A stretch of 64,000 nt of DNA from Bacteroidales bacterium (GTDB lineage: Bacteria > Bacteroidota > Bacteroidia > Bacteroidales > VadinHA17). Made by a program: the position numbers and the translations under genes. The stretch is from positions 37,140-101,139 of the forward strand of contig JALONR010000013.1 in the NCBI GenBank assembly GCA_025454815.1. The letters run 5' to 3'. How positions within the stretch are numbered: the first letter of the stretch is position 1; the number at the start of each line of letters is the position of its first letter. The notes under the pieces are model-generated. The model was not told the origin of the DNA. It ran no database searches and was given only the letters and a program-made list of their open reading frames with translations. This document shows positions 1 through 64,000 of this stretch, piece after piece.

Positions 1-81
1 GCAAGAACCAGGCTGAGAAAGAAGCTGGGGATTGCCAATACAGGAGAGAACCTCAGTTCATTCCTGAGCCAGCTCCAGTGA
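1..81 (+). CDS. 3' end of a gene that enters the window from the left (…ARTRLRKKLGIANTGENLSSFLSQLQ*); possibly the HTH tail of a sigma-70/LuxR-type regulator
   Basis: Frame 1 is open from base 1 to the TGA at 79-81. The basic helix plus KLGI.N resembles region-4/LuxR HTH C-termini. Only 26 codons are visible. Confidence 0.3.
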   Translation, partial: ARTRLRKKLGIANTGENLSSFLSQLQ

Positions 82-289
82 TCAGCTGTTTTATGGCAAT
101 TTGATATAGGCCTGGTATACAGGAATATGCATGGTGTTGTATCTAAATTGTATCTATTTATCAGGATCCTGCTATCGTTTTTGTATTCACCTGTTTTTTC
201 GTTTACGATGGGTTTATGAATAATATTGGTACGCTGTACCGGCGCATTTGAATGGACAGCGACCAAAACTTAACCTAAAACAACTCGAA

Positions 290-3200
290 ATGAAGAAAAC
301 TATCGGATTTCGGGATATTTGCATGCGAAATATCCTGTATGTACAGGGTCAAAGGGCCCTGCTTGCTTCATTAGCGCTGTTTTTGTGGCTGGCACCTGGT
401 GTGATTTTTGCCGTGGGGGCCGGCTCAATTACAGACGAAGAAACAACCGGGGTAATGCTCAGTCAGCAGAAAGTAACAGTCACCGGTACTGTTTTATCAC
501 AGTCAGATGGGTTGCCACTGCCGGGTGCGGCTGTTATTGAAAAGGGTACTCTCAATGCAACCAATACGGATCAGGCTGGCCGGTTCAGCATTTCGGTGGC
601 CGGAGAGAACTCTGTGGTTGTCGTATCATTCATGGGTATGAAGCCATTTGAAATCACGGTTTCAGAGATAGAATCACCGCTGGTTGTTTCCCTTCAGGAG
701 GACAATTTCAACCTGGAGGAGGTGATTGTAACCGGTTACGGATCTCTTAAGAAGGAGGCATATGCAGGATCAGCCAGCATCATCAAGATGGACAACCTTG
801 CTGACGTTCCTGTAACCAACCTTGGTCAGTTGCTGCAGGGATCAACTGCAGGTGTTCAGTTCACAAGCACCTCAGGCCAGCCCGGGGCAGCCACCCAGAT
901 AAGGATCAGGGGTACAGGTTCATTTAATGCTTCCAATGATCCGCTGTATGTTGTTGACGGCGTTCCAATCATTTCAGGAAACGTATCCACCCTTGGTACC
1001 AGCTCCGGTCTCGATATTCTTGCAACGATGAACCCCTCGGACATCGAGAGTATTTCAATTATCAAGGATGCTGCAGCTGCATCGCTTTATGGATCAAGAG
1101 CTGCAAACGGTGTGATAATCATTACCACGAAGAAGGGAAGTTCTGGCGAGGCAAAGATCAATCTCAAAACCGAATTCGGATTTTCCGATTTTGCAGTTGA
1201 GTACAGGCCCTTTATGGATGGTGATGAGAGGCGTGAGACAATTTATGAAGGGTTGATCAATGAAGGCAAGTATTATCTCGGTCTTGACGAGGCTCAGAGC
1301 ATAGCACATGCTGATGCAAACATCGATGAATATGCTGCCCTGCCATGGACCGGGGAATGGACTGACTGGAAATCAATCCTCTTCAGGAAAGGCAGTTACA
1401 CTAGTCATGAAGTCTCCGTAGCCGGCGGAACGGATAAAATAAAGTATTTCTCTTCACTGGGTTACACCGATCAGAAGGGAATCTCCGTGATGGGCTTCCT
1501 GAAAAGGCTGTCAGGTCGTTTCAACCTGAGCTATGATGCCACAAAAAGACTGTCCGTCGGTGCCAACCTGCTTTTCTCCAATGTAAAGCAGAGTACCAAC
1601 ACTGAGGGTACGGCTTATCTCAGCCCGTTCTATTCAGTTTTCAATACTGTAACTCCCAGGGATGTTCCTTTCCTTCCTGACGGAAGCTATGCCTTCGAAT
1701 TTCCCAGGAATGGCACAGGAAGAAACCCCAAGGCCTATGCAGACCTCAACTATCAGATAGAGAACATCACCAGGGCGTTCAACACCATCTTTGCAGGATA
1801 CAGGATCATTGACAATCTTGAATTCAGATCAACGCTGAGTTATGATTTCAATATGGTAAAGGGTGATCAGTTTACACATCCCCTTACCTCATACCCCCCG
1901 AACCTGGGAACGATTTACAAATCCTTTGATGATGTCAGGAGTACCGTCTGGTCAAACAGTCTTCAGTATGTGAAAACCTTTGCCAGGGTGCACAATTTTG
2001 ACGGCCTTATTGCATATGAAACAACTGACTACAACAAGGACAATATCTATGCTTCAAAAGAAAACCTTGCAAACTGGAACCTGGTGGAGCTTGACAACTT
2101 CTCGGTTTCAAGGTATGTGGAAGGTTATGAAAGGGGATACAGGATGATCTCATACGTTTCAAGGTTCAATTATGATTATAATAAAAAGTATTATGCCGGA
2201 TTCAGCTTCAGGCGAGACGGAAGTTCCAGGCTGGCGCCCGAGAGCCGGTGGGGTAACTTCTGGTCTCTGTCAGCTGCCTGGAAAGTCTCAGAGGAGCCTT
2301 TCTTCGCAGGGCTTAATGATCTTTTCCCGGAAGTAAAACTGAGAGCTTCATACGGTGTCAACGGGACTCTGCCTTCAGGGTATTATGAATATATGGGTCT
2401 GTCAAGCTATGGCGCCGATTATAACGGCCAGCCGGGCATTGTTGAGACCCAGTTCTTCAACAACAATCTTAAGTGGGAAACCAACTACAACTCCAACCTC
2501 GGATTTGATGTAAATGTAAAGAATATTGTAAGGTTCTCGCTGGAGCTGTACAGCAGGCTTACCAAGGACCTTCTCATGAATGAACCCACCTCCCTTACCA
2601 CGGGGTTCAGTTCCATCCTGAGCAATATTGGAGAAATGAGGAACCGGGGTTTTGAATTTGAAGTCATGACCAATAACATTTCAAACAGGAATTTCAACTG
2701 GACTTCAAGTTTTAATATCTCCCACAACAATAACGAGATACTTGTGCTTGATGGCGTGCAGACCTCTATAATAAGCGGGACACAGATCAGGATGGTGGGC
2801 AAGCCTTACCATACCTTCTATCTCCGTGAGTTCGCCGGAATCGATCCTGCTGATGGAATGACATGGTTCTATACCAACACCCTGGATGCGAATGGCAATT
2901 ATGTCAAGGAGAAAACCAAGGACCTTAACACCGCAAATGCAATTCCTCTTCAGAGTCCGTATCCCAAAGTGCTTGGAGGATTGGTGAATAATTTCAGGAT
3001 CTTCTTTGTGGATCTCGGTTTTACCTTCACATATTCACTCGGAGGGTACTCATATGATTCTGCCGCAGGAAAGCTCGATAAGGAGGGAACCACGAACGGC
3101 CTCGATGCAAACATACCCATTTACTACCGTGACAGATGGAGGAAGCCCGGCGACGAATCCATTTATGGAATCTATATTGCCAATAACAGATGGGACCTGG

Positions 3201-3460
3201 CAGACGGTTATTCAAATTCAAGACGGATACACAGCACAGATCATCTCAGGCTCAAGAATATAAGTCTCGGGATTACCGTTCCCTCAAAGTACACTGACTA
3301 TGCAAGAATAGAGCGTGCCAGGGTCTTTGCTTCAGCCAGCAACATCTGGACACTTGCGAGCTGGGATATGTATGACCCGGAGGTGGGTAGCGATGGCGTT
3401 ATGGCATGGCAGACTCCCCCGATGAAGACTGTAACATTTGGACTGGATCTTACATTTTAA
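290..3460 (+). CDS. SusC/RagA-family TonB-linked outer membrane receptor
   Basis: Signal peptide. CarboxypepD_reg-like segment (VTGTVLSQSDGLPLPGAAVIEKGT…DQAGRFSI). Plug motif NLEEVIVTGYGS…AGSASII. Long beta-barrel ending in …TFGLDLTF. Immediately followed by a SusD-like gene. The ATG at 290 is preferred over the track's TTG at 248. Confidence 0.93.
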   Translation: MKKTIGFRDICMRNILYVQGQRALLASLALFLWLAPGVIFAVGAGSITDEETTGVMLSQQKVTVTGTVLSQSDGLPLPGAAVIEKGTLNATNTDQAGRFSISVAGENSVVVVSFMGMKPFEITVSEIESPLVVSLQEDNFNLEEVIVTGYGSLKKEAYAGSASIIKMDNLADVPVTNLGQLLQGSTAGVQFTSTSGQPGAATQIRIRGTGSFNASNDPLYVVDGVPIISGNVSTLGTSSGLDILATMNPSDIESISIIKDAAAASLYGSRAANGVIIITTKKGSSGEAKINLKTEFGFSDFAVEYRPFMDGDERRETIYEGLINEGKYYLGLDEAQSIAHADANIDEYAALPWTGEWTDWKSILFRKGSYTSHEVSVAGGTDKIKYFSSLGYTDQKGISVMGFLKRLSGRFNLSYDATKRLSVGANLLFSNVKQSTNTEGTAYLSPFYSVFNTVTPRDVPFLPDGSYAFEFPRNGTGRNPKAYADLNYQIENITRAFNTIFAGYRIIDNLEFRSTLSYDFNMVKGDQFTHPLTSYPPNLGTIYKSFDDVRSTVWSNSLQYVKTFARVHNFDGLIAYETTDYNKDNIYASKENLANWNLVELDNFSVSRYVEGYERGYRMISYVSRFNYDYNKKYYAGFSFRRDGSSRLAPESRWGNFWSLSAAWKVSEEPFFAGLNDLFPEVKLRASYGVNGTLPSGYYEYMGLSSYGADYNGQPGIVETQFFNNNLKWETNYNSNLGFDVNVKNIVRFSLELYSRLTKDLLMNEPTSLTTGFSSILSNIGEMRNRGFEFEVMTNNISNRNFNWTSSFNISHNNNEILVLDGVQTSIISGTQIRMVGKPYHTFYLREFAGIDPADGMTWFYTNTLDANGNYVKEKTKDLNTANAIPLQSPYPKVLGGLVNNFRIFFVDLGFTFTYSLGGYSYDSAAGKLDKEGTTNGLDANIPIYYRDRWRKPGDESIYGIYIANNRWDLADGYSNSRRIHSTDHLRLKNISLGITVPSKYTDYARIERARVFASASNIWTLASWDMYDPEVGSDGVMAWQTPPMKTVTFGLDLTF

Positions 3461-3462
3461 AC

Positions 3463-4917
3463 ATGAAAAAGATGAAAAAGATACTATACGTTTTGATCCT
3501 TCTTCCGTTCTTCCTGTACTCATGCAGTGAAGACTGGGTTGATCTCAAGCCAACCACCCAGGTCGTCTCGCTTGAAGCGATAAAGAACCTTGTAGATGCC
3601 GATTATGCTATAAATGGCATTTACTCTACATTTCAGAGTTATGAATACTACGGAGCCAGGATGCAGTATTATGCTGATGTTACCGGTGATGATATGCAGG
3701 CAACAGGGACAAACAAGAGAAGCTCCCAGTTCTATATGATGATAAGCAATACCGATAATGTCTACACATCGCTGTGGGCCATGCCAATGAGGGTAATGCG
3801 TTATGCCAACAACATACTCTCACAGATTGACGGCCTTGAAGTAACCCCTTCAGAGGAGGCAAAAAGGAATGACCTGAAAGGACAGGCACTGGCCCTGAGG
3901 GCACTTGCCCTTTTTGACCTGACAAGGGTTTACGGAAGCACATACCTGAAAGACAACGGGGCATCACTGGGAGGGTGCATCATTACTGAGCCTGTAGGGC
4001 CTGGCTATATGCCTGAGAGGAGCACTGTAAGCGAGTGCTATGCCCAGGTGATCAGTGATCTTAATGCGGCCATCCCGTTGCTGGGTGAATCAAAGAATGA
4101 CGGAAAGATCAACCGGTGGGCAGCAAAAACACTGCTCAGCAGGGTTTACCTTTACAAGGGAGACAATGCCAATGCCCTTACACAGGCGGAAGAGGCTATC
4201 ACCGGTGCTTCAGGAAAGGGTTACAGGCTATGGACAAATGCCGAGTACGCATCTGCAACAGCAGCCTGGAGAAGCAAGTTTACCCCTGAGGTACTGTTCG
4301 AGGTGGTCAATAATGTCAGCGACAGGGCAGGCAATGACGGAATTGCATACCTGATGCTCAGAAGCGGATATAATGACATTGTCATGACCGAGGCCTTCCT
4401 GACACTGCTGAATGAAGATCCCCTGGATGTCAGGCATGGTATCACAAAACTCGAAACATCGAGCAGCGCCTACAACAGAACCCGGCCTGTTTATCTGCTT
4501 AAATATACAGGACCGGAAACCGATGTGCGCAATGCAAATATCCCCATAATCAGGATCTCCGAAGCGTATCTTAATGCAGCTGAAAGCGCTGTCAAGCTTG
4601 GAAACAATGATAAGGCGATACAATACCTTGACCCTATTGTAAAAAGAGCCAATCCTGCAAACACCGTTGAGGGAACAGTGACTCTTGAACAGGTAATAAA
4701 GCAAAGACGCAAGGAGTTTGTGGGAGAAGGTCACAGGCAGTTTGACGCCCTGAGAAATAACGAAACGATTCACAGGACAGGAGGATGGCATGTGTCAGGC
4801 CTCATTGATGATGTGAAAAGTTACAACAGGGATTATTTCCATGCCATACTGCCCATTCCGCGCTACGAAATGGACGCAAATGAGAATATGGACCAGAATC
4901 CGGGCTATTCTCGTTAA
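3463..4917 (+). CDS. SusD/RagB-family nutrient-binding outer membrane lipoprotein
   Basis: Lipoprotein signal MKKMKKILYVLILLPFFLYSC. TPR-like SusD features (…RALALFDLTRVYG…, LLSRVYLYKGD, ISEAYLNAAE, QRRKEFVGEGHRQFDALR). Starts 3 nt after the SusC stop. The track's upstream extension to 3406 overlaps SusC and is rejected. Confidence 0.92.
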   Translation: MKKMKKILYVLILLPFFLYSCSEDWVDLKPTTQVVSLEAIKNLVDADYAINGIYSTFQSYEYYGARMQYYADVTGDDMQATGTNKRSSQFYMMISNTDNVYTSLWAMPMRVMRYANNILSQIDGLEVTPSEEAKRNDLKGQALALRALALFDLTRVYGSTYLKDNGASLGGCIITEPVGPGYMPERSTVSECYAQVISDLNAAIPLLGESKNDGKINRWAAKTLLSRVYLYKGDNANALTQAEEAITGASGKGYRLWTNAEYASATAAWRSKFTPEVLFEVVNNVSDRAGNDGIAYLMLRSGYNDIVMTEAFLTLLNEDPLDVRHGITKLETSSSAYNRTRPVYLLKYTGPETDVRNANIPIIRISEAYLNAAESAVKLGNNDKAIQYLDPIVKRANPANTVEGTVTLEQVIKQRRKEFVGEGHRQFDALRNNETIHRTGGWHVSGLIDDVKSYNRDYFHAILPIPRYEMDANENMDQNPGYSR

Positions 4918-4945
4918 GGCTTCTGCCGGTTTTAACTGACAGATT

Positions 4946-5091
4946 GAAAGACTGTTTGCAGAAAAGCTGATCAGTCAGCCTGCAAAAGTGCGGATCAGGT
5001 TTTACAGGGATTTGGAGGCCTGATCATAAATACGGGACACCTGAAAGCGTAAGTGATTAGTTATCACTGCAAACAGTCTTTCTCTTTTTTT
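4946..5091 (+). terminator. Long-range hairpin followed by a T-tract downstream of susD; a complex intrinsic terminator or a structured RNA
   Basis: Perfect 16-bp inverted repeat: gaaagactgtttgcag (4946-4961) and ctgcaaacagtctttc (5067-5082). It is followed directly by tctcttttttt. The ~105-nt interior holds mutually exclusive sub-hairpins (ctgatc/gatcag, gatcagg/cctgatc, gtgat/atcac). Confidence 0.45.
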
Positions 5092-5133
5092 AACGGTCTC
5101 CGCACCGACTATTTACCCTAACAATTGTCAGAC

Positions 5134-6555
5134 ATGAATCTTATATATATAATTTTCAGCTTTTTCCTGGCTTCATCAGTTGCCCTGACATCTCTGTTTG
5201 ATTCTTCCCGGATCCGTTCATCCGGATCCATTTCAACGGAAACCAGGTATTCGGAAGGTGCAGATGAGGGGATCCGGCAGGCCGACATATTTTACAATGA
5301 CAGCGTGTTTCTGGCTGTCAGGTCAGGTGATGCACGATTGATGAGAGACCTCATCCGCAGGGGAGCGGACATCAACATAAGGGATGACAGAGGCTGGTCG
5401 CCGCTTGACTATGCCCGCAAGAATAACAGAAAGGAGATCAGGGACATTCTGCAGGCCGCCGGCGCTCTTACTTTCCCTAAACCAATACCTGCCATGAAGG
5501 ACGGTCCTCATGTCAGAGTGATCGATACATCCGGTGCAGAAATATATTACCTGGTACATGACACCACATCCGGCCGGTCGCTGATACTGCGTGATACGGT
5601 TCTGTTTTCTGATATGCCGGTATTGGTAAACGGTGTATCAGTATCTCCGGCTGACTTCGGGATAAACGGAGCCTGCGCTGAACCTATTACCGACTTCAAG
5701 ACCGGAGGTCAGATATTCGTTGTAGGTGATATGCACGGAGAATATTCGAGGACTGCTGACATGCTCAGGACCAATGGAATAATTGATGAGAACGGAGACT
5801 GGGCCTGGGGCAAGGGTCATCTCGTCTTCGTGGGTGATATTTTCGACAGGGGCAGTGAGGTGATGGAAGCCCTGTGGATGATTTACAGGCTTGAGAAACA
5901 GGCCGTGTTGAGCGGTGGGATGGTACACATGGTACTGGGTAATCATGAACCTATGATCTTCAATAATGATCTGCGGTATGTTACAGGCGACTATTACTCA
6001 TTATGTGACAACCTCCATCTGAACTACAGTGATCTGTTTGACTATAAAAGTCTACTTGGTTTCTGGCTGAGACAAAAGCCGGTTGGAATCAGAATTAATA
6101 ACTATTTGTTTGTTCATGCAGGTTTTTCGCCTGAGTTTATAAGGAGGGAGGTCGGTCTCGATTCTGTTAACCGTCTTGTATGGAGATATATGAACGGAAA
6201 AGAGAATCCTGCTGACACTGAACTGCGTCAATTTATCCTTGGAGGGTCCGGTGTGCTATGGTACAGGGGACTGGTTGATGAGGACCCGTCATGGGATGTT
6301 ATTGACAGTGAGTCACTGGCAGAGTGTCTTGAATTTTACGACTGTGATGCGCTGGTCATTGGCCATACGGAAGTTGATTCAATTAAATACTTCTTCGATG
6401 GAAGGGTTATTGACGTCAATATTCCAAAGAGAAAAATGAACATATCGGAACAGGGATTGCTCATCAAAGGGAGGAATCTGAAAATAATTTACCAGGACGG
6501 TACAGCAAGGAGACTTATCAGGGTAAAGAAGTTCAACCGGCAGGACTGGAATTAA
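5134..6555 (+). CDS. Calcineurin-like metallophosphoesterase (Shelph/PPP-like) with N-terminal signal/TM and an ankyrin repeat
   Basis: ANK repeat (AVRSGDARLMRDLIRRGADINIRDDRGWSPLDYARKNN). Phosphoesterase motifs GDMHGE, GDIFDRG, GNHE, and HAGF. Confidence 0.8.
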   Translation: MNLIYIIFSFFLASSVALTSLFDSSRIRSSGSISTETRYSEGADEGIRQADIFYNDSVFLAVRSGDARLMRDLIRRGADINIRDDRGWSPLDYARKNNRKEIRDILQAAGALTFPKPIPAMKDGPHVRVIDTSGAEIYYLVHDTTSGRSLILRDTVLFSDMPVLVNGVSVSPADFGINGACAEPITDFKTGGQIFVVGDMHGEYSRTADMLRTNGIIDENGDWAWGKGHLVFVGDIFDRGSEVMEALWMIYRLEKQAVLSGGMVHMVLGNHEPMIFNNDLRYVTGDYYSLCDNLHLNYSDLFDYKSLLGFWLRQKPVGIRINNYLFVHAGFSPEFIRREVGLDSVNRLVWRYMNGKENPADTELRQFILGGSGVLWYRGLVDEDPSWDVIDSESLAECLEFYDCDALVIGHTEVDSIKYFFDGRVIDVNIPKRKMNISEQGLLIKGRNLKIIYQDGTARRLIRVKKFNRQDWN

Positions 6556-6564
6556 TTATTTAAT

Positions 6565-6687
6565 GCCGCAGAGCCGGCAGGGATCTGATCTTTCGGCAGA
6601 TCCGGCAGGGATTTGTTCTGCCGCAGAGCCGGCAGGGATCTGATCTTTCGACAAATCCGGCAGGGATTTGTTCTGCGGCAGATCCGG
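6565..6687. repeat. About 2.2 copies of a 55-bp tandem repeat between convergent genes
   Basis: Unit gccgcagagccggcagggatctgatctttcggcagatccggcagggatttgttct at 6565-6619. It repeats at 6620-6674 with 2 mismatches, with a partial third copy to ~6687. Each unit has the internal sub-repeat ccggcaggga-t-tg-tc and the hairpin ggatctg…cagatcc. Confidence 0.9.
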
Positions 6688-6724
6688 AGATGGTCTGCTC
6701 CTCTGGCGCTTCCCTTTACTATTG

Positions 6725-7483
6725 TTATAAAAACTCTATTTCAATGGATCCTCCCATTGACACCTGGTCACCGGTGACAATGACGACAGACAAAATTCCG
6801 GCAGTTCCTGCTGCCATTTCAGTTAAGGGTCCTGCCATTGTTTTGTCCTTCACTTCGTTGCAGAATGCAGTTGCATATGCGTCTGCCAGTGCGCCGTCTC
6901 GGCAGGCAATCATGCATGCATCAGCCACCCCGAAGCTGAGCGAATGGCCAACCGTTCCCGAGGAACAGCAGAGGGCAACAGGCGTATCAGCCGGTCCTGG
7001 CCGCAGAGCAATCTTTTCCGAGAGGGGAGAGTCGCCGGCAAAAACTGCCACCGTGGCCGGAGCTGTCAGCTTCATGTAGATGTCACCTCCATTTTCCACC
7101 ACCACCTCATCAGCGCGGAATTCTTCAAGGAGATCCCTGCAGACGTATTCAGCCATCGCACCGGCCACGGCGCTCATCGGCCCGGTCCCTGCCGCCATGG
7201 CTGCATCACTCATGGCTTTTATCAACGGATGAACACCCCCGGGAGCCACAACAGGTGTCAGCGAATCCCTGAACTCAGGGTACAGGGTAATGTGCTCCTC
7301 CAGTACCAGCCGGTAAAAGAGAATCCGGTCCATTGTGAACTTTTCAGCCTCCTTACGGTAGTGTTCGCTGTCAACCGCAACCCACAGATCGGTTTCGCGC
7401 CAGGCAGAGCGGAAGCTTATCCACCGGCTGTTGCCCATGGCTTCACGGTAGAGCCGGGGCTGATATGCAGTACTTTTAGCCAA
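6725..7483 (-). CDS. UPF0280 family protein (ApbE-like fold)
   Basis: N-terminus …YQPRLYRE…SFRSAWRETDLWVAV is typical of UPF0280. Translationally coupled (8-nt overlap) to the upstream NIL-ferredoxin gene. Confidence 0.7.
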   Translation of the reverse strand: MAKSTAYQPRLYREAMGNSRWISFRSAWRETDLWVAVDSEHYRKEAEKFTMDRILFYRLVLEEHITLYPEFRDSLTPVVAPGGVHPLIKAMSDAAMAAGTGPMSAVAGAMAEYVCRDLLEEFRADEVVVENGGDIYMKLTAPATVAVFAGDSPLSEKIALRPGPADTPVALCCSSGTVGHSLSFGVADACMIACRDGALADAYATAFCNEVKDKTMAGPLTEMAAGTAGILSVVIVTGDQVSMGGSIEIEFL

Positions 7484-7886
7484 GATCTATTGAGAATAGT
7501 TTCAAAGGACAGGCTGTGAGACAGAGTTCACACATCACACATTTTTCAGGCTCAAACACCAGTTCGGCCGTACTGCGGTTCATTGTCAGCGCGCCCGCAA
7601 AGCAAACCGCCGAACATGCTCCGCAGTGGATGCACAGATCCTCACTGTAGGTGATCTTCCTGTCAATGGGAACACACTCCACGTTCTGCCGTTTCATGTA
7701 GTCCATCCCCTCCTTAAGGACCTTTGAAGGGGCGGTCATCTCCATCACCAGGTGACCCACCTGCCCTGGCGTTACGTCAGCCTTGACAATATTTACCATT
7801 ATGTCAAACTTCCTGATGAGGTTATATGTTATAGGCTCACCCGTCGCTTCGGGCGGGAATGTCAGCACAAATCTCCTGCTTTTCAT
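7476..7886 (-). CDS. NIL-domain protein fused to a 2x[4Fe-4S] ferredoxin
   Basis: NIL-like N-terminus (PITYNLIRKFDIMVNIVKADV). Two cluster motifs, CIHCGACSAVC and CVMCELCLTACP. Confidence 0.8.
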   Translation of the reverse strand: MKSRRFVLTFPPEATGEPITYNLIRKFDIMVNIVKADVTPGQVGHLVMEMTAPSKVLKEGMDYMKRQNVECVPIDRKITYSEDLCIHCGACSAVCFAGALTMNRSTAELVFEPEKCVMCELCLTACPLKLFSIDLG

Positions 7887-8000
7887 TTTTTTGTAAGTTT
7901 TGCATTTTTTCGTCTTGCGGAACCTGCCGGAAACATGGTAATTAAATCACTCTGTTTGTCCATGGTCGTGCACGTTTCGGGCAAATGGTTTCCTTTATCA

Positions 8001-9152
8001 TTATAACCTTATTTGCAGGCTGTTGAGTCCTGCCGTTTTCCTGAACAGCTCAACCGGCTCCGTCAGAATGAACCGGCCGGCCACGATTTCCTCCCTGAGG
8101 ATTGAAGCAATCTCTCGCGCAACCTTTACACTTGACAGGGGTGCGGTCCTGATTTTCTTTCCACTGAGAGTTATCTCACCTGAGAAAAGCGATTGATAAT
8201 CAGTCCTTCCCAGTACACCGTTTGCAGGATTGCCGTAATCAATGACATTGGTCTCTATCTGGCTGTTCCGTATCATAACCCTGCGGGCCATATCCTCATC
8301 AAGTACGGGTATTGGTATTCCGACGCCTACAAATATTGAGACCCCGTATTTCTCAAAATAGGCTGCTTTTATAAACCTGGTGTCCATCTCTTTTGCATTG
8401 CCTATGAGGGCAAGGGTGGCTGAATTACCCACGGGCACTCCATGTTCATTGACAGGCTTGCCCGTGTTGAACTGTGTACCGTGCCATGCCACGTAACCTG
8501 TGGCGCCGCCGAAGAAGATGCGGGTTCCGATGCCGATGGTCCGCATCTCCGGATCATTCAAAAGGGGACTCAGCTCACCGGAGGTTGAGAATGTTGCATT
8601 GCCGAACGATGGCAGCAGGGTTCCCATGTAGGTGTATTTCATTTTTGATGTACTGTTAACCGCTACATTGTAGTTCTGGTATGCGTTTCGCGGATTGAAC
8701 ATTATCATCTCGTTGACCCTCTCCCTGTTGATCAGGGTCCTTATTTCGGTTCGAGGGTAACAGTCTGTTCCCTTGGCAGTTGCCTGCAGGAGGACATCCT
8801 TTCCGGCTATCAGTTCTTCAATGACATGTGCTCCCCCGTACTGGTCATGCGGCAGGGCTGTTTCCGTGGCACCTATATAGGCATCAACGGCTGCTATGCC
8901 TCCAAAGACGGGAACGTTGTTCAGCGTGAGTCTTTCCATGCGCATAGGCGGATCAGTATGACCGAAGTTGATGAACATGCCCGATGAGCACATTGGCCCG
9001 AAGGTACCCGTGGTGACCACGTCAACCTTTTCTGCGATCCTGGCGGGAGTAGATTCACGGCCCATGGCCGCTACCTGTTCTGCAGTCAGAACCACCGCCC
9101 TGCCGCTGCGGATCTTCTCATTGATCTCTTCTACGCTTTTCTTTTTACCCAT
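8001..9152 (-). CDS. Homocysteine biosynthesis protein, COG1900 / HcyBio (DUF39) family
   Basis: About 380 aa. N-terminus KSVEEINEKIRSGRAVVLTAEQV…, with a family-typical length and layout. Sits with NIL-ferredoxin and UPF0280 and behind a SAM riboswitch. Confidence 0.75.
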   Translation of the reverse strand: MGKKKSVEEINEKIRSGRAVVLTAEQVAAMGRESTPARIAEKVDVVTTGTFGPMCSSGMFINFGHTDPPMRMERLTLNNVPVFGGIAAVDAYIGATETALPHDQYGGAHVIEELIAGKDVLLQATAKGTDCYPRTEIRTLINRERVNEMIMFNPRNAYQNYNVAVNSTSKMKYTYMGTLLPSFGNATFSTSGELSPLLNDPEMRTIGIGTRIFFGGATGYVAWHGTQFNTGKPVNEHGVPVGNSATLALIGNAKEMDTRFIKAAYFEKYGVSIFVGVGIPIPVLDEDMARRVMIRNSQIETNVIDYGNPANGVLGRTDYQSLFSGEITLSGKKIRTAPLSSVKVAREIASILREEIVAGRFILTEPVELFRKTAGLNSLQIRL

Positions 9153-9249
9153 GACATATCAAATTAAAATATTCATAAACAAATACATACAGTGATTTCT
9201 CACACTGCTTAAAATCTTTGCTCTGGCTTGTGGCTGGTCGCAAAAATCT

Positions 9250-9360
9250 CAATTTATAATTCCCTTTTACGGGTAGGTCTTAGCACCTTCCGGAACCGTG
9301 GTTCCGTGGTTGCTAGAGGTTCGCAGAGCCTATTCTCTCCCCTCTTCTCTATAAACCAAA
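9250..9360 (-). promoter_or_regulatory. SAM-I (S-box) riboswitch in the leader of the homocysteine operon
   Basis: The minus strand reads UUAUAGAGAAGAGGGGAGAGAAUAGGCUCUGCGAACCUCUAGCAACCACGGAACCACGGUUCCGGAAGGUGCUAAGACCUACCCGUAAAAGGGAAUUAUAA. This carries the conserved S-box blocks (AGAG…GAGnGA…GGCyC…GAACC…AGCAACC…GGUGCUAA…CC) and P1 closure UUAUA/UAUAA. It lies ~100 nt upstream of the ATG at 9152. Confidence 0.85.
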
Positions 9361-9457
9361 GCTTTTCTTGCGAAAAGAATGGATAGTATGACAAAGATAC
9401 TTATTTTAGTGTTTCACACACACTCCTGATGTTTCATCTTTAAAAAATTGACCGGTA

Positions 9458-10300
9458 ATGAAAAAGACAATGATTTTATTAATGGTGGCAGCAGCTGTTT
9501 TCACTTCCTGTTCTGACGGGGTGGTTCAGGATATTAAAGTCATGACTTTCAATATCAGGTTTGATAATCCCCGTGACAGCATAAATGCATGGCCAAACCG
9601 GGCAGCAATGGTTGCCGTTTTCATTGATGAACAGATACCTGACCTGTTTGGTATGCAGGAGGTTCTCTGGCACCAGTATGAATATCTTCGTTCTGAAGTG
9701 CCCGGGTTTGGCTCTGTGGCTGCAGGACGTGACGATGGTCTGAAGGGTGGAGAGGCCTGTCCGGTATTCTGGCGGCTCGGGAGGTTTGACCGGCTGGCTG
9801 AAGGAACTTTCTGGCTCTCGGCAACACCCGATGTGCCCGGATCAGTAGGATGGGGGGCCGCCCTGACGCGCATCACCACCTGGGTAAGGCTCTATGATAA
9901 GGTGGAGAAGGATACCATTCTGTTCTTCAATACCCACTTTGACCATATAAGTGACTCTGCAAGGGTGATGAGCTCCGGGGTACTCCTTGGCATGGTAAAG
10001 GAGATAGCCGGTGACAACCGGTTTGTAATCACGGGCGATTTCAACGCCCGGCCTGAGAGCCTGGCAATTGCGAGGATGAAGGAGGGTGACCTGGCGGTTG
10101 ATTCGTACCTGGTCTCGGAGACACCGCCGGCAGGGGTAAATTATACTTTCAACGGATGGAAGGATGAGCCGGGAGAGGGGAGGATTGACTACATCTTTGT
10201 CCGTAACGGCATGAAAGTCATGTCACATGAGACACACCGGGTGATTGAGGAGGGGGTGTTCATCTCTGACCACTGGCCGGTAACGGCTGTTGTAAAGTAG
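9458..10300 (+). CDS. Endonuclease/exonuclease/phosphatase (EEP) family lipoprotein
   Basis: Lipoprotein signal …AAAVFTSC. EEP motifs: MTFNIRFD, GMQEV, NTHFDH, GDFN, and SDHWPV at the C-terminus. Confidence 0.88.
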   Translation: MKKTMILLMVAAAVFTSCSDGVVQDIKVMTFNIRFDNPRDSINAWPNRAAMVAVFIDEQIPDLFGMQEVLWHQYEYLRSEVPGFGSVAAGRDDGLKGGEACPVFWRLGRFDRLAEGTFWLSATPDVPGSVGWGAALTRITTWVRLYDKVEKDTILFFNTHFDHISDSARVMSSGVLLGMVKEIAGDNRFVITGDFNARPESLAIARMKEGDLAVDSYLVSETPPAGVNYTFNGWKDEPGEGRIDYIFVRNGMKVMSHETHRVIEEGVFISDHWPVTAVVK

Positions 10301-10496
10301 CAGGCAGAAAGCATTATTTTACCGGGGCACGCCCAGAATCTGACTTCACCTGAGGGTGTTCTCAGTTGACACCTTCAGATCAGCTGAGGAGCCTCCTGCG
10401 CTCCTGCCTTCCGGCTGGCATCCGGCAGGTTACTCTATCCCCGTGAATTAAGGTTTGATCAAAATTGCCCCGGGGGTGTTATATATTTGTGAGTAT

Positions 10497-10880
10497 ATGC
10501 CTATGGACACAAAATCCTTCACAAATATCGACGAATACATCTCCCTTCAGGATCCTGCCATACAGCCTCTTTTGCAGAAGGTGAGGGAAACCGTTCACGA
10601 AGCGGCTCCGGGTGCAGAAGAATACATCAGCTACTCGATGCCATCGTTCAGATACAGGGGCAAAATCCTGGTCTATTTTGCTGCACAAAAAAAACACCTT
10701 GGATTTTATGCAACTCCATCGGCGAACATCGCCTTCAGTAAGGAGCTTAAAGGGTACAAATCATCAAAGGGAGCTGTTCAGTTCCCGTTTAACCGGCCGG
10801 TTCCGTATGATCTGATCCGCAGGATGGTTAAGTACAAGCTTGAAGAAGTCATGGCATCATCAACAAAGAAAAGAATATGA
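10497..10880 (+). CDS. DUF1801 (YdhG-like) domain protein
   Basis: IDEYISLQDPAIQPLLQKVRETVHEAAPGAEEYISYSMPSFRY…LVYFAAQKKHLGFY matches the DUF1801 pattern. The ATG at 10497 is preferred to the track start. Confidence 0.75.
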   Translation: MPMDTKSFTNIDEYISLQDPAIQPLLQKVRETVHEAAPGAEEYISYSMPSFRYRGKILVYFAAQKKHLGFYATPSANIAFSKELKGYKSSKGAVQFPFNRPVPYDLIRRMVKYKLEEVMASSTKKRI

Positions 10881-11716
10881 ACAATTCAATCTATCCCTCT
10901 GTATGGTGCAACAACAACGCCAGGGAAGCAGCCGGTTTTTACGTATCGGTCTTCCCGGAAACCAAAATAACTGACGAAAACCCGGTAGTGGTAATTGTGG
11001 AAATAAGCGGTCAGAAACTCATGCTTCTCAACGGAGGAGATATGTTCAGGCCCAATCCCTCAATCTCGCTGATGTACCTTACAACCTCGGGGAGCGAAGT
11101 GGAAGACATCTACTCAAAACTGCAGGAGGGTGGTAAAGCTCTGATGCCTCTTGGGGAGTACCCGTTCAGCAAAAATTACGGATGGGTTGAAGACCGGTTC
11201 GGGGTCTCATGGCAGCTGTATACCGGTCAGGAGGAACATATCCTTCAGAAACTGGTCCCGACACTTATGTTTACTGGTAAGAACAACGGCAAGGCTGAGG
11301 AAGCTGTGGGTTTCTATACTTCAGTCCTTCCCGACTCCCGGCCACGCGGTATGCTGAGATACAGCGGAGCCGAAGGAGAGGCGGCAGGGAACATACAGCA
11401 CGGCGAATTCACAATCAGGGATTATCTCCTGATGATCATGGACAGTTCCATGTCCGGTGATTTCAACTTTACCGAAGGTGTATCACTGGTTGTTGAATGT
11501 GACACCCAGGCGGATATTGACAGGTTCTGGACCGTTCTTACCTCAGGCGGAGGTGAGGAGAGTATGTGCGGATGGCTGAAAGACAGATTTGGTGTCAGCT
11601 GGCAAATAATCCCCACGCTGCTTCCCGCGCTCATGGCCAGGTCTGCCAGGGTGACGGAAGAGATGCTGAAGATGAAAAAGCTCGATATCCGGATATTAAC
11701 TGAAGCTGTGGGTTAA
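10877..11716 (+). CDS. VOC/glyoxalase-fold protein with two PhnB-like (3-demethylubiquinone methyltransferase-like) domains
   Basis: Two repeats each end in DRFGVSWQ(L/I). N-terminus …PSVWCNNNAREAAGFYVSVFP. 4-nt ATGA overlap with the previous gene. Confidence 0.75.
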   Translation: MNNSIYPSVWCNNNAREAAGFYVSVFPETKITDENPVVVIVEISGQKLMLLNGGDMFRPNPSISLMYLTTSGSEVEDIYSKLQEGGKALMPLGEYPFSKNYGWVEDRFGVSWQLYTGQEEHILQKLVPTLMFTGKNNGKAEEAVGFYTSVLPDSRPRGMLRYSGAEGEAAGNIQHGEFTIRDYLLMIMDSSMSGDFNFTEGVSLVVECDTQADIDRFWTVLTSGGGEESMCGWLKDRFGVSWQIIPTLLPALMARSARVTEEMLKMKKLDIRILTEAVG

Positions 11717-11786
11717 TCTCCTTCGACCGTCACACCCGCATGGTCCGGGAAGGGGCATGTCAAACACGGACGACCAGGCAGGGAAT

Positions 11787-12953
11787 TCATGCCCTCTTGC
11801 GGTATGCCCATATTGCCAGTGCGAGGAAGGCAACTGCCAGCATGGCAAGCATCCCCATATCGGCAGCAATATCCTGGAATCCTGATCCTTTAAGCATTAC
11901 CATCCGGTTGATACGCATCAGGTAAGCCACCGGGTTGACCCAGTTGAACTGCTGCGCCCATAACGGCATGCTCTCGGTGGGGGTGAAGATGCCGCTCATC
12001 AGGATGAATATCATTACAAAGAAGAAGGCAACAAAGAGGAACTGCTGCTGCGTGGAAGCCATCGTTGAAAAGAAGAGTGCCACTCCCAGCACCGCCACCA
12101 GGAATATCGCCGCACAGGCAAAGAACAGAAGGAGACTTCCTTCGAAAGGTATGTTGAATGCCACCCATCCGATGCTTAATCCCAGTGCAAGGTCGATGAG
12201 CCCGATGATGAAGAACGGAATCACCTTCGAGGCAATCAGCTCCCATTTCATTACCGGGGTGACGTTGATCTGTTCAATTGTGCCGCTTTCCTTCTCCCTG
12301 ACAAGATTGAGACCTGACATCATCAGGCCAATGGCTGTGATCAGGATGACCAGTACCCCGGGCAGCATATAGTATTTGTAGTTCAGTGTCGGGTTATACC
12401 AGTAGCGGGGCGAGACTGACAATCCGGGGAGGGAGCCTGAGGACATGGCCATACCGCCCGGGGATGCGATTATGCCACCGGGGGACGCGGCGGTCACCAT
12501 CCCTTTATTTAGTACAACTTCCCGGTTGAAATCGCGTACCACCGAAACCAGGTAACTCCAGGAGAGCTGTGCGCTGGTGGCATTCACTGCATCAACCAGA
12601 ACCTGCAGCCGCGGCCTGGTTACGCCGGAAAGACCTTCAGAAAAATCAGACGGGATTACCAGGGCCATGTCGGCATCGCCGGAGAAGAGCATTGACTCTG
12701 CCTCCCTGATGCTTCCGGGGATGGCTGTTACAACGAAAAAGGATGAGCCTGTCAGCTTCGAGACAAGCTCACGCGATGCCTGGGAGCGGTCACTGTCGAT
12801 GACGGCCAGGTCTATGCGCTTGACCTCGAAAGTAACAGCCGGAACGAGAATCAGCATCTGCAGAATGGGCACACCAATAATTGCCCTGATCATGAAGGGA
12901 TTCCGCCGTATCTGCCGGAACTCTTTCCGTAAAAGAAAGATCAGCTTCCTCAT
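11787..12953 (-). CDS. ABC-2 type transporter permease
   Basis: N-terminal KEFRQIRRNPFM, a large periplasmic loop, then 5 TM helices. Last gene of the exporter operon. Confidence 0.85.
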   Translation of the reverse strand: MRKLIFLLRKEFRQIRRNPFMIRAIIGVPILQMLILVPAVTFEVKRIDLAVIDSDRSQASRELVSKLTGSSFFVVTAIPGSIREAESMLFSGDADMALVIPSDFSEGLSGVTRPRLQVLVDAVNATSAQLSWSYLVSVVRDFNREVVLNKGMVTAASPGGIIASPGGMAMSSGSLPGLSVSPRYWYNPTLNYKYYMLPGVLVILITAIGLMMSGLNLVREKESGTIEQINVTPVMKWELIASKVIPFFIIGLIDLALGLSIGWVAFNIPFEGSLLLFFACAAIFLVAVLGVALFFSTMASTQQQFLFVAFFFVMIFILMSGIFTPTESMPLWAQQFNWVNPVAYLMRINRMVMLKGSGFQDIAADMGMLAMLAVAFLALAIWAYRKRA

Positions 12954-14071
12954 CTTTCTCCCTCCTCAAGTCTGGTTTTGAATTTCCGGGAGCTGATGAT
13001 CATCAGTATCATGGTCATCCCTGCCAGGATGGCCGTCTCCTTCCATATGTAGCCGAACCCTGCCCCCTTGATCATTATTGCCCGGATGATTTCCACGAAC
13101 CAGCGTGGTGGTAGTATCATGCTCACGTAATCATATATCTTCGGCATATTCTCTATAGGGAAGATGAATCCCGAAAGGAGCAGGGAAGGAAGCATCAGCG
13201 CGAGGAATGATATGAAGATGGCGTTCTCCATCTTGCTTACCGAGGCGGAAACGAGTATCCCGATGGAGAGTCCGAGAAGGATATAGAGCATACACTCAGA
13301 TATCAGCAGGGCAATGCTCCCACGAACAGGAAGTCCGAAAACAAACCACGCCATCAGCAGTATCACGATCACGTTCACCAGCGAGAGGAAGAAATATGGA
13401 GTCACCTTTCCCACGATGATCTGCCAGGGCTTCAGCGGTGAAACAAGAAGCACCTCCATGGTGCCGAATTCCTTCTCCCGGACAATGGTCACCGAAGTCA
13501 TAAGAGCGCATATAAGTATGAGTATGAGCGTAATAACACCGGGCACAAACATAAAATGGCTCTCAAGATTGGGATTGAAGTACATCCGTACCTCGGGATT
13601 AATAACCGGCATAGACGAAGTGACATCTCCGGTGAGTGTTGCGGAGTAATCATTCAGGATTCCGGTGACGTATCCTGTCACGAGGCTTGCGGTGTTCGGT
13701 TCTGATCCGTCGGCGATGATGCTTACCGTTGCTTTGCCTTCACGGGCGATGCCGGAGGCCATCCGGTCAGGAAAAATGATAACCGCCTTGATTCTCCCCT
13801 GTTTGAAGGTGGCATCAATCTCGTCATAGGAGTCAAGCTGCCTGTTTATGTAAAAAAACTCTGACGCATCGATCTTTTTTGTCAGCTCCTGTGATACCTC
13901 ATCCCGGGCATTGTCCAGTATGGCGACCCCGGCGTTTTTAAGGTCAGTGCGGACTGCATAGCCGAAGATAAGTATCTGTGCTGCCGGAATGCCGAACAGG
14001 ATTATCAGCGTCCGGAAGTCGCGGAAGATATGGAGGAACTCCTTTCGAACGAATGCCATGAATCTTTTCAT
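12950..14071 (-). CDS. ABC-2 type transporter permease
   Basis: KEFLHIFRDFRTL N-terminus with the same topology as its paralogous neighbour. 4-nt overlaps on both sides. Confidence 0.85.
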   Translation of the reverse strand: MKRFMAFVRKEFLHIFRDFRTLIILFGIPAAQILIFGYAVRTDLKNAGVAILDNARDEVSQELTKKIDASEFFYINRQLDSYDEIDATFKQGRIKAVIIFPDRMASGIAREGKATVSIIADGSEPNTASLVTGYVTGILNDYSATLTGDVTSSMPVINPEVRMYFNPNLESHFMFVPGVITLILILICALMTSVTIVREKEFGTMEVLLVSPLKPWQIIVGKVTPYFFLSLVNVIVILLMAWFVFGLPVRGSIALLISECMLYILLGLSIGILVSASVSKMENAIFISFLALMLPSLLLSGFIFPIENMPKIYDYVSMILPPRWFVEIIRAIMIKGAGFGYIWKETAILAGMTMILMIISSRKFKTRLEEGER

Positions 14072-14811
14072 ACCGTATTCCTTTGAGGCCTGGCTATTTT
14101 CACGAAGAGCTCTTCCACTGATTTGGTGCCATACTGGCGGAGGAGTGCAGACGGGGTGTCGAGGGCAACGATTCTCCCCTCGCTCATGATGGTGATACGG
14201 TCACAGTATTCGGCTTCGTCCATGTAGTGTGTCGTCACAAACACGGTGATTCCCCGGGAGGCAGTTTCATAGATCATTTCCCAGAACTGACGGCGGGTGA
14301 CGGGGTCAACGCCGCTGGTGGGTTCATCGAGGAAGACAATCCCGGGATCATGGAAGACAGCCACAGCGAAGGCCAGCTTCTGTTTCAGTCCCAGCGGCAG
14401 GGCCCTTATGAGAGTGTCTCCGTATGAGGTGAAATCAAGTCTTTCAAGCAATGCTTCGCGGCGTGGGAGGATTTCCTTCATGGCCATTCCGTAGATGCCG
14501 CCGTAGAGCTCGATGTTCTCCCTGACGGTGAGGTCTTCATAGAGCGAGAAGCGCTGCGACATGTAACCGATCCGTTTCTTGATCTCCTCCGGCCGGCGCG
14601 AGGCGTCGATGCCGGCTACCAAAACCCTGCCCGAGGTGGGGCGCGAGAGACCGCACAGGATCCTCATGGCTGTTGTCTTGCCGGCTCCGTTGGCGCCAAG
14701 GAAGCCAAAGATCTCACCACGGTAAACGTCAAAGGTCAGACGGTCATTGGCAGTGAATGCGCCAAACCTTTTTACCAGATCCTTTACCTCTATGACTTTT
14801 TCTCTCTCCAT
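14068..14811 (-). CDS. ABC transporter ATP-binding protein
   Basis: Walker A GANGAGKTT, signature LPLGLKQKL, Walker B IVFLDEPTSGVD. Confidence 0.92.
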   Translation of the reverse strand: MEREKVIEVKDLVKRFGAFTANDRLTFDVYRGEIFGFLGANGAGKTTAMRILCGLSRPTSGRVLVAGIDASRRPEEIKKRIGYMSQRFSLYEDLTVRENIELYGGIYGMAMKEILPRREALLERLDFTSYGDTLIRALPLGLKQKLAFAVAVFHDPGIVFLDEPTSGVDPVTRRQFWEMIYETASRGITVFVTTHYMDEAEYCDRITIMSEGRIVALDTPSALLRQYGTKSVEELFVKIARPQRNTV

Positions 14812-14831
14812 CAAAATCCATGTTTTATACT

Positions 14832-14878
14832 TTCCGACCTTCAGACCTCAGACCTTCAGACTTCAGACCTTCTGACCT
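14832..14878. repeat. Six imperfect copies of a 7-8 nt tandem repeat (minus strand GGTCTGAA)
   Basis: The plus strand reads ttccgacc ttcagacc tcagacc ttcagac ttcagacc ttctgacc. It spans the last codons and stop of the upstream ATPase gene and the spacer before the next ATPase gene. Confidence 0.85.
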
Positions 14879-15782
14879 CCTTCTTCATCAGTTCAAGGAA
14901 AACATCCTCTATCCCGGGAGTCGCCTCATTTATTGCTGCATCATGTATACCGGCCTCATCGAGCATTCTCCTCACATCTTCCGGTATGGCGCCTTCATGA
15001 AGGGTCATATGCACCGAATCGCCGAAAGGCTCACTGGCTGCCACCTGAGGCATTTTACGCAGGGCCAGCAGCAGCCGGTATCTCTCCGGATGGCTGACAG
15101 ACCAGAGCTTCCTGCCATATGCAGAACGGATTGCAGCCGGTGTATCAATGCCCATCAGCCTGCCCTGCTGCATCAGGGCGATGCGGTCACAGCGAAGAGC
15201 CTCATCCATGTATGGTGTCGACACAATAATTGTAATCCCTTCTTCCTTAAGGCCTTCAAGCATCTCCCAGAACTCTGTCCTTGATACTGCGTCAACCCCG
15301 GTTGTTGGTTCATCGAGGATCAGGACCCTTGGTTTATGTATCAGGGCACACGAGAGGGCGAGTTTCTGTTTCATCCCACCGGAGAGCTGACCTGCGCGGC
15401 GCTTTTTAAAGGGCTCTATCTGCCGGTAGATGGGCTCAATAAGATAATAATTCTCCTTAATGGTTGTACCGAAGATGGTAGCATAGAATCGGAGGTTCTC
15501 CTCCACGGTGAGATCCTGGTAGAGACTGAAGCGGCCGGGCATGTAACCAATATGATTGCGCAGCTCCCTGAAACCGCTCACAACATTGAGTCCGAACAGC
15601 GTCATTCTCCCCCCTGAGGGGATGATGAGTGTTGCCGCAATACGGAAGAGTGTTGTTTTGCCTGCGCCGTCCGGACCGATGAACCCGAAGAGTTCGCCTT
15701 CACCGACGGTAAAGGAGAGGTCATCAACGGCAGTGATCTTACCGTAGTGGTGTGTTATGTTCTTTGCCTCTATGGCCTTCAT
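14856..15782 (-). CDS. ABC transporter ATP-binding protein
   Basis: Walker A GPDGAGKTT, signature LSGGMKQKL, Walker B VLILDEPTTGVD. The ATG at 15782 lies just after the HlyD stop and is preferred to the track's 15803. Confidence 0.92.
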   Translation of the reverse strand: MKAIEAKNITHHYGKITAVDDLSFTVGEGELFGFIGPDGAGKTTLFRIAATLIIPSGGRMTLFGLNVVSGFRELRNHIGYMPGRFSLYQDLTVEENLRFYATIFGTTIKENYYLIEPIYRQIEPFKKRRAGQLSGGMKQKLALSCALIHKPRVLILDEPTTGVDAVSRTEFWEMLEGLKEEGITIIVSTPYMDEALRCDRIALMQQGRLMGIDTPAAIRSAYGRKLWSVSHPERYRLLLALRKMPQVAASEPFGDSVHMTLHEGAIPEDVRRMLDEAGIHDAAINEATPGIEDVFLELMKKEVRRSEV

Positions 15783-15783
15783 C

Positions 15784-16665
15784 TCAGTTGAAGATTGCCT
15801 CACCGGGCATTCCTGATTTTATTGATCCGTCGTTGGGCACCTCTATTGTAACGGCATAGACCAGTGTCACCCTCTCTTCCTTTGTCTGGATTATTTTCGG
15901 GGTGAATTCGGCCTTTTCCGATACATGAGCAATGGTTCCTTTATAGTCCTGGTAACCCTTTTCTCCGCTGTCAATGCGTATTGTGCATTCTGCCCCCACC
16001 TTCACTGAAGCCAGCTGCGCCCCGCTGACCCACACCTTCAGTTTCATTCTCTTCATGTCTGCCAGTTTCACCAGCGGTTTCCCGGCGGACGTGAGTTCAT
16101 GTGCCGAGGCATATTTTTCAATGACAGTGGCATCGAAGGGTGCGCGGACGGTACTGCGGGCAATCTGCTCATTGAGGATGGCACGCCTGGCGGCAATCCC
16201 CTGTTGTTCGGCTGCCACCGTGCGGCGTTGGGTATTGTTGGCTTCTGCCTGCCGGAGGAGCACTTCCATCTGGCCAGTGAGGTCGTCGAGCTGCTTCCGG
16301 GTGGCGGCGCCGTCAGCAAGCATGCGGCGCGTACGCTCAATGTTCACTGAAAGGTTTTCAATCTGCTGGCGTATGACGGCATCCTGCGCCGCAATGCCTG
16401 CCAGGCGCGCCTGCGCCTGGGCCGTCACCGCATCAAGCTCCCCGCGCTGAAGAACCTGCATCGTGGTGTCGGTGACGGCGATGACGGCGCCGCCCGCCAC
16501 CATCATGCCTTCCGTCACATCCATGCTGATAATCCTGCCCGAAGTCTCGGCCGAGATGATGACCTCATCGGTCTCAAAAGTGCCAAATGCATCAGCATCG
16601 CTCCCGCCCCGGCCACAACCGGCCGCAGCCAGGATCATAATTGCTGCCATGATAAACTCTTTCAT
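15784..16665 (-). CDS. HlyD-family / membrane-fusion periplasmic adaptor
   Basis: Lipoyl-like hairpin flanks around a long coiled coil (…AQARLAGIAAQDAVIRQQIENL…). C-terminal beta domain ending …GMPGEAIF. Confidence 0.88.
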   Translation of the reverse strand: MKEFIMAAIMILAAAGCGRGGSDADAFGTFETDEVIISAETSGRIISMDVTEGMMVAGGAVIAVTDTTMQVLQRGELDAVTAQAQARLAGIAAQDAVIRQQIENLSVNIERTRRMLADGAATRKQLDDLTGQMEVLLRQAEANNTQRRTVAAEQQGIAARRAILNEQIARSTVRAPFDATVIEKYASAHELTSAGKPLVKLADMKRMKLKVWVSGAQLASVKVGAECTIRIDSGEKGYQDYKGTIAHVSEKAEFTPKIIQTKEERVTLVYAVTIEVPNDGSIKSGMPGEAIFN

Positions 16666-16666
16666 A

Positions 16667-17956
16667 TTACTCTTCTGTTTTGTATCCTGTTATGTACATG
16701 TATTCGGTTTCCGCCCTTGCAATGTTTATCTTCCTGGCCGCGGCGGCAATAACCGCCTGTTTTTCGCTGTTCAGCTCCGTCAGATACTGCGAGGCGGTGA
16801 TGGTCCCGTTCCGGAGCTGCGAGGCTGATGCCGCCGCAATTGTGCCACGCAGCCTGATGATCTCCTCATCTCTCGCCGCTGCATCACGCAATGCCTCAAT
16901 CTCTGACAGTTTCAGGGCAAGCAGCCGTTGCAGGGCCTCCCCGGCAGCACTCTTTCTTATTTCAAGAAGCTGCTGCTGAAAAGTCAGTGATTTACGCTCG
17001 TTGCTGTTTTTGCTCCAGTCCCATATATTCCATTTGATTCCTGCACCCAGTGAATAGTAGAAATCGGCCTGGTCAGAGAGAAAATTGTTACCGGGCGGAT
17101 TACCATATCCTGCCTGTGCAAACCCGAACAGTTTGGGCATCCGCTGGTTCTTCAGGAAATCCTTTGACGCCTCCAACTGCCGGCTGCGGATGTCAAATAA
17201 GCGGAGATCCGGGTTGTTAATAGCCTCACTGCCTGTTATTGCAAAGTCCGGTAAAACCAGTCGGGCATATTTCAGTCCGCTCATGCCTGTGATCTGCTCC
17301 AGTACACCGGCGAGCGCATCATGACGCCGGCCAAGCTCTGCAGCCGACTGTTCCGCCTTAATCTTCTCTGCCCTGAGTACGTCAAGGGTGACTGGCGGTA
17401 TCACCCCGTTTCCCACCCCTGAGGCCACCTCCTGCATCCTGGCGTCAATTTCTGAGATGAGTATGGAGATCACCTCGGCCTGGCTTCTGACCAGCAGGAT
17501 GGAGAAGAAGTAGTTGTTCACCTGTTCGCGGAGACGGTAGATATCTGCTTCGCTCTGCTGCATGTTCAGTTCGCTTACCACCTTCTCAACCTCCCGGGCG
17601 CTCCGGGTCACCCCGCCGTCCCATATCACCTGGTTCAGATCAACCGTCGCCCTGTACTGTTCATGCGGGACTGACGGGAGTGATCCCGGGGGAACGGGCA
17701 GGGAACCAAGCATTTCTGATATGTCGACCACGTCAGACTGGTAGTTGAACGAACCGCCCAGGTCAAGGGAAGGCATCCGCGATGTGACCAGGTTACGGTC
17801 ATGTAAACGCGTCATGCCGGCATAGATGACCCTTTCACCTGCCAGAGGTGATACAGAGGCAGCAGAATCATAACACTGCCGCAGGGTTACTGATTGTTGT
17901 GACAGGAGCGATACTGCCGGCAGCAGCAGTACCGTAAAAAGCATCATTCTCTTCAT
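16667..17956 (-). CDS. TolC-family outer membrane efflux protein
   Basis: Signal peptide and a two-repeat OEP architecture about 430 aa long. Sits in an operon with the adaptor and ABC genes. Confidence 0.88.
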   Translation of the reverse strand: MKRMMLFTVLLLPAVSLLSQQSVTLRQCYDSAASVSPLAGERVIYAGMTRLHDRNLVTSRMPSLDLGGSFNYQSDVVDISEMLGSLPVPPGSLPSVPHEQYRATVDLNQVIWDGGVTRSAREVEKVVSELNMQQSEADIYRLREQVNNYFFSILLVRSQAEVISILISEIDARMQEVASGVGNGVIPPVTLDVLRAEKIKAEQSAAELGRRHDALAGVLEQITGMSGLKYARLVLPDFAITGSEAINNPDLRLFDIRSRQLEASKDFLKNQRMPKLFGFAQAGYGNPPGNNFLSDQADFYYSLGAGIKWNIWDWSKNSNERKSLTFQQQLLEIRKSAAGEALQRLLALKLSEIEALRDAAARDEEIIRLRGTIAAASASQLRNGTITASQYLTELNSEKQAVIAAAARKINIARAETEYMYITGYKTEE

Positions 17957-18588
17957 TTCTTGCGGTGTTTAAGTGCACTGAAGATAAAATCGGCGGCAAA
18001 TTCCTTCCTCTCCAGCATGAAGGAGTTGAATTTCCTGTTATCAAGCATCTGGGGTATCATGACGGCAATCATCTCCCTTGCTGCAAATGGAAAGATTGAC
18101 ATCGATACCACGGTTATCATCAGCTGGGGCATGTCACTCTTCCTGATGCCATATCCCTTGAGCTCCTTTGAATGTTTCTCATAGATCATGTCACGCAGCT
18201 CCCCGTAATGCAGGGTTTCCTTTATACTTTCGGTAATTGACGGATTAACTGACATCTCATTCAGAAGGAACATGGGCAGTTTAGGATTCTTTATGAGAAA
18301 GTCGATGTGCTGATCAAGGAAAAGCCTTATTTTTTCCTTGAACGAGAGATCTGCCTGGAAAATGGCTGTTATCTTTTCAAACATCTTTTTAAGGAGCACC
18401 TGGAATACTGCCATGAACAGCTGATCCTTGCTCCGGAAGTAGTAGTGAAGCAGTGCCTTGTTAATACCTGCCCTGTCTGCAATCTCCTGCATCCTGGCGC
18501 CTGCATATCCCTTCAACTCGAACACTTCCGTTGCAGCCCTGAATATCTTCTGCCGGGTATGACTGTCAGTAATCCTGGTTTTTTTCAT
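17953..18588 (-). CDS. TetR/AcrR-family transcriptional regulator
   Basis: N-terminal HTH IFRAATEVFELKGYAGARMQEIADRAGINKALLHYYFRSKDQLF. First gene of the exporter operon, with an ATGA overlap with tolC. Confidence 0.92.
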   Translation of the reverse strand: MKKTRITDSHTRQKIFRAATEVFELKGYAGARMQEIADRAGINKALLHYYFRSKDQLFMAVFQVLLKKMFEKITAIFQADLSFKEKIRLFLDQHIDFLIKNPKLPMFLLNEMSVNPSITESIKETLHYGELRDMIYEKHSKELKGYGIRKSDMPQLMITVVSMSIFPFAAREMIAVMIPQMLDNRKFNSFMLERKEFAADFIFSALKHRKK

Positions 18589-18594
18589 AGATTA

Positions 18595-18630
18595 ACTGTT
18601 TAGTTTAACCAAAAGAATTAACCAAACAGT
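18595..18630. promoter_or_regulatory. Candidate TetR operator (11-bp inverted repeat)
   Basis: actgtttagtt (18595-18605) and aaccaaacagt (18620-18630). They are reverse complements with 1 mismatch and a 14-bp spacer. The site starts 7 bp upstream of the tetR start codon. Confidence 0.4.
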
Positions 18631-18855
18631 CAAAAATAAAGCATTGTTTTCTTATTTGCAATTTTTTTTCATTTTGAATATTTAATGGTAATCAAGTGTT
18701 TGCCTGAACAATACCCGGATCATAAAAAAATTTCTTCAGGAAACTGTAAGGGTGGCTGCCTTAAATAATGCTCATCCTGGTACTCCTGGTAATTGTATGC
18801 ATCATTGTTTAATTATCTGCAAAAAAGAAGATGACAGCAGTTGCAACCGGCATGG

Positions 18856-19722
18856 TCACCTGGCATGATCAGAGATAAACTTTACGATTTTCCTGAATGA
18901 ATCGGTCATACTGGCTCCTGTCCATCCGTGACCCTCATCAGGGTAATACACGAGCTGGCTGACAACTCCGGCTGCTTCAAGCGCGGCAATAAGCCGGCTG
19001 GACTGTGACGGAGGCACCAGGGGATCGGCTCCTCCCTGCAGCGCTATTGTCGGAGGTGCGCCGGCCGTAATATATTCAGAAGGACTCGAGGACGCATACA
19101 ATGAAGGATTGTCTCCAAGCAACGTACCGGTTGCACCGTATAAAATCAACTGTTGTACGATGCCGTGATTCCAGAGCGCAACAAGATCAAATGGTCCAAA
19201 AAAGTCAACCACAGCCCTGACATGTCCGCCGGTGTCATTCTTGAAGGCATGCAGCATTGCAAGATGCCCTCCGGCACTGGCCCCCAGCAGCACCAGATCA
19301 TCGGAGACAATATACTCGTCAGCATTGCTTAGATAGTATTCAATGGCACTTTTTACATCATTTTCCTGTGTCGGGAACAGGTTAATACTGTTGTTCCGGG
19401 CAAGCCTGTAATTGATATTGAGAATTGCATATTCCGGCATCAGCTTCCTGAGAGTATCCACATACGTGTTCATCTCTGATTTGTCGCCTTCAACCCATCC
19501 GCCTCCGTGAATAAAGACAACTGTGACAGTGGTGGAGCGGTTCCTGCCTTCAGGCAGATAGATATCCATCCTCTGCTGGGCATTCTCTCCGTAAGAAACA
19601 TCCCTGATAATTCTTTCCTCTCCGCCGGCCGGGTCCTTTTCGCATGATAATTGAACAGATGTCGCGATTAATGCTGCTGTCAGCAGCAGTGTCCGGGTGG
19701 TTGTTTTTTTCAATCTCTTCAT
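18856..19722 (-). CDS. Alpha/beta hydrolase (esterase/lipase type) lipoprotein
   Basis: Signal …SVQLSC. Oxyanion motif VFIHGGGW. Nucleophile elbow GASAGGH. C-terminal DEGHGW. Confidence 0.88.
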   Translation of the reverse strand: MKRLKKTTTRTLLLTAALIATSVQLSCEKDPAGGEERIIRDVSYGENAQQRMDIYLPEGRNRSTTVTVVFIHGGGWVEGDKSEMNTYVDTLRKLMPEYAILNINYRLARNNSINLFPTQENDVKSAIEYYLSNADEYIVSDDLVLLGASAGGHLAMLHAFKNDTGGHVRAVVDFFGPFDLVALWNHGIVQQLILYGATGTLLGDNPSLYASSSPSEYITAGAPPTIALQGGADPLVPPSQSSRLIAALEAAGVVSQLVYYPDEGHGWTGASMTDSFRKIVKFISDHAR

Positions 19723-19856
19723 GACGGTTGCCTGATTAAAACTGTATGGCGGCTAAGATTTGCGCGTGCCTTGTATCCAGCATAACGGTGACATGTCACT
19801 GCTATTGTAATCAACAATTCAGTCCGGCTTTTGTTACCAGTTTATAGAATCTGCAT

Positions 19857-20735
19857 ATGAGAACACGACATACAGAAAAGATAATTTCACCGCCGCCGGT
19901 CCACTTTGTAGGTGACGGTTTCAGGGTGCACAATTTCATCCCGGGAGTATATCCGCTTACCATGGCAAGGATGGATCCCTTCATCCTCCTGGATTATAAT
20001 TCCAGGCATTTCTTTCCTCCGACCAACAAGCCCAGGGGAGTGGGAGTACATCCGCACCGGGGATTTGAAACGGTAAGCATTGCATACAGGGGCCGTATAG
20101 CACATCATGACAGCTTCGGCAACAGCGGTGTAATAGGAGAAGGGGATGTTCAGTGGATGACGGCTTCTTCAGGGCTTCTGCACAAGGAATACCATGAAAA
20201 GGAATTTGCCAGTACCGGGGGCGACTTCCATATGGTCCAGATCTGGGTTAACCTGCCGGCAAAGGATAAGATGTCTCCACCAAAATACCAGCCTATAACC
20301 AATGACCAGATGGGAAGGTACATATTGCCGGACGACAGTGGCATCATAGAAGTGATTGCAGGTTCCTACAATGATGTTAAAGGACCCGCATCAACCTTCA
20401 CACCCATGGCAATGATGAATGCAAGGCTGAAAGCCGGGGGAAAAGCGCTGTTTGCCTTTCCGCAGTCCTATAATACTGCGGCACTTGTGATTGAGGGGAG
20501 CATAAAAATTAACGGGACAGAAACAGCTCACACTGATCAGTTTGTGCTGTTCGGGAATGACGGAGAACAGTTTACCATTGAGGCGACTGAGAATTCCATT
20601 GTTCTTGTTCTCAGCGGCGAGCCGATCAGAGAACCTGTCGTGGCCCACGGTCCGTTCGTGATGAACACCCGGACCGAAATATACCAGGCTTTCGAGGATG
20701 TTGAAAACGGCCGGTTCGGCCACCTTGATGATTAA
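19857..20735 (+). CDS. Pirin family protein
   Basis: Bicupin of about 290 aa with GVGVHPHRGFETVSIAYRG and WMTASSGLLHKE motifs. Confidence 0.9.
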   Translation: MRTRHTEKIISPPPVHFVGDGFRVHNFIPGVYPLTMARMDPFILLDYNSRHFFPPTNKPRGVGVHPHRGFETVSIAYRGRIAHHDSFGNSGVIGEGDVQWMTASSGLLHKEYHEKEFASTGGDFHMVQIWVNLPAKDKMSPPKYQPITNDQMGRYILPDDSGIIEVIAGSYNDVKGPASTFTPMAMMNARLKAGGKALFAFPQSYNTAALVIEGSIKINGTETAHTDQFVLFGNDGEQFTIEATENSIVLVLSGEPIREPVVAHGPFVMNTRTEIYQAFEDVENGRFGHLDD

Positions 20736-20795
20736 TCCATCCTGACCGCCGGGAACAGATTCCGGGAGAAGGTCATTTGTACAAAAAGAATGATG

Positions 20796-20803
20796 TACAT
20801 TTG
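20796..20803 (+). promoter_or_regulatory. Bacteroidota -7 promoter box (TAnnTTTG) for crcB
   Basis: tacatttg lies 17 nt upstream of the crcB ATG. Confidence 0.45.
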
Positions 20804-20819
20804 CAGCACACTTTAAGCC

Positions 20820-21197
20820 ATGCTTAAAAACCTTCTTCTGATCGGCACAGGTGGTTTCATAGGCAGCATCGCACGCTATCTCGTCTCACAACTTAACCTT
20901 ACTGTCACTTTTCATTCAATACCTGTAGGAACACTTACAGTTAACGTGGCCGGCAGTTTCATTATAGGATTCCTGACCGGCATAGCTGAGAAAAGCATGA
21001 TCCTGACCCCTGAGTGGAGACTGTTCCTCATGGTCGGACTGTGCGGAGGATTCACAACTTTCTCGGCATTCGCCAATGAGAACCTCATGTTGATTCACAA
21101 CGGGCAGGCACTTTCGGTCATGCTATATACAGGACTGAGCATCTTTCCTGGCTTTCTGGCCGTCTACCTGGGATATGTAACCACTAACCTCCTCTGA
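20820..21197 (+). CDS. crcB: Fluoride ion channel CrcB/FluC
   Basis: 125 aa, four TM helices. GTGGFIGSIARY near the N-terminus and GLCGGFTTFSAF are typical of CrcB. Confidence 0.92.
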   Translation: MLKNLLLIGTGGFIGSIARYLVSQLNLTVTFHSIPVGTLTVNVAGSFIIGFLTGIAEKSMILTPEWRLFLMVGLCGGFTTFSAFANENLMLIHNGQALSVMLYTGLSIFPGFLAVYLGYVTTNLL

Positions 21198-21198
21198 A

Positions 21199-21300
21199 CA
21201 TGGAAAAATCATCCCATTCCGTTTTAAAGATCTATGCCAGCTCAACAGACAGGCTTGGCTCCGGATTACTATACGAGGCTGTTGTATCTCTCTTTAGGTG
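21199..21300 (+). pseudogene. N-terminal fragment (33 codons) of a DUF190/COG1993 gene
   Basis: MEKSSHSVLKIYASSTDRLGSGLLYEAVV… matches the DUF190 N-terminus (…LLRIY.GE.D…PLYEAIV). It stops at 21298-21300, where AT-rich DNA begins. Confidence 0.65.
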
Positions 21301-21878
21301 AGAACAGATCATTGGGATTATAATTCTTATCCCCTGGTTGCTTACGTTTCAATTTCCAGAAATGAATTGCAGAACCAAGCGTTTGTCCGGGATTATCAGC
21401 CAAAAAATCAAGGATATACCTGTTGTATTCGAACTGGGGAGCGATTTCTTTCTTATGTCCCTTGTTTCTTTTAAAAGCATAAATTCAATTCCATACATCA
21501 ATTGCATCAGCCAGAGTTTTACCTGCATTTGCTTTTGTCCAATTCATTAATTCGGTATTGAACATAGAATTGGGACCAATATGCAAAGTCATAAAGTCTC
21601 TTACATTCTCAGTGTTTTTGTAACTATCGGTAAGTTTTGTGCTCAGATTTAATGCAGCGTTTTTACAAGTGAAATTTGATGATTTAACTGGTTTTTGTAA
21701 TGTTGCTATTACCTTTCCTGTTGCCAGATAATGTTTAATTCTGACGGCTATTTCAATTTTACTTCCCGTAGCATTAATTCCATGGGTCCTGCAAAATGAT
21801 ATTAGTTCCCTTTTTAGCCAGTAACAGCTATGAAAATATTCAATTGAAATTGCATCGTCTGGTTCAGGTAGTTTAATA
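21269..21878 (-). pseudogene. SAP-like/DUF6434-type protein gene that lacks a start codon and has an in-frame TGA
   Basis: Minus-strand frame gives …KLPEPDDAISIEYFHSCYWLKRELISFCRTHGINATGSKIEIAVRIKHYLATGKV…MNWTKANAGKTLADAIDVWN*IYAFKRNKGHKKEIAPQFEYNRYILDFLADNPGQTLGSAIHFWKLKRKQPGDKNYNPNDL. The internal stop is at 21485-21487. No ATG lies upstream, and the 3' end runs into the DUF190 fragment. Confidence 0.5.
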
Positions 21879-21888
21879 CCCCGTACCT

Positions 21889-22809
21889 TTAATCCAAAGT
21901 TTGAACGGAGGCAAAAGTTCTTTTTATTCCTTTATGGTATTTTACTGCAGGGTAGCCAAATATAACAAATAAACCTTCCCGGCTTGCATATTTTATTCGA
22001 TGATCCTGCCTGAACTTACGGGCTTTGTTGCCATTTTGAATCAAAGGATGAACTGTACCCAACATGCATGTTCCCAATCCCAAAGATTCGGCTGCAATCA
22101 TGGCATAGGTTGCAGCTATTATCGGGTCAGCGGGATCGGTGTATGGAGAACCATAAAAATACATAGCCAAAGGAGCATTATAATTTACCATATCAATGCC
22201 TTCCTTCATTTTTGAGGTAAAAACATTAAATATTGGTTTAAGAAAATCCCTGAACATTTCGCTGTTGGCTTTCCCCAGAAAAGGCCGGTTTATTGCCAGA
22301 AACCAATCAGAAACAAACCACTTCATGCCGTTCAGATAATCACAAAAATCTTGTGAAAAAGCCCTTATGTTCATTCTGCCCCTGATTATCAGAATATTCA
22401 CATCAGAGGGAGGCACTCCCATGGGAGCTGTCTGAGCGGCATCAATTATTTTATCAACCAGATCATTTTCAACTTCTTTATCTATAAACTCACGAATGCT
22501 CCTCCTTCTTTGCAAAAGAGCCAGAAGTTGGCTAAAGTCAGCAGCTGATTCCTTTGCAGGAAGATCATAAAGCTGATTTGGAGAGAGCATTCGCCCGTTA
22601 ATTTCTACTGCTCCGGTCGGGCATATTGCCATGCAATGTCCGCAACCAACGCAACCAAACAAGGGGTTATCGCTGATTCTGGTTTTTTTATTTTCCATAA
22701 CCAGACTAAAATCTTTGCAAACGGATACACACAAACCGCAGTTGGTACATTTTTCGTTATAGAGCCTTATTTCAGCCTTTTGATTTGTTCTTGAGGTGGG
22801 TATTGCCAT
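21889..22809 (-). CDS. Nitroreductase-family protein with an N-terminal 2x[4Fe-4S] ferredoxin domain
   Basis: CTNCGLCVSVC and CVGCGHCMAICPTGA, followed by a nitroreductase fold (RRSIREF…, …GLGTCMLG). Confidence 0.8.
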   Translation of the reverse strand: MAIPTSRTNQKAEIRLYNEKCTNCGLCVSVCKDFSLVMENKKTRISDNPLFGCVGCGHCMAICPTGAVEINGRMLSPNQLYDLPAKESAADFSQLLALLQRRRSIREFIDKEVENDLVDKIIDAAQTAPMGVPPSDVNILIIRGRMNIRAFSQDFCDYLNGMKWFVSDWFLAINRPFLGKANSEMFRDFLKPIFNVFTSKMKEGIDMVNYNAPLAMYFYGSPYTDPADPIIAATYAMIAAESLGLGTCMLGTVHPLIQNGNKARKFRQDHRIKYASREGLFVIFGYPAVKYHKGIKRTFASVQTLD

Positions 22810-22819
22810 GATTACATTT

Positions 22820-23287
22820 TTATAAAGACCTGTTTTTTCTGTGCTGTTTTAGTAGTTTATTATCTGGTTCTATGGTTTCCGTTTTTGGAAGAAACAACTC
22901 CCGCATCCCTAACCCACCCCGAATAGCAAAAATGACATACAGAATGGTAAACAAACCGTCAATTATCCCTGTGAACCAGAAAGTAGAAGGGAAATCAGCA
23001 ACAAACAACATATATATGTATAGTTGAACAACATAGAACAATCTGCCGATAATGAGGCAACCTACATTAAAAGCATACCGCCTGATATTGAATGCAGATA
23101 GAAACTGCAGCCAGGCAAAACATAGAAAAAAAGATCCCAGGAAAACTGCGAAAAAGGGATCAATTGCTGGATTATCAATAATTCGCCCGGTACCTATTAG
23201 AAAAAAATAGAGAATAGCTGCAACGGTGTCCCATATTCCACTTACAAAGAAGGTAATAGCAAGGGGTATTAAAGATTTGTTTTTCAT
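22820..23287 (-). CDS. Hypothetical integral membrane protein (about 4 TM)
   Basis: Hydrophobic segments LIPLAITFFVSGIW…, FFAVFLGSFFLCFAWLQFL, VGCLIIGRLFYVVQLYIYMLF and FTGIIDGLFTILYVIFAI. No family recognised. Confidence 0.6.
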   Translation of the reverse strand: MKNKSLIPLAITFFVSGIWDTVAAILYFFLIGTGRIIDNPAIDPFFAVFLGSFFLCFAWLQFLSAFNIRRYAFNVGCLIIGRLFYVVQLYIYMLFVADFPSTFWFTGIIDGLFTILYVIFAIRGGLGMRELFLPKTETIEPDNKLLKQHRKNRSL

Positions 23288-23288
23288 A

Positions 23289-24410
23289 TTAATTTTTTTT
23301 GTCTGCACGAATAATACTTCCTTTTAATACATCAGTTTGCAAAATGTCTATTGTCTTTTCAGGTTCTTCGAATATTGGGCTGTGAGCCGATTTTTCAAAT
23401 GTGTAAAATCCTTTTACAGGTGCTTTTATCTTTTCAAAATAGTCCTTTGCCAAAACGTAAGAAACTGTGTAATCATAAATTCCGTGAAAAAAATAGACCG
23501 GAATTTTAAGTTCAGGTACTTGTTTAGCTAAATCAGTTGCGAGGATCGTATTCCAGAGTGGGTGTACCCCTGCCCTGGCTTTGGCACGCCACAGATTAAA
23601 CTTCTCATTAATTGTATAGTCTCTGCATTTAAGCGAGGGTATAAAAATTCCGGTAATAATAGAACTCATTTCACGGGTTGTCCCAATACCAAGGGTGTGC
23701 ATTGCCTCATCCCTTATCGTCAGGTACTGATAGGGAGTTCCACTGGAACGGATTACCGGAGCCGCCTCAAGTTTTCGAAGCATTTTTTTATCGCCCCTTG
23801 ACTTGTATTGGGTAACCATATACTGGTATGCAAGCCTTTCGGATTCAAGTTGGTCGGTCATCTGAGCCACTCCAATGTAAGCGTGGTATAATTCTGGCGC
23901 CTGAGCAGCTACATACATGCCAATAAAGGTTCCTCCTGATCGTCCCATCAGGTAGATCTTGTCCTGCACAAAGCGCTTACGCAGGTAATTTGTCACCTCT
24001 TTCGTATCTGAAATCATTTGTTCCAGTGTTATTGACTCTGCAGGGGTGTTGGCGTTGTATGAAAGTCCAGCCCACCGTTGGTCCCACCAGACCACAGTGA
24101 AGCTATCTTCAAGACCAGTAGGGTATTTCTTTGTGAGAAAATAATCGGGGATTCCACCATGAAGGTACAGTAGTACAGGATTAGCAGAGTCTTTGCTCTG
24201 AATAAACATCCCATGCTTCATTCCATTTATCTCGACATATGTTTTTTCAGAGATACTCCGAGCCAGAAGATTTCCGTTCTTTTCCAGGAAAGGTTTAGGT
24301 TTTCCGGGACTGTATATAATTAATACAAATGCAATAATCATTAAGAATATCGCCACTGATGAAATCAAAACAAGTATCATACGTGAAATTGTTTTTATAA
24401 AATTGACCAT
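23289..24410 (-). CDS. Alpha/beta hydrolase (proline-iminopeptidase-like) with an N-terminal TM anchor
   Basis: TM helix MILVLISSVAIFLMIIAFVLII. LYLHGG oxyanion region. Nucleophile elbow GRSGG. C-terminal …SAHSP. Confidence 0.8.
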   Translation of the reverse strand: MVNFIKTISRMILVLISSVAIFLMIIAFVLIIYSPGKPKPFLEKNGNLLARSISEKTYVEINGMKHGMFIQSKDSANPVLLYLHGGIPDYFLTKKYPTGLEDSFTVVWWDQRWAGLSYNANTPAESITLEQMISDTKEVTNYLRKRFVQDKIYLMGRSGGTFIGMYVAAQAPELYHAYIGVAQMTDQLESERLAYQYMVTQYKSRGDKKMLRKLEAAPVIRSSGTPYQYLTIRDEAMHTLGIGTTREMSSIITGIFIPSLKCRDYTINEKFNLWRAKARAGVHPLWNTILATDLAKQVPELKIPVYFFHGIYDYTVSYVLAKDYFEKIKAPVKGFYTFEKSAHSPIFEEPEKTIDILQTDVLKGSIIRADKKN

Positions 24411-24518
24411 GTGATTCTTTATCTTTTAGGTTGGTTGTTAATCTTTGTTTAGCACTTCACTGTCAGGGTAGGACGAACTCACCGCTTTTGCAACCCGGTT
24501 GACAGGCAAAGTATTTTC

Positions 24519-25292
24519 TTATATTTTTCGTCCTATAAAAAAAACATATCCATAATACTCTTTATACTTTAGGTAAAGTTTTGCTTCTCTTCTCTGATTT
24601 GCAATTAATCCTTCAACAGTTATATTTCCCACATACTTTTGTAAAAATGTTTCCTGGGCAGCAACTTGTGGAGCATAAAAATTGTCTGTCCAACAATTTT
24701 CCGGCAAAATAAATGTCGCTACCGGAATGTATCCTGCTTCCTGAAGCAGCCTCACTTTATTAGGGATTGTATCAATCTCAGGATAAGCATCTGTCCAAAA
24801 TTCTTCAATTTCCCGGGGTCGTTCGGCTGTAAACCACGAAACTTCAGTAACAGCAATATAACCACCCTTTTTTAAGAATTTATGCCATTCTTGCAGCCCT
24901 CTTTTAAAACCAATGTTATAAATTGCACCTTCTGACCAAATAAGGTCTAACCCTTCATTATTGAACAGAAGGTTATCCATGGATCCTACGATCCCCTTCA
25001 CTCTGTTTTGTAATTTATGCTTTAAAGCATTTTCATTCAACTTTTGGATAAAGCGCGGGTATAAATCTATGCCCACAACCTTACCTTTGGAGTTATGAGC
25101 AAGAGTTAATGTTTGACCTCCTGTTCCACATCCAATATCTGCTATTTGTGAGTCCTCTTTAAGATTATCAATAAAACTTAATGCTTTGATTGTTACCTCT
25201 TTACTACCAGGTCCTTGTCTTTCAATTTCAAGGAAATATTCACAAATTAAGTCAATATCAAATTCGTGAATGGATTTGTTTTGTTTCTCCAT
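24519..25292 (-). CDS. Class I SAM-dependent methyltransferase
   Basis: Motif [14 protein letters not shown], with post-I VVGIDL. Confidence 0.85.
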
Positions 25293-25339
25293 GTTTGTAT
25301 GTCTTTATTGATTTGTTATAAGTATTTTGCCTAACCGGT

Positions 25340-25756
25340 TCAAATCTTGTATAAATGAACCGTAATTGTCTTTGTTGTGTCGTTAACTATAACTTTAAGC
25401 TTATCAAAGCTGCCTGGTGCACTTTTCCCGGCATAGTTGCTGAAACCAAATGGCTCTCTGGGGATTCCGAGAAAATTGGAATCAAGTTCGCCATTGCCAT
25501 TTTTATCCTGATACATTGAAATTACGTACCCGCCTGCAGGTAAAGTGATGGGCATACTTAAAGTTTCTGCAATTGAGTTTGCAATAATTGAATAATAAAT
25601 TTTTCTCCCGTCATATGACTTTTCGCTATTAAAAAACGAAATATGGAGTTTGCCTCCGTCTTTTTTAATTCCGGTAATCTCAAGAGTCAGGCCGTTTTGT
25701 GCAAAAGCAATTCCGGAACTAAGAAATATTGCTATTCCAACGATTAACTTCTTCAT
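25340..25756 (-). CDS. DUF2141 domain secreted protein
   Basis: Signal MKKLIVGIAIFLSSGIAFA. LHISFFNSEKSY…, QDKNGNGELDSNFLGIPREPFGFSN is the DUF2141 signature. The ATG at 25756 is preferred to 25792. Confidence 0.75.
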   Translation of the reverse strand: MKKLIVGIAIFLSSGIAFAQNGLTLEITGIKKDGGKLHISFFNSEKSYDGRKIYYSIIANSIAETLSMPITLPAGGYVISMYQDKNGNGELDSNFLGIPREPFGFSNYAGKSAPGSFDKLKVIVNDTTKTITVHLYKI

Positions 25757-25769
25757 TTTTGCTATTCTT

Positions 25770-26567
25770 TTATAGGGATTTTCTTTTACCATGCCTTACT
25801 GCTACCTTAATGGCGTCGAGCCAGTTATAATGCAAATTGATAGCCCTTTCCCTGCAATTAATTTCACACAGCCTGCAAAGGGTGCAATCCAGCTCTTTGA
25901 ATGGTACAGCTTTATTTTTTACAGACTCAATGACACTTAAAGGGCAAATATTTACACATTTTCCACAGCCCTTGCAGACACTTTGATTTATCGTAACAAT
26001 GTCACCTTTCAGAATTACCTGAGTTTCATTTATACTCAATGAATAGGTATTTACAAAACCGTCTTTAACCTTATTCTTGGTTTTAATCTGTTCATAAAAG
26101 TCAGGCATACAATACTGAGGCAAGCAATTCCTTAAAAATTTGGCTGCCTTTTTTATGTCTTTTTCGTCAGGTTTGCCAACATTTCCACCGCCGATAATTA
26201 CCCATGGGCCTGTTTCATCATACCCTCTCACCGAAAATTCACCAGCTATCTTTTTTCCTTTTTCTAATAACAGTTTTTTTATGGGATCATGGTAGTTTCC
26301 CAATACCGGAGCACCACGGCTGGAGAAGATAAATATATGCTGCTCTGTTTTATCAAGGTTCTTCACAACTTCAAAAATAGCCGGGTGATGGCTTCCAAAA
26401 TAAATTCCTGAACCGAAACCAACTGCTTTGTATTGACTTAAATCGGTTTTTAGAGCCTCCTGTGCTCTTATAAATTCGCAACCCAGTGTCCGGGCCATTA
26501 TGCAGGCTAATTTTTCTGTGTTCCTGTTGTAAATTGACTCATATACAACTATGCAATCGTTATTCAT
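25770..26567 (-). CDS. Flavodoxin-like domain fused to a 2x[4Fe-4S] ferredoxin (EFR1-like)
   Basis: N-terminal flavodoxin-like fold (IVVYESIYNRNTEKLA…GFGSGIYFGSHH). C-terminal CKGCGKCVNICP and CTLCRLCEINC. Confidence 0.75.
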   Translation of the reverse strand: MNNDCIVVYESIYNRNTEKLACIMARTLGCEFIRAQEALKTDLSQYKAVGFGSGIYFGSHHPAIFEVVKNLDKTEQHIFIFSSRGAPVLGNYHDPIKKLLLEKGKKIAGEFSVRGYDETGPWVIIGGGNVGKPDEKDIKKAAKFLRNCLPQYCMPDFYEQIKTKNKVKDGFVNTYSLSINETQVILKGDIVTINQSVCKGCGKCVNICPLSVIESVKNKAVPFKELDCTLCRLCEINCRERAINLHYNWLDAIKVAVRHGKRKSL

Positions 26568-26755
26568 TTTATCTGTTTTTACTTTCGGAACCCGGTTAAA
26601 AGGAATTTCTTCCGAAATAGTTAGTTGTCTGTCATTTAAAAATATTCAACAAATCTAACTACTCAGTTCAGGCAAGAAAAGTAAAAGTGGATGAGGATGT
26701 TAATTCAGAGTATGAGAGTCGGTTTCTGATAGCTGGATGTGTAAAGGATGCCAGT

Positions 26756-26911
26756 TTATTTTAACAAATCCTTAATTAGGTTGATGAATGAATCCAGTGT
26801 GGATTTTTCAATTGTCAGGGCAGGATACAGTCTAAAAACCTCAGAATTGGGACGCTTTGCAACAATGAAACCCTGCTTCAGAAGTTGCACATAAACCTCC
26901 CGGGCATTTTT
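26756..26911 (-). pseudogene. 3' fragment (51 codons) of a class-III aminotransferase-like gene
   Basis: The minus frame reads KNAREVYVQLLKQGFIVAKRPNSEVFRLYPALTIEKSTLDSFINLIKDLLK*. This resembles the C-terminus of ArgD/GabT-type enzymes (…IRL.PPL.I…ID…). An in-frame stop lies immediately upstream and there is no N-terminal body. Confidence 0.5.
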
Positions 26912-26944
26912 TTATTTGAATGGCAATCATTAAGCCCCTCCCTC

Positions 26945-27121
26945 TTACCTCTAAAACTTCCGGTGGTGATCGAACTGATAGATACAGAAGAAAAAATCAG
27001 GGAATTCTATGACACGATAGCTCCTGAACTGCAGGCACTTCCCAAAGGCTGCCTCGTAACAGTGTCACCCGTTGAGGTTATTCTTCACAAGAGCGGAACA
27101 AAGAGGGATAAACTAATCTGA
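26945..27121 (+). pseudogene. C-terminal fragment of the DUF190/COG1993 gene
   Basis: …LPLKLPVVIELIDTEEKIREFYDTIAPELQALPKGCLVTVSPVEVILHKSG matches the DUF190 C-terminus (LPVVIEIVD.EEKI..F…..G L.T…VEV). No plausible own start; the upstream residues are unrelated. Confidence 0.65.
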
Positions 27122-27363
27122 GACTGAACCCGGGTGGAGTTTCAGGGTGGAATCAGGGGAAAATACAGGTCTGTTGACGATGAACCTGATGAAATTTGCT
27201 GCCGTCTGCCGCCATTCTTTAAAGAGATTCTGAAAACAGCAAGCGTCACAATGTGCATGTATTCAGTCGATTGTAATTCATATCAGGTGCCCCGATCACC
27301 ATTCACCAAAAAATATTTTGAAAAATTATCCAAAAAAATTTGGAAGTAAATGTTATTTATATC

Positions 27364-27371
27364 TAACTTTG
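27364..27371 (+). promoter_or_regulatory. Bacteroidota -7 promoter box (TAnnTTTG), embedded in a small palindrome
   Basis: taactttg lies 28 nt upstream of the ATG at 27399, within tctaac-tttgt-gttaga (6-bp inverted repeat). Confidence 0.4.
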
Positions 27372-27398
27372 TGTTAGAAATAATTAACAACATCAATC

Positions 27399-27797
27399 AT
27401 GAAAAGAGGAGTTATTGCTTTACTGGTATCAGCCACAGTACTGGCTACAACGGCATTTTGGTTCTTTGGCATGGAGAAATCCGTAAATGCCCATGATATT
27501 ATGAGTTTCGCGGTCATCATCATCCTGGTGGGTTTCGGTATCTGGTTTGCCATAAGAAGATTCTCATCGGCCTATAAAGGCGAGCCCCAGGAGGATGAGC
27601 TCTCGAAAAGGATCGTGCAGAAGACGGCAGCATGGTCATATTACATTTCGCTTTACATGTGGGTCTTCATGATCTGGCTGAAAGACCGTGTAACAATGGA
27701 TACCGAGCAGGTGCTTGGCGCCGGGATACTCTCAATGGCAGTGATCTTTATGCTGTGTTTTATCTTTCACAAGCTAAGGGGAATACGCCATGAATAA
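27399..27797 (+). CDS. Small integral membrane protein (4 TM), partner of the XRE regulator
   Basis: Four hydrophobic helices. Overlaps the downstream XRE gene by 8 nt. Confidence 0.65.
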
Positions 27798-27981
27798 CCG
27801 TATAAGGGAGTACAGGGCCCGTCATGATCTCACCCAGGATGATCTTGCAAAAAGGGTAAATGTGAGAAGGGAGACCATTGTCTTCCTTGAAAAAAACAAG
27901 TACAATCCATCGCTCAAGCTGGCGCATGACATCGCCGTTGTTTTCGGTGTGCCGATAGAAGAGATATTCATTTTTGACTGA
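27790..27981 (+). CDS. Short XRE-family helix-turn-helix transcriptional regulator
   Basis: 63 aa: [56 protein letters not shown]. This is a canonical HTH_XRE (YozG-like) regulator. Confidence 0.9.
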
Positions 27982-28104
27982 AATCGTCTGCAGACCGGCT
28001 GCGATCCGCTTACGGATTATTGCTATAGGCCATGATTTTCAGTCAATGGCAACAAGTGAATATCTTCAGGATCTTAAGTGTCAGCTTTTGAGGTAAGGAT
28101 TACG

Positions 28105-28137
28105 TTGTGCCGGTGACCATTGTGGCCGCCGGCACAA
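28105..28137. terminator. GC-rich hairpin between convergent genes
   Basis: ttgtgccgg (28105-28113) pairs with ccggcacaa (28129-28137), a 9-bp stem with a 15-nt loop. There is no clear U-tract on either strand. Confidence 0.3.
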
Positions 28138-28183
28138 ACTGACAGGATATTTATGATAATTTGGTTCTGATTAAGTATAAATC

Positions 28184-30073
28184 CTATTTCCTCGGCAACC
28201 GCGAAACATCCAGTTTGGTATTCGGCGTGCCCATATCCCTGGAATCCTTAATTGTCAGGATAATATCATTGAAGTCGTGATCACAGCTGCTCTCCCTGAC
28301 CCTGATATCTTCGAACGTAAGTACGATGTCATCGCAACCGCTGCTTACGAAAAGGGTTGATTGCTGGGCCTGGCCACTGTTGAAAATCCTGTCTGTATAT
28401 TGTGTATAGACACCATCGGTCGTGAGGCCGTTTTTCCATCCCTGGGCAACGATGTAAAAGCCTATTACCGTTCCTGCCGGGAAACTGCCGTCACCCAGTT
28501 GTACGCGGTCACCAAAGTCCAGGCCACCGCCTTCACCGACTTTCGAAACGTTGGGAAATACTATATGCTTTTCCAGATCATCGATGCTTTGAGGCGGGTT
28601 GCCGGCAGGATAGGAATAATAACCGAATGTATTTCTCCATCCGGCTCCTTCGTCGATGAATGAAACGAAGACTGGTGTTTCCTCCCTGACATATATATTC
28701 AGGTGGGCAGTATCACTGAACAGGTCGGCATGGACATTCCTCACATCCACCCTTTCAGGGAACAATTCCGAAATATTTGCCATCAATGTTACACAGGGTT
28801 CGGTAGGCTCAACATTGTCAGGTACCCCTTCATCAATATTTATGGCAAGTATTTTCAGACCTCCGAGTCCCGTAGCAACAAAAATCACACTGTCTTTTGA
28901 TTCCACAAAATTTGCAGACTGGGATTCACCGAAGGTCATAGCCCCCAACATCCACAGGCTGTCATTTTTTTCTGCAATAAGTCCGCCAACATATATGCCG
29001 GACTCACCATTTCCTATCAACACAAGGTCACCATTGAGAGATACACTATTGGTTACATGGTTCTCATCGAGAGCGCCGGAAGGTGTTGCAGGTTTTGGCA
29101 GACTTTGTTTAATGCTCCCGTCGAGATTGAGAACAGAGAGTCCTCCTTCATTCAATGCAGCAAAAATATACTCATCTGAAACCGCAATTTCAGATTTGGA
29201 TTCCGGGATGTTCGCTCCACCGACATGATATGTTCCGGCAGGAGAGGCATCAGACAATCCGAATACATTCACCTGCCCTTCCTGACCTTGCAACACGTAA
29301 AGATGATCTGAGTTTGCATCAACTGAACGGGCATCAGAGATTTCCGTTATACCTGCTTTTGCAAAGCCGGCATCAAAAACGGTAAGCCCCCCGGTGGAAC
29401 CGCTGGTAGCAAATATATGACCGGCTGCTACCTTAATATCAGTTCCGGCAAAGGAAGGAATATCAATGATAGTATCTACTTTTTCAAAGGCCATTGCTGC
29501 ATCGAGTGATATTACTTCCATAAATGCCGGCGATACAAACCCCAAGTCTTCAAAATCTCCGGTTGCCCCGACCACATAAATCTTTCCATCCGCATAGTCC
29601 ACAGCACTTACGTCTGTATTCGGAAGTATGGCGCTTGAAATAATCACCGGGTTCTTCAGATCAGAGACATCGAATATTTCTATACCTCCCAGCCATTCAG
29701 GCCCGCGTGTGTTATAAGTAACAAAAGCGTAGTTATCCTTAATGGTGACATGGGTTGCCTGCAGCGTCTTATTCCCGTAAACCGGAGGATCAACTTCGGC
29801 TTTTAATTTAAAAGCATAGTTCTTTGTAAGGTCTATTTCCGGAAAACCTGCACCGCTCTTCAGGAGTGAGGAAGTTTCCTTATCCAAAATGGGTACTGTT
29901 TCATTCTTATACGTTATCCTTGATGCCAGTTGGGCAGGATTGTTATTGATAAGTAAATTCCCAATTTCAATGTAGAGATCCTCAGGATTATCTGCTGGAG
30001 GAGTTTCTTTCCGGCAACTGAACAGCGTAAAAACAAGAAATAGTATTACAGTAACAAAACAAACATTTTTCAT
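28184..30073 (-). CDS. LVIVD-repeat beta-propeller lipoprotein with a C-terminal DUF4114 domain
   Basis: Signal …LFSC. Repeated …YAFVTY…GGIEIFDVSD, HIFATSGSTGGLTVFD, YIFAALNEGGLSVLNL and VIFVATGLGGLKILAI (LVIVD-type blades). The C-terminus FGYYSY…GFYIV…LTFEDIR…CDHDFNDIILTI is DUF4114-like. Confidence 0.75.
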   Translation of the reverse strand: MKNVCFVTVILFLVFTLFSCRKETPPADNPEDLYIEIGNLLINNNPAQLASRITYKNETVPILDKETSSLLKSGAGFPEIDLTKNYAFKLKAEVDPPVYGNKTLQATHVTIKDNYAFVTYNTRGPEWLGGIEIFDVSDLKNPVIISSAILPNTDVSAVDYADGKIYVVGATGDFEDLGFVSPAFMEVISLDAAMAFEKVDTIIDIPSFAGTDIKVAAGHIFATSGSTGGLTVFDAGFAKAGITEISDARSVDANSDHLYVLQGQEGQVNVFGLSDASPAGTYHVGGANIPESKSEIAVSDEYIFAALNEGGLSVLNLDGSIKQSLPKPATPSGALDENHVTNSVSLNGDLVLIGNGESGIYVGGLIAEKNDSLWMLGAMTFGESQSANFVESKDSVIFVATGLGGLKILAINIDEGVPDNVEPTEPCVTLMANISELFPERVDVRNVHADLFSDTAHLNIYVREETPVFVSFIDEGAGWRNTFGYYSYPAGNPPQSIDDLEKHIVFPNVSKVGEGGGLDFGDRVQLGDGSFPAGTVIGFYIVAQGWKNGLTTDGVYTQYTDRIFNSGQAQQSTLFVSSGCDDIVLTFEDIRVRESSCDHDFNDIILTIKDSRDMGTPNTKLDVSRLPRK

Positions 30074-30222
30074 AGCTCATCATTAAAGTTCTACTCATTG
30101 AGTATTATACCAGTACGGGAAAAAGAACATTGTCCTTTCCGGTATCTTTTACTTTTTACTATTTTTTAATGTAAAGGTTACATTCAGGCGCTGCGGTTTT
30201 GACAAATCAGACATTTTTTAGC

Positions 30223-30261
30223 ATGAATAGCCGTATAGAGGAGTACAGGGCCGGCATTTAA
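30223..30261 (+). pseudogene. 12-codon remnant of a second XRE regulator gene
   Basis: atgaatagccgtatagaggagtacagggcc matches 27 of 30 nt of the start of the XRE gene at 27790 (MNSRIEEYRA vs [10 protein letters not shown]). It then diverges and stops. Confidence 0.5.
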
Positions 30262-30345
30262 TCTTCTTTCTATTGTATCTATCCTGTATAATGCATAAAT
30301 TTATGGTGCATTTCCTCCTTTAGTGTGCAACATAATTACTGAGTC

Positions 30346-31884
30346 ATGCTGGTCAAGACCTTCAGCGCTGCCGTATCGGGCATTGATGCTGTTCCGGTAA
30401 CCATTGAGGTTGATGTAAACCGTGGTGTTCGTTACATGCTTGTCGGGTTGCCTGATGCTGCCGTAAAGGAAAGCCAGCAGCGGATCGAGTCGGCCCTCCG
30501 TGCTGCGGGGCTCCACTGGCCCGGCAGGCAGGTGATTATCAACATGGCACCTGCTGACATCCGGAAGGAGGGTTCATCCTATGACCTGCCCCTGGCTGTT
30601 GGTATCCTTGTAGCATCGGAGATGGTAAGCGGAGACAGGCTTGACGGCCTGTTGCTTACCGGCGAGCTGTCACTTGACGGAGCGGTAAGGCCTGTACGCG
30701 GAGCCCTACCCATGGCCCTGCGTGCCCGTGAGGAGGGCTTCCGTGGTATGATGGTGCCTGCATTGAATGCTCCCGAGGCTGCGGTGGTCGAGGGTATAGA
30801 TATTTATGGCGTGAACAGCCTGACCGAGGTAATGGCATACCTCAGGGGCGAGTGGTCGCCTGCACCGCTCAGGGTAGACCTGAAGGAATTATTCAGCCGC
30901 GAGGGAAATATCTATGACACCGACTTTGCTGATGTCAAGGGCCAGGAGAATGTCAAGCGGGCTCTTGAAGTCGCCGTTGCAGGTTCACATAATGCAATCA
31001 TGATCGGACCCCCTGGTTCTGGAAAGACCATGCTGGCCCGCCGTCTTCCCGGGATACTGCCCCCTCTCACACCGGAGGAGGCGCTGGAGACAACCAGGAT
31101 ACATTCTGTTGCCGGCAAGACAGAGAATCACATCCCTCTGATGACACGCCGGCCGTTCCGCAGTCCTCATCACACAAGTTCTGACATTGCCCTGATTGGC
31201 GGCGGTCCCGTTCCACAGCCAGGTGAGATAAGCCTTGCACACAACGGAATTCTCTTCCTTGATGAGCTGCCGGAATTTAAAAGAAGCGTCCTCGAAGTGC
31301 TGCGGCAGCCCCTGGAAGACAGGATCATAACCATCGCACGTGCACGCATGAGCTGCAATTTCCCTGCTTCTGTGATGCTTATAGCCTCCATGAATCCATG
31401 TCCGTGCGGATATCATAATCACCCCTCAAAGGAATGTACCTGTGCCCCGGGGATGGTACAGAGATATCTCAGCCGTATTTCCGGGCCCCTTCTTGACAGG
31501 ATAGACATCCACATCGAGGTGGTTCCGGCTGACTATGAAAAACTCGCAGTGACATCCTCCCCTGAGAGTTCGCTTGTTATCCGTCAGCGTGTTGTGGCGG
31601 CACGCAACATCCAGTCGGTGCGCTTCGAAGGCAGTGACACCATTCACTCCAATGCACAGATGACCCCGGCAATGATACGCCGGCACTGCCATCTTGACGA
31701 TGCGGGAGGGAGACTCCTCAGGGCTGCAATGGATAAACGAGGGCTCTCTGCCCGCGCCTATGACAGAATCCTCAAGGTAGCCCGAACCATTGCAGACCTT
31801 GACAATTCTGATGTTATCAGGCCAGACCATCTGTCAGAGGCCATAAACTACAGAAACCTCGACCGGGAAGGATGGGCAGGATGA
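30346..31884 (+). CDS. comM: YifB/ComM-family Mg-chelatase-like AAA+ ATPase
   Basis: N-terminal Lon-protease-like domain, Walker [21 protein letters not shown], and a Cys cluster MNPCPCGY…C.C. Confidence 0.92.
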
Positions 31885-31968
31885 TATTTATGCCAACAGT
31901 AGCTTAACACATTTCTTTTTATTTAATTTGCTTCCGGGGAAAGATATCACTTCCTTTCGTCGGAATGT

Positions 31969-33105
31969 ATGGAACTTCTTAACAGACTCAGACAAAAGCT
32001 TTCAGACGAGCATTTGATGTTCGCCTACCGTGGTGAGGTAACAGGAGACAATTCGGTCAACCTGCTTACTCTCCTTGAACGGGAGATGGAATTCTCTGAC
32101 TTCAGCATGCTCGGTCGTAAGCGGCTCTTCATGTTTGTTCTTGAGAACCTGCAGAATATCACCCGGCATGGTATTACAAAGAGCAATGAGATAACATCGC
32201 TCGTGGTTTACAGCAAAACAGCCGAGGGCTATACCGTAAGTACCGGAAACGCCCTGAAAAAAAGCGAAGTGCCCGGCCTGAGGCGTAGCCTGCAGAATAT
32301 AAACAGCCTTGATCCTGAAAAAATCAGGGAGGTATACCGGACAATGCTCCAGGACTCCAACATAGGGAAGAAGGGAGGTGCAGGACTGGGTCTGATGGAG
32401 ATGGCCCGCAAGACCGGCAACAGGCTCGACTATGATTTCTATCCCATTGATGACCGGTTTTCATACTTCATACTGAGCAAGACTATTGACTCCGGGGGCA
32501 AGGGGATCAGTGAACCGGCTGCCGGTCCGGGGTCTTTTGACTCAAAAAGGATTATGCATCTGGATCGCATGATGAAGTCAAGCGGTATCTTTTTCATCTG
32601 GGCAGGACCCCTGACTCATGCCATCAGCAAGGAATTGCTAAATTTCAGTGAGACAACGATGCGTGAGGCCGAGATGGAGCAGAACCTCCACAAGCGAGTC
32701 TTTGCCACACTGATTGAGCTGCTGCAGAATGTCGCACAGCATAGTCCCGGGTTTGAGGCTGAGAAGGAGCACGGCATTCCGCTGGCCATGATACGCAAAA
32801 CGCAGGCATCATTCATAATTACTTCCGGAAACCTTATCAGAAGGAGCGATATCGATCACCTCACCCAGAAGCTTGACATGGTAAACCGCTATGATGAGGA
32901 GGGGCTGAAAAAACTGCTTAAGGTGGCACTCATGGGACAGGATATGTCAAAGGTCTCAACCGGATACATGGGTCTGCTGGAGATGGCACGGAGATCGGGC
33001 GGCCGCCTTACCTACAGGTTTGATGAGGTCAGCGATGATTTTGCCTATTATACGGTGACTGTAAGGGTGAGGGCAAAGGGATTCCGCGGTCCGTCACAGG
33101 ATTAA
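31969..33105 (+). CDS. Tandem-duplicated SiaB-like / GHKL-type (anti-sigma-kinase-like) protein
   Basis: There are two homologous halves. The first has LFMFVLENLQNITRHG…GGAGLGLMEMARKTGNRLDYDF. The second has VFATLIELLQNVAQHS…GYMGLLEMARRSGGRLTYRF. These are an N-box-like E..QN..H and a G-rich ATP-lid-like motif. Confidence 0.55.
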   Translation: MELLNRLRQKLSDEHLMFAYRGEVTGDNSVNLLTLLEREMEFSDFSMLGRKRLFMFVLENLQNITRHGITKSNEITSLVVYSKTAEGYTVSTGNALKKSEVPGLRRSLQNINSLDPEKIREVYRTMLQDSNIGKKGGAGLGLMEMARKTGNRLDYDFYPIDDRFSYFILSKTIDSGGKGISEPAAGPGSFDSKRIMHLDRMMKSSGIFFIWAGPLTHAISKELLNFSETTMREAEMEQNLHKRVFATLIELLQNVAQHSPGFEAEKEHGIPLAMIRKTQASFIITSGNLIRRSDIDHLTQKLDMVNRYDEEGLKKLLKVALMGQDMSKVSTGYMGLLEMARRSGGRLTYRFDEVSDDFAYYTVTVRVRAKGFRGPSQD

Positions 33106-33208
33106 AAACATTGCAGGATAACCGTGCTTTTTCTTTCCGTCAGCATGGGTTTGAATCTCCGGTCCGGGATTCTTCTCTTTCCAACCTCAGGGCCTTTTCT
33201 TTCCGGCC

Positions 33209-33955
33209 TCACTGAACCGTTACAAGTTCCAGATCATTGCCGTCAAAAACGGCGTAGCTCTCACGGCAGCTGAACCAGTCTCCCAGAATTATCATTTTCC
33301 TTCCCTCTTCATCGAATGTCATGGGCAGGTGCCTGTGTCCATAGATGAAGTACCTGGCATGGCATCCGCCTGCGGCCACCTTCCGGGTGTGCCTTATCAG
33401 GTCTTCCTCGTTCTCACCCATGAACGGAAGGGAGACATGTTTCGCCAGTCTGCTGCTTTTTGACCAGGCATGGCCTATTGCCACTCCCCAGCGGGGATGA
33501 ACTGCGGAGAAAAGGATACGGGCAATTCTGCTCCGGAAGATGCCAAAAAGGAGCCTTCCGCCTATCCTTCTGCTGCCCAGTCCCTCTCCGTGTGCAAGAT
33601 AAAAAATTGCCCCGCCGATTTCCGCAACAAGAGGTTCATGGTGAACCGTGACGCCGCACTCCCCGGACAGGTAGCCCTTCATCCACATGTCATGATTGCC
33701 GGTAAAGATATGTACCTCAATTCCGTTGTCAGTGAGCGATGAAAGCCTGCCCAGGAACCTGGTGAAACCTTTCGGAACAACCTTCCTGTATTCCCACCAG
33801 AAATCGAACACATCACCAAGCAACCATATTGTTTCTGCATCGGATGAGACCCGTTCGAGCCATGCTATCACCCTCTTCTCCCTCTCATGCGGGTCAGTCC
33901 CTGCGGCAAGTCCCAGGTGAAAGTCGGATGCGAAGTATGCTTTTCCCCCTTTCAA
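33209..33955 (-). CDS. lpxH: UDP-2,3-diacylglucosamine diphosphatase
   Basis: YFASDFHLG, LLGDVFDFWWEY, TGNHD and YGHRH are LpxH-type metallophosphoesterase motifs. Confidence 0.85.
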   Translation of the reverse strand: MKGGKAYFASDFHLGLAAGTDPHEREKRVIAWLERVSSDAETIWLLGDVFDFWWEYRKVVPKGFTRFLGRLSSLTDNGIEVHIFTGNHDMWMKGYLSGECGVTVHHEPLVAEIGGAIFYLAHGEGLGSRRIGGRLLFGIFRSRIARILFSAVHPRWGVAIGHAWSKSSRLAKHVSLPFMGENEEDLIRHTRKVAAGGCHARYFIYGHRHLPMTFDEEGRKMIILGDWFSCRESYAVFDGNDLELVTVQ

Positions 33956-33963
33956 TTCTCCGG

Positions 33964-35121
33964 TTATTTGTTGAAAATCTGGTCCATCCTGATCATGAGG
34001 TTGCGTCCTGAAAGGTTGGTGTTGATGATATTGCCTTCCTGGTCATAAAGCAGGTTGGAGGGCAGACTGGTTATGTTCATCATCCTGGAATAGACAGGTC
34101 TCTCCGGGTCTGCCTCCCTTACACTGATCCATGGTATCTCCTCAAACCTGACCACATTTTTCCACCTCTCAATATCTGTGTCGAGGCTCACCTGGTATAT
34201 CTCCAGCCCCCTGCTGTGGTAGGCGTTATAGATTGACCTGAGCACCGGAAGTTCGTTCATTGATTCAGGCGATGCTGTGCTCCAGAAGGAGACAAGTACA
34301 TACTTGCCTTTAAGTGAGGACACACTGATCATCCGGTCGTTTATATCAGGGAGCTCCGGTTTGGTGTTGGTCCCGGGAAGCTGTGAAGCCAGGGTGGCCA
34401 TACGGTCAATGTACATGCGGTTCAGCTCTGTGGTGACATTTTCCTTAAGAGCGCGCACATGGCGCGAGACAGGGTATCTGACTGACAGTGAGTCAGAGAC
34501 GATCTTAAGATACTGCAGGTCTCTCGGCTGGTAAAGAACGTAGGTGTTCTCATCTATCCGCTGATATAGTGCCTGTATTGCGGACATCGAGCTGATATTC
34601 TCAATGATGAATTTGATGTTGAATTTACGCTGGGTATCCACTATGTCAACGAAGGCCTGCTCAAGCTCCGTACCGCGAAGAGCAATCTCCTCACTGGTGA
34701 GTGAATTGTAGATGCTCCTCACCGAGTCAAGTCTGGTTTTTGTGACCAGCAGTTGCTGATCAAGGAACCTGATATCTTCTGAACCGGGCGACCCGGCCAC
34801 GGTGTAGTTCATTGCCAGCGGTTTTTTCCCGAATTCAAGGTTAATTTTTTCCCCGGGCATGACAAGGAGGCCAACGAACTCATTTCCCGGGAAACGGACC
34901 TGGAAGAACTCGGGACCGGTCACTTCCCTTGTGAACCTGAAACGCCCCCTCTTTATCTCAGCTGAGTCAACTGCTGCCGAGCGATCAACTTCAGACTGGT
35001 CAAGATAGACCATTCCTTCCATGGGGCTGGTGAGGCTGCCTGTTATGGTGATTTTGTTTTCGTTGCTGCAACCTCCCAGCAGTGCTGCGGCAAAAAGCAG
35101 CGGAGCAAACCTGTTCATCAT
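33964..35121 (-). CDS. DUF4369 + thioredoxin-fold lipoprotein lacking the CxxC active site (SPES)
   Basis: Signal …LLGGC. The Trx-fold region VLVSFWSTASPESMNELPVLRSIYNAYH aligns with the neighbour's VLVDFWAAWCPPCREENPNLAKLYDMYH. Both cysteines are replaced by Ser. Confidence 0.8.
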   Translation of the reverse strand: MMNRFAPLLFAAALLGGCSNENKITITGSLTSPMEGMVYLDQSEVDRSAAVDSAEIKRGRFRFTREVTGPEFFQVRFPGNEFVGLLVMPGEKINLEFGKKPLAMNYTVAGSPGSEDIRFLDQQLLVTKTRLDSVRSIYNSLTSEEIALRGTELEQAFVDIVDTQRKFNIKFIIENISSMSAIQALYQRIDENTYVLYQPRDLQYLKIVSDSLSVRYPVSRHVRALKENVTTELNRMYIDRMATLASQLPGTNTKPELPDINDRMISVSSLKGKYVLVSFWSTASPESMNELPVLRSIYNAYHSRGLEIYQVSLDTDIERWKNVVRFEEIPWISVREADPERPVYSRMMNITSLPSNLLYDQEGNIINTNLSGRNLMIRMDQIFNK

Positions 35122-35164
35122 ATTTTCTTATTTCAGGTACAAATAAACTAAAAATCAGGATTGG

Positions 35165-36373
35165 CTACTGTGCGGAAAGGACTTCCTCCAGTTTTTTCAT
35201 CAGGTCATCTCCCCTGAGGTTTACTGCAATCACCCTTCCGTCACGGCCGATGAGAAAACTGGCGGGAATCTCGGTCAGCCCGAACTGTTTCACCACCTCA
35301 GAGTCACGGTATTTAAGGTCGCTGACATGCTTCCATCTTCCCAGCCGGTCTTTCCTGATGGCTTCCACCCACTCTTCCTTCCTGAGATCAAGGGAGACCT
35401 GGAAGATATCAAATCCCTTCCAGTGGTACATATCGTAGAGCTTTGCCAGGTTCGGGTTTTCCTCACGGCACGGAGGGCACCAGGCTGCCCAGAAATCAAC
35501 CAGTACAACACGTCCTCTGAGGGATGAAAGACGAAGGGTATCTCCCTCAGGACCCGGTAGTGCAATATCGGGAAGAAGATCGCCGGTGCGGGGTTTTTCG
35601 CCTGCTCTCATTCCGACCGTCACCGACTTGCGGAGCCCTGCAACAAAGGTATGCAGATCGATCACCAGGTCTGAGTCCGGATAACGGGCATAGAGGGCTG
35701 AATCAACCATATAGAACAACTCAGGGTTCTGTGCCGGCTCAAAGAGCTGAAGACCAGGTACAAGATGCTGGTTCAGAAGGTATATCGAGACCATTGACGC
35801 CTTATTTTCCCTGAGCATCAGGGTTGATTTCTCCCGGAAAGCGGTAACAATTTCCGCTGCCTTCCTGTCAAGGCTGTCCATCAGAAACGGCCGGCGGGGA
35901 CTGTCAATACTGTCATTATATGTTTCAGTCAGCTCCATCAGCCGGGCTTTGACCTCCTCCTGCTCCTCACGGAATTTTATTATCAGGGAAGTGCCTTCAG
36001 ATCCTTTCACTGACATTGGCGTGGCCATTGATTTTCGCTTTGCGTGTACCTCAATCTTTTCTCCCGGTGATGCCAGCAGGGTCATGAAGTCATCTTCACC
36101 CATGCTCAGCATGAAAAAGGCAGGCCACTCTGTTTCGGTGCTGAACCTGAATCTTCCCTCTGTCCCCGGAATTACTGAATCAACCGGCTCAAGGAATCCC
36201 GGCTTTACCTCCCTGAAAAGAAGGTATTCACCGCTGCCTGCCCCTTCTATGATTCCGCTGACCGTAACCTTTTCACTGTCACACCCTGTTGCCACTAAAA
36301 GCAGGGCTGCTAAAAAACGGAGAGCTCTTCCGCAGGTCACTCCGGGATGCAATTTGTTAAATTTTTGTTTCAT
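35165..36373 (-). CDS. TlpA/ResA-like thiol-disulfide oxidoreductase lipoprotein (DUF4369 + thioredoxin, CPPC)
   Basis: Signal …LLLVATGC and active site FWAAWCPPC. The ATG at 36373 (MKQKF…) is preferred to the track start at 36418. Confidence 0.85.
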   Translation of the reverse strand: MKQKFNKLHPGVTCGRALRFLAALLLVATGCDSEKVTVSGIIEGAGSGEYLLFREVKPGFLEPVDSVIPGTEGRFRFSTETEWPAFFMLSMGEDDFMTLLASPGEKIEVHAKRKSMATPMSVKGSEGTSLIIKFREEQEEVKARLMELTETYNDSIDSPRRPFLMDSLDRKAAEIVTAFREKSTLMLRENKASMVSIYLLNQHLVPGLQLFEPAQNPELFYMVDSALYARYPDSDLVIDLHTFVAGLRKSVTVGMRAGEKPRTGDLLPDIALPGPEGDTLRLSSLRGRVVLVDFWAAWCPPCREENPNLAKLYDMYHWKGFDIFQVSLDLRKEEWVEAIRKDRLGRWKHVSDLKYRDSEVVKQFGLTEIPASFLIGRDGRVIAVNLRGDDLMKKLEEVLSAQ

Positions 36374-36604
36374 TTTTTTCTTAAAATCTATAATGGCTGA
36401 CGAACTTTTTAACCGCACAACGGTTCTCTTTCAGATGTGCAAAGATATCTATTTTTCAGAGCCTTCAGGGGGCAATGACTGATCAGGCAGAAGAATAATA
36501 ATCTGATTTTTTTGCTTTTCTTTGCACCTGAAGCGAATTGTTGTTAAATTAATAGAGTTAATTCTCCTGCTTTTCTTTAGCAGTAAAACGGAACTCCTGA
36601 AGAT

Positions 36605-38551
36605 ATGGGATACATTAAATTTGATAAGGCCCAGGTAGTTAACCTGGAATATTCCCTGACCCGCGAGATTTTGCGCAGCAACAGGGCCGGCAGTTACTCA
36701 TCAACGACCATTGTCGGATGCAATACCCGGAAATATCACGGATGGCTTGTATGCCCCGTGGAAGAGCTGGGTGGGGAAAGGCATGTACTCCTCTCTTCGG
36801 TTGACACAACCGTTGTAAGCAACGGACAGAGCTTCAATACGGGAATCCGGAAGTACCATGGCGACTATTACAGTCCGAAAGGGCACAAGTATGTAGAAGA
36901 CTTTGACATACAGGATATTCCGGGCATGACTTACAGGGTCGGGAATGTCATCATGAAGCAGGAACGCATCCTTGTTCACTATGAGGAGCAGTTGCTGATC
37001 AGGTATACGATCATCGATACGGATGAACCTGTACAGCTCCAGCTGAGACCGTTCCTTGCATTCAGGAGCATTCACCAGCTGACCCACGCCAACATGTGGG
37101 CAAACACCCGCACCGAGCCTGTGCCTCACGGAATAAAAATCCGCATGTATGACAGTTTCCCTTGGCTCCACATGCAACTCTCATGCAAGGCCGATTTTGT
37201 ACCCGTGCCTGACTGGTATCTTGGTGTTGAATACAGGGAAGAGCAGAAGCGTGGATATGATTATTCCGAAGACCTGTTTGTCCCGGGCTTTTTTGAGGTG
37301 ACAGCCCGGAAGGGTGATGTGATAGTCTTTTCAGCCTCAACAAAGGAGGAGAAACATGCAGGTTTCAAGGCCAAGTTTACCCGCACGGTGTCATCCAAGA
37401 TACCGCGCAGCAACTTCGGCAATTGCCTTCGCAACGCTGCACAGCAGTTCATTGAGAAACGGGGTGAAGACACAAATATCATTGCAGGTTACCACTGGTT
37501 TGGTTCATGGGGACGTGACACATTCATCTCCCTTCCGGGCATTGCGCTTGCCCGCACCTCTGAGGATCTGTATGCCGCTGTGCTTGATACCCAGGTACGC
37601 CGCATGAAGGGGGGGCTGTTCCCCAATATGGGAGACAATGACAATCCTGCCTTCAACAGTGTTGATGCACCCCTCTGGTTTTTCCAGGCTCTATGGAGTT
37701 ATGGCCTGGCGCCGAAGGAGACCTGGAAGCGTTACGGCGCTGCCATGAAGGATGTGCTGAACGCATACCGCTCCGGAACCTCATTCGGCATTCACATGAG
37801 GGAGAACGGCCTGATCTATGCAGGAGCGCCGGGCAAGGCCCTGACATGGATGGACGCAGTGGTGCACGGTGAGCCGGTGACACCGCGTGATGGTTATGCG
37901 GTGGAAATAAATGCGCTGTGGTACAATGCGGTATGCTACTCTCTTGATTGTGCCCGCGCAGCTCATGACAGGGCTTTTGTGAAGGAATGGGAGAAGTTGC
38001 CTGATCTGGCCGCGAGGTCATTCATTGACATCTTCTGGGATGAGGAGCACGGTTACCTGGCTGATTATGTTAATGATAAAGAGATGAGGAACATACAGGT
38101 GAGACCAAACATGGTAATCGCCACCTCTCTTCCTTATACAATGCTGACCCGCGAACAGATGAAGAGCATTCTGGATATAGCCAACAGGATGCTCGTAACT
38201 CCAAGAGGGCTGCGGACACTGTCGCCGTCAGAGGAGGGGTACAAGGGTATTTACTGCGGTGACCAGGCCACACGTGACAGGGCATATCACCAGGGAACAG
38301 TTTGGCCATGGCTGCTTGGCCCCTTCTGCGAAGGATGGCTGAAGGTCTATGGCGAAGGTGGCGTGTCACGCGTCAGAAAGCTGATAATGGGATTCGAGGA
38401 GACACTGACGGAAGCCGGCATATCAACCATCTCGGAGATATATGACGGTGATCCGCCGCATTCAGCAAGGGGGGCAATATCACAGGCGTGGAGCGTCGGA
38501 GAAATTCTCCGCATCTTCACCCTGCTTGAAACGAAGTATTCAGAAAAATAA
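36605..38551 (+). CDS. Glycogen debranching enzyme (archaeal-type GDE N-domain + amylo-alpha-1,6-glucosidase)
   Basis: N-terminus …EYSLTREILRSNRAGSYSSTTIVGCNTRKYHG. Central GYHWFGSWGRDTFISLPG. C-terminal (alpha/alpha)6 region …QGTVWPWLLGPF…SISEIYDGD. Confidence 0.85.
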   Translation: MGYIKFDKAQVVNLEYSLTREILRSNRAGSYSSTTIVGCNTRKYHGWLVCPVEELGGERHVLLSSVDTTVVSNGQSFNTGIRKYHGDYYSPKGHKYVEDFDIQDIPGMTYRVGNVIMKQERILVHYEEQLLIRYTIIDTDEPVQLQLRPFLAFRSIHQLTHANMWANTRTEPVPHGIKIRMYDSFPWLHMQLSCKADFVPVPDWYLGVEYREEQKRGYDYSEDLFVPGFFEVTARKGDVIVFSASTKEEKHAGFKAKFTRTVSSKIPRSNFGNCLRNAAQQFIEKRGEDTNIIAGYHWFGSWGRDTFISLPGIALARTSEDLYAAVLDTQVRRMKGGLFPNMGDNDNPAFNSVDAPLWFFQALWSYGLAPKETWKRYGAAMKDVLNAYRSGTSFGIHMRENGLIYAGAPGKALTWMDAVVHGEPVTPRDGYAVEINALWYNAVCYSLDCARAAHDRAFVKEWEKLPDLAARSFIDIFWDEEHGYLADYVNDKEMRNIQVRPNMVIATSLPYTMLTREQMKSILDIANRMLVTPRGLRTLSPSEEGYKGIYCGDQATRDRAYHQGTVWPWLLGPFCEGWLKVYGEGGVSRVRKLIMGFEETLTEAGISTISEIYDGDPPHSARGAISQAWSVGEILRIFTLLETKYSEK

Positions 38552-38557
38552 AATGAT

Positions 38558-39853
38558 ATGCGTGTCCTGATGTTTGGATGGGAGTTCCCCCCTCATATAG
38601 CCGGGGGATTGGGAACGGCCAGCTATGGCCTCACCCGCGGCCTTGCCGCCCAGCGGGATATTGAGGTCATCTTCGTGGTGCCCAAGGCTTACGGCGATGA
38701 GGATCAGAGCATTGTGAGGCTCATCGGGGCCAATACCGTGCCAGTCGCCTTCAAAAAGGTGAAGTACAGGTATTTCCAGAAACCGATTGAAAAAATCGAG
38801 GTCTTTTCCAAGCTTGTACCTTATACAGATCCGGAGGATTTCTGGAAACTGACACGCGGGGAGGTAGCTGACAGCGATCTGCTTGTGGAGACAAATACGC
38901 AGGGCAAGGTCGATTTCACAGGCAGCTACGGATCCACTCTGATGGATGAGATATACAAGTATTCTGTGGTTGCACAGGTTATCGCTTCAGAACAGGAGTT
39001 TGACGTAATCCATGCACATGACTGGCTGGCATATCCGGCCGGCATAGCAGCCAAGGCGGTCTCAGGCAAGCCGCTGGTAATACATGTCCATGCAACCGAC
39101 TTTGACCGCAGCGGCGGCAATGTAAACCCGGTGGTATACCAGATGGAAAAGGAGGGGATGGATGCAGCAGACAGGATCATTACAGTCAGCAACCTGACAC
39201 GCGATATCGTAATAAACAGGTACAACGTGGATCCAGAGAAGGTAATAACTGTATACAATGCCGTTGAACCGCCGCACCATTCCGAACTTGATGTTCCCGA
39301 AAGGGCTTATTCTGACAAGATCGTTACTTTTCTCGGCCGGATAACAATGCAAAAGGGGCCGGAATACTTCATTGAGGCAGCCAGGATGGTTCTCTCAAGG
39401 ATGCCCAATGTGAGGTTCGTGATGGCAGGGTCAGGTGACATGATGGAACGGATGATGCGTCATGCTGCAGGGCTCAGAATTACAGACAGGTTTCATTTCA
39501 CCGGTTTCCTCAGGGGTAATGACGTCTTCACCATGCTGAGGATGAGTGATGTCTATGTAATGCCTTCCGTCTCTGAACCGTTCGGCATCTCTCCGCTGGA
39601 AGCAATGCAGTCAAACGTTCCGGTGATAATAAGCAAGCAGAGCGGGGTGGCTGAGCTCCTTACCCACGCTGTCAAGGTTGACTTCTGGGACATAGAGGCC
39701 ATGGCTGATGCCATCTATGGCATACTAACTTACCCTGCCCTGTCCAGAATGTTCATAATGAACGGAAAGGAAGAGGTTGACAAGCTGAAGTGGGAAAAAG
39801 CCGCCGGCCATGTAAAGAGTATTTATTCAGGGGTTTTGCAACAGACAAGATAA
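38558..39853 (+). CDS. GT4-family glycosyltransferase (glycogen-synthase-like)
   Basis: MRVLMFGWEFPPHIAGGLGTA N-terminus. GT-B C-terminal motif PSVSEPFGISPLEAM. Confidence 0.85.
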   Translation: MRVLMFGWEFPPHIAGGLGTASYGLTRGLAAQRDIEVIFVVPKAYGDEDQSIVRLIGANTVPVAFKKVKYRYFQKPIEKIEVFSKLVPYTDPEDFWKLTRGEVADSDLLVETNTQGKVDFTGSYGSTLMDEIYKYSVVAQVIASEQEFDVIHAHDWLAYPAGIAAKAVSGKPLVIHVHATDFDRSGGNVNPVVYQMEKEGMDAADRIITVSNLTRDIVINRYNVDPEKVITVYNAVEPPHHSELDVPERAYSDKIVTFLGRITMQKGPEYFIEAARMVLSRMPNVRFVMAGSGDMMERMMRHAAGLRITDRFHFTGFLRGNDVFTMLRMSDVYVMPSVSEPFGISPLEAMQSNVPVIISKQSGVAELLTHAVKVDFWDIEAMADAIYGILTYPALSRMFIMNGKEEVDKLKWEKAAGHVKSIYSGVLQQTR

Positions 39854-39858
39854 CAGAT

Positions 39859-41538
39859 ATGAGCACATCACAGAAAAAGGCTATCTGCCTCTATTTCCAG
39901 GTTCACCAGCCCTTCAGGCTCAGACGGTACCGTTTCTTTGAGATGGGTCATGAACACTATTACTATGATGATTTCACGAATGAGTCAATCCTGCGTAAGA
40001 TAGCTTCAAACTGCTATCTCCCTGCCAACAGGATACTCCTTGACCTGATAAGAAAACACAAGGGGAAGTTCAGGGTGACCTTCTCCCTGACAGGGATTGT
40101 CATCGACCAGTTCAGGCTCTATGCACCCGAAGTGCTCGCCTCTTTCAGGGAGCTGGCTGAAACTGGCTGTGTGGAGTTCCTGGCGGAGACCAACTCACAC
40201 TCGCTGGCCTCACTGATGAGCAGGGAGAGATATGAGCTGCAGGTAAGGGTACATCGTGACAAGATGATCGAATACATAGGTTATGAGCCGACATCAATCA
40301 GGAACACAGAACTGATATATTCCGATGAGATAGGAAGCTGGATGGCCGAAATGGGTTACAAGGCAGTTGTCACCGAGGGAGCAAAGCATATCCTGGGGTG
40401 GAAATCTCCGAACTACCTGTACTGCAACGCCATCAACCCCAGACTGAAGGTCCTGCTCCGTAATTATACCCTCAGCGATGATATTGCCTTCCGTTTCTCC
40501 AACAAAAGCTGGGCAAGTTATCCGCTGACTGCCGAAAAGTACGCCTCATGGCTGAAGGGTCTGGCACCGGCATCGGAGCTGGTGAACATCTTCATGGACT
40601 ATGAAACATTCGGTGAGCATCAGAAGAAGGAAACCGGTATTTTTGATTTCCTGAAGCACATGCCTGACATGATCATAAAGAAGACTCCCTTCAGCTTCAT
40701 GACAGTGTCAGAGGTGGCTGACCACTATCAGCCGGTATCGCTGCTCCATGTACCATCAGCAATATCCTGGGCCGACGAGGAAAGAGACCTCACCGCCTGG
40801 ATGGGCAATGAACTCCAGACCGCAGCGGTGAATAAACTCTACAGCCTGTCTGACAGGGTGGGCCGCTGCAATAATGAGCAGCTTATGCGTGACTGGGTTT
40901 ACCTGCAGTCAAGTGACCATTTCTACTACATGTCAACCAAGTTCTTCTCTGACGGCGCAGTGCATGCCTATTTCAACCCTTACGAGAATCCGTACCAGGC
41001 TTTCATGAATTACATGAACGTCCTGAGCGATTTCGAAATAAGACTCAATGCTGTCTGCCCGCTAAATGTCCATGATGAGGAGGTCAACCGTCTCTCGGCA
41101 GATATTCAGAGTCGTGATCACCTAATCACAGAGCTGCAGGAGAAACTGGCAAAACTTGAAAGGAAGCCGGCGGCCAGGAAAACAGCCTCTGTAACCGTGA
41201 GAACACCGTCCGGAAAAGCCGGAGCTACCGCTGCAACAAAAACAAAGGCCGGCGCAGTGCAGATCCAGAGTGCTGAAGAACCTTCAGCCAGGGAGGTTCC
41301 TGCACCCAGGAAACCAGCAACCAAATCCGTTAAGAAGGAAGCAGCTGCAAAAAAACCCGCAGCCAGATCCGTTAAGAAGGAGGCGGCCCCAAAGAAACCC
41401 GCAGCCAGATCCCTTAAGAAAGCGGAAGGAGCCGAAAAGGGAACCGTTGCCAAATCCCTGAAGAAGGAGAAACCGGCAGCCAGGAAACCCGCTGCCACCA
41501 AAAAAAGAGCGGTAAGGAAGAAAACAGGTGGCAAATAA
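39859..41538 (+). CDS. GH57-family alpha-glucan-active enzyme with a coiled coil and a Lys/Ala/Pro-rich repeat tail
   Basis: ICLYFQVHQPFRLRRY and FMDYETFGEH are GH57-type. The tail from about aa 430 has EEVNRLSADIQSRDHLITELQEKLAKLERK, then three 14-aa repeats (KPAARSVKKEAAPK). The ATG at 39859 is preferred to 39790, which overlaps the GT4 gene. Confidence 0.85.
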   Translation: MSTSQKKAICLYFQVHQPFRLRRYRFFEMGHEHYYYDDFTNESILRKIASNCYLPANRILLDLIRKHKGKFRVTFSLTGIVIDQFRLYAPEVLASFRELAETGCVEFLAETNSHSLASLMSRERYELQVRVHRDKMIEYIGYEPTSIRNTELIYSDEIGSWMAEMGYKAVVTEGAKHILGWKSPNYLYCNAINPRLKVLLRNYTLSDDIAFRFSNKSWASYPLTAEKYASWLKGLAPASELVNIFMDYETFGEHQKKETGIFDFLKHMPDMIIKKTPFSFMTVSEVADHYQPVSLLHVPSAISWADEERDLTAWMGNELQTAAVNKLYSLSDRVGRCNNEQLMRDWVYLQSSDHFYYMSTKFFSDGAVHAYFNPYENPYQAFMNYMNVLSDFEIRLNAVCPLNVHDEEVNRLSADIQSRDHLITELQEKLAKLERKPAARKTASVTVRTPSGKAGATAATKTKAGAVQIQSAEEPSAREVPAPRKPATKSVKKEAAAKKPAARSVKKEAAPKKPAARSLKKAEGAEKGTVAKSLKKEKPAARKPAATKKRAVRKKTGGK

Positions 41539-41608
41539 TTACCTGGATTCCATGCTATGTGTAACTTATATGCGCCTCGTGCGTATTAATTGATTATTAA
41601 TTATATAT

Positions 41609-44600
41609 ATGGAAATGAAAGCTGATTTTTTGTTTGAGACAAGTTGGGAAGTTTGTAATAAGGTGGGCGGTATTTATACGGTCATTTCCACCAAGGCACT
41701 TAATGTGACTTATGAATTTGGTGACAACTATATACTTATTGGTCCTGATGTATGGAGAGATGACAAATCGAACCCGGAATTCACCCCTGATGATACCATG
41801 TTCCTCCCCTGGAAGGCTGTTGCTGCCCAGGAAGGACTGATAGTGAAGACAGGGCGTTGGAACATCAAGGGGAACCCGCGAGTAATGCTGGTAGATTTCA
41901 CACCCTATTTCGGACAACAGAACGAGGTCTTTGCAAGGTTCTGGGAGACATACCAGCTTGACAGCATATCAGGGCAGTGGGATTACATTGAACCTGCCCT
42001 CTTTGGCTATGCGGCAGGCAAGGTTATTGAGAGCTTTACCAACTACTACCGCGAGTATCCGAGGGTGATTGCGCAGTTCCACGAGTGGATGACCGGGATG
42101 GGTGTTCTCTACCTCGAGAAGCATGCCCCGTGGATCACCACTGCATTCACCACGCATGCAACTGTGCTCGGACGGAGTATCGCCGGCAACAACAGGCAGC
42201 TCTACAGCCGGCTGAAGGAGTTCAGCCCGGTGCAGATGGCGCATGAGTTCAACGTAACTTCCAAACAATCGCTTGAGAAGATAAGCGCCCTGGAAGCCGA
42301 TGTCTTCACCACCGTCAGTGAGATAACCGGCCGTGAATGTGAGGCCTTTCTGGGCAAGAAACCCGACGTTGTCACCCCTAACGGGTTTGAAGATACCTTC
42401 GTGCCTGCCCCGGAGAACTTCGATGCTGCAAGGCAGGCAGCCAGGGAGAAACTGCTTACGGTGGCAGGGGCACTTCTGGGCTATGAGTTGCCGGCAGACA
42501 CTCTTCTTGTCTCCACCAGCGGAAGGTACGAGTACCGGAACAAAGGCATTGACCTCTTCCTCTCCTCGCTGGGAGCTATAAATAAAAAGACTGATTCAGA
42601 CCGCCAGTGCGTGGCTTTTATTCTCGTTCCGGCATATCACAAGGGACCCCGTCAGGATCTTGCGGCTGCACTTGCTTCAGGCACCACAGTCACTGAAGGC
42701 GACAGGTACCTGACCCACGGCCTTCATTATGTTCATGATGATCCTGTCATGAACCAGCTCAACCGGGAAGGGATCCGCAACTCGGCCACGGAAAAGGTAA
42801 GGGTGATCTTTGTTCCGTCATACCTGAACGGCAATGACGGCATATTCAACATGGAATACTATGAACTGCTCATCGGCTTTGACCTTACGCTTTATCCTTC
42901 ATACTATGAGCCCTGGGGATACACCCCGCTCGAGAGCCTGATGTTCCATGTACCCACAGTAACAACAAACCTCGCCGGTTTCGGGATGTGGGTGGACTCA
43001 TATTTCGAAAACCCCGGCAACGGCTGCCTGGTGCTCAACCGTACTGACCACAATGAAAAGGAGGTCATAGCAGGTATGGAGGAGTTCATCAGGAAATTCA
43101 TGAATATGAGCCCTGAGGAGGCTGCCTCGGCGAACCAGAAAGCATGGGAGATCTCCCGGATTGCAAACTGGAACACCCTGTTCAGCTATTACAGCGAAGC
43201 ATACCGTTTTGCCCTCGAAAAAAGCGAGGAGAGGAGAGACCAGCCCAGGGAGTATGCAAGGATCCTCGAAGCTACAGAGGTACAGAAAAGAAAGCCGTTC
43301 CAGGCACCTGTCTGGAAGGATATTTACGTGCAGTCTGAACTCCCCGAGCGTATTGCATACCTGAAGGAACTCTCCTCAAACCTCTGGTGGTCATGGAACA
43401 GCGATGCAGAGTTCCTTTTCCGAAGGATGGATCCGACACTCTGGGAAGAGGTGGGTCACAACCCAAAGAGACTGCTGGAATCAATTGATTACAAGAGACT
43501 GGTTGTTCTTTCAGATGATGAGGTCTTCCTGGATGATTCTGACCGGATATACAGGGAGTTTACCGAATACCTTGCCAGGCCTGAGAATCCGGAGCTCCCT
43601 TCGGTTGCTTACTTCAGCATGGAGTTCGGAATTCATCCAAGCCTTAAAATCTATTCAGGCGGCCTGGGGGTGCTTGCCGGTGACTATCTGAAGGAGGCCA
43701 GTGATTCAAATGTAAACATAACAGGTATCGGGCTCCTTTACAGGTACGGCTATTTCAGACAGAAACTGGGGCCAAGGGGTGAACAGCAGGCGATCTATGA
43801 GGCGGAGGATTTCTCTCAGATTCCTGTTGAACCCGTGAAGGACAACGAAGGCAACCAGCTCACAATAAAGCTTACATGGCCTGGGCGTACAGTGAAGACC
43901 CGACTCTGGCTGGCCCGGGTGGGAAAGGTAAAGCTTTATCTTCTTGATACCGATTCAGAGGAGAACACTCATGAAGACAGGGCTATAACCCATTACTTGT
44001 ACGGAGGTGATTCGGAAAACAGGCTTAAACAGGAGCTGATCCTTGGAATCGGGGGGATGCGAGCCCTGATAACCCTGGGGATAAAGCCCGATGTATACCA
44101 CAGCAATGAGGGTCATTCGGCATTCATCGGCTTCGAAAGGTTGCGGCACCTTATTGAGGAGGAACATCTGACCTTTGAGGAGTCGATGGAGATAGTAAGG
44201 GCATCAACCCTGTTCACAACACATACCCCTGTGCCGGCCGGCCATGACTCCTTTGAAGAGGACCTGTTAAGGAAATACATATCACATTACCATTCCAGGC
44301 TGAACATCACATGGGATCAGCTGATGGCGCTGGGCCGCTGCCAGGATGACCATGACCGCAAGTTCAACATGAGCTACCTTGCCACCCGCTTCTCTCAGGA
44401 GATGAACGGTGTGAGCCAGTTGCACGGCCATGTTTCGCGCGGGTTGTTCTCGAGGCTATGGCCCGGATACCTGCGTGATGAACTCTATATCGGCCATGTG
44501 ACCAACGGAGTCCATTATTCAACCTGGGTGGCACCGGAATGGGAACAGATCTATGAAAAACTGACCGGGGAGCAGCATTTTGACCTGAGCGACCGTGACC

Positions 44601-45838
44601 AGTGGGCAAAAATCTACCAGCTTGAAGACGATAAGGTCTTTGAGACGAAGATGAAACTCAAGAAGCGCCTCTTTGACAATATCCGCAAGCGCCTCCAGTC
44701 AGACATGCTTGAACGGCATGTCAGTCCGCGTACCCTGATGAACATCAGCTCTCACCTCAATGAGAAGGCTCTTACCATCGGCTTCGCAAGGCGTTTTGCC
44801 ACCTACAAGCGTGCCAGCCTGCTCTTCCGCGATCTCGACAGGCTTTCGAGAATCGTCAATAACCCGGAAAGGCCTGTGCAGTTCATCTATGCCGGCAAAG
44901 CCCATCCCAATGACGGGGGCGGCCAGGATCTGATCCGAAGGATAAATGAGATATCCCAGATGCCTCAGTTCGCCGGTAAGGTTATCTTCCTTGAGAACTA
45001 TGACATGGAGCTTGCAAGGTACATGGTTCGTGGAGTGGATATATGGCTTAACACGCCCACCCGGCCGCTGGAGGCTTCAGGAACCAGCGGGGAGAAGGCC
45101 GTAATGAACGGTACCATTCACTTCAGTGTCCTTGACGGATGGTGGGTGGAGGGCTACCATGCCTTCGCAGGATGGGCCCTGCCCAAGAAACGGACTTTTA
45201 CCAGCCAGGACCTGCAGGATGACATTGATGCCGAGACAATATACAACATGCTTGAGTATGAGATCATCCCTGCTTACTACTCCAGGGATGATAACGGAAT
45301 ACCCCGGGAATGGACAAGCTACATCAAGAATACCATGGTCAAGGTTGCCCCCGAGTTCACCACCCGGAGGATGCTGAAGGACTACCTGAACAGGTACTAT
45401 TCCAGACTGTGGGAGAGAAGCAGGAAGATAACTGCTGACAACTATGCCCTCGCAAGGGAGCTGGCAGCATGGAAGAGTGACATTTCAAGGGCCTGGGATG
45501 ATATTGAGATTATCAGGTATGATGTGAAGGGTTCTGAAAAGAATGTATACCGTTCAGGCCATACCTATACTTCCGAAATAATACTTGACATCAAGAATAT
45601 TCCTGCTGAAAACGTGGGCGTGGAGCTTGTTGTGACAAGACAGGCCAAAAACGGTGAGTATGTCTTCTTCACAGGCAAGGAATTCAAGGCTGTGAACCAC
45701 AAGAAGGGGAGAGTCATCTACAGCGTCGATTTCCAGCCTGAGATGGCGGGCACCTTCTTCTACGGGATACGTATTTTCGCCAGGCATGATGAACTGCCGC
45801 ACAGGCAGGATTTCTGCCTGATCAGGTGGGTAGACTGA
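41609..45838 (+). CDS. Fusion protein: GT3 (eukaryote-type) glycogen synthase + GT35 alpha-glucan phosphorylase
   Basis: The N-terminal ~560 aa has LFETSWEVCNKVGGIYTVISTKA, the hallmark of GT3 glycogen synthases, plus YEPWGYTPLES. The C-terminal ~820 aa has NLWWSWNSDAEFLFRRMDPTLWEEVGHNP (DUF3417), GGLGVLAGD, and the PLP-Lys region EASGTSGEKAVMNG. Confidence 0.88.
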   Translation: MEMKADFLFETSWEVCNKVGGIYTVISTKALNVTYEFGDNYILIGPDVWRDDKSNPEFTPDDTMFLPWKAVAAQEGLIVKTGRWNIKGNPRVMLVDFTPYFGQQNEVFARFWETYQLDSISGQWDYIEPALFGYAAGKVIESFTNYYREYPRVIAQFHEWMTGMGVLYLEKHAPWITTAFTTHATVLGRSIAGNNRQLYSRLKEFSPVQMAHEFNVTSKQSLEKISALEADVFTTVSEITGRECEAFLGKKPDVVTPNGFEDTFVPAPENFDAARQAAREKLLTVAGALLGYELPADTLLVSTSGRYEYRNKGIDLFLSSLGAINKKTDSDRQCVAFILVPAYHKGPRQDLAAALASGTTVTEGDRYLTHGLHYVHDDPVMNQLNREGIRNSATEKVRVIFVPSYLNGNDGIFNMEYYELLIGFDLTLYPSYYEPWGYTPLESLMFHVPTVTTNLAGFGMWVDSYFENPGNGCLVLNRTDHNEKEVIAGMEEFIRKFMNMSPEEAASANQKAWEISRIANWNTLFSYYSEAYRFALEKSEERRDQPREYARILEATEVQKRKPFQAPVWKDIYVQSELPERIAYLKELSSNLWWSWNSDAEFLFRRMDPTLWEEVGHNPKRLLESIDYKRLVVLSDDEVFLDDSDRIYREFTEYLARPENPELPSVAYFSMEFGIHPSLKIYSGGLGVLAGDYLKEASDSNVNITGIGLLYRYGYFRQKLGPRGEQQAIYEAEDFSQIPVEPVKDNEGNQLTIKLTWPGRTVKTRLWLARVGKVKLYLLDTDSEENTHEDRAITHYLYGGDSENRLKQELILGIGGMRALITLGIKPDVYHSNEGHSAFIGFERLRHLIEEEHLTFEESMEIVRASTLFTTHTPVPAGHDSFEEDLLRKYISHYHSRLNITWDQLMALGRCQDDHDRKFNMSYLATRFSQEMNGVSQLHGHVSRGLFSRLWPGYLRDELYIGHVTNGVHYSTWVAPEWEQIYEKLTGEQHFDLSDRDQWAKIYQLEDDKVFETKMKLKKRLFDNIRKRLQSDMLERHVSPRTLMNISSHLNEKALTIGFARRFATYKRASLLFRDLDRLSRIVNNPERPVQFIYAGKAHPNDGGGQDLIRRINEISQMPQFAGKVIFLENYDMELARYMVRGVDIWLNTPTRPLEASGTSGEKAVMNGTIHFSVLDGWWVEGYHAFAGWALPKKRTFTSQDLQDDIDAETIYNMLEYEIIPAYYSRDDNGIPREWTSYIKNTMVKVAPEFTTRRMLKDYLNRYYSRLWERSRKITADNYALARELAAWKSDISRAWDDIEIIRYDVKGSEKNVYRSGHTYTSEIILDIKNIPAENVGVELVVTRQAKNGEYVFFTGKEFKAVNHKKGRVIYSVDFQPEMAGTFFYGIRIFARHDELPHRQDFCLIRWVD

Positions 45839-45910
45839 TACCGTCTGGCCACCCGCACCCGCAACAGGGAGCGGCAGGCACAGAAACATGGTCTGACTGC
45901 ATTACCTGAC

Positions 45911-47820
45911 CTACAGATCCATTATTGTTCTTATCCTCTCCTGCCTGAGCACAATTGCTGTGCGGGCAGGGAGGTAGAGCTTGAGGTGATGTGGTGCAGT
46001 GACGCCGTAATGCCCCTGGTCGGGAAGTGAAAAATAGGCCTGTGTGGTGTCTATCCGGCCCTGCCCTCCGAAGAGAGGGTCATCCGTGTCAAGCACAATC
46101 CTGAACTTACCCTTGATCGGAATGCCGTAGTCGGTAAATGAAACCGTCGGGTTGAAGTTCATAACGGTTACCAGGTCACCGCGCCTAAAGGCAATTATCT
46201 TGTCAATATTGTTGACTGACAGTGTTTCTGTTAGTTGCAGCCCGGGCAGGCCGTGGTTTCTTCCGGCAGCAATCATTGCCCTGTCAAACTCGTCGAGGTG
46301 ACGGTACCGGAGCAGCTCATTTTCTGCCAGGCTCCATTGTCGCCGTGCGTATTTATAACTCCATCCGTTGCCTTCCCTGGGAAAATCTATCCATTCAGGA
46401 TGACCGAACTCATTCCCCATGAAGGTGAGGTATCCGCCTCCTGCCGCCATGAAGGTAAAGAGCCTGATCATCTTATGCAGTGACACTGCACGGTCAATTA
46501 TGAGGCTGGGTGTCAGTATGCTCATGGAGGTGTACATCTCCTTGTCAGCCAGCCTGAAGATCAGGGTCTTGTCACCCACCAGGGCCTGGTCGTGAGATTC
46601 GCAGTATGAGACAACACGCTCCTCGGAACGGTGCTGGGTTAGTTCATGAAGCAGGTATCCCAGGTCCCATTCCTCATCAGGAATCTCCTTGACCATCTTG
46701 ATCCAGATGTCTGGCACACCCATTGCCAGCCTGTAGTCAAACCCTATGCCTCCGGAAGCAACTGAAGCGGCAAGCCCGGGCATGCCGCTCATCTCCTCGG
46801 CTACGGTTACAGCCTCGGGATTGAACTCATGGATCAGCTTGTTGGCAAGGGTGAGGTATACAATGGCATCCGTGTCCTGGTTGCCGTCAAAGTACTGTTT
46901 GTAGGAGACGAAGTTTGACCCCAGTCCATGATCATAATAGAGCATGCTGGTTATTCCGTCAAAGCGGAATCCGTCAAAGCGGAACTCTTCAAGCCAGTAC
47001 TTGCAGTTGGAGAGGAGGAAATGGTTAACCTCGGGCTTGCCGTAGTCATAACAGAGCGAATCCCATGCCACATGCTTTCTCCGGGTATCGGTGTGGAAAT
47101 AGAGACCCGGATCACCGTCAAGAAGGCCCAGCCCTTCAAATATATTGGATACGGCATGAGAGTGTACCAGGTCCATTATGACCCTGATCCCCATACCATG
47201 AGCTGTATCGATCAGTTCCTTCAGGTCATCAGGTGTGCCGAAGCGTGATGAAGGGGCGAAAAGGTTTGATACATGATAGCCGAATGACCCATAATAGGGG
47301 TGCTCCTGTATGGCCATTAGCTGTATGGTGTTATAACCCAGGTTCTTCACACGGGGAAGGACGTTTTTGGTAAACTCACGGTAGCTGCCTGTCCTCTCCT
47401 CCTCGGTAGCCATACCAACATGGGCCTCGTAGACCAGCAGGGAAGCGGGCGGTGGCGGTGAAGGGTGAATCATGTTATAGCCGTTGTCCGGATCCCAGAC
47501 CTGTGCCGTGAAGATTTTGGTAACATCATCCTGAACCGCCCACCCTCTTCAGTCCTGTTGAGTGCGTACCGTTGATCCTCCTTCCAGTCGCTGAATGTTC
47601 CGATCAGATTTATTGAGGTGGCATTCGGGGCATGCTCCCTGAAAACCCACCCCTTTGCCGTCCGGTGAAGACCGTACCAGTGATGGCCGTTGGCATAGTC
47701 AGTGAGGGTACGCCCTCCGGTAAACAACAACTCGCGGTCTTTCAGGTAGGTGAGCCTTGCCTCTATTGTATCCCTGAAGGGATCAAGCCACGGGTCGATA
47801 TTGTAGTATCTTTTTATCAC
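45911..47820 (-). pseudogene. glgB: GH13 1,4-alpha-glucan branching enzyme, split into two ORFs by a 1-nt frameshift (true pseudogene or assembly error)
   Basis: GFRFDGITSMLY, VAEEMSGMP and YCESHDQALVGDKT are GH13_8-type regions. The N-terminal ORF (47470-47820) and C-terminal ORF (45911-47473) are adjacent. The second frame is already open back to ~47552, which places the shift in the G-rich run at 47536-47552. Confidence 0.75.
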
Positions 47821-47911
47821 GCGATTAATCTTATACCAAGATACGAAAAGGTATTGTCAATAATACTGCCTTTCAGCCGTATCTTCAAGGTTTTTCCTGC
47901 CAGGCAGTCTA

Positions 47912-50275
47912 TCAATTACTTTCAGGATCCTTCACATAGGACCAGGATGCCGGGAGTCTCCTGTCGCCGAAAACCGTAAGGGTGAAACGAACCTTTGAAT
48001 TATAGTCAGGAACCGGGACCTTGAATTTTTTAATGCCTCCGTCCGAAGGATAAGTGGACCACAGCAGGGTATTGCCGTATACCGGAATCCTTCCGGATGA
48101 ATCCCCTTCGAAGGGGCGGAAACTGAGAGCAACATCGGCGAACGGATATTTGATCCGGAGAGCTGACCGTGGCAGCTTCTGAAGCCTGAAGTCTCCCTTT
48201 TTTGTTATTATGCTTATTACCGGGGGCAGAAGCAGGGCTCCTGATCTGTAACGATTAAGGATTACGTCGATATACTCGGTCTGCTCCGGCGGAAGTCCGG
48301 CAACAACATCAGGATCAGTATTATAGGTGCCATCAATAAAAATCAGCGGTGATTCCCTGATTTCCTTTCCTGTTTTGGGGTCAGAGATACGGAACTCGTA
48401 CTTATTCCGGTTTTTGACAAGGTTCACACCAGGGATCAGTTCAAAGAAAAGCTCCTCCATGTCAGGTAGCATGATATAATCTGACAGAACGAGGTGAAGT
48501 CCTGTGCTTCCGTAGAAATGGCCTCTTCCCGGGGCAACCTGGTAGCGGGGTATGGTATCAGCATCAGACAGTTCATAGATCCTCATTACCTGGCTGTTGA
48601 TGCTCATTCTCAATGCCGCCTCATCAGCTGCCTGACGGGTATCTGTGCCCTGTTGATGCAGAAGGTGATATTCCTGGCTGAAGGGGGATGCGATTTTAAG
48701 GACGATATTAGAGGAGGTATCCTGCGGGTATACAACAATCTCCCCGGTTCCCGTCCCCGGGGGAATTATGAATGTGAATTTTCCCGAGTTGTCGCTTCTG
48801 GCGTACTGCAGGAAACACTCCTTCCCGGGGATATTGATGAACAGAATCATTCCCGGAGCCGGATGCTGAGTATCAAGGTCAAGCACTGTGCCTGCGACTG
48901 CAAGGCCCCTTGTCTCTGCCATCACTCTTGTTTCCCTGCTTCCGGCCGGTACAGGGGAAGTTTGGTCCATAATCATCAGGAGATCTTCACTCAGTAATGC
49001 CTTTCCTGTGAGAAAAGGTTTCAAAAAGGGATCATTGATTACAGAAGCTGCCAGCCATGGTTCAAGCATTGACCTGGCACGTATGTCAGGGGCATCTTCT
49101 TCTGCACAGGCTGCGGAAAGGACGGCATAGGATGCCCATCCGGGCAATGTTACCGTGATGCTGTCTTCACCGGGTACAAAGATTACCGGATCCGTGACAG
49201 GGAAGGGGCTTTTATTGTCGCCGGCCAGAAAAAGCACAGATGATAGAAGGTTTCCCCTGCTGTCATACAGAAGGGCTTGCCCTATGCCTTCACCCTGTTC
49301 ATCTGAAGGCAGGTCAATGACCATTTCTTTGGCTGAAGGTACCAGCTGCCTGTAGAAGATTATTCCTGACTGATCTGCGGCTGCCAGGTGGAGCGACCCG
49401 GTTTCTGTCCGGGCGGTACCTGTGGGCGGATGTACCCTGAAACTGACTCCGCCGACGTGGTTCCTTTCAACTGAAAGAGCATGGCTAAACAGCTCCTGCG
49501 GTGATATTTCCGCTATCACCCTTACTGAATCGATAATCGCTTCCGCAGTAAGTTTCCCCGTAACAGGAAGAGTCATCATGGCTGAGCCTAATCCTGTAAA
49601 TTCGGTTGTTATAGTATCACAGGGAATCCCATCAGGTCCTGAGATTACTATCCGGGCTGACATGCCGGCTCCGTCAGCGCCAGTTACTTTTGCAAGTACC
49701 CTGCAAACAGACCCGGGAATTGCGATGCCACCCTCCGCGAGGAGCATGAGAGCCGGTCCGGCAACAGGCTCTCCTGTAATAATCCTGGTATAAGTGTCAC
49801 CGTTGCTGTATGGATTAAAAACCCGGATCATTTTTACAAAGTACTTCTCCAGTCCGTATGGAATCATTGCCTGTGTGTAACCTCTCACCAGGTAGTCACC
49901 CGAGGAGATGGTGTCAGGCAGAGGTAGCATCCCGGATCCCCTCCCGGAGTCATCAAGAAGGATGCGGCTCTGGGCTACGGGCATGCTCCGGCGGTTAAGG
50001 ATTTCGACGTAACCTGCTATGCTGTGCCAGTTAGTGTTAGTCGCATTCCCTGTGATATTGAGCGCATACCACACATGTTCCCCGGCAATGTATGTTTCAC
50101 GGTCAGTAACGATGATCGCCGACTCACCTTCCCGCCGCGGCATATAATGCCTGACAGCATAGATTGTATCATTGCTGATACAATGACTTTCCGTAGGAAG
50201 GGCTTTCAACGGCCTGACCATAAACGTCATGAGAACGGCTGCTGTTGCCAGCACGCTAATCGTTGAAGCCTTCAT
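47912..50275 (-). CDS. Large secreted hypothetical protein with an MG2-like (alpha-2-macroglobulin-like) N-terminal domain and a CarboxypepD_reg-like domain
   Basis: Signal MKASTISVLATAAVLMTFMV. TDRETYIAGEHVWYAL…SGDYLVRGYT resembles bacterial A2M MG2. The later VAGTVLDLDTQHPAPGMILFI…DNSGKFTF is CarbopepD_reg-like. Last gene of a 4-gene operon. Confidence 0.55.
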   Translation of the reverse strand: MKASTISVLATAAVLMTFMVRPLKALPTESHCISNDTIYAVRHYMPRREGESAIIVTDRETYIAGEHVWYALNITGNATNTNWHSIAGYVEILNRRSMPVAQSRILLDDSGRGSGMLPLPDTISSGDYLVRGYTQAMIPYGLEKYFVKMIRVFNPYSNGDTYTRIITGEPVAGPALMLLAEGGIAIPGSVCRVLAKVTGADGAGMSARIVISGPDGIPCDTITTEFTGLGSAMMTLPVTGKLTAEAIIDSVRVIAEISPQELFSHALSVERNHVGGVSFRVHPPTGTARTETGSLHLAAADQSGIIFYRQLVPSAKEMVIDLPSDEQGEGIGQALLYDSRGNLLSSVLFLAGDNKSPFPVTDPVIFVPGEDSITVTLPGWASYAVLSAACAEEDAPDIRARSMLEPWLAASVINDPFLKPFLTGKALLSEDLLMIMDQTSPVPAGSRETRVMAETRGLAVAGTVLDLDTQHPAPGMILFINIPGKECFLQYARSDNSGKFTFIIPPGTGTGEIVVYPQDTSSNIVLKIASPFSQEYHLLHQQGTDTRQAADEAALRMSINSQVMRIYELSDADTIPRYQVAPGRGHFYGSTGLHLVLSDYIMLPDMEELFFELIPGVNLVKNRNKYEFRISDPKTGKEIRESPLIFIDGTYNTDPDVVAGLPPEQTEYIDVILNRYRSGALLLPPVISIITKKGDFRLQKLPRSALRIKYPFADVALSFRPFEGDSSGRIPVYGNTLLWSTYPSDGGIKKFKVPVPDYNSKVRFTLTVFGDRRLPASWSYVKDPESN

Positions 50276-51392
50276 CCCAGTAGTCAGGTTTGACGTTAGA
50301 AGCAAAGTATGAGCAGTCAGTACAGGAGATATTTGAGGTTATATCCCAGCGTTCCGGCGGAGGGGTGCCGTCAGTATCTATTATGTTCAGGATGAAAATG
50401 TATGTTCCGAGGCCGGGAAGATGATAGTTGACGTCAATGGTTTCCTCGATGCACTGAGCATTGTATATATCAGGAACCACCAGCGGCCTGGTGATAAATA
50501 TTCTTTTGTGTGATACTCCCGAGACGCTGAAAAAACCCAGTACAGCATCACCCGGATTGGTCAGGCAGATCACATTTCCTGTGACTGTAACCGGGGTAAC
50601 ATCATACAGACCGCCGGTATTTTCAGAGATGGTCTTTACACTGTTCCAGAATTCATACTCTTCCCTGCTTGTTGAGTACTGGTGGACATTGATGCTGTAT
50701 TTGTGCTGTCCCCTGTTGGTTGAATTATTGAATGTGGTAATTGTCAGGTCAGAGATACGGTCTTCTGATAATGCCTCGGTATTTGCCGCGAGAATGTTTT
50801 GTGATTCTTCGTGCCTCCAGCAGATCTTTTTCTCTATGGGTACATTATTGAAGGGGAGGTTTATTTCCCATGTCTCATCGTAGGTCCATCTGAAATAATG
50901 ATTATCTGAGGTGGCATCAAATGTATTCAGCATGATCCTTACAGCCTGTTCAGTTTCACCGGAGGCATTTATCTCCCGCTCAATGACCTCATAACCGACA
51001 CTGTCTACAGGAGGTGCCTTACGGAGCAGACAGGGTGATGACCTGTATTCAACTCCGCTGTGATTGATATGAAGTGTGTAACTCTTCCCTGGCTGCCCCG
51101 TGAATACGGTTGAGTCACTGTAATAATAACCGGCTCTTTTTTCCACGAAGAGGAATGTGTTGCCGGTATCGTCGCTTACATAAACAACGGCTCCGGTTGC
51201 AGGTTCTTCCTCCGATGAAACATCAAGCGGCCTCGAGAGGCCAAGCCTGATGATATACGATCTGTTATCGTCAGTAATCAGCCCGTTTACCGTGAGGAAC
51301 CTGTTCTGTGACACTATTTCAGGGGTAAACTGGCTGATGCATGAAGCCAGGGCTGCCAGTATTATTAACGGTATGATATAAATGATTCTCAT
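50256..51392 (-). CDS. DUF4249-family lipoprotein
   Basis: Signal …LAALASC. FLTVNGLITDD…YIIRL, …GKSYTLHI and the size and position directly after a TonB-dependent receptor are typical of DUF4249. Confidence 0.7.
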   Translation of the reverse strand: MRIIYIIPLIILAALASCISQFTPEIVSQNRFLTVNGLITDDNRSYIIRLGLSRPLDVSSEEEPATGAVVYVSDDTGNTFLFVEKRAGYYYSDSTVFTGQPGKSYTLHINHSGVEYRSSPCLLRKAPPVDSVGYEVIEREINASGETEQAVRIMLNTFDATSDNHYFRWTYDETWEINLPFNNVPIEKKICWRHEESQNILAANTEALSEDRISDLTITTFNNSTNRGQHKYSINVHQYSTSREEYEFWNSVKTISENTGGLYDVTPVTVTGNVICLTNPGDAVLGFFSVSGVSHKRIFITRPLVVPDIYNAQCIEETIDVNYHLPGLGTYIFILNIIDTDGTPPPERWDITSNISCTDCSYFASNVKPDYWDEGFND

Positions 51393-51400
51393 CCTCTGGT

Positions 51401-54133
51401 TCAGAAGTCAATTTTATATGAAAGGGTCGGGATCATCCGGCCGAAGACAGAGAGGGTATAACCCTGGATCTTTCCGTCTTCGATACGAAAAAATGCTGAA
51501 TATACATTTTCGCGTCCGGTCAGGTTGTACATTGAGATGCTCCATGAAGGCCGGAATAGTCTTTCGGCTTTCAGATTGCTGTAAATGTTAAGTGAGACAT
51601 CCCAGCGGAAGTAATCGGGGAGCCGGTATTGGTTACGGTCGGAATAATGAATCACGGGCACTCCTGAATGCGAATACCAGGTCACCGGGTAGGTCACCGG
51701 CCTTCCGGTGGCATATACGAGGTTCATGCTCCAGCTCATTCTCCTGGAATATAGCCAGTTAATTTGAAGATTCAGGTCATGGGGCCGGTCGTAGTTTGCA
51801 GGGTAGTATTCTCCCCTGTTGATAATTTCAGGCCCGAATTCGCCTGTGCTTCGGAGCATAACGCGTGACCATGTGTAGTTCAGGGTCATTTTGAGCTTAC
51901 CCCTGTTCTTTTTGAGCATCAGTTCCATACCGTATGCTTTTCCGCGGGCAGGGATGAGATCCTGTTCTATCATCCGGTTTAGTGTGAGTACCGCCCCTCC
52001 CTTGTAGTCAATCAGGTTATGAAGCCATTTGTAGTAACCGTCAACGGATAGTTCATAATCATTGTCCAGAATCTCAAGGTAAATACCTGCCGCCAACTGG
52101 TCACCTGACTGCGGCCTGGTGTGATAATCGGACATCTTCCAGGTATCGGTAGGGGAAATTGCCATGGTATTTGATAAAAGATGCAGGTACTGGTAAGTCC
52201 TGTTGTAATTCACCTTTAAGGCGCTTTCTCCGGAGATCCGGTAATTCAGTGAAAACCTGACTTCAGGACCGGCATAGGCTTTAATGATATTGCCTGAACG
52301 GAATGACAACGAATCGGTTATTGTGTTTATCTCCTTTGAGAACAATGGATTATACAGGTACACCTTTTCCGGCCCCATAGCAAGGAAGCTAGAGAGCCGG
52401 ATTCCAGCCCTTGCCGTGAGGTGGTAGTTGATATCTGCCTTATAATCAGCGTAAACAGCAGATTCGAACCCGGTCTCACGGTCAATCTCTATTGACCTGA
52501 CCACTGACAGGGGCGGGATTGGTGTTCGCCGGCCCGGATTGATAATATGGTAATTGGTCTCACCACCAAATTTAAATTCATGGCCACTGCTGAGGTACCA
52601 GGTAAGATTTGCCCTGGCAGAGGTTGTGTTTATGCTATGCTGCATATTCGCCGCATACTCTCCTATGCGGGTATTGCTTATGCTGTAGCGGTAGTGGCTG
52701 TTGGTAAGACTGAAAACAGCAAAGAGAGATTGGGAGAAATTATGCCTGAGACGTGATGATATAATATGGTTATCATAGGCATAACTGGTGTCACTGTTAA
52801 ACCTGAAGTCGTCATGGCTGTAATAGGCTGACACCTCAAGCTGACTGTTTTTACCTGCATCAGCTGTTATATGGGCATTGAGGTCATGGAAACCTGCATT
52901 GCTGTTTCTGAGGGCTGCATCCGGCAGTAAGTCAAGAATCCAGTTTGAGTATGTTCTCCTGCCGGCCAGCAGGAACGAGGAGTGGTCTTTCCTGATGGGC
53001 CCTTCAACGGTCAGGTGTGCAGCTATCATGCTTATTCCCGCATTGCCGGAATATTCTTTCCTGTTACCGTCCTTTTCGGTTATTTCAAGTATTGATGATA
53101 CCCTCCCGCCGTATTGTGATGGTATTCCTCCCTTGTAAAGTGCCACATCACTGATCACCTCTGAATTCACTGCACTGAAAAAGCCAAAGAGATGAGATGA
53201 ATTATATACCGGTGCACCATACAAAAGGATAAGGTTCTGATCTGCAGACCCTCCTCTTACGTTAAATCCTGCCGAACCCTCTCCAACTGTCTGTACTCCT
53301 GGCAGAAGCAGCATGCTCTTTATCAGGTCAGCCTCCCCCAATGAAGATGGTGACAGTCTGATAGTCATTATGTTCATCCTCGCCATGCCGCTCTCAAGCC
53401 TGTCCATCTTATCACGACGGCTGGCGGTTACAACCGCATCCCTGATCGCTATTACTCGTTCATCCATCGCTACGCTCAGCTTTCCTCCGGCATACAGGTT
53501 GACATTCCTGTATGTGTCAACCGAACCGAGAGACCTGTATTCCACCTTATATGAACCCCGTGGAACGGCCAGCAGGTAATACCCGTCCTGGTTTGTAACC
53601 ACACCGGCACCCAGTTCCCTGATCTGTACTGATGCTCCGGCAACCGGTTCCCCGGTGGCATTGTTGGTGATGAATCCGGACAGCAGAACCCTCCCCTCCA
53701 GATTCCTGTCAGCAGGATTGCCGAAGGTGATAACCTCGCTTTCAAGGATATTCCCGGCTACCGTGGTGACCGTATCTGTCATGGAAAGTAAATCACCGAT
53801 CCGGGAGACAGGCTCAAAGCTGTCCCTCACAGCAAAACCTTTGGTAATAATAATGTTACCGGTTCCGTCATCAAGACAGTACAGACCACGCGGACCGACG
53901 ATCATCGTGATGATGCTAACAGGAGTGGCATTATCCCATGACCCGGTAACCCGGATATCAACCGTCCATTCCGGACGATAAAAGATCTTTGTACCTGTTC
54001 GGGCCTCAATGGTGTCTGAGAATTCAGCAAATACCATGTTACGGACACTGCCTGTGAAAAGCAGTTCCTTTTCCTGACCTGTCAGCAAAACCACTCTGAG
54101 AGCAATCGCCGTCAGAAGAACAAGCCTCTTCAT
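51401..54133 (-). CDS. TonB-dependent receptor with an STN-like N-extension, a CarboxypepD_reg domain and a plug
   Basis: LSGFITNNATGEPVAGASVQIRELGAGVVTNQDGYYLLAVPRGSY (CarbopepD_reg). Plug region …LLPGVQTVGEGSAGFNVRGGSADQNLILLYGAPVYN. Barrel ending …LSYKIDF. Confidence 0.88.
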   Translation of the reverse strand: MKRLVLLTAIALRVVLLTGQEKELLFTGSVRNMVFAEFSDTIEARTGTKIFYRPEWTVDIRVTGSWDNATPVSIITMIVGPRGLYCLDDGTGNIIITKGFAVRDSFEPVSRIGDLLSMTDTVTTVAGNILESEVITFGNPADRNLEGRVLLSGFITNNATGEPVAGASVQIRELGAGVVTNQDGYYLLAVPRGSYKVEYRSLGSVDTYRNVNLYAGGKLSVAMDERVIAIRDAVVTASRRDKMDRLESGMARMNIMTIRLSPSSLGEADLIKSMLLLPGVQTVGEGSAGFNVRGGSADQNLILLYGAPVYNSSHLFGFFSAVNSEVISDVALYKGGIPSQYGGRVSSILEITEKDGNRKEYSGNAGISMIAAHLTVEGPIRKDHSSFLLAGRRTYSNWILDLLPDAALRNSNAGFHDLNAHITADAGKNSQLEVSAYYSHDDFRFNSDTSYAYDNHIISSRLRHNFSQSLFAVFSLTNSHYRYSISNTRIGEYAANMQHSINTTSARANLTWYLSSGHEFKFGGETNYHIINPGRRTPIPPLSVVRSIEIDRETGFESAVYADYKADINYHLTARAGIRLSSFLAMGPEKVYLYNPLFSKEINTITDSLSFRSGNIIKAYAGPEVRFSLNYRISGESALKVNYNRTYQYLHLLSNTMAISPTDTWKMSDYHTRPQSGDQLAAGIYLEILDNDYELSVDGYYKWLHNLIDYKGGAVLTLNRMIEQDLIPARGKAYGMELMLKKNRGKLKMTLNYTWSRVMLRSTGEFGPEIINRGEYYPANYDRPHDLNLQINWLYSRRMSWSMNLVYATGRPVTYPVTWYSHSGVPVIHYSDRNQYRLPDYFRWDVSLNIYSNLKAERLFRPSWSISMYNLTGRENVYSAFFRIEDGKIQGYTLSVFGRMIPTLSYKIDF

Positions 54134-54828
54134 TCCTTACTTTCTCCTGTTACCAATGCATCATATCTGGCCGCCGCCAGGGCGAAACCTTCAGGAAACA
54201 GCCTGCTAACCACCACTTTTTTTTGCCTGATGTATCGCCTGACCTCCCTTTTGTGATCACCCATCATGTCATAAAAGGCCTTGGTACTCCGGATCTGGCT
54301 GCAGGTGCCGTTAACTAGGTAATAGTATTTCGTATTTTCCCTGAATTGTTCATATGACGATAGAGAGGCATTAACACTGAGTACTTTGGTGTACCTGGCA
54401 AGAACCATGCTGTGTCCGGCATGAAGCACTTCCGCAAATCCCTGAATATCAGCACATAGTCCGTCAGAGTTAATGAATCTCCTTTCCATTCCGTCATATT
54501 TCAGGATAAAGCTGTCAGTCCTCTTCCTGTCGATGATGATCGGGAAAGTTGACTGCCAGAGCAGGATAAGATTATCATTGCAGATATCATATTTCATCCT
54601 TATGCCGGAATATTCAATCCCCTCACTTGTAATATCACCGGTCATATAATTATCTGTCAGGAAAAATTCGTGGCCGGTTGCCGACGGGTAGAGAGGTTGC
54701 CATTCTATGCCTTTGTAAAGGTGCTGTTCTAGCCAGTCGGCATCCGGCTCACCCGCGCCGGGTGAATAATGCTGCCCGGTCAGCTGTGTTGTCAGAAGAA
54801 TGATACTGAACAGGAAAAGGGCTCTCAT
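54130..54828 (-). CDS. Secreted hypothetical protein (first gene of the receptor operon)
   Basis: Signal peptide MRALFLFSIILLTTQLTGQ. 4-nt overlap with the receptor gene. No family recognised. Confidence 0.6.
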   Translation of the reverse strand: MRALFLFSIILLTTQLTGQHYSPGAGEPDADWLEQHLYKGIEWQPLYPSATGHEFFLTDNYMTGDITSEGIEYSGIRMKYDICNDNLILLWQSTFPIIIDRKRTDSFILKYDGMERRFINSDGLCADIQGFAEVLHAGHSMVLARYTKVLSVNASLSSYEQFRENTKYYYLVNGTCSQIRSTKAFYDMMGDHKREVRRYIRQKKVVVSRLFPEGFALAAARYDALVTGESKE

Positions 54829-54954
54829 CGGGGTTTTGAATTGGAAGAGTGCTAAATTAACAAATTAGGTTGATCGGGAGTTCAGGTTGTTTAAAAACAT
54901 GTACCGGCGTACCTGCCGGATGCGATCTTTATTATTTTTGAATGTTGGTTTCAT

Positions 54955-55893
54955 ATGGAAGTCCACGACGGTTATACAGGTCTTTTGTTCAGGGATCCCG
55001 TAATCACAATGGGTGTCTTTGACGGTGTTCATCTTGGTCACAGGATGCTGCTGAGGCGTGTGACGGAGGAGGCATCGCTTACCGGCAGTGATTCCGTGGC
55101 GGTCACCTTTGACCCGCATCCGAGGATTGTCCTTACTGGTGATCCGGGCCATCTCAGTTTCCTTACCGATCTGGAGGAGCGGATACCGATACTGCAGGAG
55201 ACGGGCATCGGGCACCTTGTGGTCATTCCGTTTACGGCTGAACTGAGCAGGATGACAGCACCGGCATTTGTCGATTCAATACTCTGCCGCCATCTCGGGG
55301 TACGTCATCTTATTACCGGATACAATCACCATTTTGGCCGGAAGCACGAGGGCGACGCCAATACAATACTCGAGTGCTCCGCCAGGATGGATTTCAGGGT
55401 CACCCGGGAGGAAGCTTACCTGATCAACGGGGAACCGGTCAGCTCATCGCTGATAAGAAAAACACTCGGAGAGGGAAGAATTGAAAGGGCAACAGAAATG
55501 CTGGGCTATGATTACTTCATCAGGGGAAAGGTTGTCTCCGGAAGAAAAATAGGACGCAACATGGGCTTCCCCACGGCAAACATTGCTCCGCTCTTTGCCC
55601 ATAAACTTATACCACGGACGGGCGTATATGCAGTGGAAGCTGAAATTCATGGAGAGGAAGGCCGGTATGCCGGAATGCTTAACATAGGTCACAGACCTAC
55701 AATAAGCGACAGTGACGGCAACCGTACCATTGAGGTTCACCTTATCAGTTTCAGCGGAGACCTTTATGAGCGGCAAATCACAGTCACCTTCCGTCACCGG
55801 CTGAGGGACGAGATGAAGTTCAACGACATGGATGCCCTGGCAGCGCAGCTGGTCAAAGACCGTGAAATGACAATTGCCCTGCTTCAACACTGA
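54955..55893 (+). CDS. ribF: Bifunctional riboflavin kinase / FMN adenylyltransferase
   Basis: [10 protein letters not shown] (FAD synthetase). [15 protein letters not shown] and [13 protein letters not shown] (riboflavin kinase). Confidence 0.92.
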
Positions 55894-55914
55894 ACAAAAA
55901 CTTATTTTTTTAGT

Positions 55915-55922
55915 TAACTTTG
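55915..55922 (+). promoter_or_regulatory. Bacteroidota -7 promoter box (TAnnTTTG) for ahcY
   Basis: taactttg lies 21 nt upstream of the ATG at 55943. Confidence 0.4.
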
Positions 55923-55942
55923 CAGTCCAAAAATTCAGGAAC

Positions 55943-57358
55943 ATGTCATTCATTAACCACGATCTCAGGTACAAGGTAAAGGATATATCACAGGCTGATT
56001 TCGGCCGTAAGGAAATAGAGATAGCAGAGAAGGAGATGCCGGGACTCCTTTCAATCAGGCACAAGTATTCAGCCACGAAGCCGCTTAAGGGTGCGAGGAT
56101 CACCGGATCGCTTCACATGACCATTCAGACGGCGGTGCTGATTGAAACCCTGAAGGAACTCGGTGCTGATGTCAGGTGGGCAAGCTGCAACATCTTCTCA
56201 ACACAGGATCATGCCGCAGCTGCCATCGCTGCCGCCGGAATACCCGTTTTTGCATGGAAGGGTGAGACACTGGAGGAATACTGGTGGTGCACCGCACAGG
56301 CTCTTTCATTCCCTGAAGGGAAGGGCCCGAACCTTATTGTGGATGACGGCGGCGATGCTTCACTGCTTGTACATATGGGCTACAAGGCGGAGAAGGACCG
56401 GTCAGTGCTGGATGCTAAACCTGCAAGCCGGGAAGAGGCTATAGTACTTGACACTCTTAAAACGATACTCGGGGAAGACCCTGAAAAATGGCACAGGACT
56501 GTCAGGGAGATGAAGGGAATCTCAGAGGAGACAACTACCGGCGTGCACCGCCTGTACCAGATGCTGGAAGCCGGTGAGCTCCTTGTTCCTGCAATAAATG
56601 TCAACGATTCAGTAACCAAAAGCAAGTTTGACAACTTGTATGGCTGCCGTGAATCCCTCGCTGACGGTATCAAGAGGGCTACGGATGTCATGATAGCAGG
56701 AAAGGTTGTTGTTGTCTGCGGATACGGTGACGTGGGCAAGGGATCTGCAAGATCAATGAGATCATATGGTGCAAGGGTGATTGTGACTGAAATAGATCCC
56801 ATCTGCGCACTCCAGGCTGCAATGGAAGGATTCGAGGTCAGGACGGTGGAAGAGGCGCTTCCTGAAGGCAATATTTTCGTGACCGCGACCGGCAACCGCG
56901 ATGTCATAACCATTGAGCACCTCGAAAAGATGAAAGACCAGGCTATCGTTTGCAATATCGGCCATTTTGACAACGAGATACAGGTTGACGCCCTGAATGA
57001 CTACAAGGGTATCAGAAAGATCAATATCAAGCCCCAGGTAGACAAGTATGTTTTTCCTGACGGACATGCGATATTCCTTCTGGCAGAGGGCAGGCTCGTA
57101 AACCTGGGCTGCGCCACCGGACACCCCTCGTTTGTGATGAGCAATTCATTCAGTAACCAGACGCTCGCACAGATAGACCTGTGGACCGGCAACTATGAGA
57201 TTGGCGTTTACAGGCTGCCGAAGCAGCTCGACGAGGAAGTGGCACGGCTTCATCTTGCACAGCTGGGCGTTCATCTCACAAAGATGACCAGGGCACAGGC
57301 TGACTATATCGGAGTCCCTGCCGGGGGCCCGTACAAGCCGGAACACTACAGGTACTGA
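55943..57358 (+). CDS. ahcY: Adenosylhomocysteinase
   Basis: [29 protein letters not shown]-binding [14 protein letters not shown], and C-terminal …YKPEHYRY. The ATG at 55943 is preferred to the track start, which overlaps ribF. Confidence 0.95.
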
Positions 57359-57363
57359 AACCT

Positions 57364-57849
57364 CTATTTCCTGTTCCAGACCCTCAGACTGTAGCCGGTG
57401 AAGGAGGTGTGGTAATTCTTGAGATAATACTGCCCTGGTCCGCTCTGCGGTAATCCTGATGCCCCCATGGCATAATTTGTGGAGCATCTCGGGCAGACAG
57501 CGTATACGGCATCCACATTAACCGCCACGCTAACCCCTTCGGTTGAATAGCAGTGCGGACAGGTCCGGTCGAAAGCAGAATATTCAAAACCCTGAAGGCC
57601 GGTATTGTACACGATGATTCCGTTTCCGTCAAAACCCGCGGTACCCAGTCCCAGGTGCCTGTGAGAAGAGGAGATGAGGGAACTGGTTCCAGGAGAATAG
57701 AGGAGGTCAAAAAATTCCGGGTCGGAAAACGTGATTGTGAAATCAACCGTGATGTCAGGAATCACCTCGTTTTTATCCCTGTCACATGATATTGTGATCA
57801 TGACAACCAGGGCAAAGATGAAAAAATATCTTATTTTTGAAACTGACAT
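57364..57849 (-). CDS. Hypothetical lipoprotein with a Rieske-fold-like C-terminal region carrying CPHC…CPRC
   Basis: Signal …MITISC. FDRTCPHCYSTEGVSVAVNVDAVYAVCPRCSTNY…GP…L has the spacing of Rieske CxH…CxxH, but the second motif lacks His. Confidence 0.5.
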   Translation of the reverse strand: MSVSKIRYFFIFALVVMITISCDRDKNEVIPDITVDFTITFSDPEFFDLLYSPGTSSLISSSHRHLGLGTAGFDGNGIIVYNTGLQGFEYSAFDRTCPHCYSTEGVSVAVNVDAVYAVCPRCSTNYAMGASGLPQSGPGQYYLKNYHTSFTGYSLRVWNRK

Positions 57850-57913
57850 GGGCTTATTTCCGTTTCTGTAAAAGTAGTTATTTCTCTTCTGAGCTGTTTA
57901 CGATAAGAACGAA

Positions 57914-58513
57914 ATGAAGAAAGGGATAGTATCGGTAAGGATTGTTGCCGCACTTGTGGTACTGTTTTTTGTGGTACAGGTAACTGACTGCCATGCCCAG
58001 CGCAATGCAACGAAGCGGTTTGAGAAGGAAACCTTCGGGAAATCGCGCCGCGGCGCCCCCGTGAAGCAGGGAGGTGAAAGCAGGGCCGCTGCAAAGGCCA
58101 TGAAGGAGCAGGAGAAGAAGGAGGCCCGGCGTGACAGGGAGGATGCAAAGGCACTGGAGGAGAAGAGGGAGAGGCACCTTGAGATCCAGAGCGAGAAGAC
58201 GAAAATGCGGATGGAAAACAACAGCAGAAACACTGCTGAGAAGTACAAGGTAAAAAGACAAAAGGAACGGAGGGAGCAGACCAAGCCGGAACTGAATAAA
58301 CCCCGGCAGCCTGAACGTGACAAAGTCAATACAAATGTAAAGTCAAAGGACCCGGCCAGGCAGCCTGAACTGAAGCAACAGAAGCAAAAGGCGAGGTCAA
58401 AGACAAAGGATCCCTCAAAACAGCCTGCGCTGAAGCAGCAAAAGAAAAAGGCAAATACCGTGGATCCGAAGAAACAGCCCAGGCTTAAACAGCACAGGAT
58501 AAAGAAATACTGA
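57914..58513 (+). CDS. Secreted, extremely Lys/Glu/Gln-rich repeat protein (hypothetical)
   Basis: Signal MKKGIVSVRIVAALVVLFFVV…CHA, then charged low complexity with repeats K(D/T)P(A/S)(R/K)QP(E/A)LKQQK.KA. Confidence 0.6.
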   Translation: MKKGIVSVRIVAALVVLFFVVQVTDCHAQRNATKRFEKETFGKSRRGAPVKQGGESRAAAKAMKEQEKKEARRDREDAKALEEKRERHLEIQSEKTKMRMENNSRNTAEKYKVKRQKERREQTKPELNKPRQPERDKVNTNVKSKDPARQPELKQQKQKARSKTKDPSKQPALKQQKKKANTVDPKKQPRLKQHRIKKY

Positions 58514-58518
58514 AGAAG

Positions 58519-59139
58519 ATGGAAGATATTGGCAGTTTGATTTTTTATGTATTACTGGGGATCATTGCCCTGGCAGGCTCCATTCAGGGCAAGGGTAAAA
58601 AGAAACCTGCGGCACCAAAACCTGCAGCACCGAAACAGGTACAGCGCCGGCCTGAGGCCACTGCTTCCAGGCCAACGGTAAGGAGTACCACTGCTGCAAC
58701 ACGGTCCGAACCATCCCCGGCAAGACCTGCCCCCCCGGCCTCAAAACCGTCACCATGGTTTATCCCGGCCGGAACGGAAGGAAGATACGAAGAACCTATG
58801 GCTTCCCAGTTCGAAAGGGAGGGAACAATTGGAGAACCAATGGCAGGTGAATTCAGCTTTGAAGGTTCATACAGGAATACCCTCGCTGAAGCTTTCGCCC
58901 GGGAGGGCTCCATTGCGGATTCAATGGCCACTGCTTTCTCATCTGAGGGTGTTTCGTCACTGGGCGATTCTGCAATTGGCGAATTTGTTCATACTGAGAT
59001 ATCAGACAGCGAGATAGGAGATGCTCCGGCCTTCGATTACGAGGCAGGCCCGGGTGCAGAAATCCATTCAGGAGGATTTGACCTGAAAAAAGCCGTGATT
59101 TTTTCGGCTGTCCTTGACAGAAAAGAGTACTCCTATTGA
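58519..59139 (+). CDS. Hypothetical membrane-anchored protein with a KPAAP linker and repeated F..EG motifs
   Basis: One N-terminal TM (LIFYVLLGIIALAGSI), KKKPAAPKPAAPK and a Pro/Ala-rich linker. Then the repeats QFEREGTIGEPMAGEFSFEGS…AFAREGSIADSMATAFSSEG. Confidence 0.55.
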   Translation: MEDIGSLIFYVLLGIIALAGSIQGKGKKKPAAPKPAAPKQVQRRPEATASRPTVRSTTAATRSEPSPARPAPPASKPSPWFIPAGTEGRYEEPMASQFEREGTIGEPMAGEFSFEGSYRNTLAEAFAREGSIADSMATAFSSEGVSSLGDSAIGEFVHTEISDSEIGDAPAFDYEAGPGAEIHSGGFDLKKAVIFSAVLDRKEYSY

Positions 59140-59191
59140 TTTACTGATAATTACTTCAGCAGAGGGATTTGGTTTTTAATTAATAATTCTT

Positions 59192-59199
59192 TATATTTG
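59192..59199 (+). promoter_or_regulatory. Bacteroidota -7 promoter box (TAnnTTTG) for greA
   Basis: tatatttg lies 63 nt upstream of the ATG at 59262. Confidence 0.35.
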
Positions 59200-59261
59200 T
59201 TCTTTGAAGAGTTCCGGTAATGCCGGGATTCTTCTTATTTTTTAACCTTTTAAGTAAAGTT

Positions 59262-59732
59262 ATGTCGGAATTTGTATATGTAACGGAAGAGGGGCTCCAG
59301 AAGATGAAGGAGGAGCTTGATCTGCTCCGTAATGAAAGGCCGGCTATTGCAAGAATGATTGCCGATGCGCGCGACAAGGGCGACCTTACCGAGAATGCCG
59401 AATACTCTGCAGCCAAGGAGGCTCAGGGCATGCTCGAAATGAAGATCGCCCGGCTGGAAGACCAGGTAGCAAGATCACGCATTATCGACGGCTCCAGGAT
59501 CAATACCATAACGGTGCAGATCCTCAATAAGGTCAGGATTCGCAACAGAGCCAGCGGTGCTGTATTGGCCTACCAGCTTGTCCCTGAAGGGGAGGCCAAC
59601 CTCAAGGAAGGAAAGATTGCCGCCACCTCACCCATTGCACAGGGAATAATGGGAAGGAAGGTCGGTGATGTGGTAGAGGTGAAGGTACCTGCCGGTACTA
59701 TCCCTTTTGAGATTATTGAGATATCAATCTGA
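59262..59732 (+). CDS. greA: Transcription elongation factor GreA
   Basis: VTEEGLQKMKEELDLLRNERPAIARMIADARDKGDLTENAEYSAAKEAQGMLEMKIARLE plus the C-terminal FKBP-like domain. The ATG at 59262 is preferred to 59220. Confidence 0.93.
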   Translation: MSEFVYVTEEGLQKMKEELDLLRNERPAIARMIADARDKGDLTENAEYSAAKEAQGMLEMKIARLEDQVARSRIIDGSRINTITVQILNKVRIRNRASGAVLAYQLVPEGEANLKEGKIAATSPIAQGIMGRKVGDVVEVKVPAGTIPFEIIEISI

Positions 59733-59744
59733 AAATTTCCCGGT

Positions 59745-60143
59745 ATGGCATCAATCTTCACACGGATCATTAACGGAGAGATCCCCTGTTACAGGGTGGC
59801 GGAGAACGACCGCTACATGGCCTTCCTTGATGTGAGGCCGCTCAAACCTGGTCATACCCTTGTGGTACCGAAGAGAGAGGTGGACTATATATTCGATTTG
59901 GACGAAGAGGCTCTTGCCGGGATGATGATCTTTGCCCAGAAGGTAGCCCGGGCAATGAAGGAGGTCATTGAGTGCAACAGGATCGGTGTGGCAGTGATAG
60001 GGCTCGAGGTGCCACATGCCCATATACACCTTGTTCCTATTACCAGGGAAGGTGATATGCTCCTTTCCAACCCGAGGGTATCACTTTCGCAGCAGGAAAA
60101 TGAAAGACTTGCCCGGGAGATAGGAGCGAATGTAAGACTCTGA
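59745..60143 (+). CDS. HIT-family (histidine triad) nucleotide hydrolase
   Basis: IFTRIINGEIPCY…, PGHTLVVPK, and the triad HAHIHLVP. Confidence 0.92.
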   Translation: MASIFTRIINGEIPCYRVAENDRYMAFLDVRPLKPGHTLVVPKREVDYIFDLDEEALAGMMIFAQKVARAMKEVIECNRIGVAVIGLEVPHAHIHLVPITREGDMLLSNPRVSLSQQENERLAREIGANVRL

Positions 60144-60162
60144 CAATCAGTATGTGATAAAA

Positions 60163-60194
60163 AAAGAGGCTGTCTCGTCTGAGGCAGCCTCTTT
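60163..60194. terminator. Bidirectional intrinsic terminator between convergent genes
   Basis: Perfect 10-bp stem aaagaggctg / cagcctcttt with a 12-nt loop. A-run on the left and T-run on the right. Confidence 0.7.
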
Positions 60195-60211
60195 CTATTA
60201 TCAGCAACTTG

Positions 60212-60529
60212 TTACTTCTTGCCTGCGCAGCAGGGAGCGGCAGCCGCGGCACCTTCCCTGGCCGGAACCACTTCACCCTTCTTGTCGCCGCATCCTGCAG
60301 CTGATGGACACTTAGAACAGTCTGTGCCTTTAACGGCAGCAGCTTCATCTTTCTTGCATGCATCAGCCGTTGAGCCGCATACATCACACTTGCTGTCTTT
60401 GTTCTTATCGACAAAGGTGCACTCACTTTTCTTGTGCTTCTTTTCCTTGTCGGTAGTCTGGGCATAGACACCTGCAGCCACAACCATCAGAGCGATGAGA
60501 ATAAGGCTGCCAATCATCCATTTCTTCAT
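60212..60529 (-). CDS. Small secreted Cys/Lys-rich protein (hypothetical, possible metal binder)
   Basis: Signal MKKWMIGSLILIALMVVAAGVYA. The ~80-aa mature part has 10 Cys, including CDVC and a terminal PCCAGKK. The ATG at 60529 is preferred. Confidence 0.6.
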   Translation of the reverse strand: MKKWMIGSLILIALMVVAAGVYAQTTDKEKKHKKSECTFVDKNKDSKCDVCGSTADACKKDEAAAVKGTDCSKCPSAAGCGDKKGEVVPAREGAAAAAPCCAGKK

Positions 60530-60639
60530 AAAGATCTTAATTGGTTTATTTAATAACGTCCGCAATATAGAAAAGTTTTAAATACGGCAATCAATTCCAT
60601 GCAAATATCATACCTTTAACAGTCCGTTTCGGCTGCAAA

Positions 60640-61350
60640 GTGTCTCATATTAAAGATATTGCTGACGACTTTCTGAGTCTGTTCCTGCCACGGCCATGCC
60701 TGGCATGCGGTGCTCACCTGGTAAGGGGAGAGGAGGTGCTGTGCACCGGTTGTTTCCTTGACATGGCCCGCACTGACTTTCACCTTCGCCGGGGAAACAT
60801 GCTTGAGCAGGCCTTCTGGGGCAGATGCCCGGTGGAAAAGGCAGCAGCTTTCTCGGTTTACAATCGCGGCAGCCGTATAAGGAAACTGGTTCACATGCTC
60901 AAATACTCAGGGAGGAAGGATGTCGGCATCATGCTGGGCACCCTCTACGGATCAGTGCTTGCAGGAAGCGGATTCACTGAAGGAATGGATATGATAATTC
61001 CCGTGCCGCTTGATCCTGCCAGGGAGAGAAGAAGGGGCTACAACCAGAGCCGGTGCATAGCTGAAGGATTAGCTTCACGATGCCACCTTCCGGTCAGGTG
61101 TGACATCCTGTTCCGCTCCGGCCGGTCTGATTCACAGACCAGGAGGGGGAGGTATGAGAGATGGGAGAATGTGGAAGGCCTTTTTGCAGTCAGGAAACCC
61201 GGCGAAATTACCGGCAGGCATCTGCTGCTGGTAGATGATGTCATAACCACAGGCTCAACGGTGGAAGCGTGCGTGACAGCCCTTCAGTCTGCTGAAGGGG
61301 TAAAGGTCAGTGTGGCAGCACTGGCAGCAGCACAGAAGCTTACTGTCTGA
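60640..61350 (+). CDS. comF: ComF-family protein (phosphoribosyltransferase fold)
   Basis: N-terminal Cys pairs CLACG…CTGC and the PRT motif LLLVDDVITTGSTVEA. GTG start. Confidence 0.85.
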   Translation: MSHIKDIADDFLSLFLPRPCLACGAHLVRGEEVLCTGCFLDMARTDFHLRRGNMLEQAFWGRCPVEKAAAFSVYNRGSRIRKLVHMLKYSGRKDVGIMLGTLYGSVLAGSGFTEGMDMIIPVPLDPARERRRGYNQSRCIAEGLASRCHLPVRCDILFRSGRSDSQTRRGRYERWENVEGLFAVRKPGEITGRHLLLVDDVITTGSTVEACVTALQSAEGVKVSVAALAAAQKLTV

Positions 61351-61427
61351 TTCTTCCTGTCAGCCAGACCCGTCCCTGTGGTCCTGTAGTCTGGTACTGC
61401 CACGCTCTCCGGCATATGATCGGAGGT

Positions 61428-61991
61428 CTACTGTTTGATCCTGTCGCTGTTTTTCCTGAGATAGTCTGACCAGTTCCTGTATTCCTTTGCCGCCGCAGGC
61501 TTGCAACTCTGGTAATAATGACACAGGGCTGCTCCAAGCGCATCAGTGGCATCAAGCACCATCGGCTCACCACGGAAGGAGAGGATCGTCCGGAGCATAG
61601 AAGCCACCTGCTCCTTGCTGGCCTGCCCCTGGCCGGTGATTGACATCTTGATCATACGGGGGGCATACTCAAAGACAGGCAGGTCACGGTATAACGCCGC
61701 AGCGATGGCGGCACCCTGGGCCCTGCCCAGCTTGAGCATGCTCTGTACGTTCTTCCCGAAAAAGGGAGCCTCAACCGCAAACTCGTCAGGATGATGCCTG
61801 TCAATAAGCTCAAGTGTCTGCTCAAAAATTGTCCGGATCTTCCTGAAGTGATCCTGTTCCTTCCTGAGATCAATGATGCCAAGCGTAATAAGGGAAGGAC
61901 TCCTGCCTGATACACTTATCAGCCCGTAACCCGTGACGGTGGTTCCGGGGTCAATGCCCAGGATGATCCTCTCCGGCTTATTCCCACTCAC
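61428..61991 (-). CDS. ruvC: Crossover junction endodeoxyribonuclease RuvC
   Basis: RIILGIDPGTTVTGYG…, …EAPFFGKNVQS…, …ATDALGAALCH. GTG start at 61991, overlapping the TGA of the S41 gene (GTGA). The track's longer ATG start lies inside the upstream gene. Confidence 0.88.
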   Translation of the reverse strand: MSGNKPERIILGIDPGTTVTGYGLISVSGRSPSLITLGIIDLRKEQDHFRKIRTIFEQTLELIDRHHPDEFAVEAPFFGKNVQSMLKLGRAQGAAIAAALYRDLPVFEYAPRMIKMSITGQGQASKEQVASMLRTILSFRGEPMVLDATDALGAALCHYYQSCKPAAAKEYRNWSDYLRKNSDRIKQ

Positions 61992-63325
61992 TTCCTGAAC
62001 GGTTGCGGTGGACCAAGGAACAGCTCCGTAGGCAACTGGTCTCCTTCCGACCATATGCGGTTTCGCTTCATCGGAACGGCAGAAGCCGATTTAGTCCCGG
62101 CAAGGACCCCGATGGCAGCGCTGAGAGATGCCTCCTGCGGATCCCCGAAATCACGCGTAATGTCATCGGCCGCCCGTACATCCGGTGGAATCCCGTCGTA
62201 GAAACGGCCCTGATCCGTTGCATTGAGGTATTCAAAAGTGATGGGGGCGAAGACATATTCGTAATCCGGGTTCGGATCACTGTCAGACGGGAACGGGAAA
62301 CCCCAGATGTTCATCCCGGCCGGCTTGCCATGAGTGGTATCTCCCACAATCTTCACGTCAACATACGGACTCAGGCTGTTTATGACCACCTCACTGGCTG
62401 AAGCCGAACTGCGGGTGGTGATGAAGACAACGCGGTCAAGACCAAGCGGGCTTTCCGTCCTCACGAACTTGTAGCTTTCATTCCATTCCGGCCCGACAAG
62501 ACTGTTGTATGTCAGCTTGTAACACACTTTTGTTGTATCATCCCACGTCAGCACCAGGCTTGAAAGCTGCTGTGCTATATCCATGTAACCTCCGGTATTG
62601 TATCGCAGGTCAATGATGAGATCGGTGACATTGTTGGCCTTGAAATTGGCAAAAGCTTCATTAAGCTCCTGCTCTGAAGGTTCAATAAAGGTCTCAAAGC
62701 AGAGATATCCGGTTTTGCCGCTGGCAAGGTCTAGTATCTTTGTGGCTGTCACCGAGTTGATGGTAAAGCTTGACTTGGTGGAGGTGTATGTCAGTTCCTG
62801 TCCGTCAGGATTGACAAACTTGAACTTGTTTGTAACGCCTGCGGTTGACGGCCCCATGAGGTTATTGTATGCGGAGGTGTTTCCGGACACGAAGATGGGT
62901 GCTACCGGAGTGTCATTGATCTCCTTGACAATCCATCCTCTCCTTACACCTTTGGGCCACAGGTCAGAACCTTCATAAAGGCTCACTACCCTCACATTGT
63001 TGGCCGGATCAAGGCTCATCCTGATCCCGTGTCCAACGAAGCTTCCCTGCATGGAGGCCATGAAACTCTCATAGTCGGTTACAAAGCTCCACCTGTCCTG
63101 GGGTTTGTACCTTAAAGCCTCGAGTATTTCATCAGGGGTCTCATAGTCAGATGCCTTAACCGTAGGCATCCTGTTATACCAGAGGTAGACATATTTCATC
63201 AGGTCATAAAGACCGTCACGAGCGCGCTCTTCCAGAGTGTAAACATCTTCGGGATCCTCCGGGTCCTTTTTACATCCGGTGAGAACAGGAATAAAAAGGA
63301 GTGTTATCAGAAGTAGTTTCTTCAT
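61988..63325 (-). CDS. S41-family peptidase lipoprotein
   Basis: Signal …IPVLTGC. PDZ-like region (…GWIVKEINDTPV). S41 core LIIDLRYNTGGY… and TRSSASASEVVIN. Confidence 0.85.
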   Translation of the reverse strand: MKKLLLITLLFIPVLTGCKKDPEDPEDVYTLEERARDGLYDLMKYVYLWYNRMPTVKASDYETPDEILEALRYKPQDRWSFVTDYESFMASMQGSFVGHGIRMSLDPANNVRVVSLYEGSDLWPKGVRRGWIVKEINDTPVAPIFVSGNTSAYNNLMGPSTAGVTNKFKFVNPDGQELTYTSTKSSFTINSVTATKILDLASGKTGYLCFETFIEPSEQELNEAFANFKANNVTDLIIDLRYNTGGYMDIAQQLSSLVLTWDDTTKVCYKLTYNSLVGPEWNESYKFVRTESPLGLDRVVFITTRSSASASEVVINSLSPYVDVKIVGDTTHGKPAGMNIWGFPFPSDSDPNPDYEYVFAPITFEYLNATDQGRFYDGIPPDVRAADDITRDFGDPQEASLSAAIGVLAGTKSASAVPMKRNRIWSEGDQLPTELFLGPPQPFRK

Positions 63326-63466
63326 TTGTCTGCTTATTTATAATTTGTTGATCAGGTGGAACTTGCATGACATTCAACCGTCAAATACCCTTGCAGGTAT
63401 GTGCTTTTGCAGGTTTCCTTCCCGGACCAATTAATTGCAAAAGTAACAAAAAATGTGCCGATTGGT

Positions 63467-64000
63467 TTAGGCCCGTTTTGCCCTGTTCTGGTAGATGACG
63501 CTGCCAATTATCAGCAGCAGGCCGACCAGTGTTGTGTAGTAGATGGGCTCATCGATAATAAAATGGAGAAGTACCAGGGATACAAAGGGGGCGAAATAGA
63601 CCAGGTTGCTCACCTTATCGGTTGTTTCGGAAAGCTGCAGTGCTTTCAGCCACAGCCAGAAGGTTATACCCATCTCGAAGAATCCGCAGTAGACGGATGC
63701 TGCAACTCCTTTCAGGCTTATCTGTTGGGAGAATGAGCCCCCTGCAATCATCAGGATGAGCATGTAGATTGATCCGAAGAGGAAACTGGTAAAGAGTTTA
63801 ACGGAATCGTCGCGTTTGTCGCGTACATTCAGGACGAAGTACAGGGCCCATAGCACACCGCTTACCAGTGCCAGCATAACGCCGGTTGTATCTGACCGGC
63901 CGGGGTTGAGCGGCGCCCCCTGTGAGGCAATAATGTAAACACCGATCAGGCTGATAAAGAGCGCGATGAAGCTGCGTGCCGGGATGCGCTGACCTAAAAG
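63467..64000 (-). CDS. EamA/DMT-family transporter (5' end outside the window)
   Basis: The frame is open to the window edge (…LLGQRIPARSFIALFISLIGVYII…). Multiple TM helices. The C-terminal half is typical of EamA repeats. Confidence 0.8.
   Translation of the reverse strand, partial: LLGQRIPARSFIALFISLIGVYIIASQGAPLNPGRSDTTGVMLALVSGVLWALYFVLNVRDKRDDSVKLFTSFLFGSIYMLILMIAGGSFSQQISLKGVAASVYCGFFEMGITFWLWLKALQLSETTDKVSNLVYFAPFVSLVLLHFIIDEPIYYTTLVGLLLIIGSVIYQNRAKRA

Follow-up and report, generated by a model that had tools for sequence, protein, structure and literature searches.

How did more than five kilobases of AT-rich DNA come to lie within the gene that normally follows the fluoride exporter gene crcB, and from where did it arrive? 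The window, that is, the whole 64-kb stretch of Bacteroidales DNA analysed here, contains an intact crcB whose downstream partner, a DUF190 gene, is split in two by inserted DNA (Table 1). The original prediction, made from the sequence alone, was that a foreign AT-rich island had split this gene; island-free sites in relatives, a shift in composition and donor-type loci elsewhere all agree with it, and several of its details could be refined.

Table 1. Coordinates of the disrupted locus and of the features of the inserted island within the window
Feature	Position	Strand	Basis
crcB, fluoride exporter, 125 aa, intact	20820–21197	+	PF02537, E 2e-29
DUF190 5' fragment, 29 codons	21200–21287	+	PF02641 profile positions 2–27
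Inserted island, 5,666 bp, GC 38.0%	21288–26953		Absent from all related pirin-crcB-DUF190 loci
SAP_new25 + DUF6434 pseudogene, left edge	21288–21877	-	PF20026, E 1e-25; PF18953, E 3e-17
Ferredoxin (2x[4Fe-4S])-nitroreductase fusion, 306 aa	21889–22809	-	PF00881, Fer4 families
Small multi-pass membrane protein, ~143–162 aa	22820–23308	-	Conserved partner of hydrolase
Alpha/beta hydrolase (S33-like), 373 aa	23289–24410	-	PF12146, PF00561
Class I SAM-dependent methyltransferase, 257 aa	24519–25292	-	PF13847, PF13649, PF08241; collinear in L153
DUF2141 protein, 138–150 aa by start chosen	25340–25792	-	PF09912, E 5e-23
EFR1-family ferredoxin (flavodoxin-like + 2x[4Fe-4S]), 265 aa, first operon gene	25770–26567	-	NF038196, Fer4, Flavodoxin_5
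Conserved operon leader/promoter (putative)	26568–26755	-	Alignment with L149, L152, L085, L084
Class-III aminotransferase 3' remnant, right edge	26756–26953	-	PF00202 profile positions 338–402 of 403
DUF190 3' fragment, 55 codons + stop, own start codon absent	26954–27121	+	PF02641 profile positions 60–97

The split DUF190 gene and its intact counterparts

In a nucleotide alignment to the nearest relative (locus L004), host homology stops at 21287 and restarts at 26954, so that the island stands in place of 107 bp, or 36 codons, of the target. The predicted split is thus real, with its junctions, first placed at ~21285 and ~26915, now refined to 21287/21288 and 26953/26954. The N-terminal fragment begins 2 nt past the crcB stop codon; the 33-codon open reading frame to which it belongs (21200–21301) had been matched to the DUF190 N-terminus as a whole, and it does match, although only 29 of its codons are DUF190 proper, the last four and the stop (21299–21301) being derived from the island. 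The C-terminal part indeed resumes where it was expected (~26945–27121), with its start moved to 26954, inside a reading frame spanning 26885–27121. The central loss, estimated at ~30 residues, is likewise confirmed as the absence of profile positions 28–59, and its size corrected to the 36 codons given above.

Aligned to the DUF190 profile, as the original prediction had proposed, the two pieces proved to be complementary parts of one PF02641 model, scoring 15.8 bits (N-terminal) and 31.2 bits (C-terminal) on reading frames 5.6 kb apart. Membership of this family calls for a single reading frame over the whole 97-position profile, with a gathering score of 23.4 bits; no such frame is found here, whereas the intact relatives score 100–107 bits over positions 2–97. 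The gene in the window is a disrupted family member, a pseudogene. Compared with L004, the 5' fragment shares 93% amino acid identity with DUF190 residues 1–29, and the 3' fragment is 87.9% identical in nucleotides and 91% in amino acids. Synonymous and nonsynonymous codon differences number 6:2 in the 5' piece and 11:5 in the 3' piece, a mostly synonymous drift like that of the intact neighbour genes, and no extra stops or frameshifts were seen in either fragment.

The intact crcB-DUF190 empty site, the search for which had also been proposed, is present in ~15 loci. In these related Bacteroidales (Rikenellaceae-like) MAGs, an intact DUF190 gene of 119–120 aa directly follows crcB without any island gene, and the island-free order pirin-crcB-DUF190 is found in L004 and ~14 further related loci, with DUF190 directly downstream of crcB in L004, L007–L010, L014–L016, L018, L024, L030, L044, L060 and L080. 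The pair in the window resembles that of these relatives in that DUF190 starts directly after crcB (5–9 nt after it in the relatives), and differs from it in being split.

The interval between pirin and comM, in which the pair resides, is variable. It contains no genes in L006, L011, L012 and L020, a DUF2178-HTH module in L017, crcB-DUF190 in L015 and L016, both modules in L008, L009 and L018, and both plus DUF4114 in L014; in the window, both modules are accompanied by the island. A core-bounded interval whose accessory content varies among relatives is what characterizes a hotspot of horizontal gene transfer (HGT), and the pirin-comM interval behaves as such a gene-turnover hotspot in this lineage, a status based on ~20 MAG loci rather than on a formal pan-genome reconstruction. 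Many HGT hotspots are devoid of recognisable mobile genetic elements (Oliveira, Touchon, Cury & Rocha 2017, PMC5635113), and the present one is similar to them in its pirin and comM-like Mg-chelatase bounds, its varying content, its foreign genes and the absence of a recognisable mobile element. It departs from them in that the insertion occurred inside an accessory gene, with a deletion, and not between genes.

DUF190 (COG1993/UPF0166) has a PII/GlnB-like fold (PDB 1O51, 2DCL), consistent with a weak P-II match among the profile results for the intact relatives; it has been tied to fluoride biology through flJ (FlJ of fluorinase clusters) and proposed elsewhere as a channel modulator. The expectation that the fluoride-response pair is probably impaired is borne out by half: DUF190 is dead, but crcB is intact, its product reaching 97 bits against TIGR00494 (cut-off 80.45) and 95% identity to that of L004; a fluoride riboswitch was looked for before crcB and is absent. 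Several relatives do without crcB and DUF190 entirely, so the lineage can dispense with the module as such. As a natural DUF190 knockout beside an intact crcB, the locus could help to test the role of the PII-like protein in fluoride export.

Composition and content of the inserted island

The island had been described as AT-richer than its flanks, and the composition analysis bears this out. Its GC content of 0.380 compares with a mean of 0.503 (sd 0.014) among 236 control stretches of island length from the window (z = -9.0), its tetranucleotide L1 distance of 0.457 is 2.4 times that of the most deviant control (0.189), and GC3 is 0.27–0.39 in the island genes versus 0.43–0.56 in host genes.

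The intact genes, all encoded on the minus strand, number six, in keeping with the six same-strand genes originally counted. Truncated genes had been expected at both inner edges, which is correct for the right edge only. The aminotransferase remnant there comprises the last 65 of 386 codons (residues ~321–386) with a -1 frameshift in an A7 run at 26907–26913, and its homology to the full-length gene of L149 begins at window position 26951 (tblastn, blastn). The DUF6434 gene at the left edge is instead essentially full length, its C-terminus ending at the left junction, and inactivated: its start codon is replaced by ATT (21875–21877), and an in-frame TGA (21485–21487) occupies a position at which relatives have Arg, as judged from alignment to homologues of 194–209 aa.

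Relatives of the remaining genes are found at intermediate distances. The ferredoxin-nitroreductase gene has 84% nucleotide identity to positions 8562–9483 of L153, the best non-self relatives of the alpha/beta hydrolase are 76–89% identical, and those of the EFR1 ferredoxin ~80%; the NF038196 match of the latter (E 3e-17, 63.6 bits) remains below the 75-bit cut-off. The small membrane protein has no family match in Pfam or NCBIfam, and is 81–84% identical in amino acids to the protein encoded immediately behind the hydrolase gene in L084, L085 and L086. An anti-phage defence island was considered and rejected, because PADLOC gave no known defence-system models in a system-like arrangement, only a generic methyltransferase-domain mad2 match for the SAM-dependent methyltransferase and none for the other five proteins.

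The same order of genes (EFR1-type ferredoxin, DUF2141, SAM methyltransferase, alpha/beta hydrolase, small membrane protein, ferredoxin-nitroreductase and DUF6434) recurs elsewhere in Bacteroidota, where it is usually preceded by a two-component pair (His_kinase-LytTR) and a gene for an aminotransferase. Locus L153 is collinear with the island in five blocks of 77–84% nucleotide identity, is less compact, and has the same GC content (0.381), whereas L149 displays the succession HK-LytTR-full aminotransferase-EFR1-DUF2141-...-hydrolase, and L152, L085, L084 and L150 share the same array themes. These donor-type arrays are embedded in an ordinary chromosomal context of TonB receptors and two-component systems. 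The island is a contiguous, compacted and collinear copy of such a same-strand array as found in low-GC Bacteroidota. The search for a donor that had been proposed recovered donor-type loci (L149 and L153) but not the true donor itself; at the protein level the best matches stand at 76–89% identity, and the two proxies reach only 76–84%.

The putative leader upstream of the EFR1 gene contains the direct repeats ACTCTCATAC-N11-ATCCTCATCC (26689–26719), a pattern with one occurrence in the window against 0 expected, as well as a TAGATTTG box and a 5'-UTR inverted repeat (TTTCGGAA/TTCCGAAA). Its counterparts in L149, L152, L085 and L084 are each located just downstream of a His_kinase-LytTR pair. 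LytTR-controlled operons are recognised by such an adjacent cognate pair and by paired direct repeats ~21 bp apart upstream of the promoter; neither an HK nor a LytTR gene is present in the island or the 64-kb window, and the island has retained the conserved leader but lost the regulators.

Route of integration

Gene assignment and searches for tRNAs and repeats agree with the original prediction that an integrase, transposase, tRNA and flanking direct repeat are all lacking. The entire content of the island is assigned to the genes and remnants listed above, none of them an integrase or transposase; the 10-kb flanks on both sides are free of mobility genes, and the whole window is free of tRNA and tmRNA genes. 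Terminal direct or inverted repeats are absent, no direct repeat pairs the two junctions, and the target carries a 107-bp deletion instead of a duplication. Plasmids and phages yielded no match to the island beyond single-gene similarity of 64–73%. An integrative genomic island, ICE or prophage is rejected for want of a recombinase gene, tRNA target or att repeats, and an IS element or composite transposon for want of a transposase, terminal inverted repeats or target-site duplication. Like classical genomic islands, the insertion is a discrete block of deviant GC content that is absent from relatives and carries accessory genes; unlike them, it is without integrase, tRNA target or flanking repeats and, at 5.7 kb, is an 'islet'. 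Illegitimate and homology-facilitated illegitimate recombination have been described in naturally transformable bacteria and in E. coli conjugation (PMC3240628). The present case shares with them the lack of a site-specific recombinase, the breakpoints within genes and the loss of recipient DNA. Their products are recognised by junctions at short microhomologies and, in the homology-facilitated form, by a homologous anchor on one side; no such anchor was detected between host and donor-type sequence.

With a probability of roughly 78%, we consider the island to be 5,666 bp of chromosomal DNA from a lower-GC member of the Bacteroidota that integrated into DUF190 at the pirin-comM hotspot, most likely by illegitimate recombination, because neither a recombinase gene, a tRNA, att-like or terminal repeats nor a duplication of the target marks the junctions. 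The source would be an unsampled Bacteroidota member of ~38% GC and the recipient a Rikenellaceae-like Bacteroidales genome of ~50% GC. Incoming linear DNA, broken inside the aminotransferase gene at one end and at the end of the DUF6434 gene at the other, would have been joined by end-joining or microhomology-type recombination rather than by a mobile element, removing 107 bp of the target and thereby inactivating DUF190 while leaving crcB intact. Measured against the divergence from the closest sampled relative, the insertion is probably recent, because the composition of the island is not ameliorated and the DUF190 fragments are free of extra stops and frameshifts and differ from L004 mostly at synonymous sites; it would be old enough to be common to strains differing by 0.2%.

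Today's absence of mobility genes is no proof of their absence at the time of insertion, and the operon could have entered DUF190 as part of a larger mobile element (an ICE, transposon or prophage) that was later pared down to 5.7 kb by deletions taking out its mobility genes, some of the cargo and 107 bp of target sequence. The decayed genes at both edges (the frameshifted aminotransferase, and DUF6434 with its nonsense codon and lost start) would fit such a two-step course, as would the loss rather than duplication of target sequence and the compactness of the island relative to L153. We nevertheless regard it as unlikely: no trace of a mobility gene, repeat or att site is visible, the array sits in ordinary chromosomal surroundings at every donor-type locus and has no plasmid or phage relatives, and the aminotransferase has decayed independently in L085, so decayed edge genes are no particular hallmark of this insertion. 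Illegitimate recombination could also have copied or moved an older, low-GC acquired region from within the same genome. Our inspection covered 64 kb of the host genome, and other Bacteroidota harbour several such arrays per genome, L150 having two of the HK-LytTR type in a 20-kb span, yet an intragenomic source is very improbable, as the GC content and tetranucleotide usage of the island fall far outside the rest of the window, contigs of the same context were all that exact-sequence look-ups of island-linked proteins returned, and the hydrolase and EFR1 protein clusters (P0001, P0121) have no more than one or two recorded contigs each.

The metagenome-type source and the abrupt change in composition at both junctions would also be expected if the assembler had joined the DNA of another organism to this contig. 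Against this, the far side of the island continues the same DUF190 gene, resuming 107 bp downstream in it, and the junctions recur, identical or nearly so, in JGI 3300037461, in Logan SRR12684589 and in JGI 3300037408, the last with 4 SNPs that lie to either side of the junction; these assemblies may stem from one project or ecosystem. The left junction is present in three assemblies besides the window, one of them a diverged strain, and the right junction in two (the JGI contig and a separate Logan contig), produced by different assemblers, which makes a chimera highly implausible. That the island was ancestral at the site and lost in the relatives agrees with the bare presence/absence pattern only; each loss would have to restore 107 bp of conserved, in-frame DUF190 coding sequence in ~15 lineages, and the composition is foreign. 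We reject this scenario, whose likelihood is negligible, on the intact DUF190 genes of the relatives.

Although real, the integration of chromosomal DNA favoured here is an ordinary case of horizontal gene transfer that added another islet to a variable region. It provides a clean natural case of gene gain without mobile-element machinery, its breakpoints resolved within 1–3 bases, and its value as a case study lies in probable illegitimate integration in an uncultivated Bacteroidales with many empty-site relatives and a recognisable donor-type locus. A more far-reaching possibility, which we hold to be quite doubtful, is that the cargo, rather than being a random fragment, constitutes a self-contained, portable, LytTR-responsive stress or detoxification module, the fixation of which in DUF190 was possibly selected. 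The leader with its putative paired-repeat operator and the redox, methyl-transfer and hydrolase genes could then be plugged into any Bacteroidota host with a compatible LytTR regulator, and selection could have acted, for example, by releasing the CrcB channel from gating by a PII-like DUF190 or through convergent island transcription that tunes crcB. The locus also brings into view how, in Bacteroidota, long accessory arrays of same-strand genes with a conserved leader lie behind His_kinase-LytTR pairs.

The crcB-DUF190 locus and its foreign insert

The crcB gene is intact (PF02537, E 2e-29; TIGR00494, score above the cut-off), and two bases past it begins a 33-codon ORF matching the start of the DUF190 profile, the end of which is found in a second ORF more than 5 kb downstream (see table). 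The two pieces are complementary on one 97-position model and both lack positions 28-59; gene calls were made from an ORF listing combined with Pfam and NCBIfam scans. In a 500-nt profile, GC falls from ~0.47-0.50 to 0.34-0.41 between ~21250 and 27000. The island (21288-26953) has a GC content of 0.380, compared with a mean of 0.503 (sd 0.014) for 236 equal-length windows from the remainder of the 64-kb window (z = -9.0), and lies at a tetranucleotide L1 distance of 0.457 from the rest (control maximum 0.189), thus being foreign on both measures. GC3 is 0.27-0.39 in the island genes and 0.43-0.56 in the host neighbours.

Relatives were collected by a pirin-protein scan, one genome per species, yielding ~25 loci from Bacteroidales metagenome-assembled genomes (MAGs) labelled Rikenella, Rikenellaceae or Bacteroidales. 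The order pirin-crcB-DUF190 is found in loci L004, L007, L008, L009, L014, L015, L016, L018, L024, L030, L044, L060 and L080, with the two DUF190 parts ~108 nt apart within a single ORF; the intact genes code for proteins of 119-120 aa, which reach 100-107 bits across profile positions 2-97. None of these loci, nor L010, which stops within the DUF190 gene, carries any island gene. Complementary fragments, the compositional shift and the empty site in relatives together bear out the original prediction that a foreign AT-rich island split the DUF190 gene. The breakpoints are unusually well resolved. The nucleotide alignment with L004, the nearest relative (CrcB protein 95% identical), stops at 21287 and restarts at 26954, and the window contains nothing corresponding to L004 positions 1674-1780 (107 nt, 36 codons: YRAREAGISGATVYRGVMGYGLSSHIHTSKFWELTE), so that 5,666 bp stand in place of 107 bp. 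Exact look-ups with crcB, pirin and the junction ORF returned no same-species empty-site allele, the island being present in every contig found.

The arrangement is not an assembly artefact. Of the four confirming contigs, found by exact-protein look-up, Ga0392394_0000401 (JGI 3300037461) spans both junctions with 100% identity over 15.5 kb, and two from Logan SRR12684589 cover, at 100% identity, the left junction (10.2 kb) and the right junction (1.6 kb, over 26599-28198). The fourth, of 1.7 kb (JGI 3300037408), contains the left junction at 99.77% identity, with four SNPs flanking it in host DNA (19904, 20809 and 21090) and in the island (21406). A chimera is also unlikely because the same gene is picked up again 107 bp downstream.

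As the SNP-bearing strain shares the left junction, the insertion predates this 0.2% strain divergence. Compared with L004, the N-terminal DUF190 fragment has 6 synonymous and 2 nonsynonymous codons and the C-terminal one 11 and 5, neither with stops or frameshifts, a pattern resembling that of crcB (43 and 6) and pirin (98 and 33). This pattern, taken with a composition that has not been ameliorated, would place the insertion much later than the split from the L004 lineage.

DUF190 proteins have a PII-like fold (TM0021, 1O51; PH1503, 2DCL), the core of which corresponds to the lost segment; we infer that the gene is dead, a pseudogene next to an intact crcB. Members of the family are present as FlJ in fluorinase clusters and a channel-modulator role has been proposed for them; a demonstrated function was not found in the accessible literature. 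There is no second DUF190 copy within the 64-kb window and no Rfam fluoride riboswitch ahead of crcB (gathering thresholds on the whole window; E <= 1 on 19600-27500). Since some relatives are devoid of the whole module, crcB-DUF190 appears dispensable in this lineage, and loss of DUF190 may have been neutral. Transcription of the island genes converges on crcB, and a scan with a consensus unsuited to Bacteroidota showed no terminator-like site past the DUF6434 remnant, which makes antisense read-through from the island into crcB possible. An 18-nt palindrome (CTGAGACTGAACCCGGGT / ACCCGGGTGGAGTTTCAG) overlapping the DUF190 stop codon may once have served crcB-DUF190 as its terminator. A 71-aa ORF, annotated as a gene by JGI, separates the DUF190 remnant from DUF2178; it matches no family, tblastn showed no counterpart to it in the related loci, and it may be spurious.

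Features of the crcB-DUF190 locus and the island (window coordinates)
Feature	Position	Strand	Remarks
crcB	20820-21197		
ORF with DUF190 N-terminal part	21200-21301		profile positions 2-27
SAP_new25+DUF6434 gene	21877-21288	-	
Ferredoxin-nitroreductase fusion	22809-21889	-	
Small membrane protein	23308-22820	-	
Alpha/beta hydrolase	24410-23289	-	
Class I SAM methyltransferase	25292-24519	-	
DUF2141 protein	25792-25340	-	
EFR1-type ferredoxin	26567-25770	-	
Leader	26755-26568	-	188 nt
Class-III aminotransferase remnant	26953-26756	-	residues ~321-386 of 386 aa; PF00202 positions 338-402 of 403
ORF with DUF190 C-terminal part	26885-27121		profile positions 60-97
Palindrome	27118-27145		
71-aa ORF	27134-27349	+	

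Gene content and provenance of the island

All island genes lie on the minus strand. The aminotransferase remnant at the right edge carries a -1 frameshift in an A7 run (26907-26913), where A8 would give back QIKKNAREVY. At the left edge, the DUF6434 gene spans the whole length usual in its family (194-209 aa), with its C-terminus (…NDLFSPKE) falling at the junction; it has ATT in place of the start ATG of its relatives and TGA (21485-21487) in place of their conserved Arg. Truncated genes had been predicted at both inner edges, which is correct on the right only. Once genes and remnants are assigned, no room is left in the island for an integrase or transposase, and PADLOC identified no defence system. 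Hits of the methyltransferase to the corresponding domain of the PADLOC model mad2 (E 7e-21) and to NCBIfam models of DVU_1556 and ArsM type all stay below cut-offs and reflect generic class I SAM methyltransferase similarity only.

Relatives of the hydrolase and of the EFR1-type protein number in the hundreds (best identity 89% and 80%, respectively), the two often being encoded on one contig. Locus L153 (JGI 3300033568), from another member of the Bacteroidota, is collinear with the island in five blocks of 77-84% nucleotide identity, in the order EFR1, DUF2141, methyltransferase, (two extra ORFs), hydrolase, (GNAT), membrane protein, (423-aa ORF), ferredoxin-nitroreductase, (84-aa ORF) and DUF6434, and its GC across the collinear stretch, 0.381, equals that of the island. 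In L149 (JGI 3300038679), a His_kinase, a LytTR response regulator and a full-length aminotransferase precede EFR1, DUF2141 and, further on, the hydrolase; nucleotide homology with the island begins at window position 26951, at most 3 nt from where host homology restarts. Variants of the same arrays occur in L152, L085, L084 and L150. These matching contexts show the island to be a compacted stretch of the kind of chromosomal accessory array that is typical of Bacteroidota with lower GC, cut on one side within the aminotransferase gene and on the other where the DUF6434 gene ends. The donor itself is unsampled; a scan of metagenome contigs for the EFR1-type protein is uninformative on this point, since it returned a 43% relative and ferredoxin-domain noise only and did not recover even the island's own contig. 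The same genes are being lost in other lineages too, because in L085 the aminotransferase has decayed independently, keeping an N- and a C-terminal piece but not all of the sequence between them (8822-9440), and EFR1 is deleted to its first codons.

In L153, L150, L085 and L084, small accessory genes of heterogeneous kinds (beta-lactamase-family, GNAT, OMP beta-barrel, LRR, DUF2141, hydrolases, methyltransferases) form long same-strand arrays in which His_kinase-LytTR pairs recur at intervals, and gene content in these arrays turns over fast.

A candidate LytTR-regulated leader

The leader ahead of the EFR1-type gene is 86-90% identical to segments upstream of the matching operons in L149 (3691-3879), L152 (3294-3502), L085 (~9160-9345) and L084 (~9870-10000), a conservation exceeding that of adjacent coding DNA. 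In all four it lies directly downstream of a His_kinase(PF06580)-LytTR pair; L153 has no such pair upstream and no leader. Within the leader, two direct repeats of 10 nt each begin 21 nt apart (ACTCTCATAC-N11-ATCCTCATCC, 26689-26719), a pattern matched once in the window with 0 matches expected. This spacing is the usual geometry of LytTR operators (AgrA- and AlgR-type sites). About 30 nt downstream of the repeats is a TAGATTTG box, which we take to resemble the Bacteroidetes -7 box (TAnnTTTG), followed by a 5'-UTR inverted repeat (hairpin, TTTCGGAA/TTCCGAAA). The leader is thus a candidate LytTR operator and promoter. As neither the island nor the 64-kb window encodes a His_kinase or LytTR protein, expression of the cargo may rely on cross-talk with a LytTR protein of the host.

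A structured leader RNA finds no support: the consensus fold of three sequences gained a covariation term of only -0.33 kcal/mol, and Rfam identified no known RNA in the leader (gathering thresholds on the window; E <= 1 on 19600-27500). A sigma-70 promoter and terminator scan, with a consensus unsuited to Bacteroidota, gave counts no higher than in shuffled sequence.

Integration in a variable interval

No direct or inverted repeat pairs the island ends, beyond short chance-level matches; mobility genes are absent from the island and ~10 kb around it, and tRNA and tmRNA genes from the 64 kb. The original prediction had likewise seen no integrase, transposase, tRNA or flanking direct repeat, and its overall reading was essentially right. 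The left flank encodes ABC transporters, an RND-type efflux system, TetR, a hydrolase and pirin, and the right flank DUF2178, an HTH protein, DUF4114, a comM-like Mg-chelatase, DUF6272 and thioredoxin-like proteins. A plasmid or phage vector is not supported by whole-island DNA searches, which gave single-gene similarity only (64-73%), to Clostridium estertheticum hydrolases and, for the methyltransferase, to one Phocaeicola record and one 4-kb 'phage' record. The host 9 nt at the left junction (CTGTTGTAT, 21279-21287) recur in the island (21420-21428), followed by TCGAACTG, which is also present just past the right junction (26960-26977). We consider this a coincidence, the island copy being conserved QFEYNR codons of DUF6434, off the junction. 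Given the missing mobile-element signatures and a target that lost 107 bp and gained no duplication, a linear foreign fragment probably integrated by illegitimate recombination at both ends, as described experimentally for transformation and conjugation (PMC3240628).

At a larger scale, the insertion site is not random. In related MAGs the pirin-comM interval (window 19857-31884) comes in at least five versions that differ in gene content: empty (L006, L011, L012, L020), DUF2178-HTH only (L017), crcB-DUF190 only (L015, L016), crcB-DUF190 and DUF2178-HTH (L008, L009, L018), or both modules with DUF4114 (L014 and the window). The interval thus resembles a hotspot of gene turnover that lacks mobile elements, behaving like the horizontal transfer hotspots of this kind described previously (PMC5635113). 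Once formed, the island allele could also move from strain to strain if its conserved flanks recombined homologously. The island is an instance of a known phenomenon, an acquired islet free of mobile elements that disrupts an accessory gene in a hotspot; it demonstrates neither a system nor a mechanism of a new kind.

Elsewhere in the window, a SAM riboswitch (RF00162, 9251-9357, minus strand; 71 bits, E 1e-14) lies upstream of a 383-aa ORF (8001-9152).
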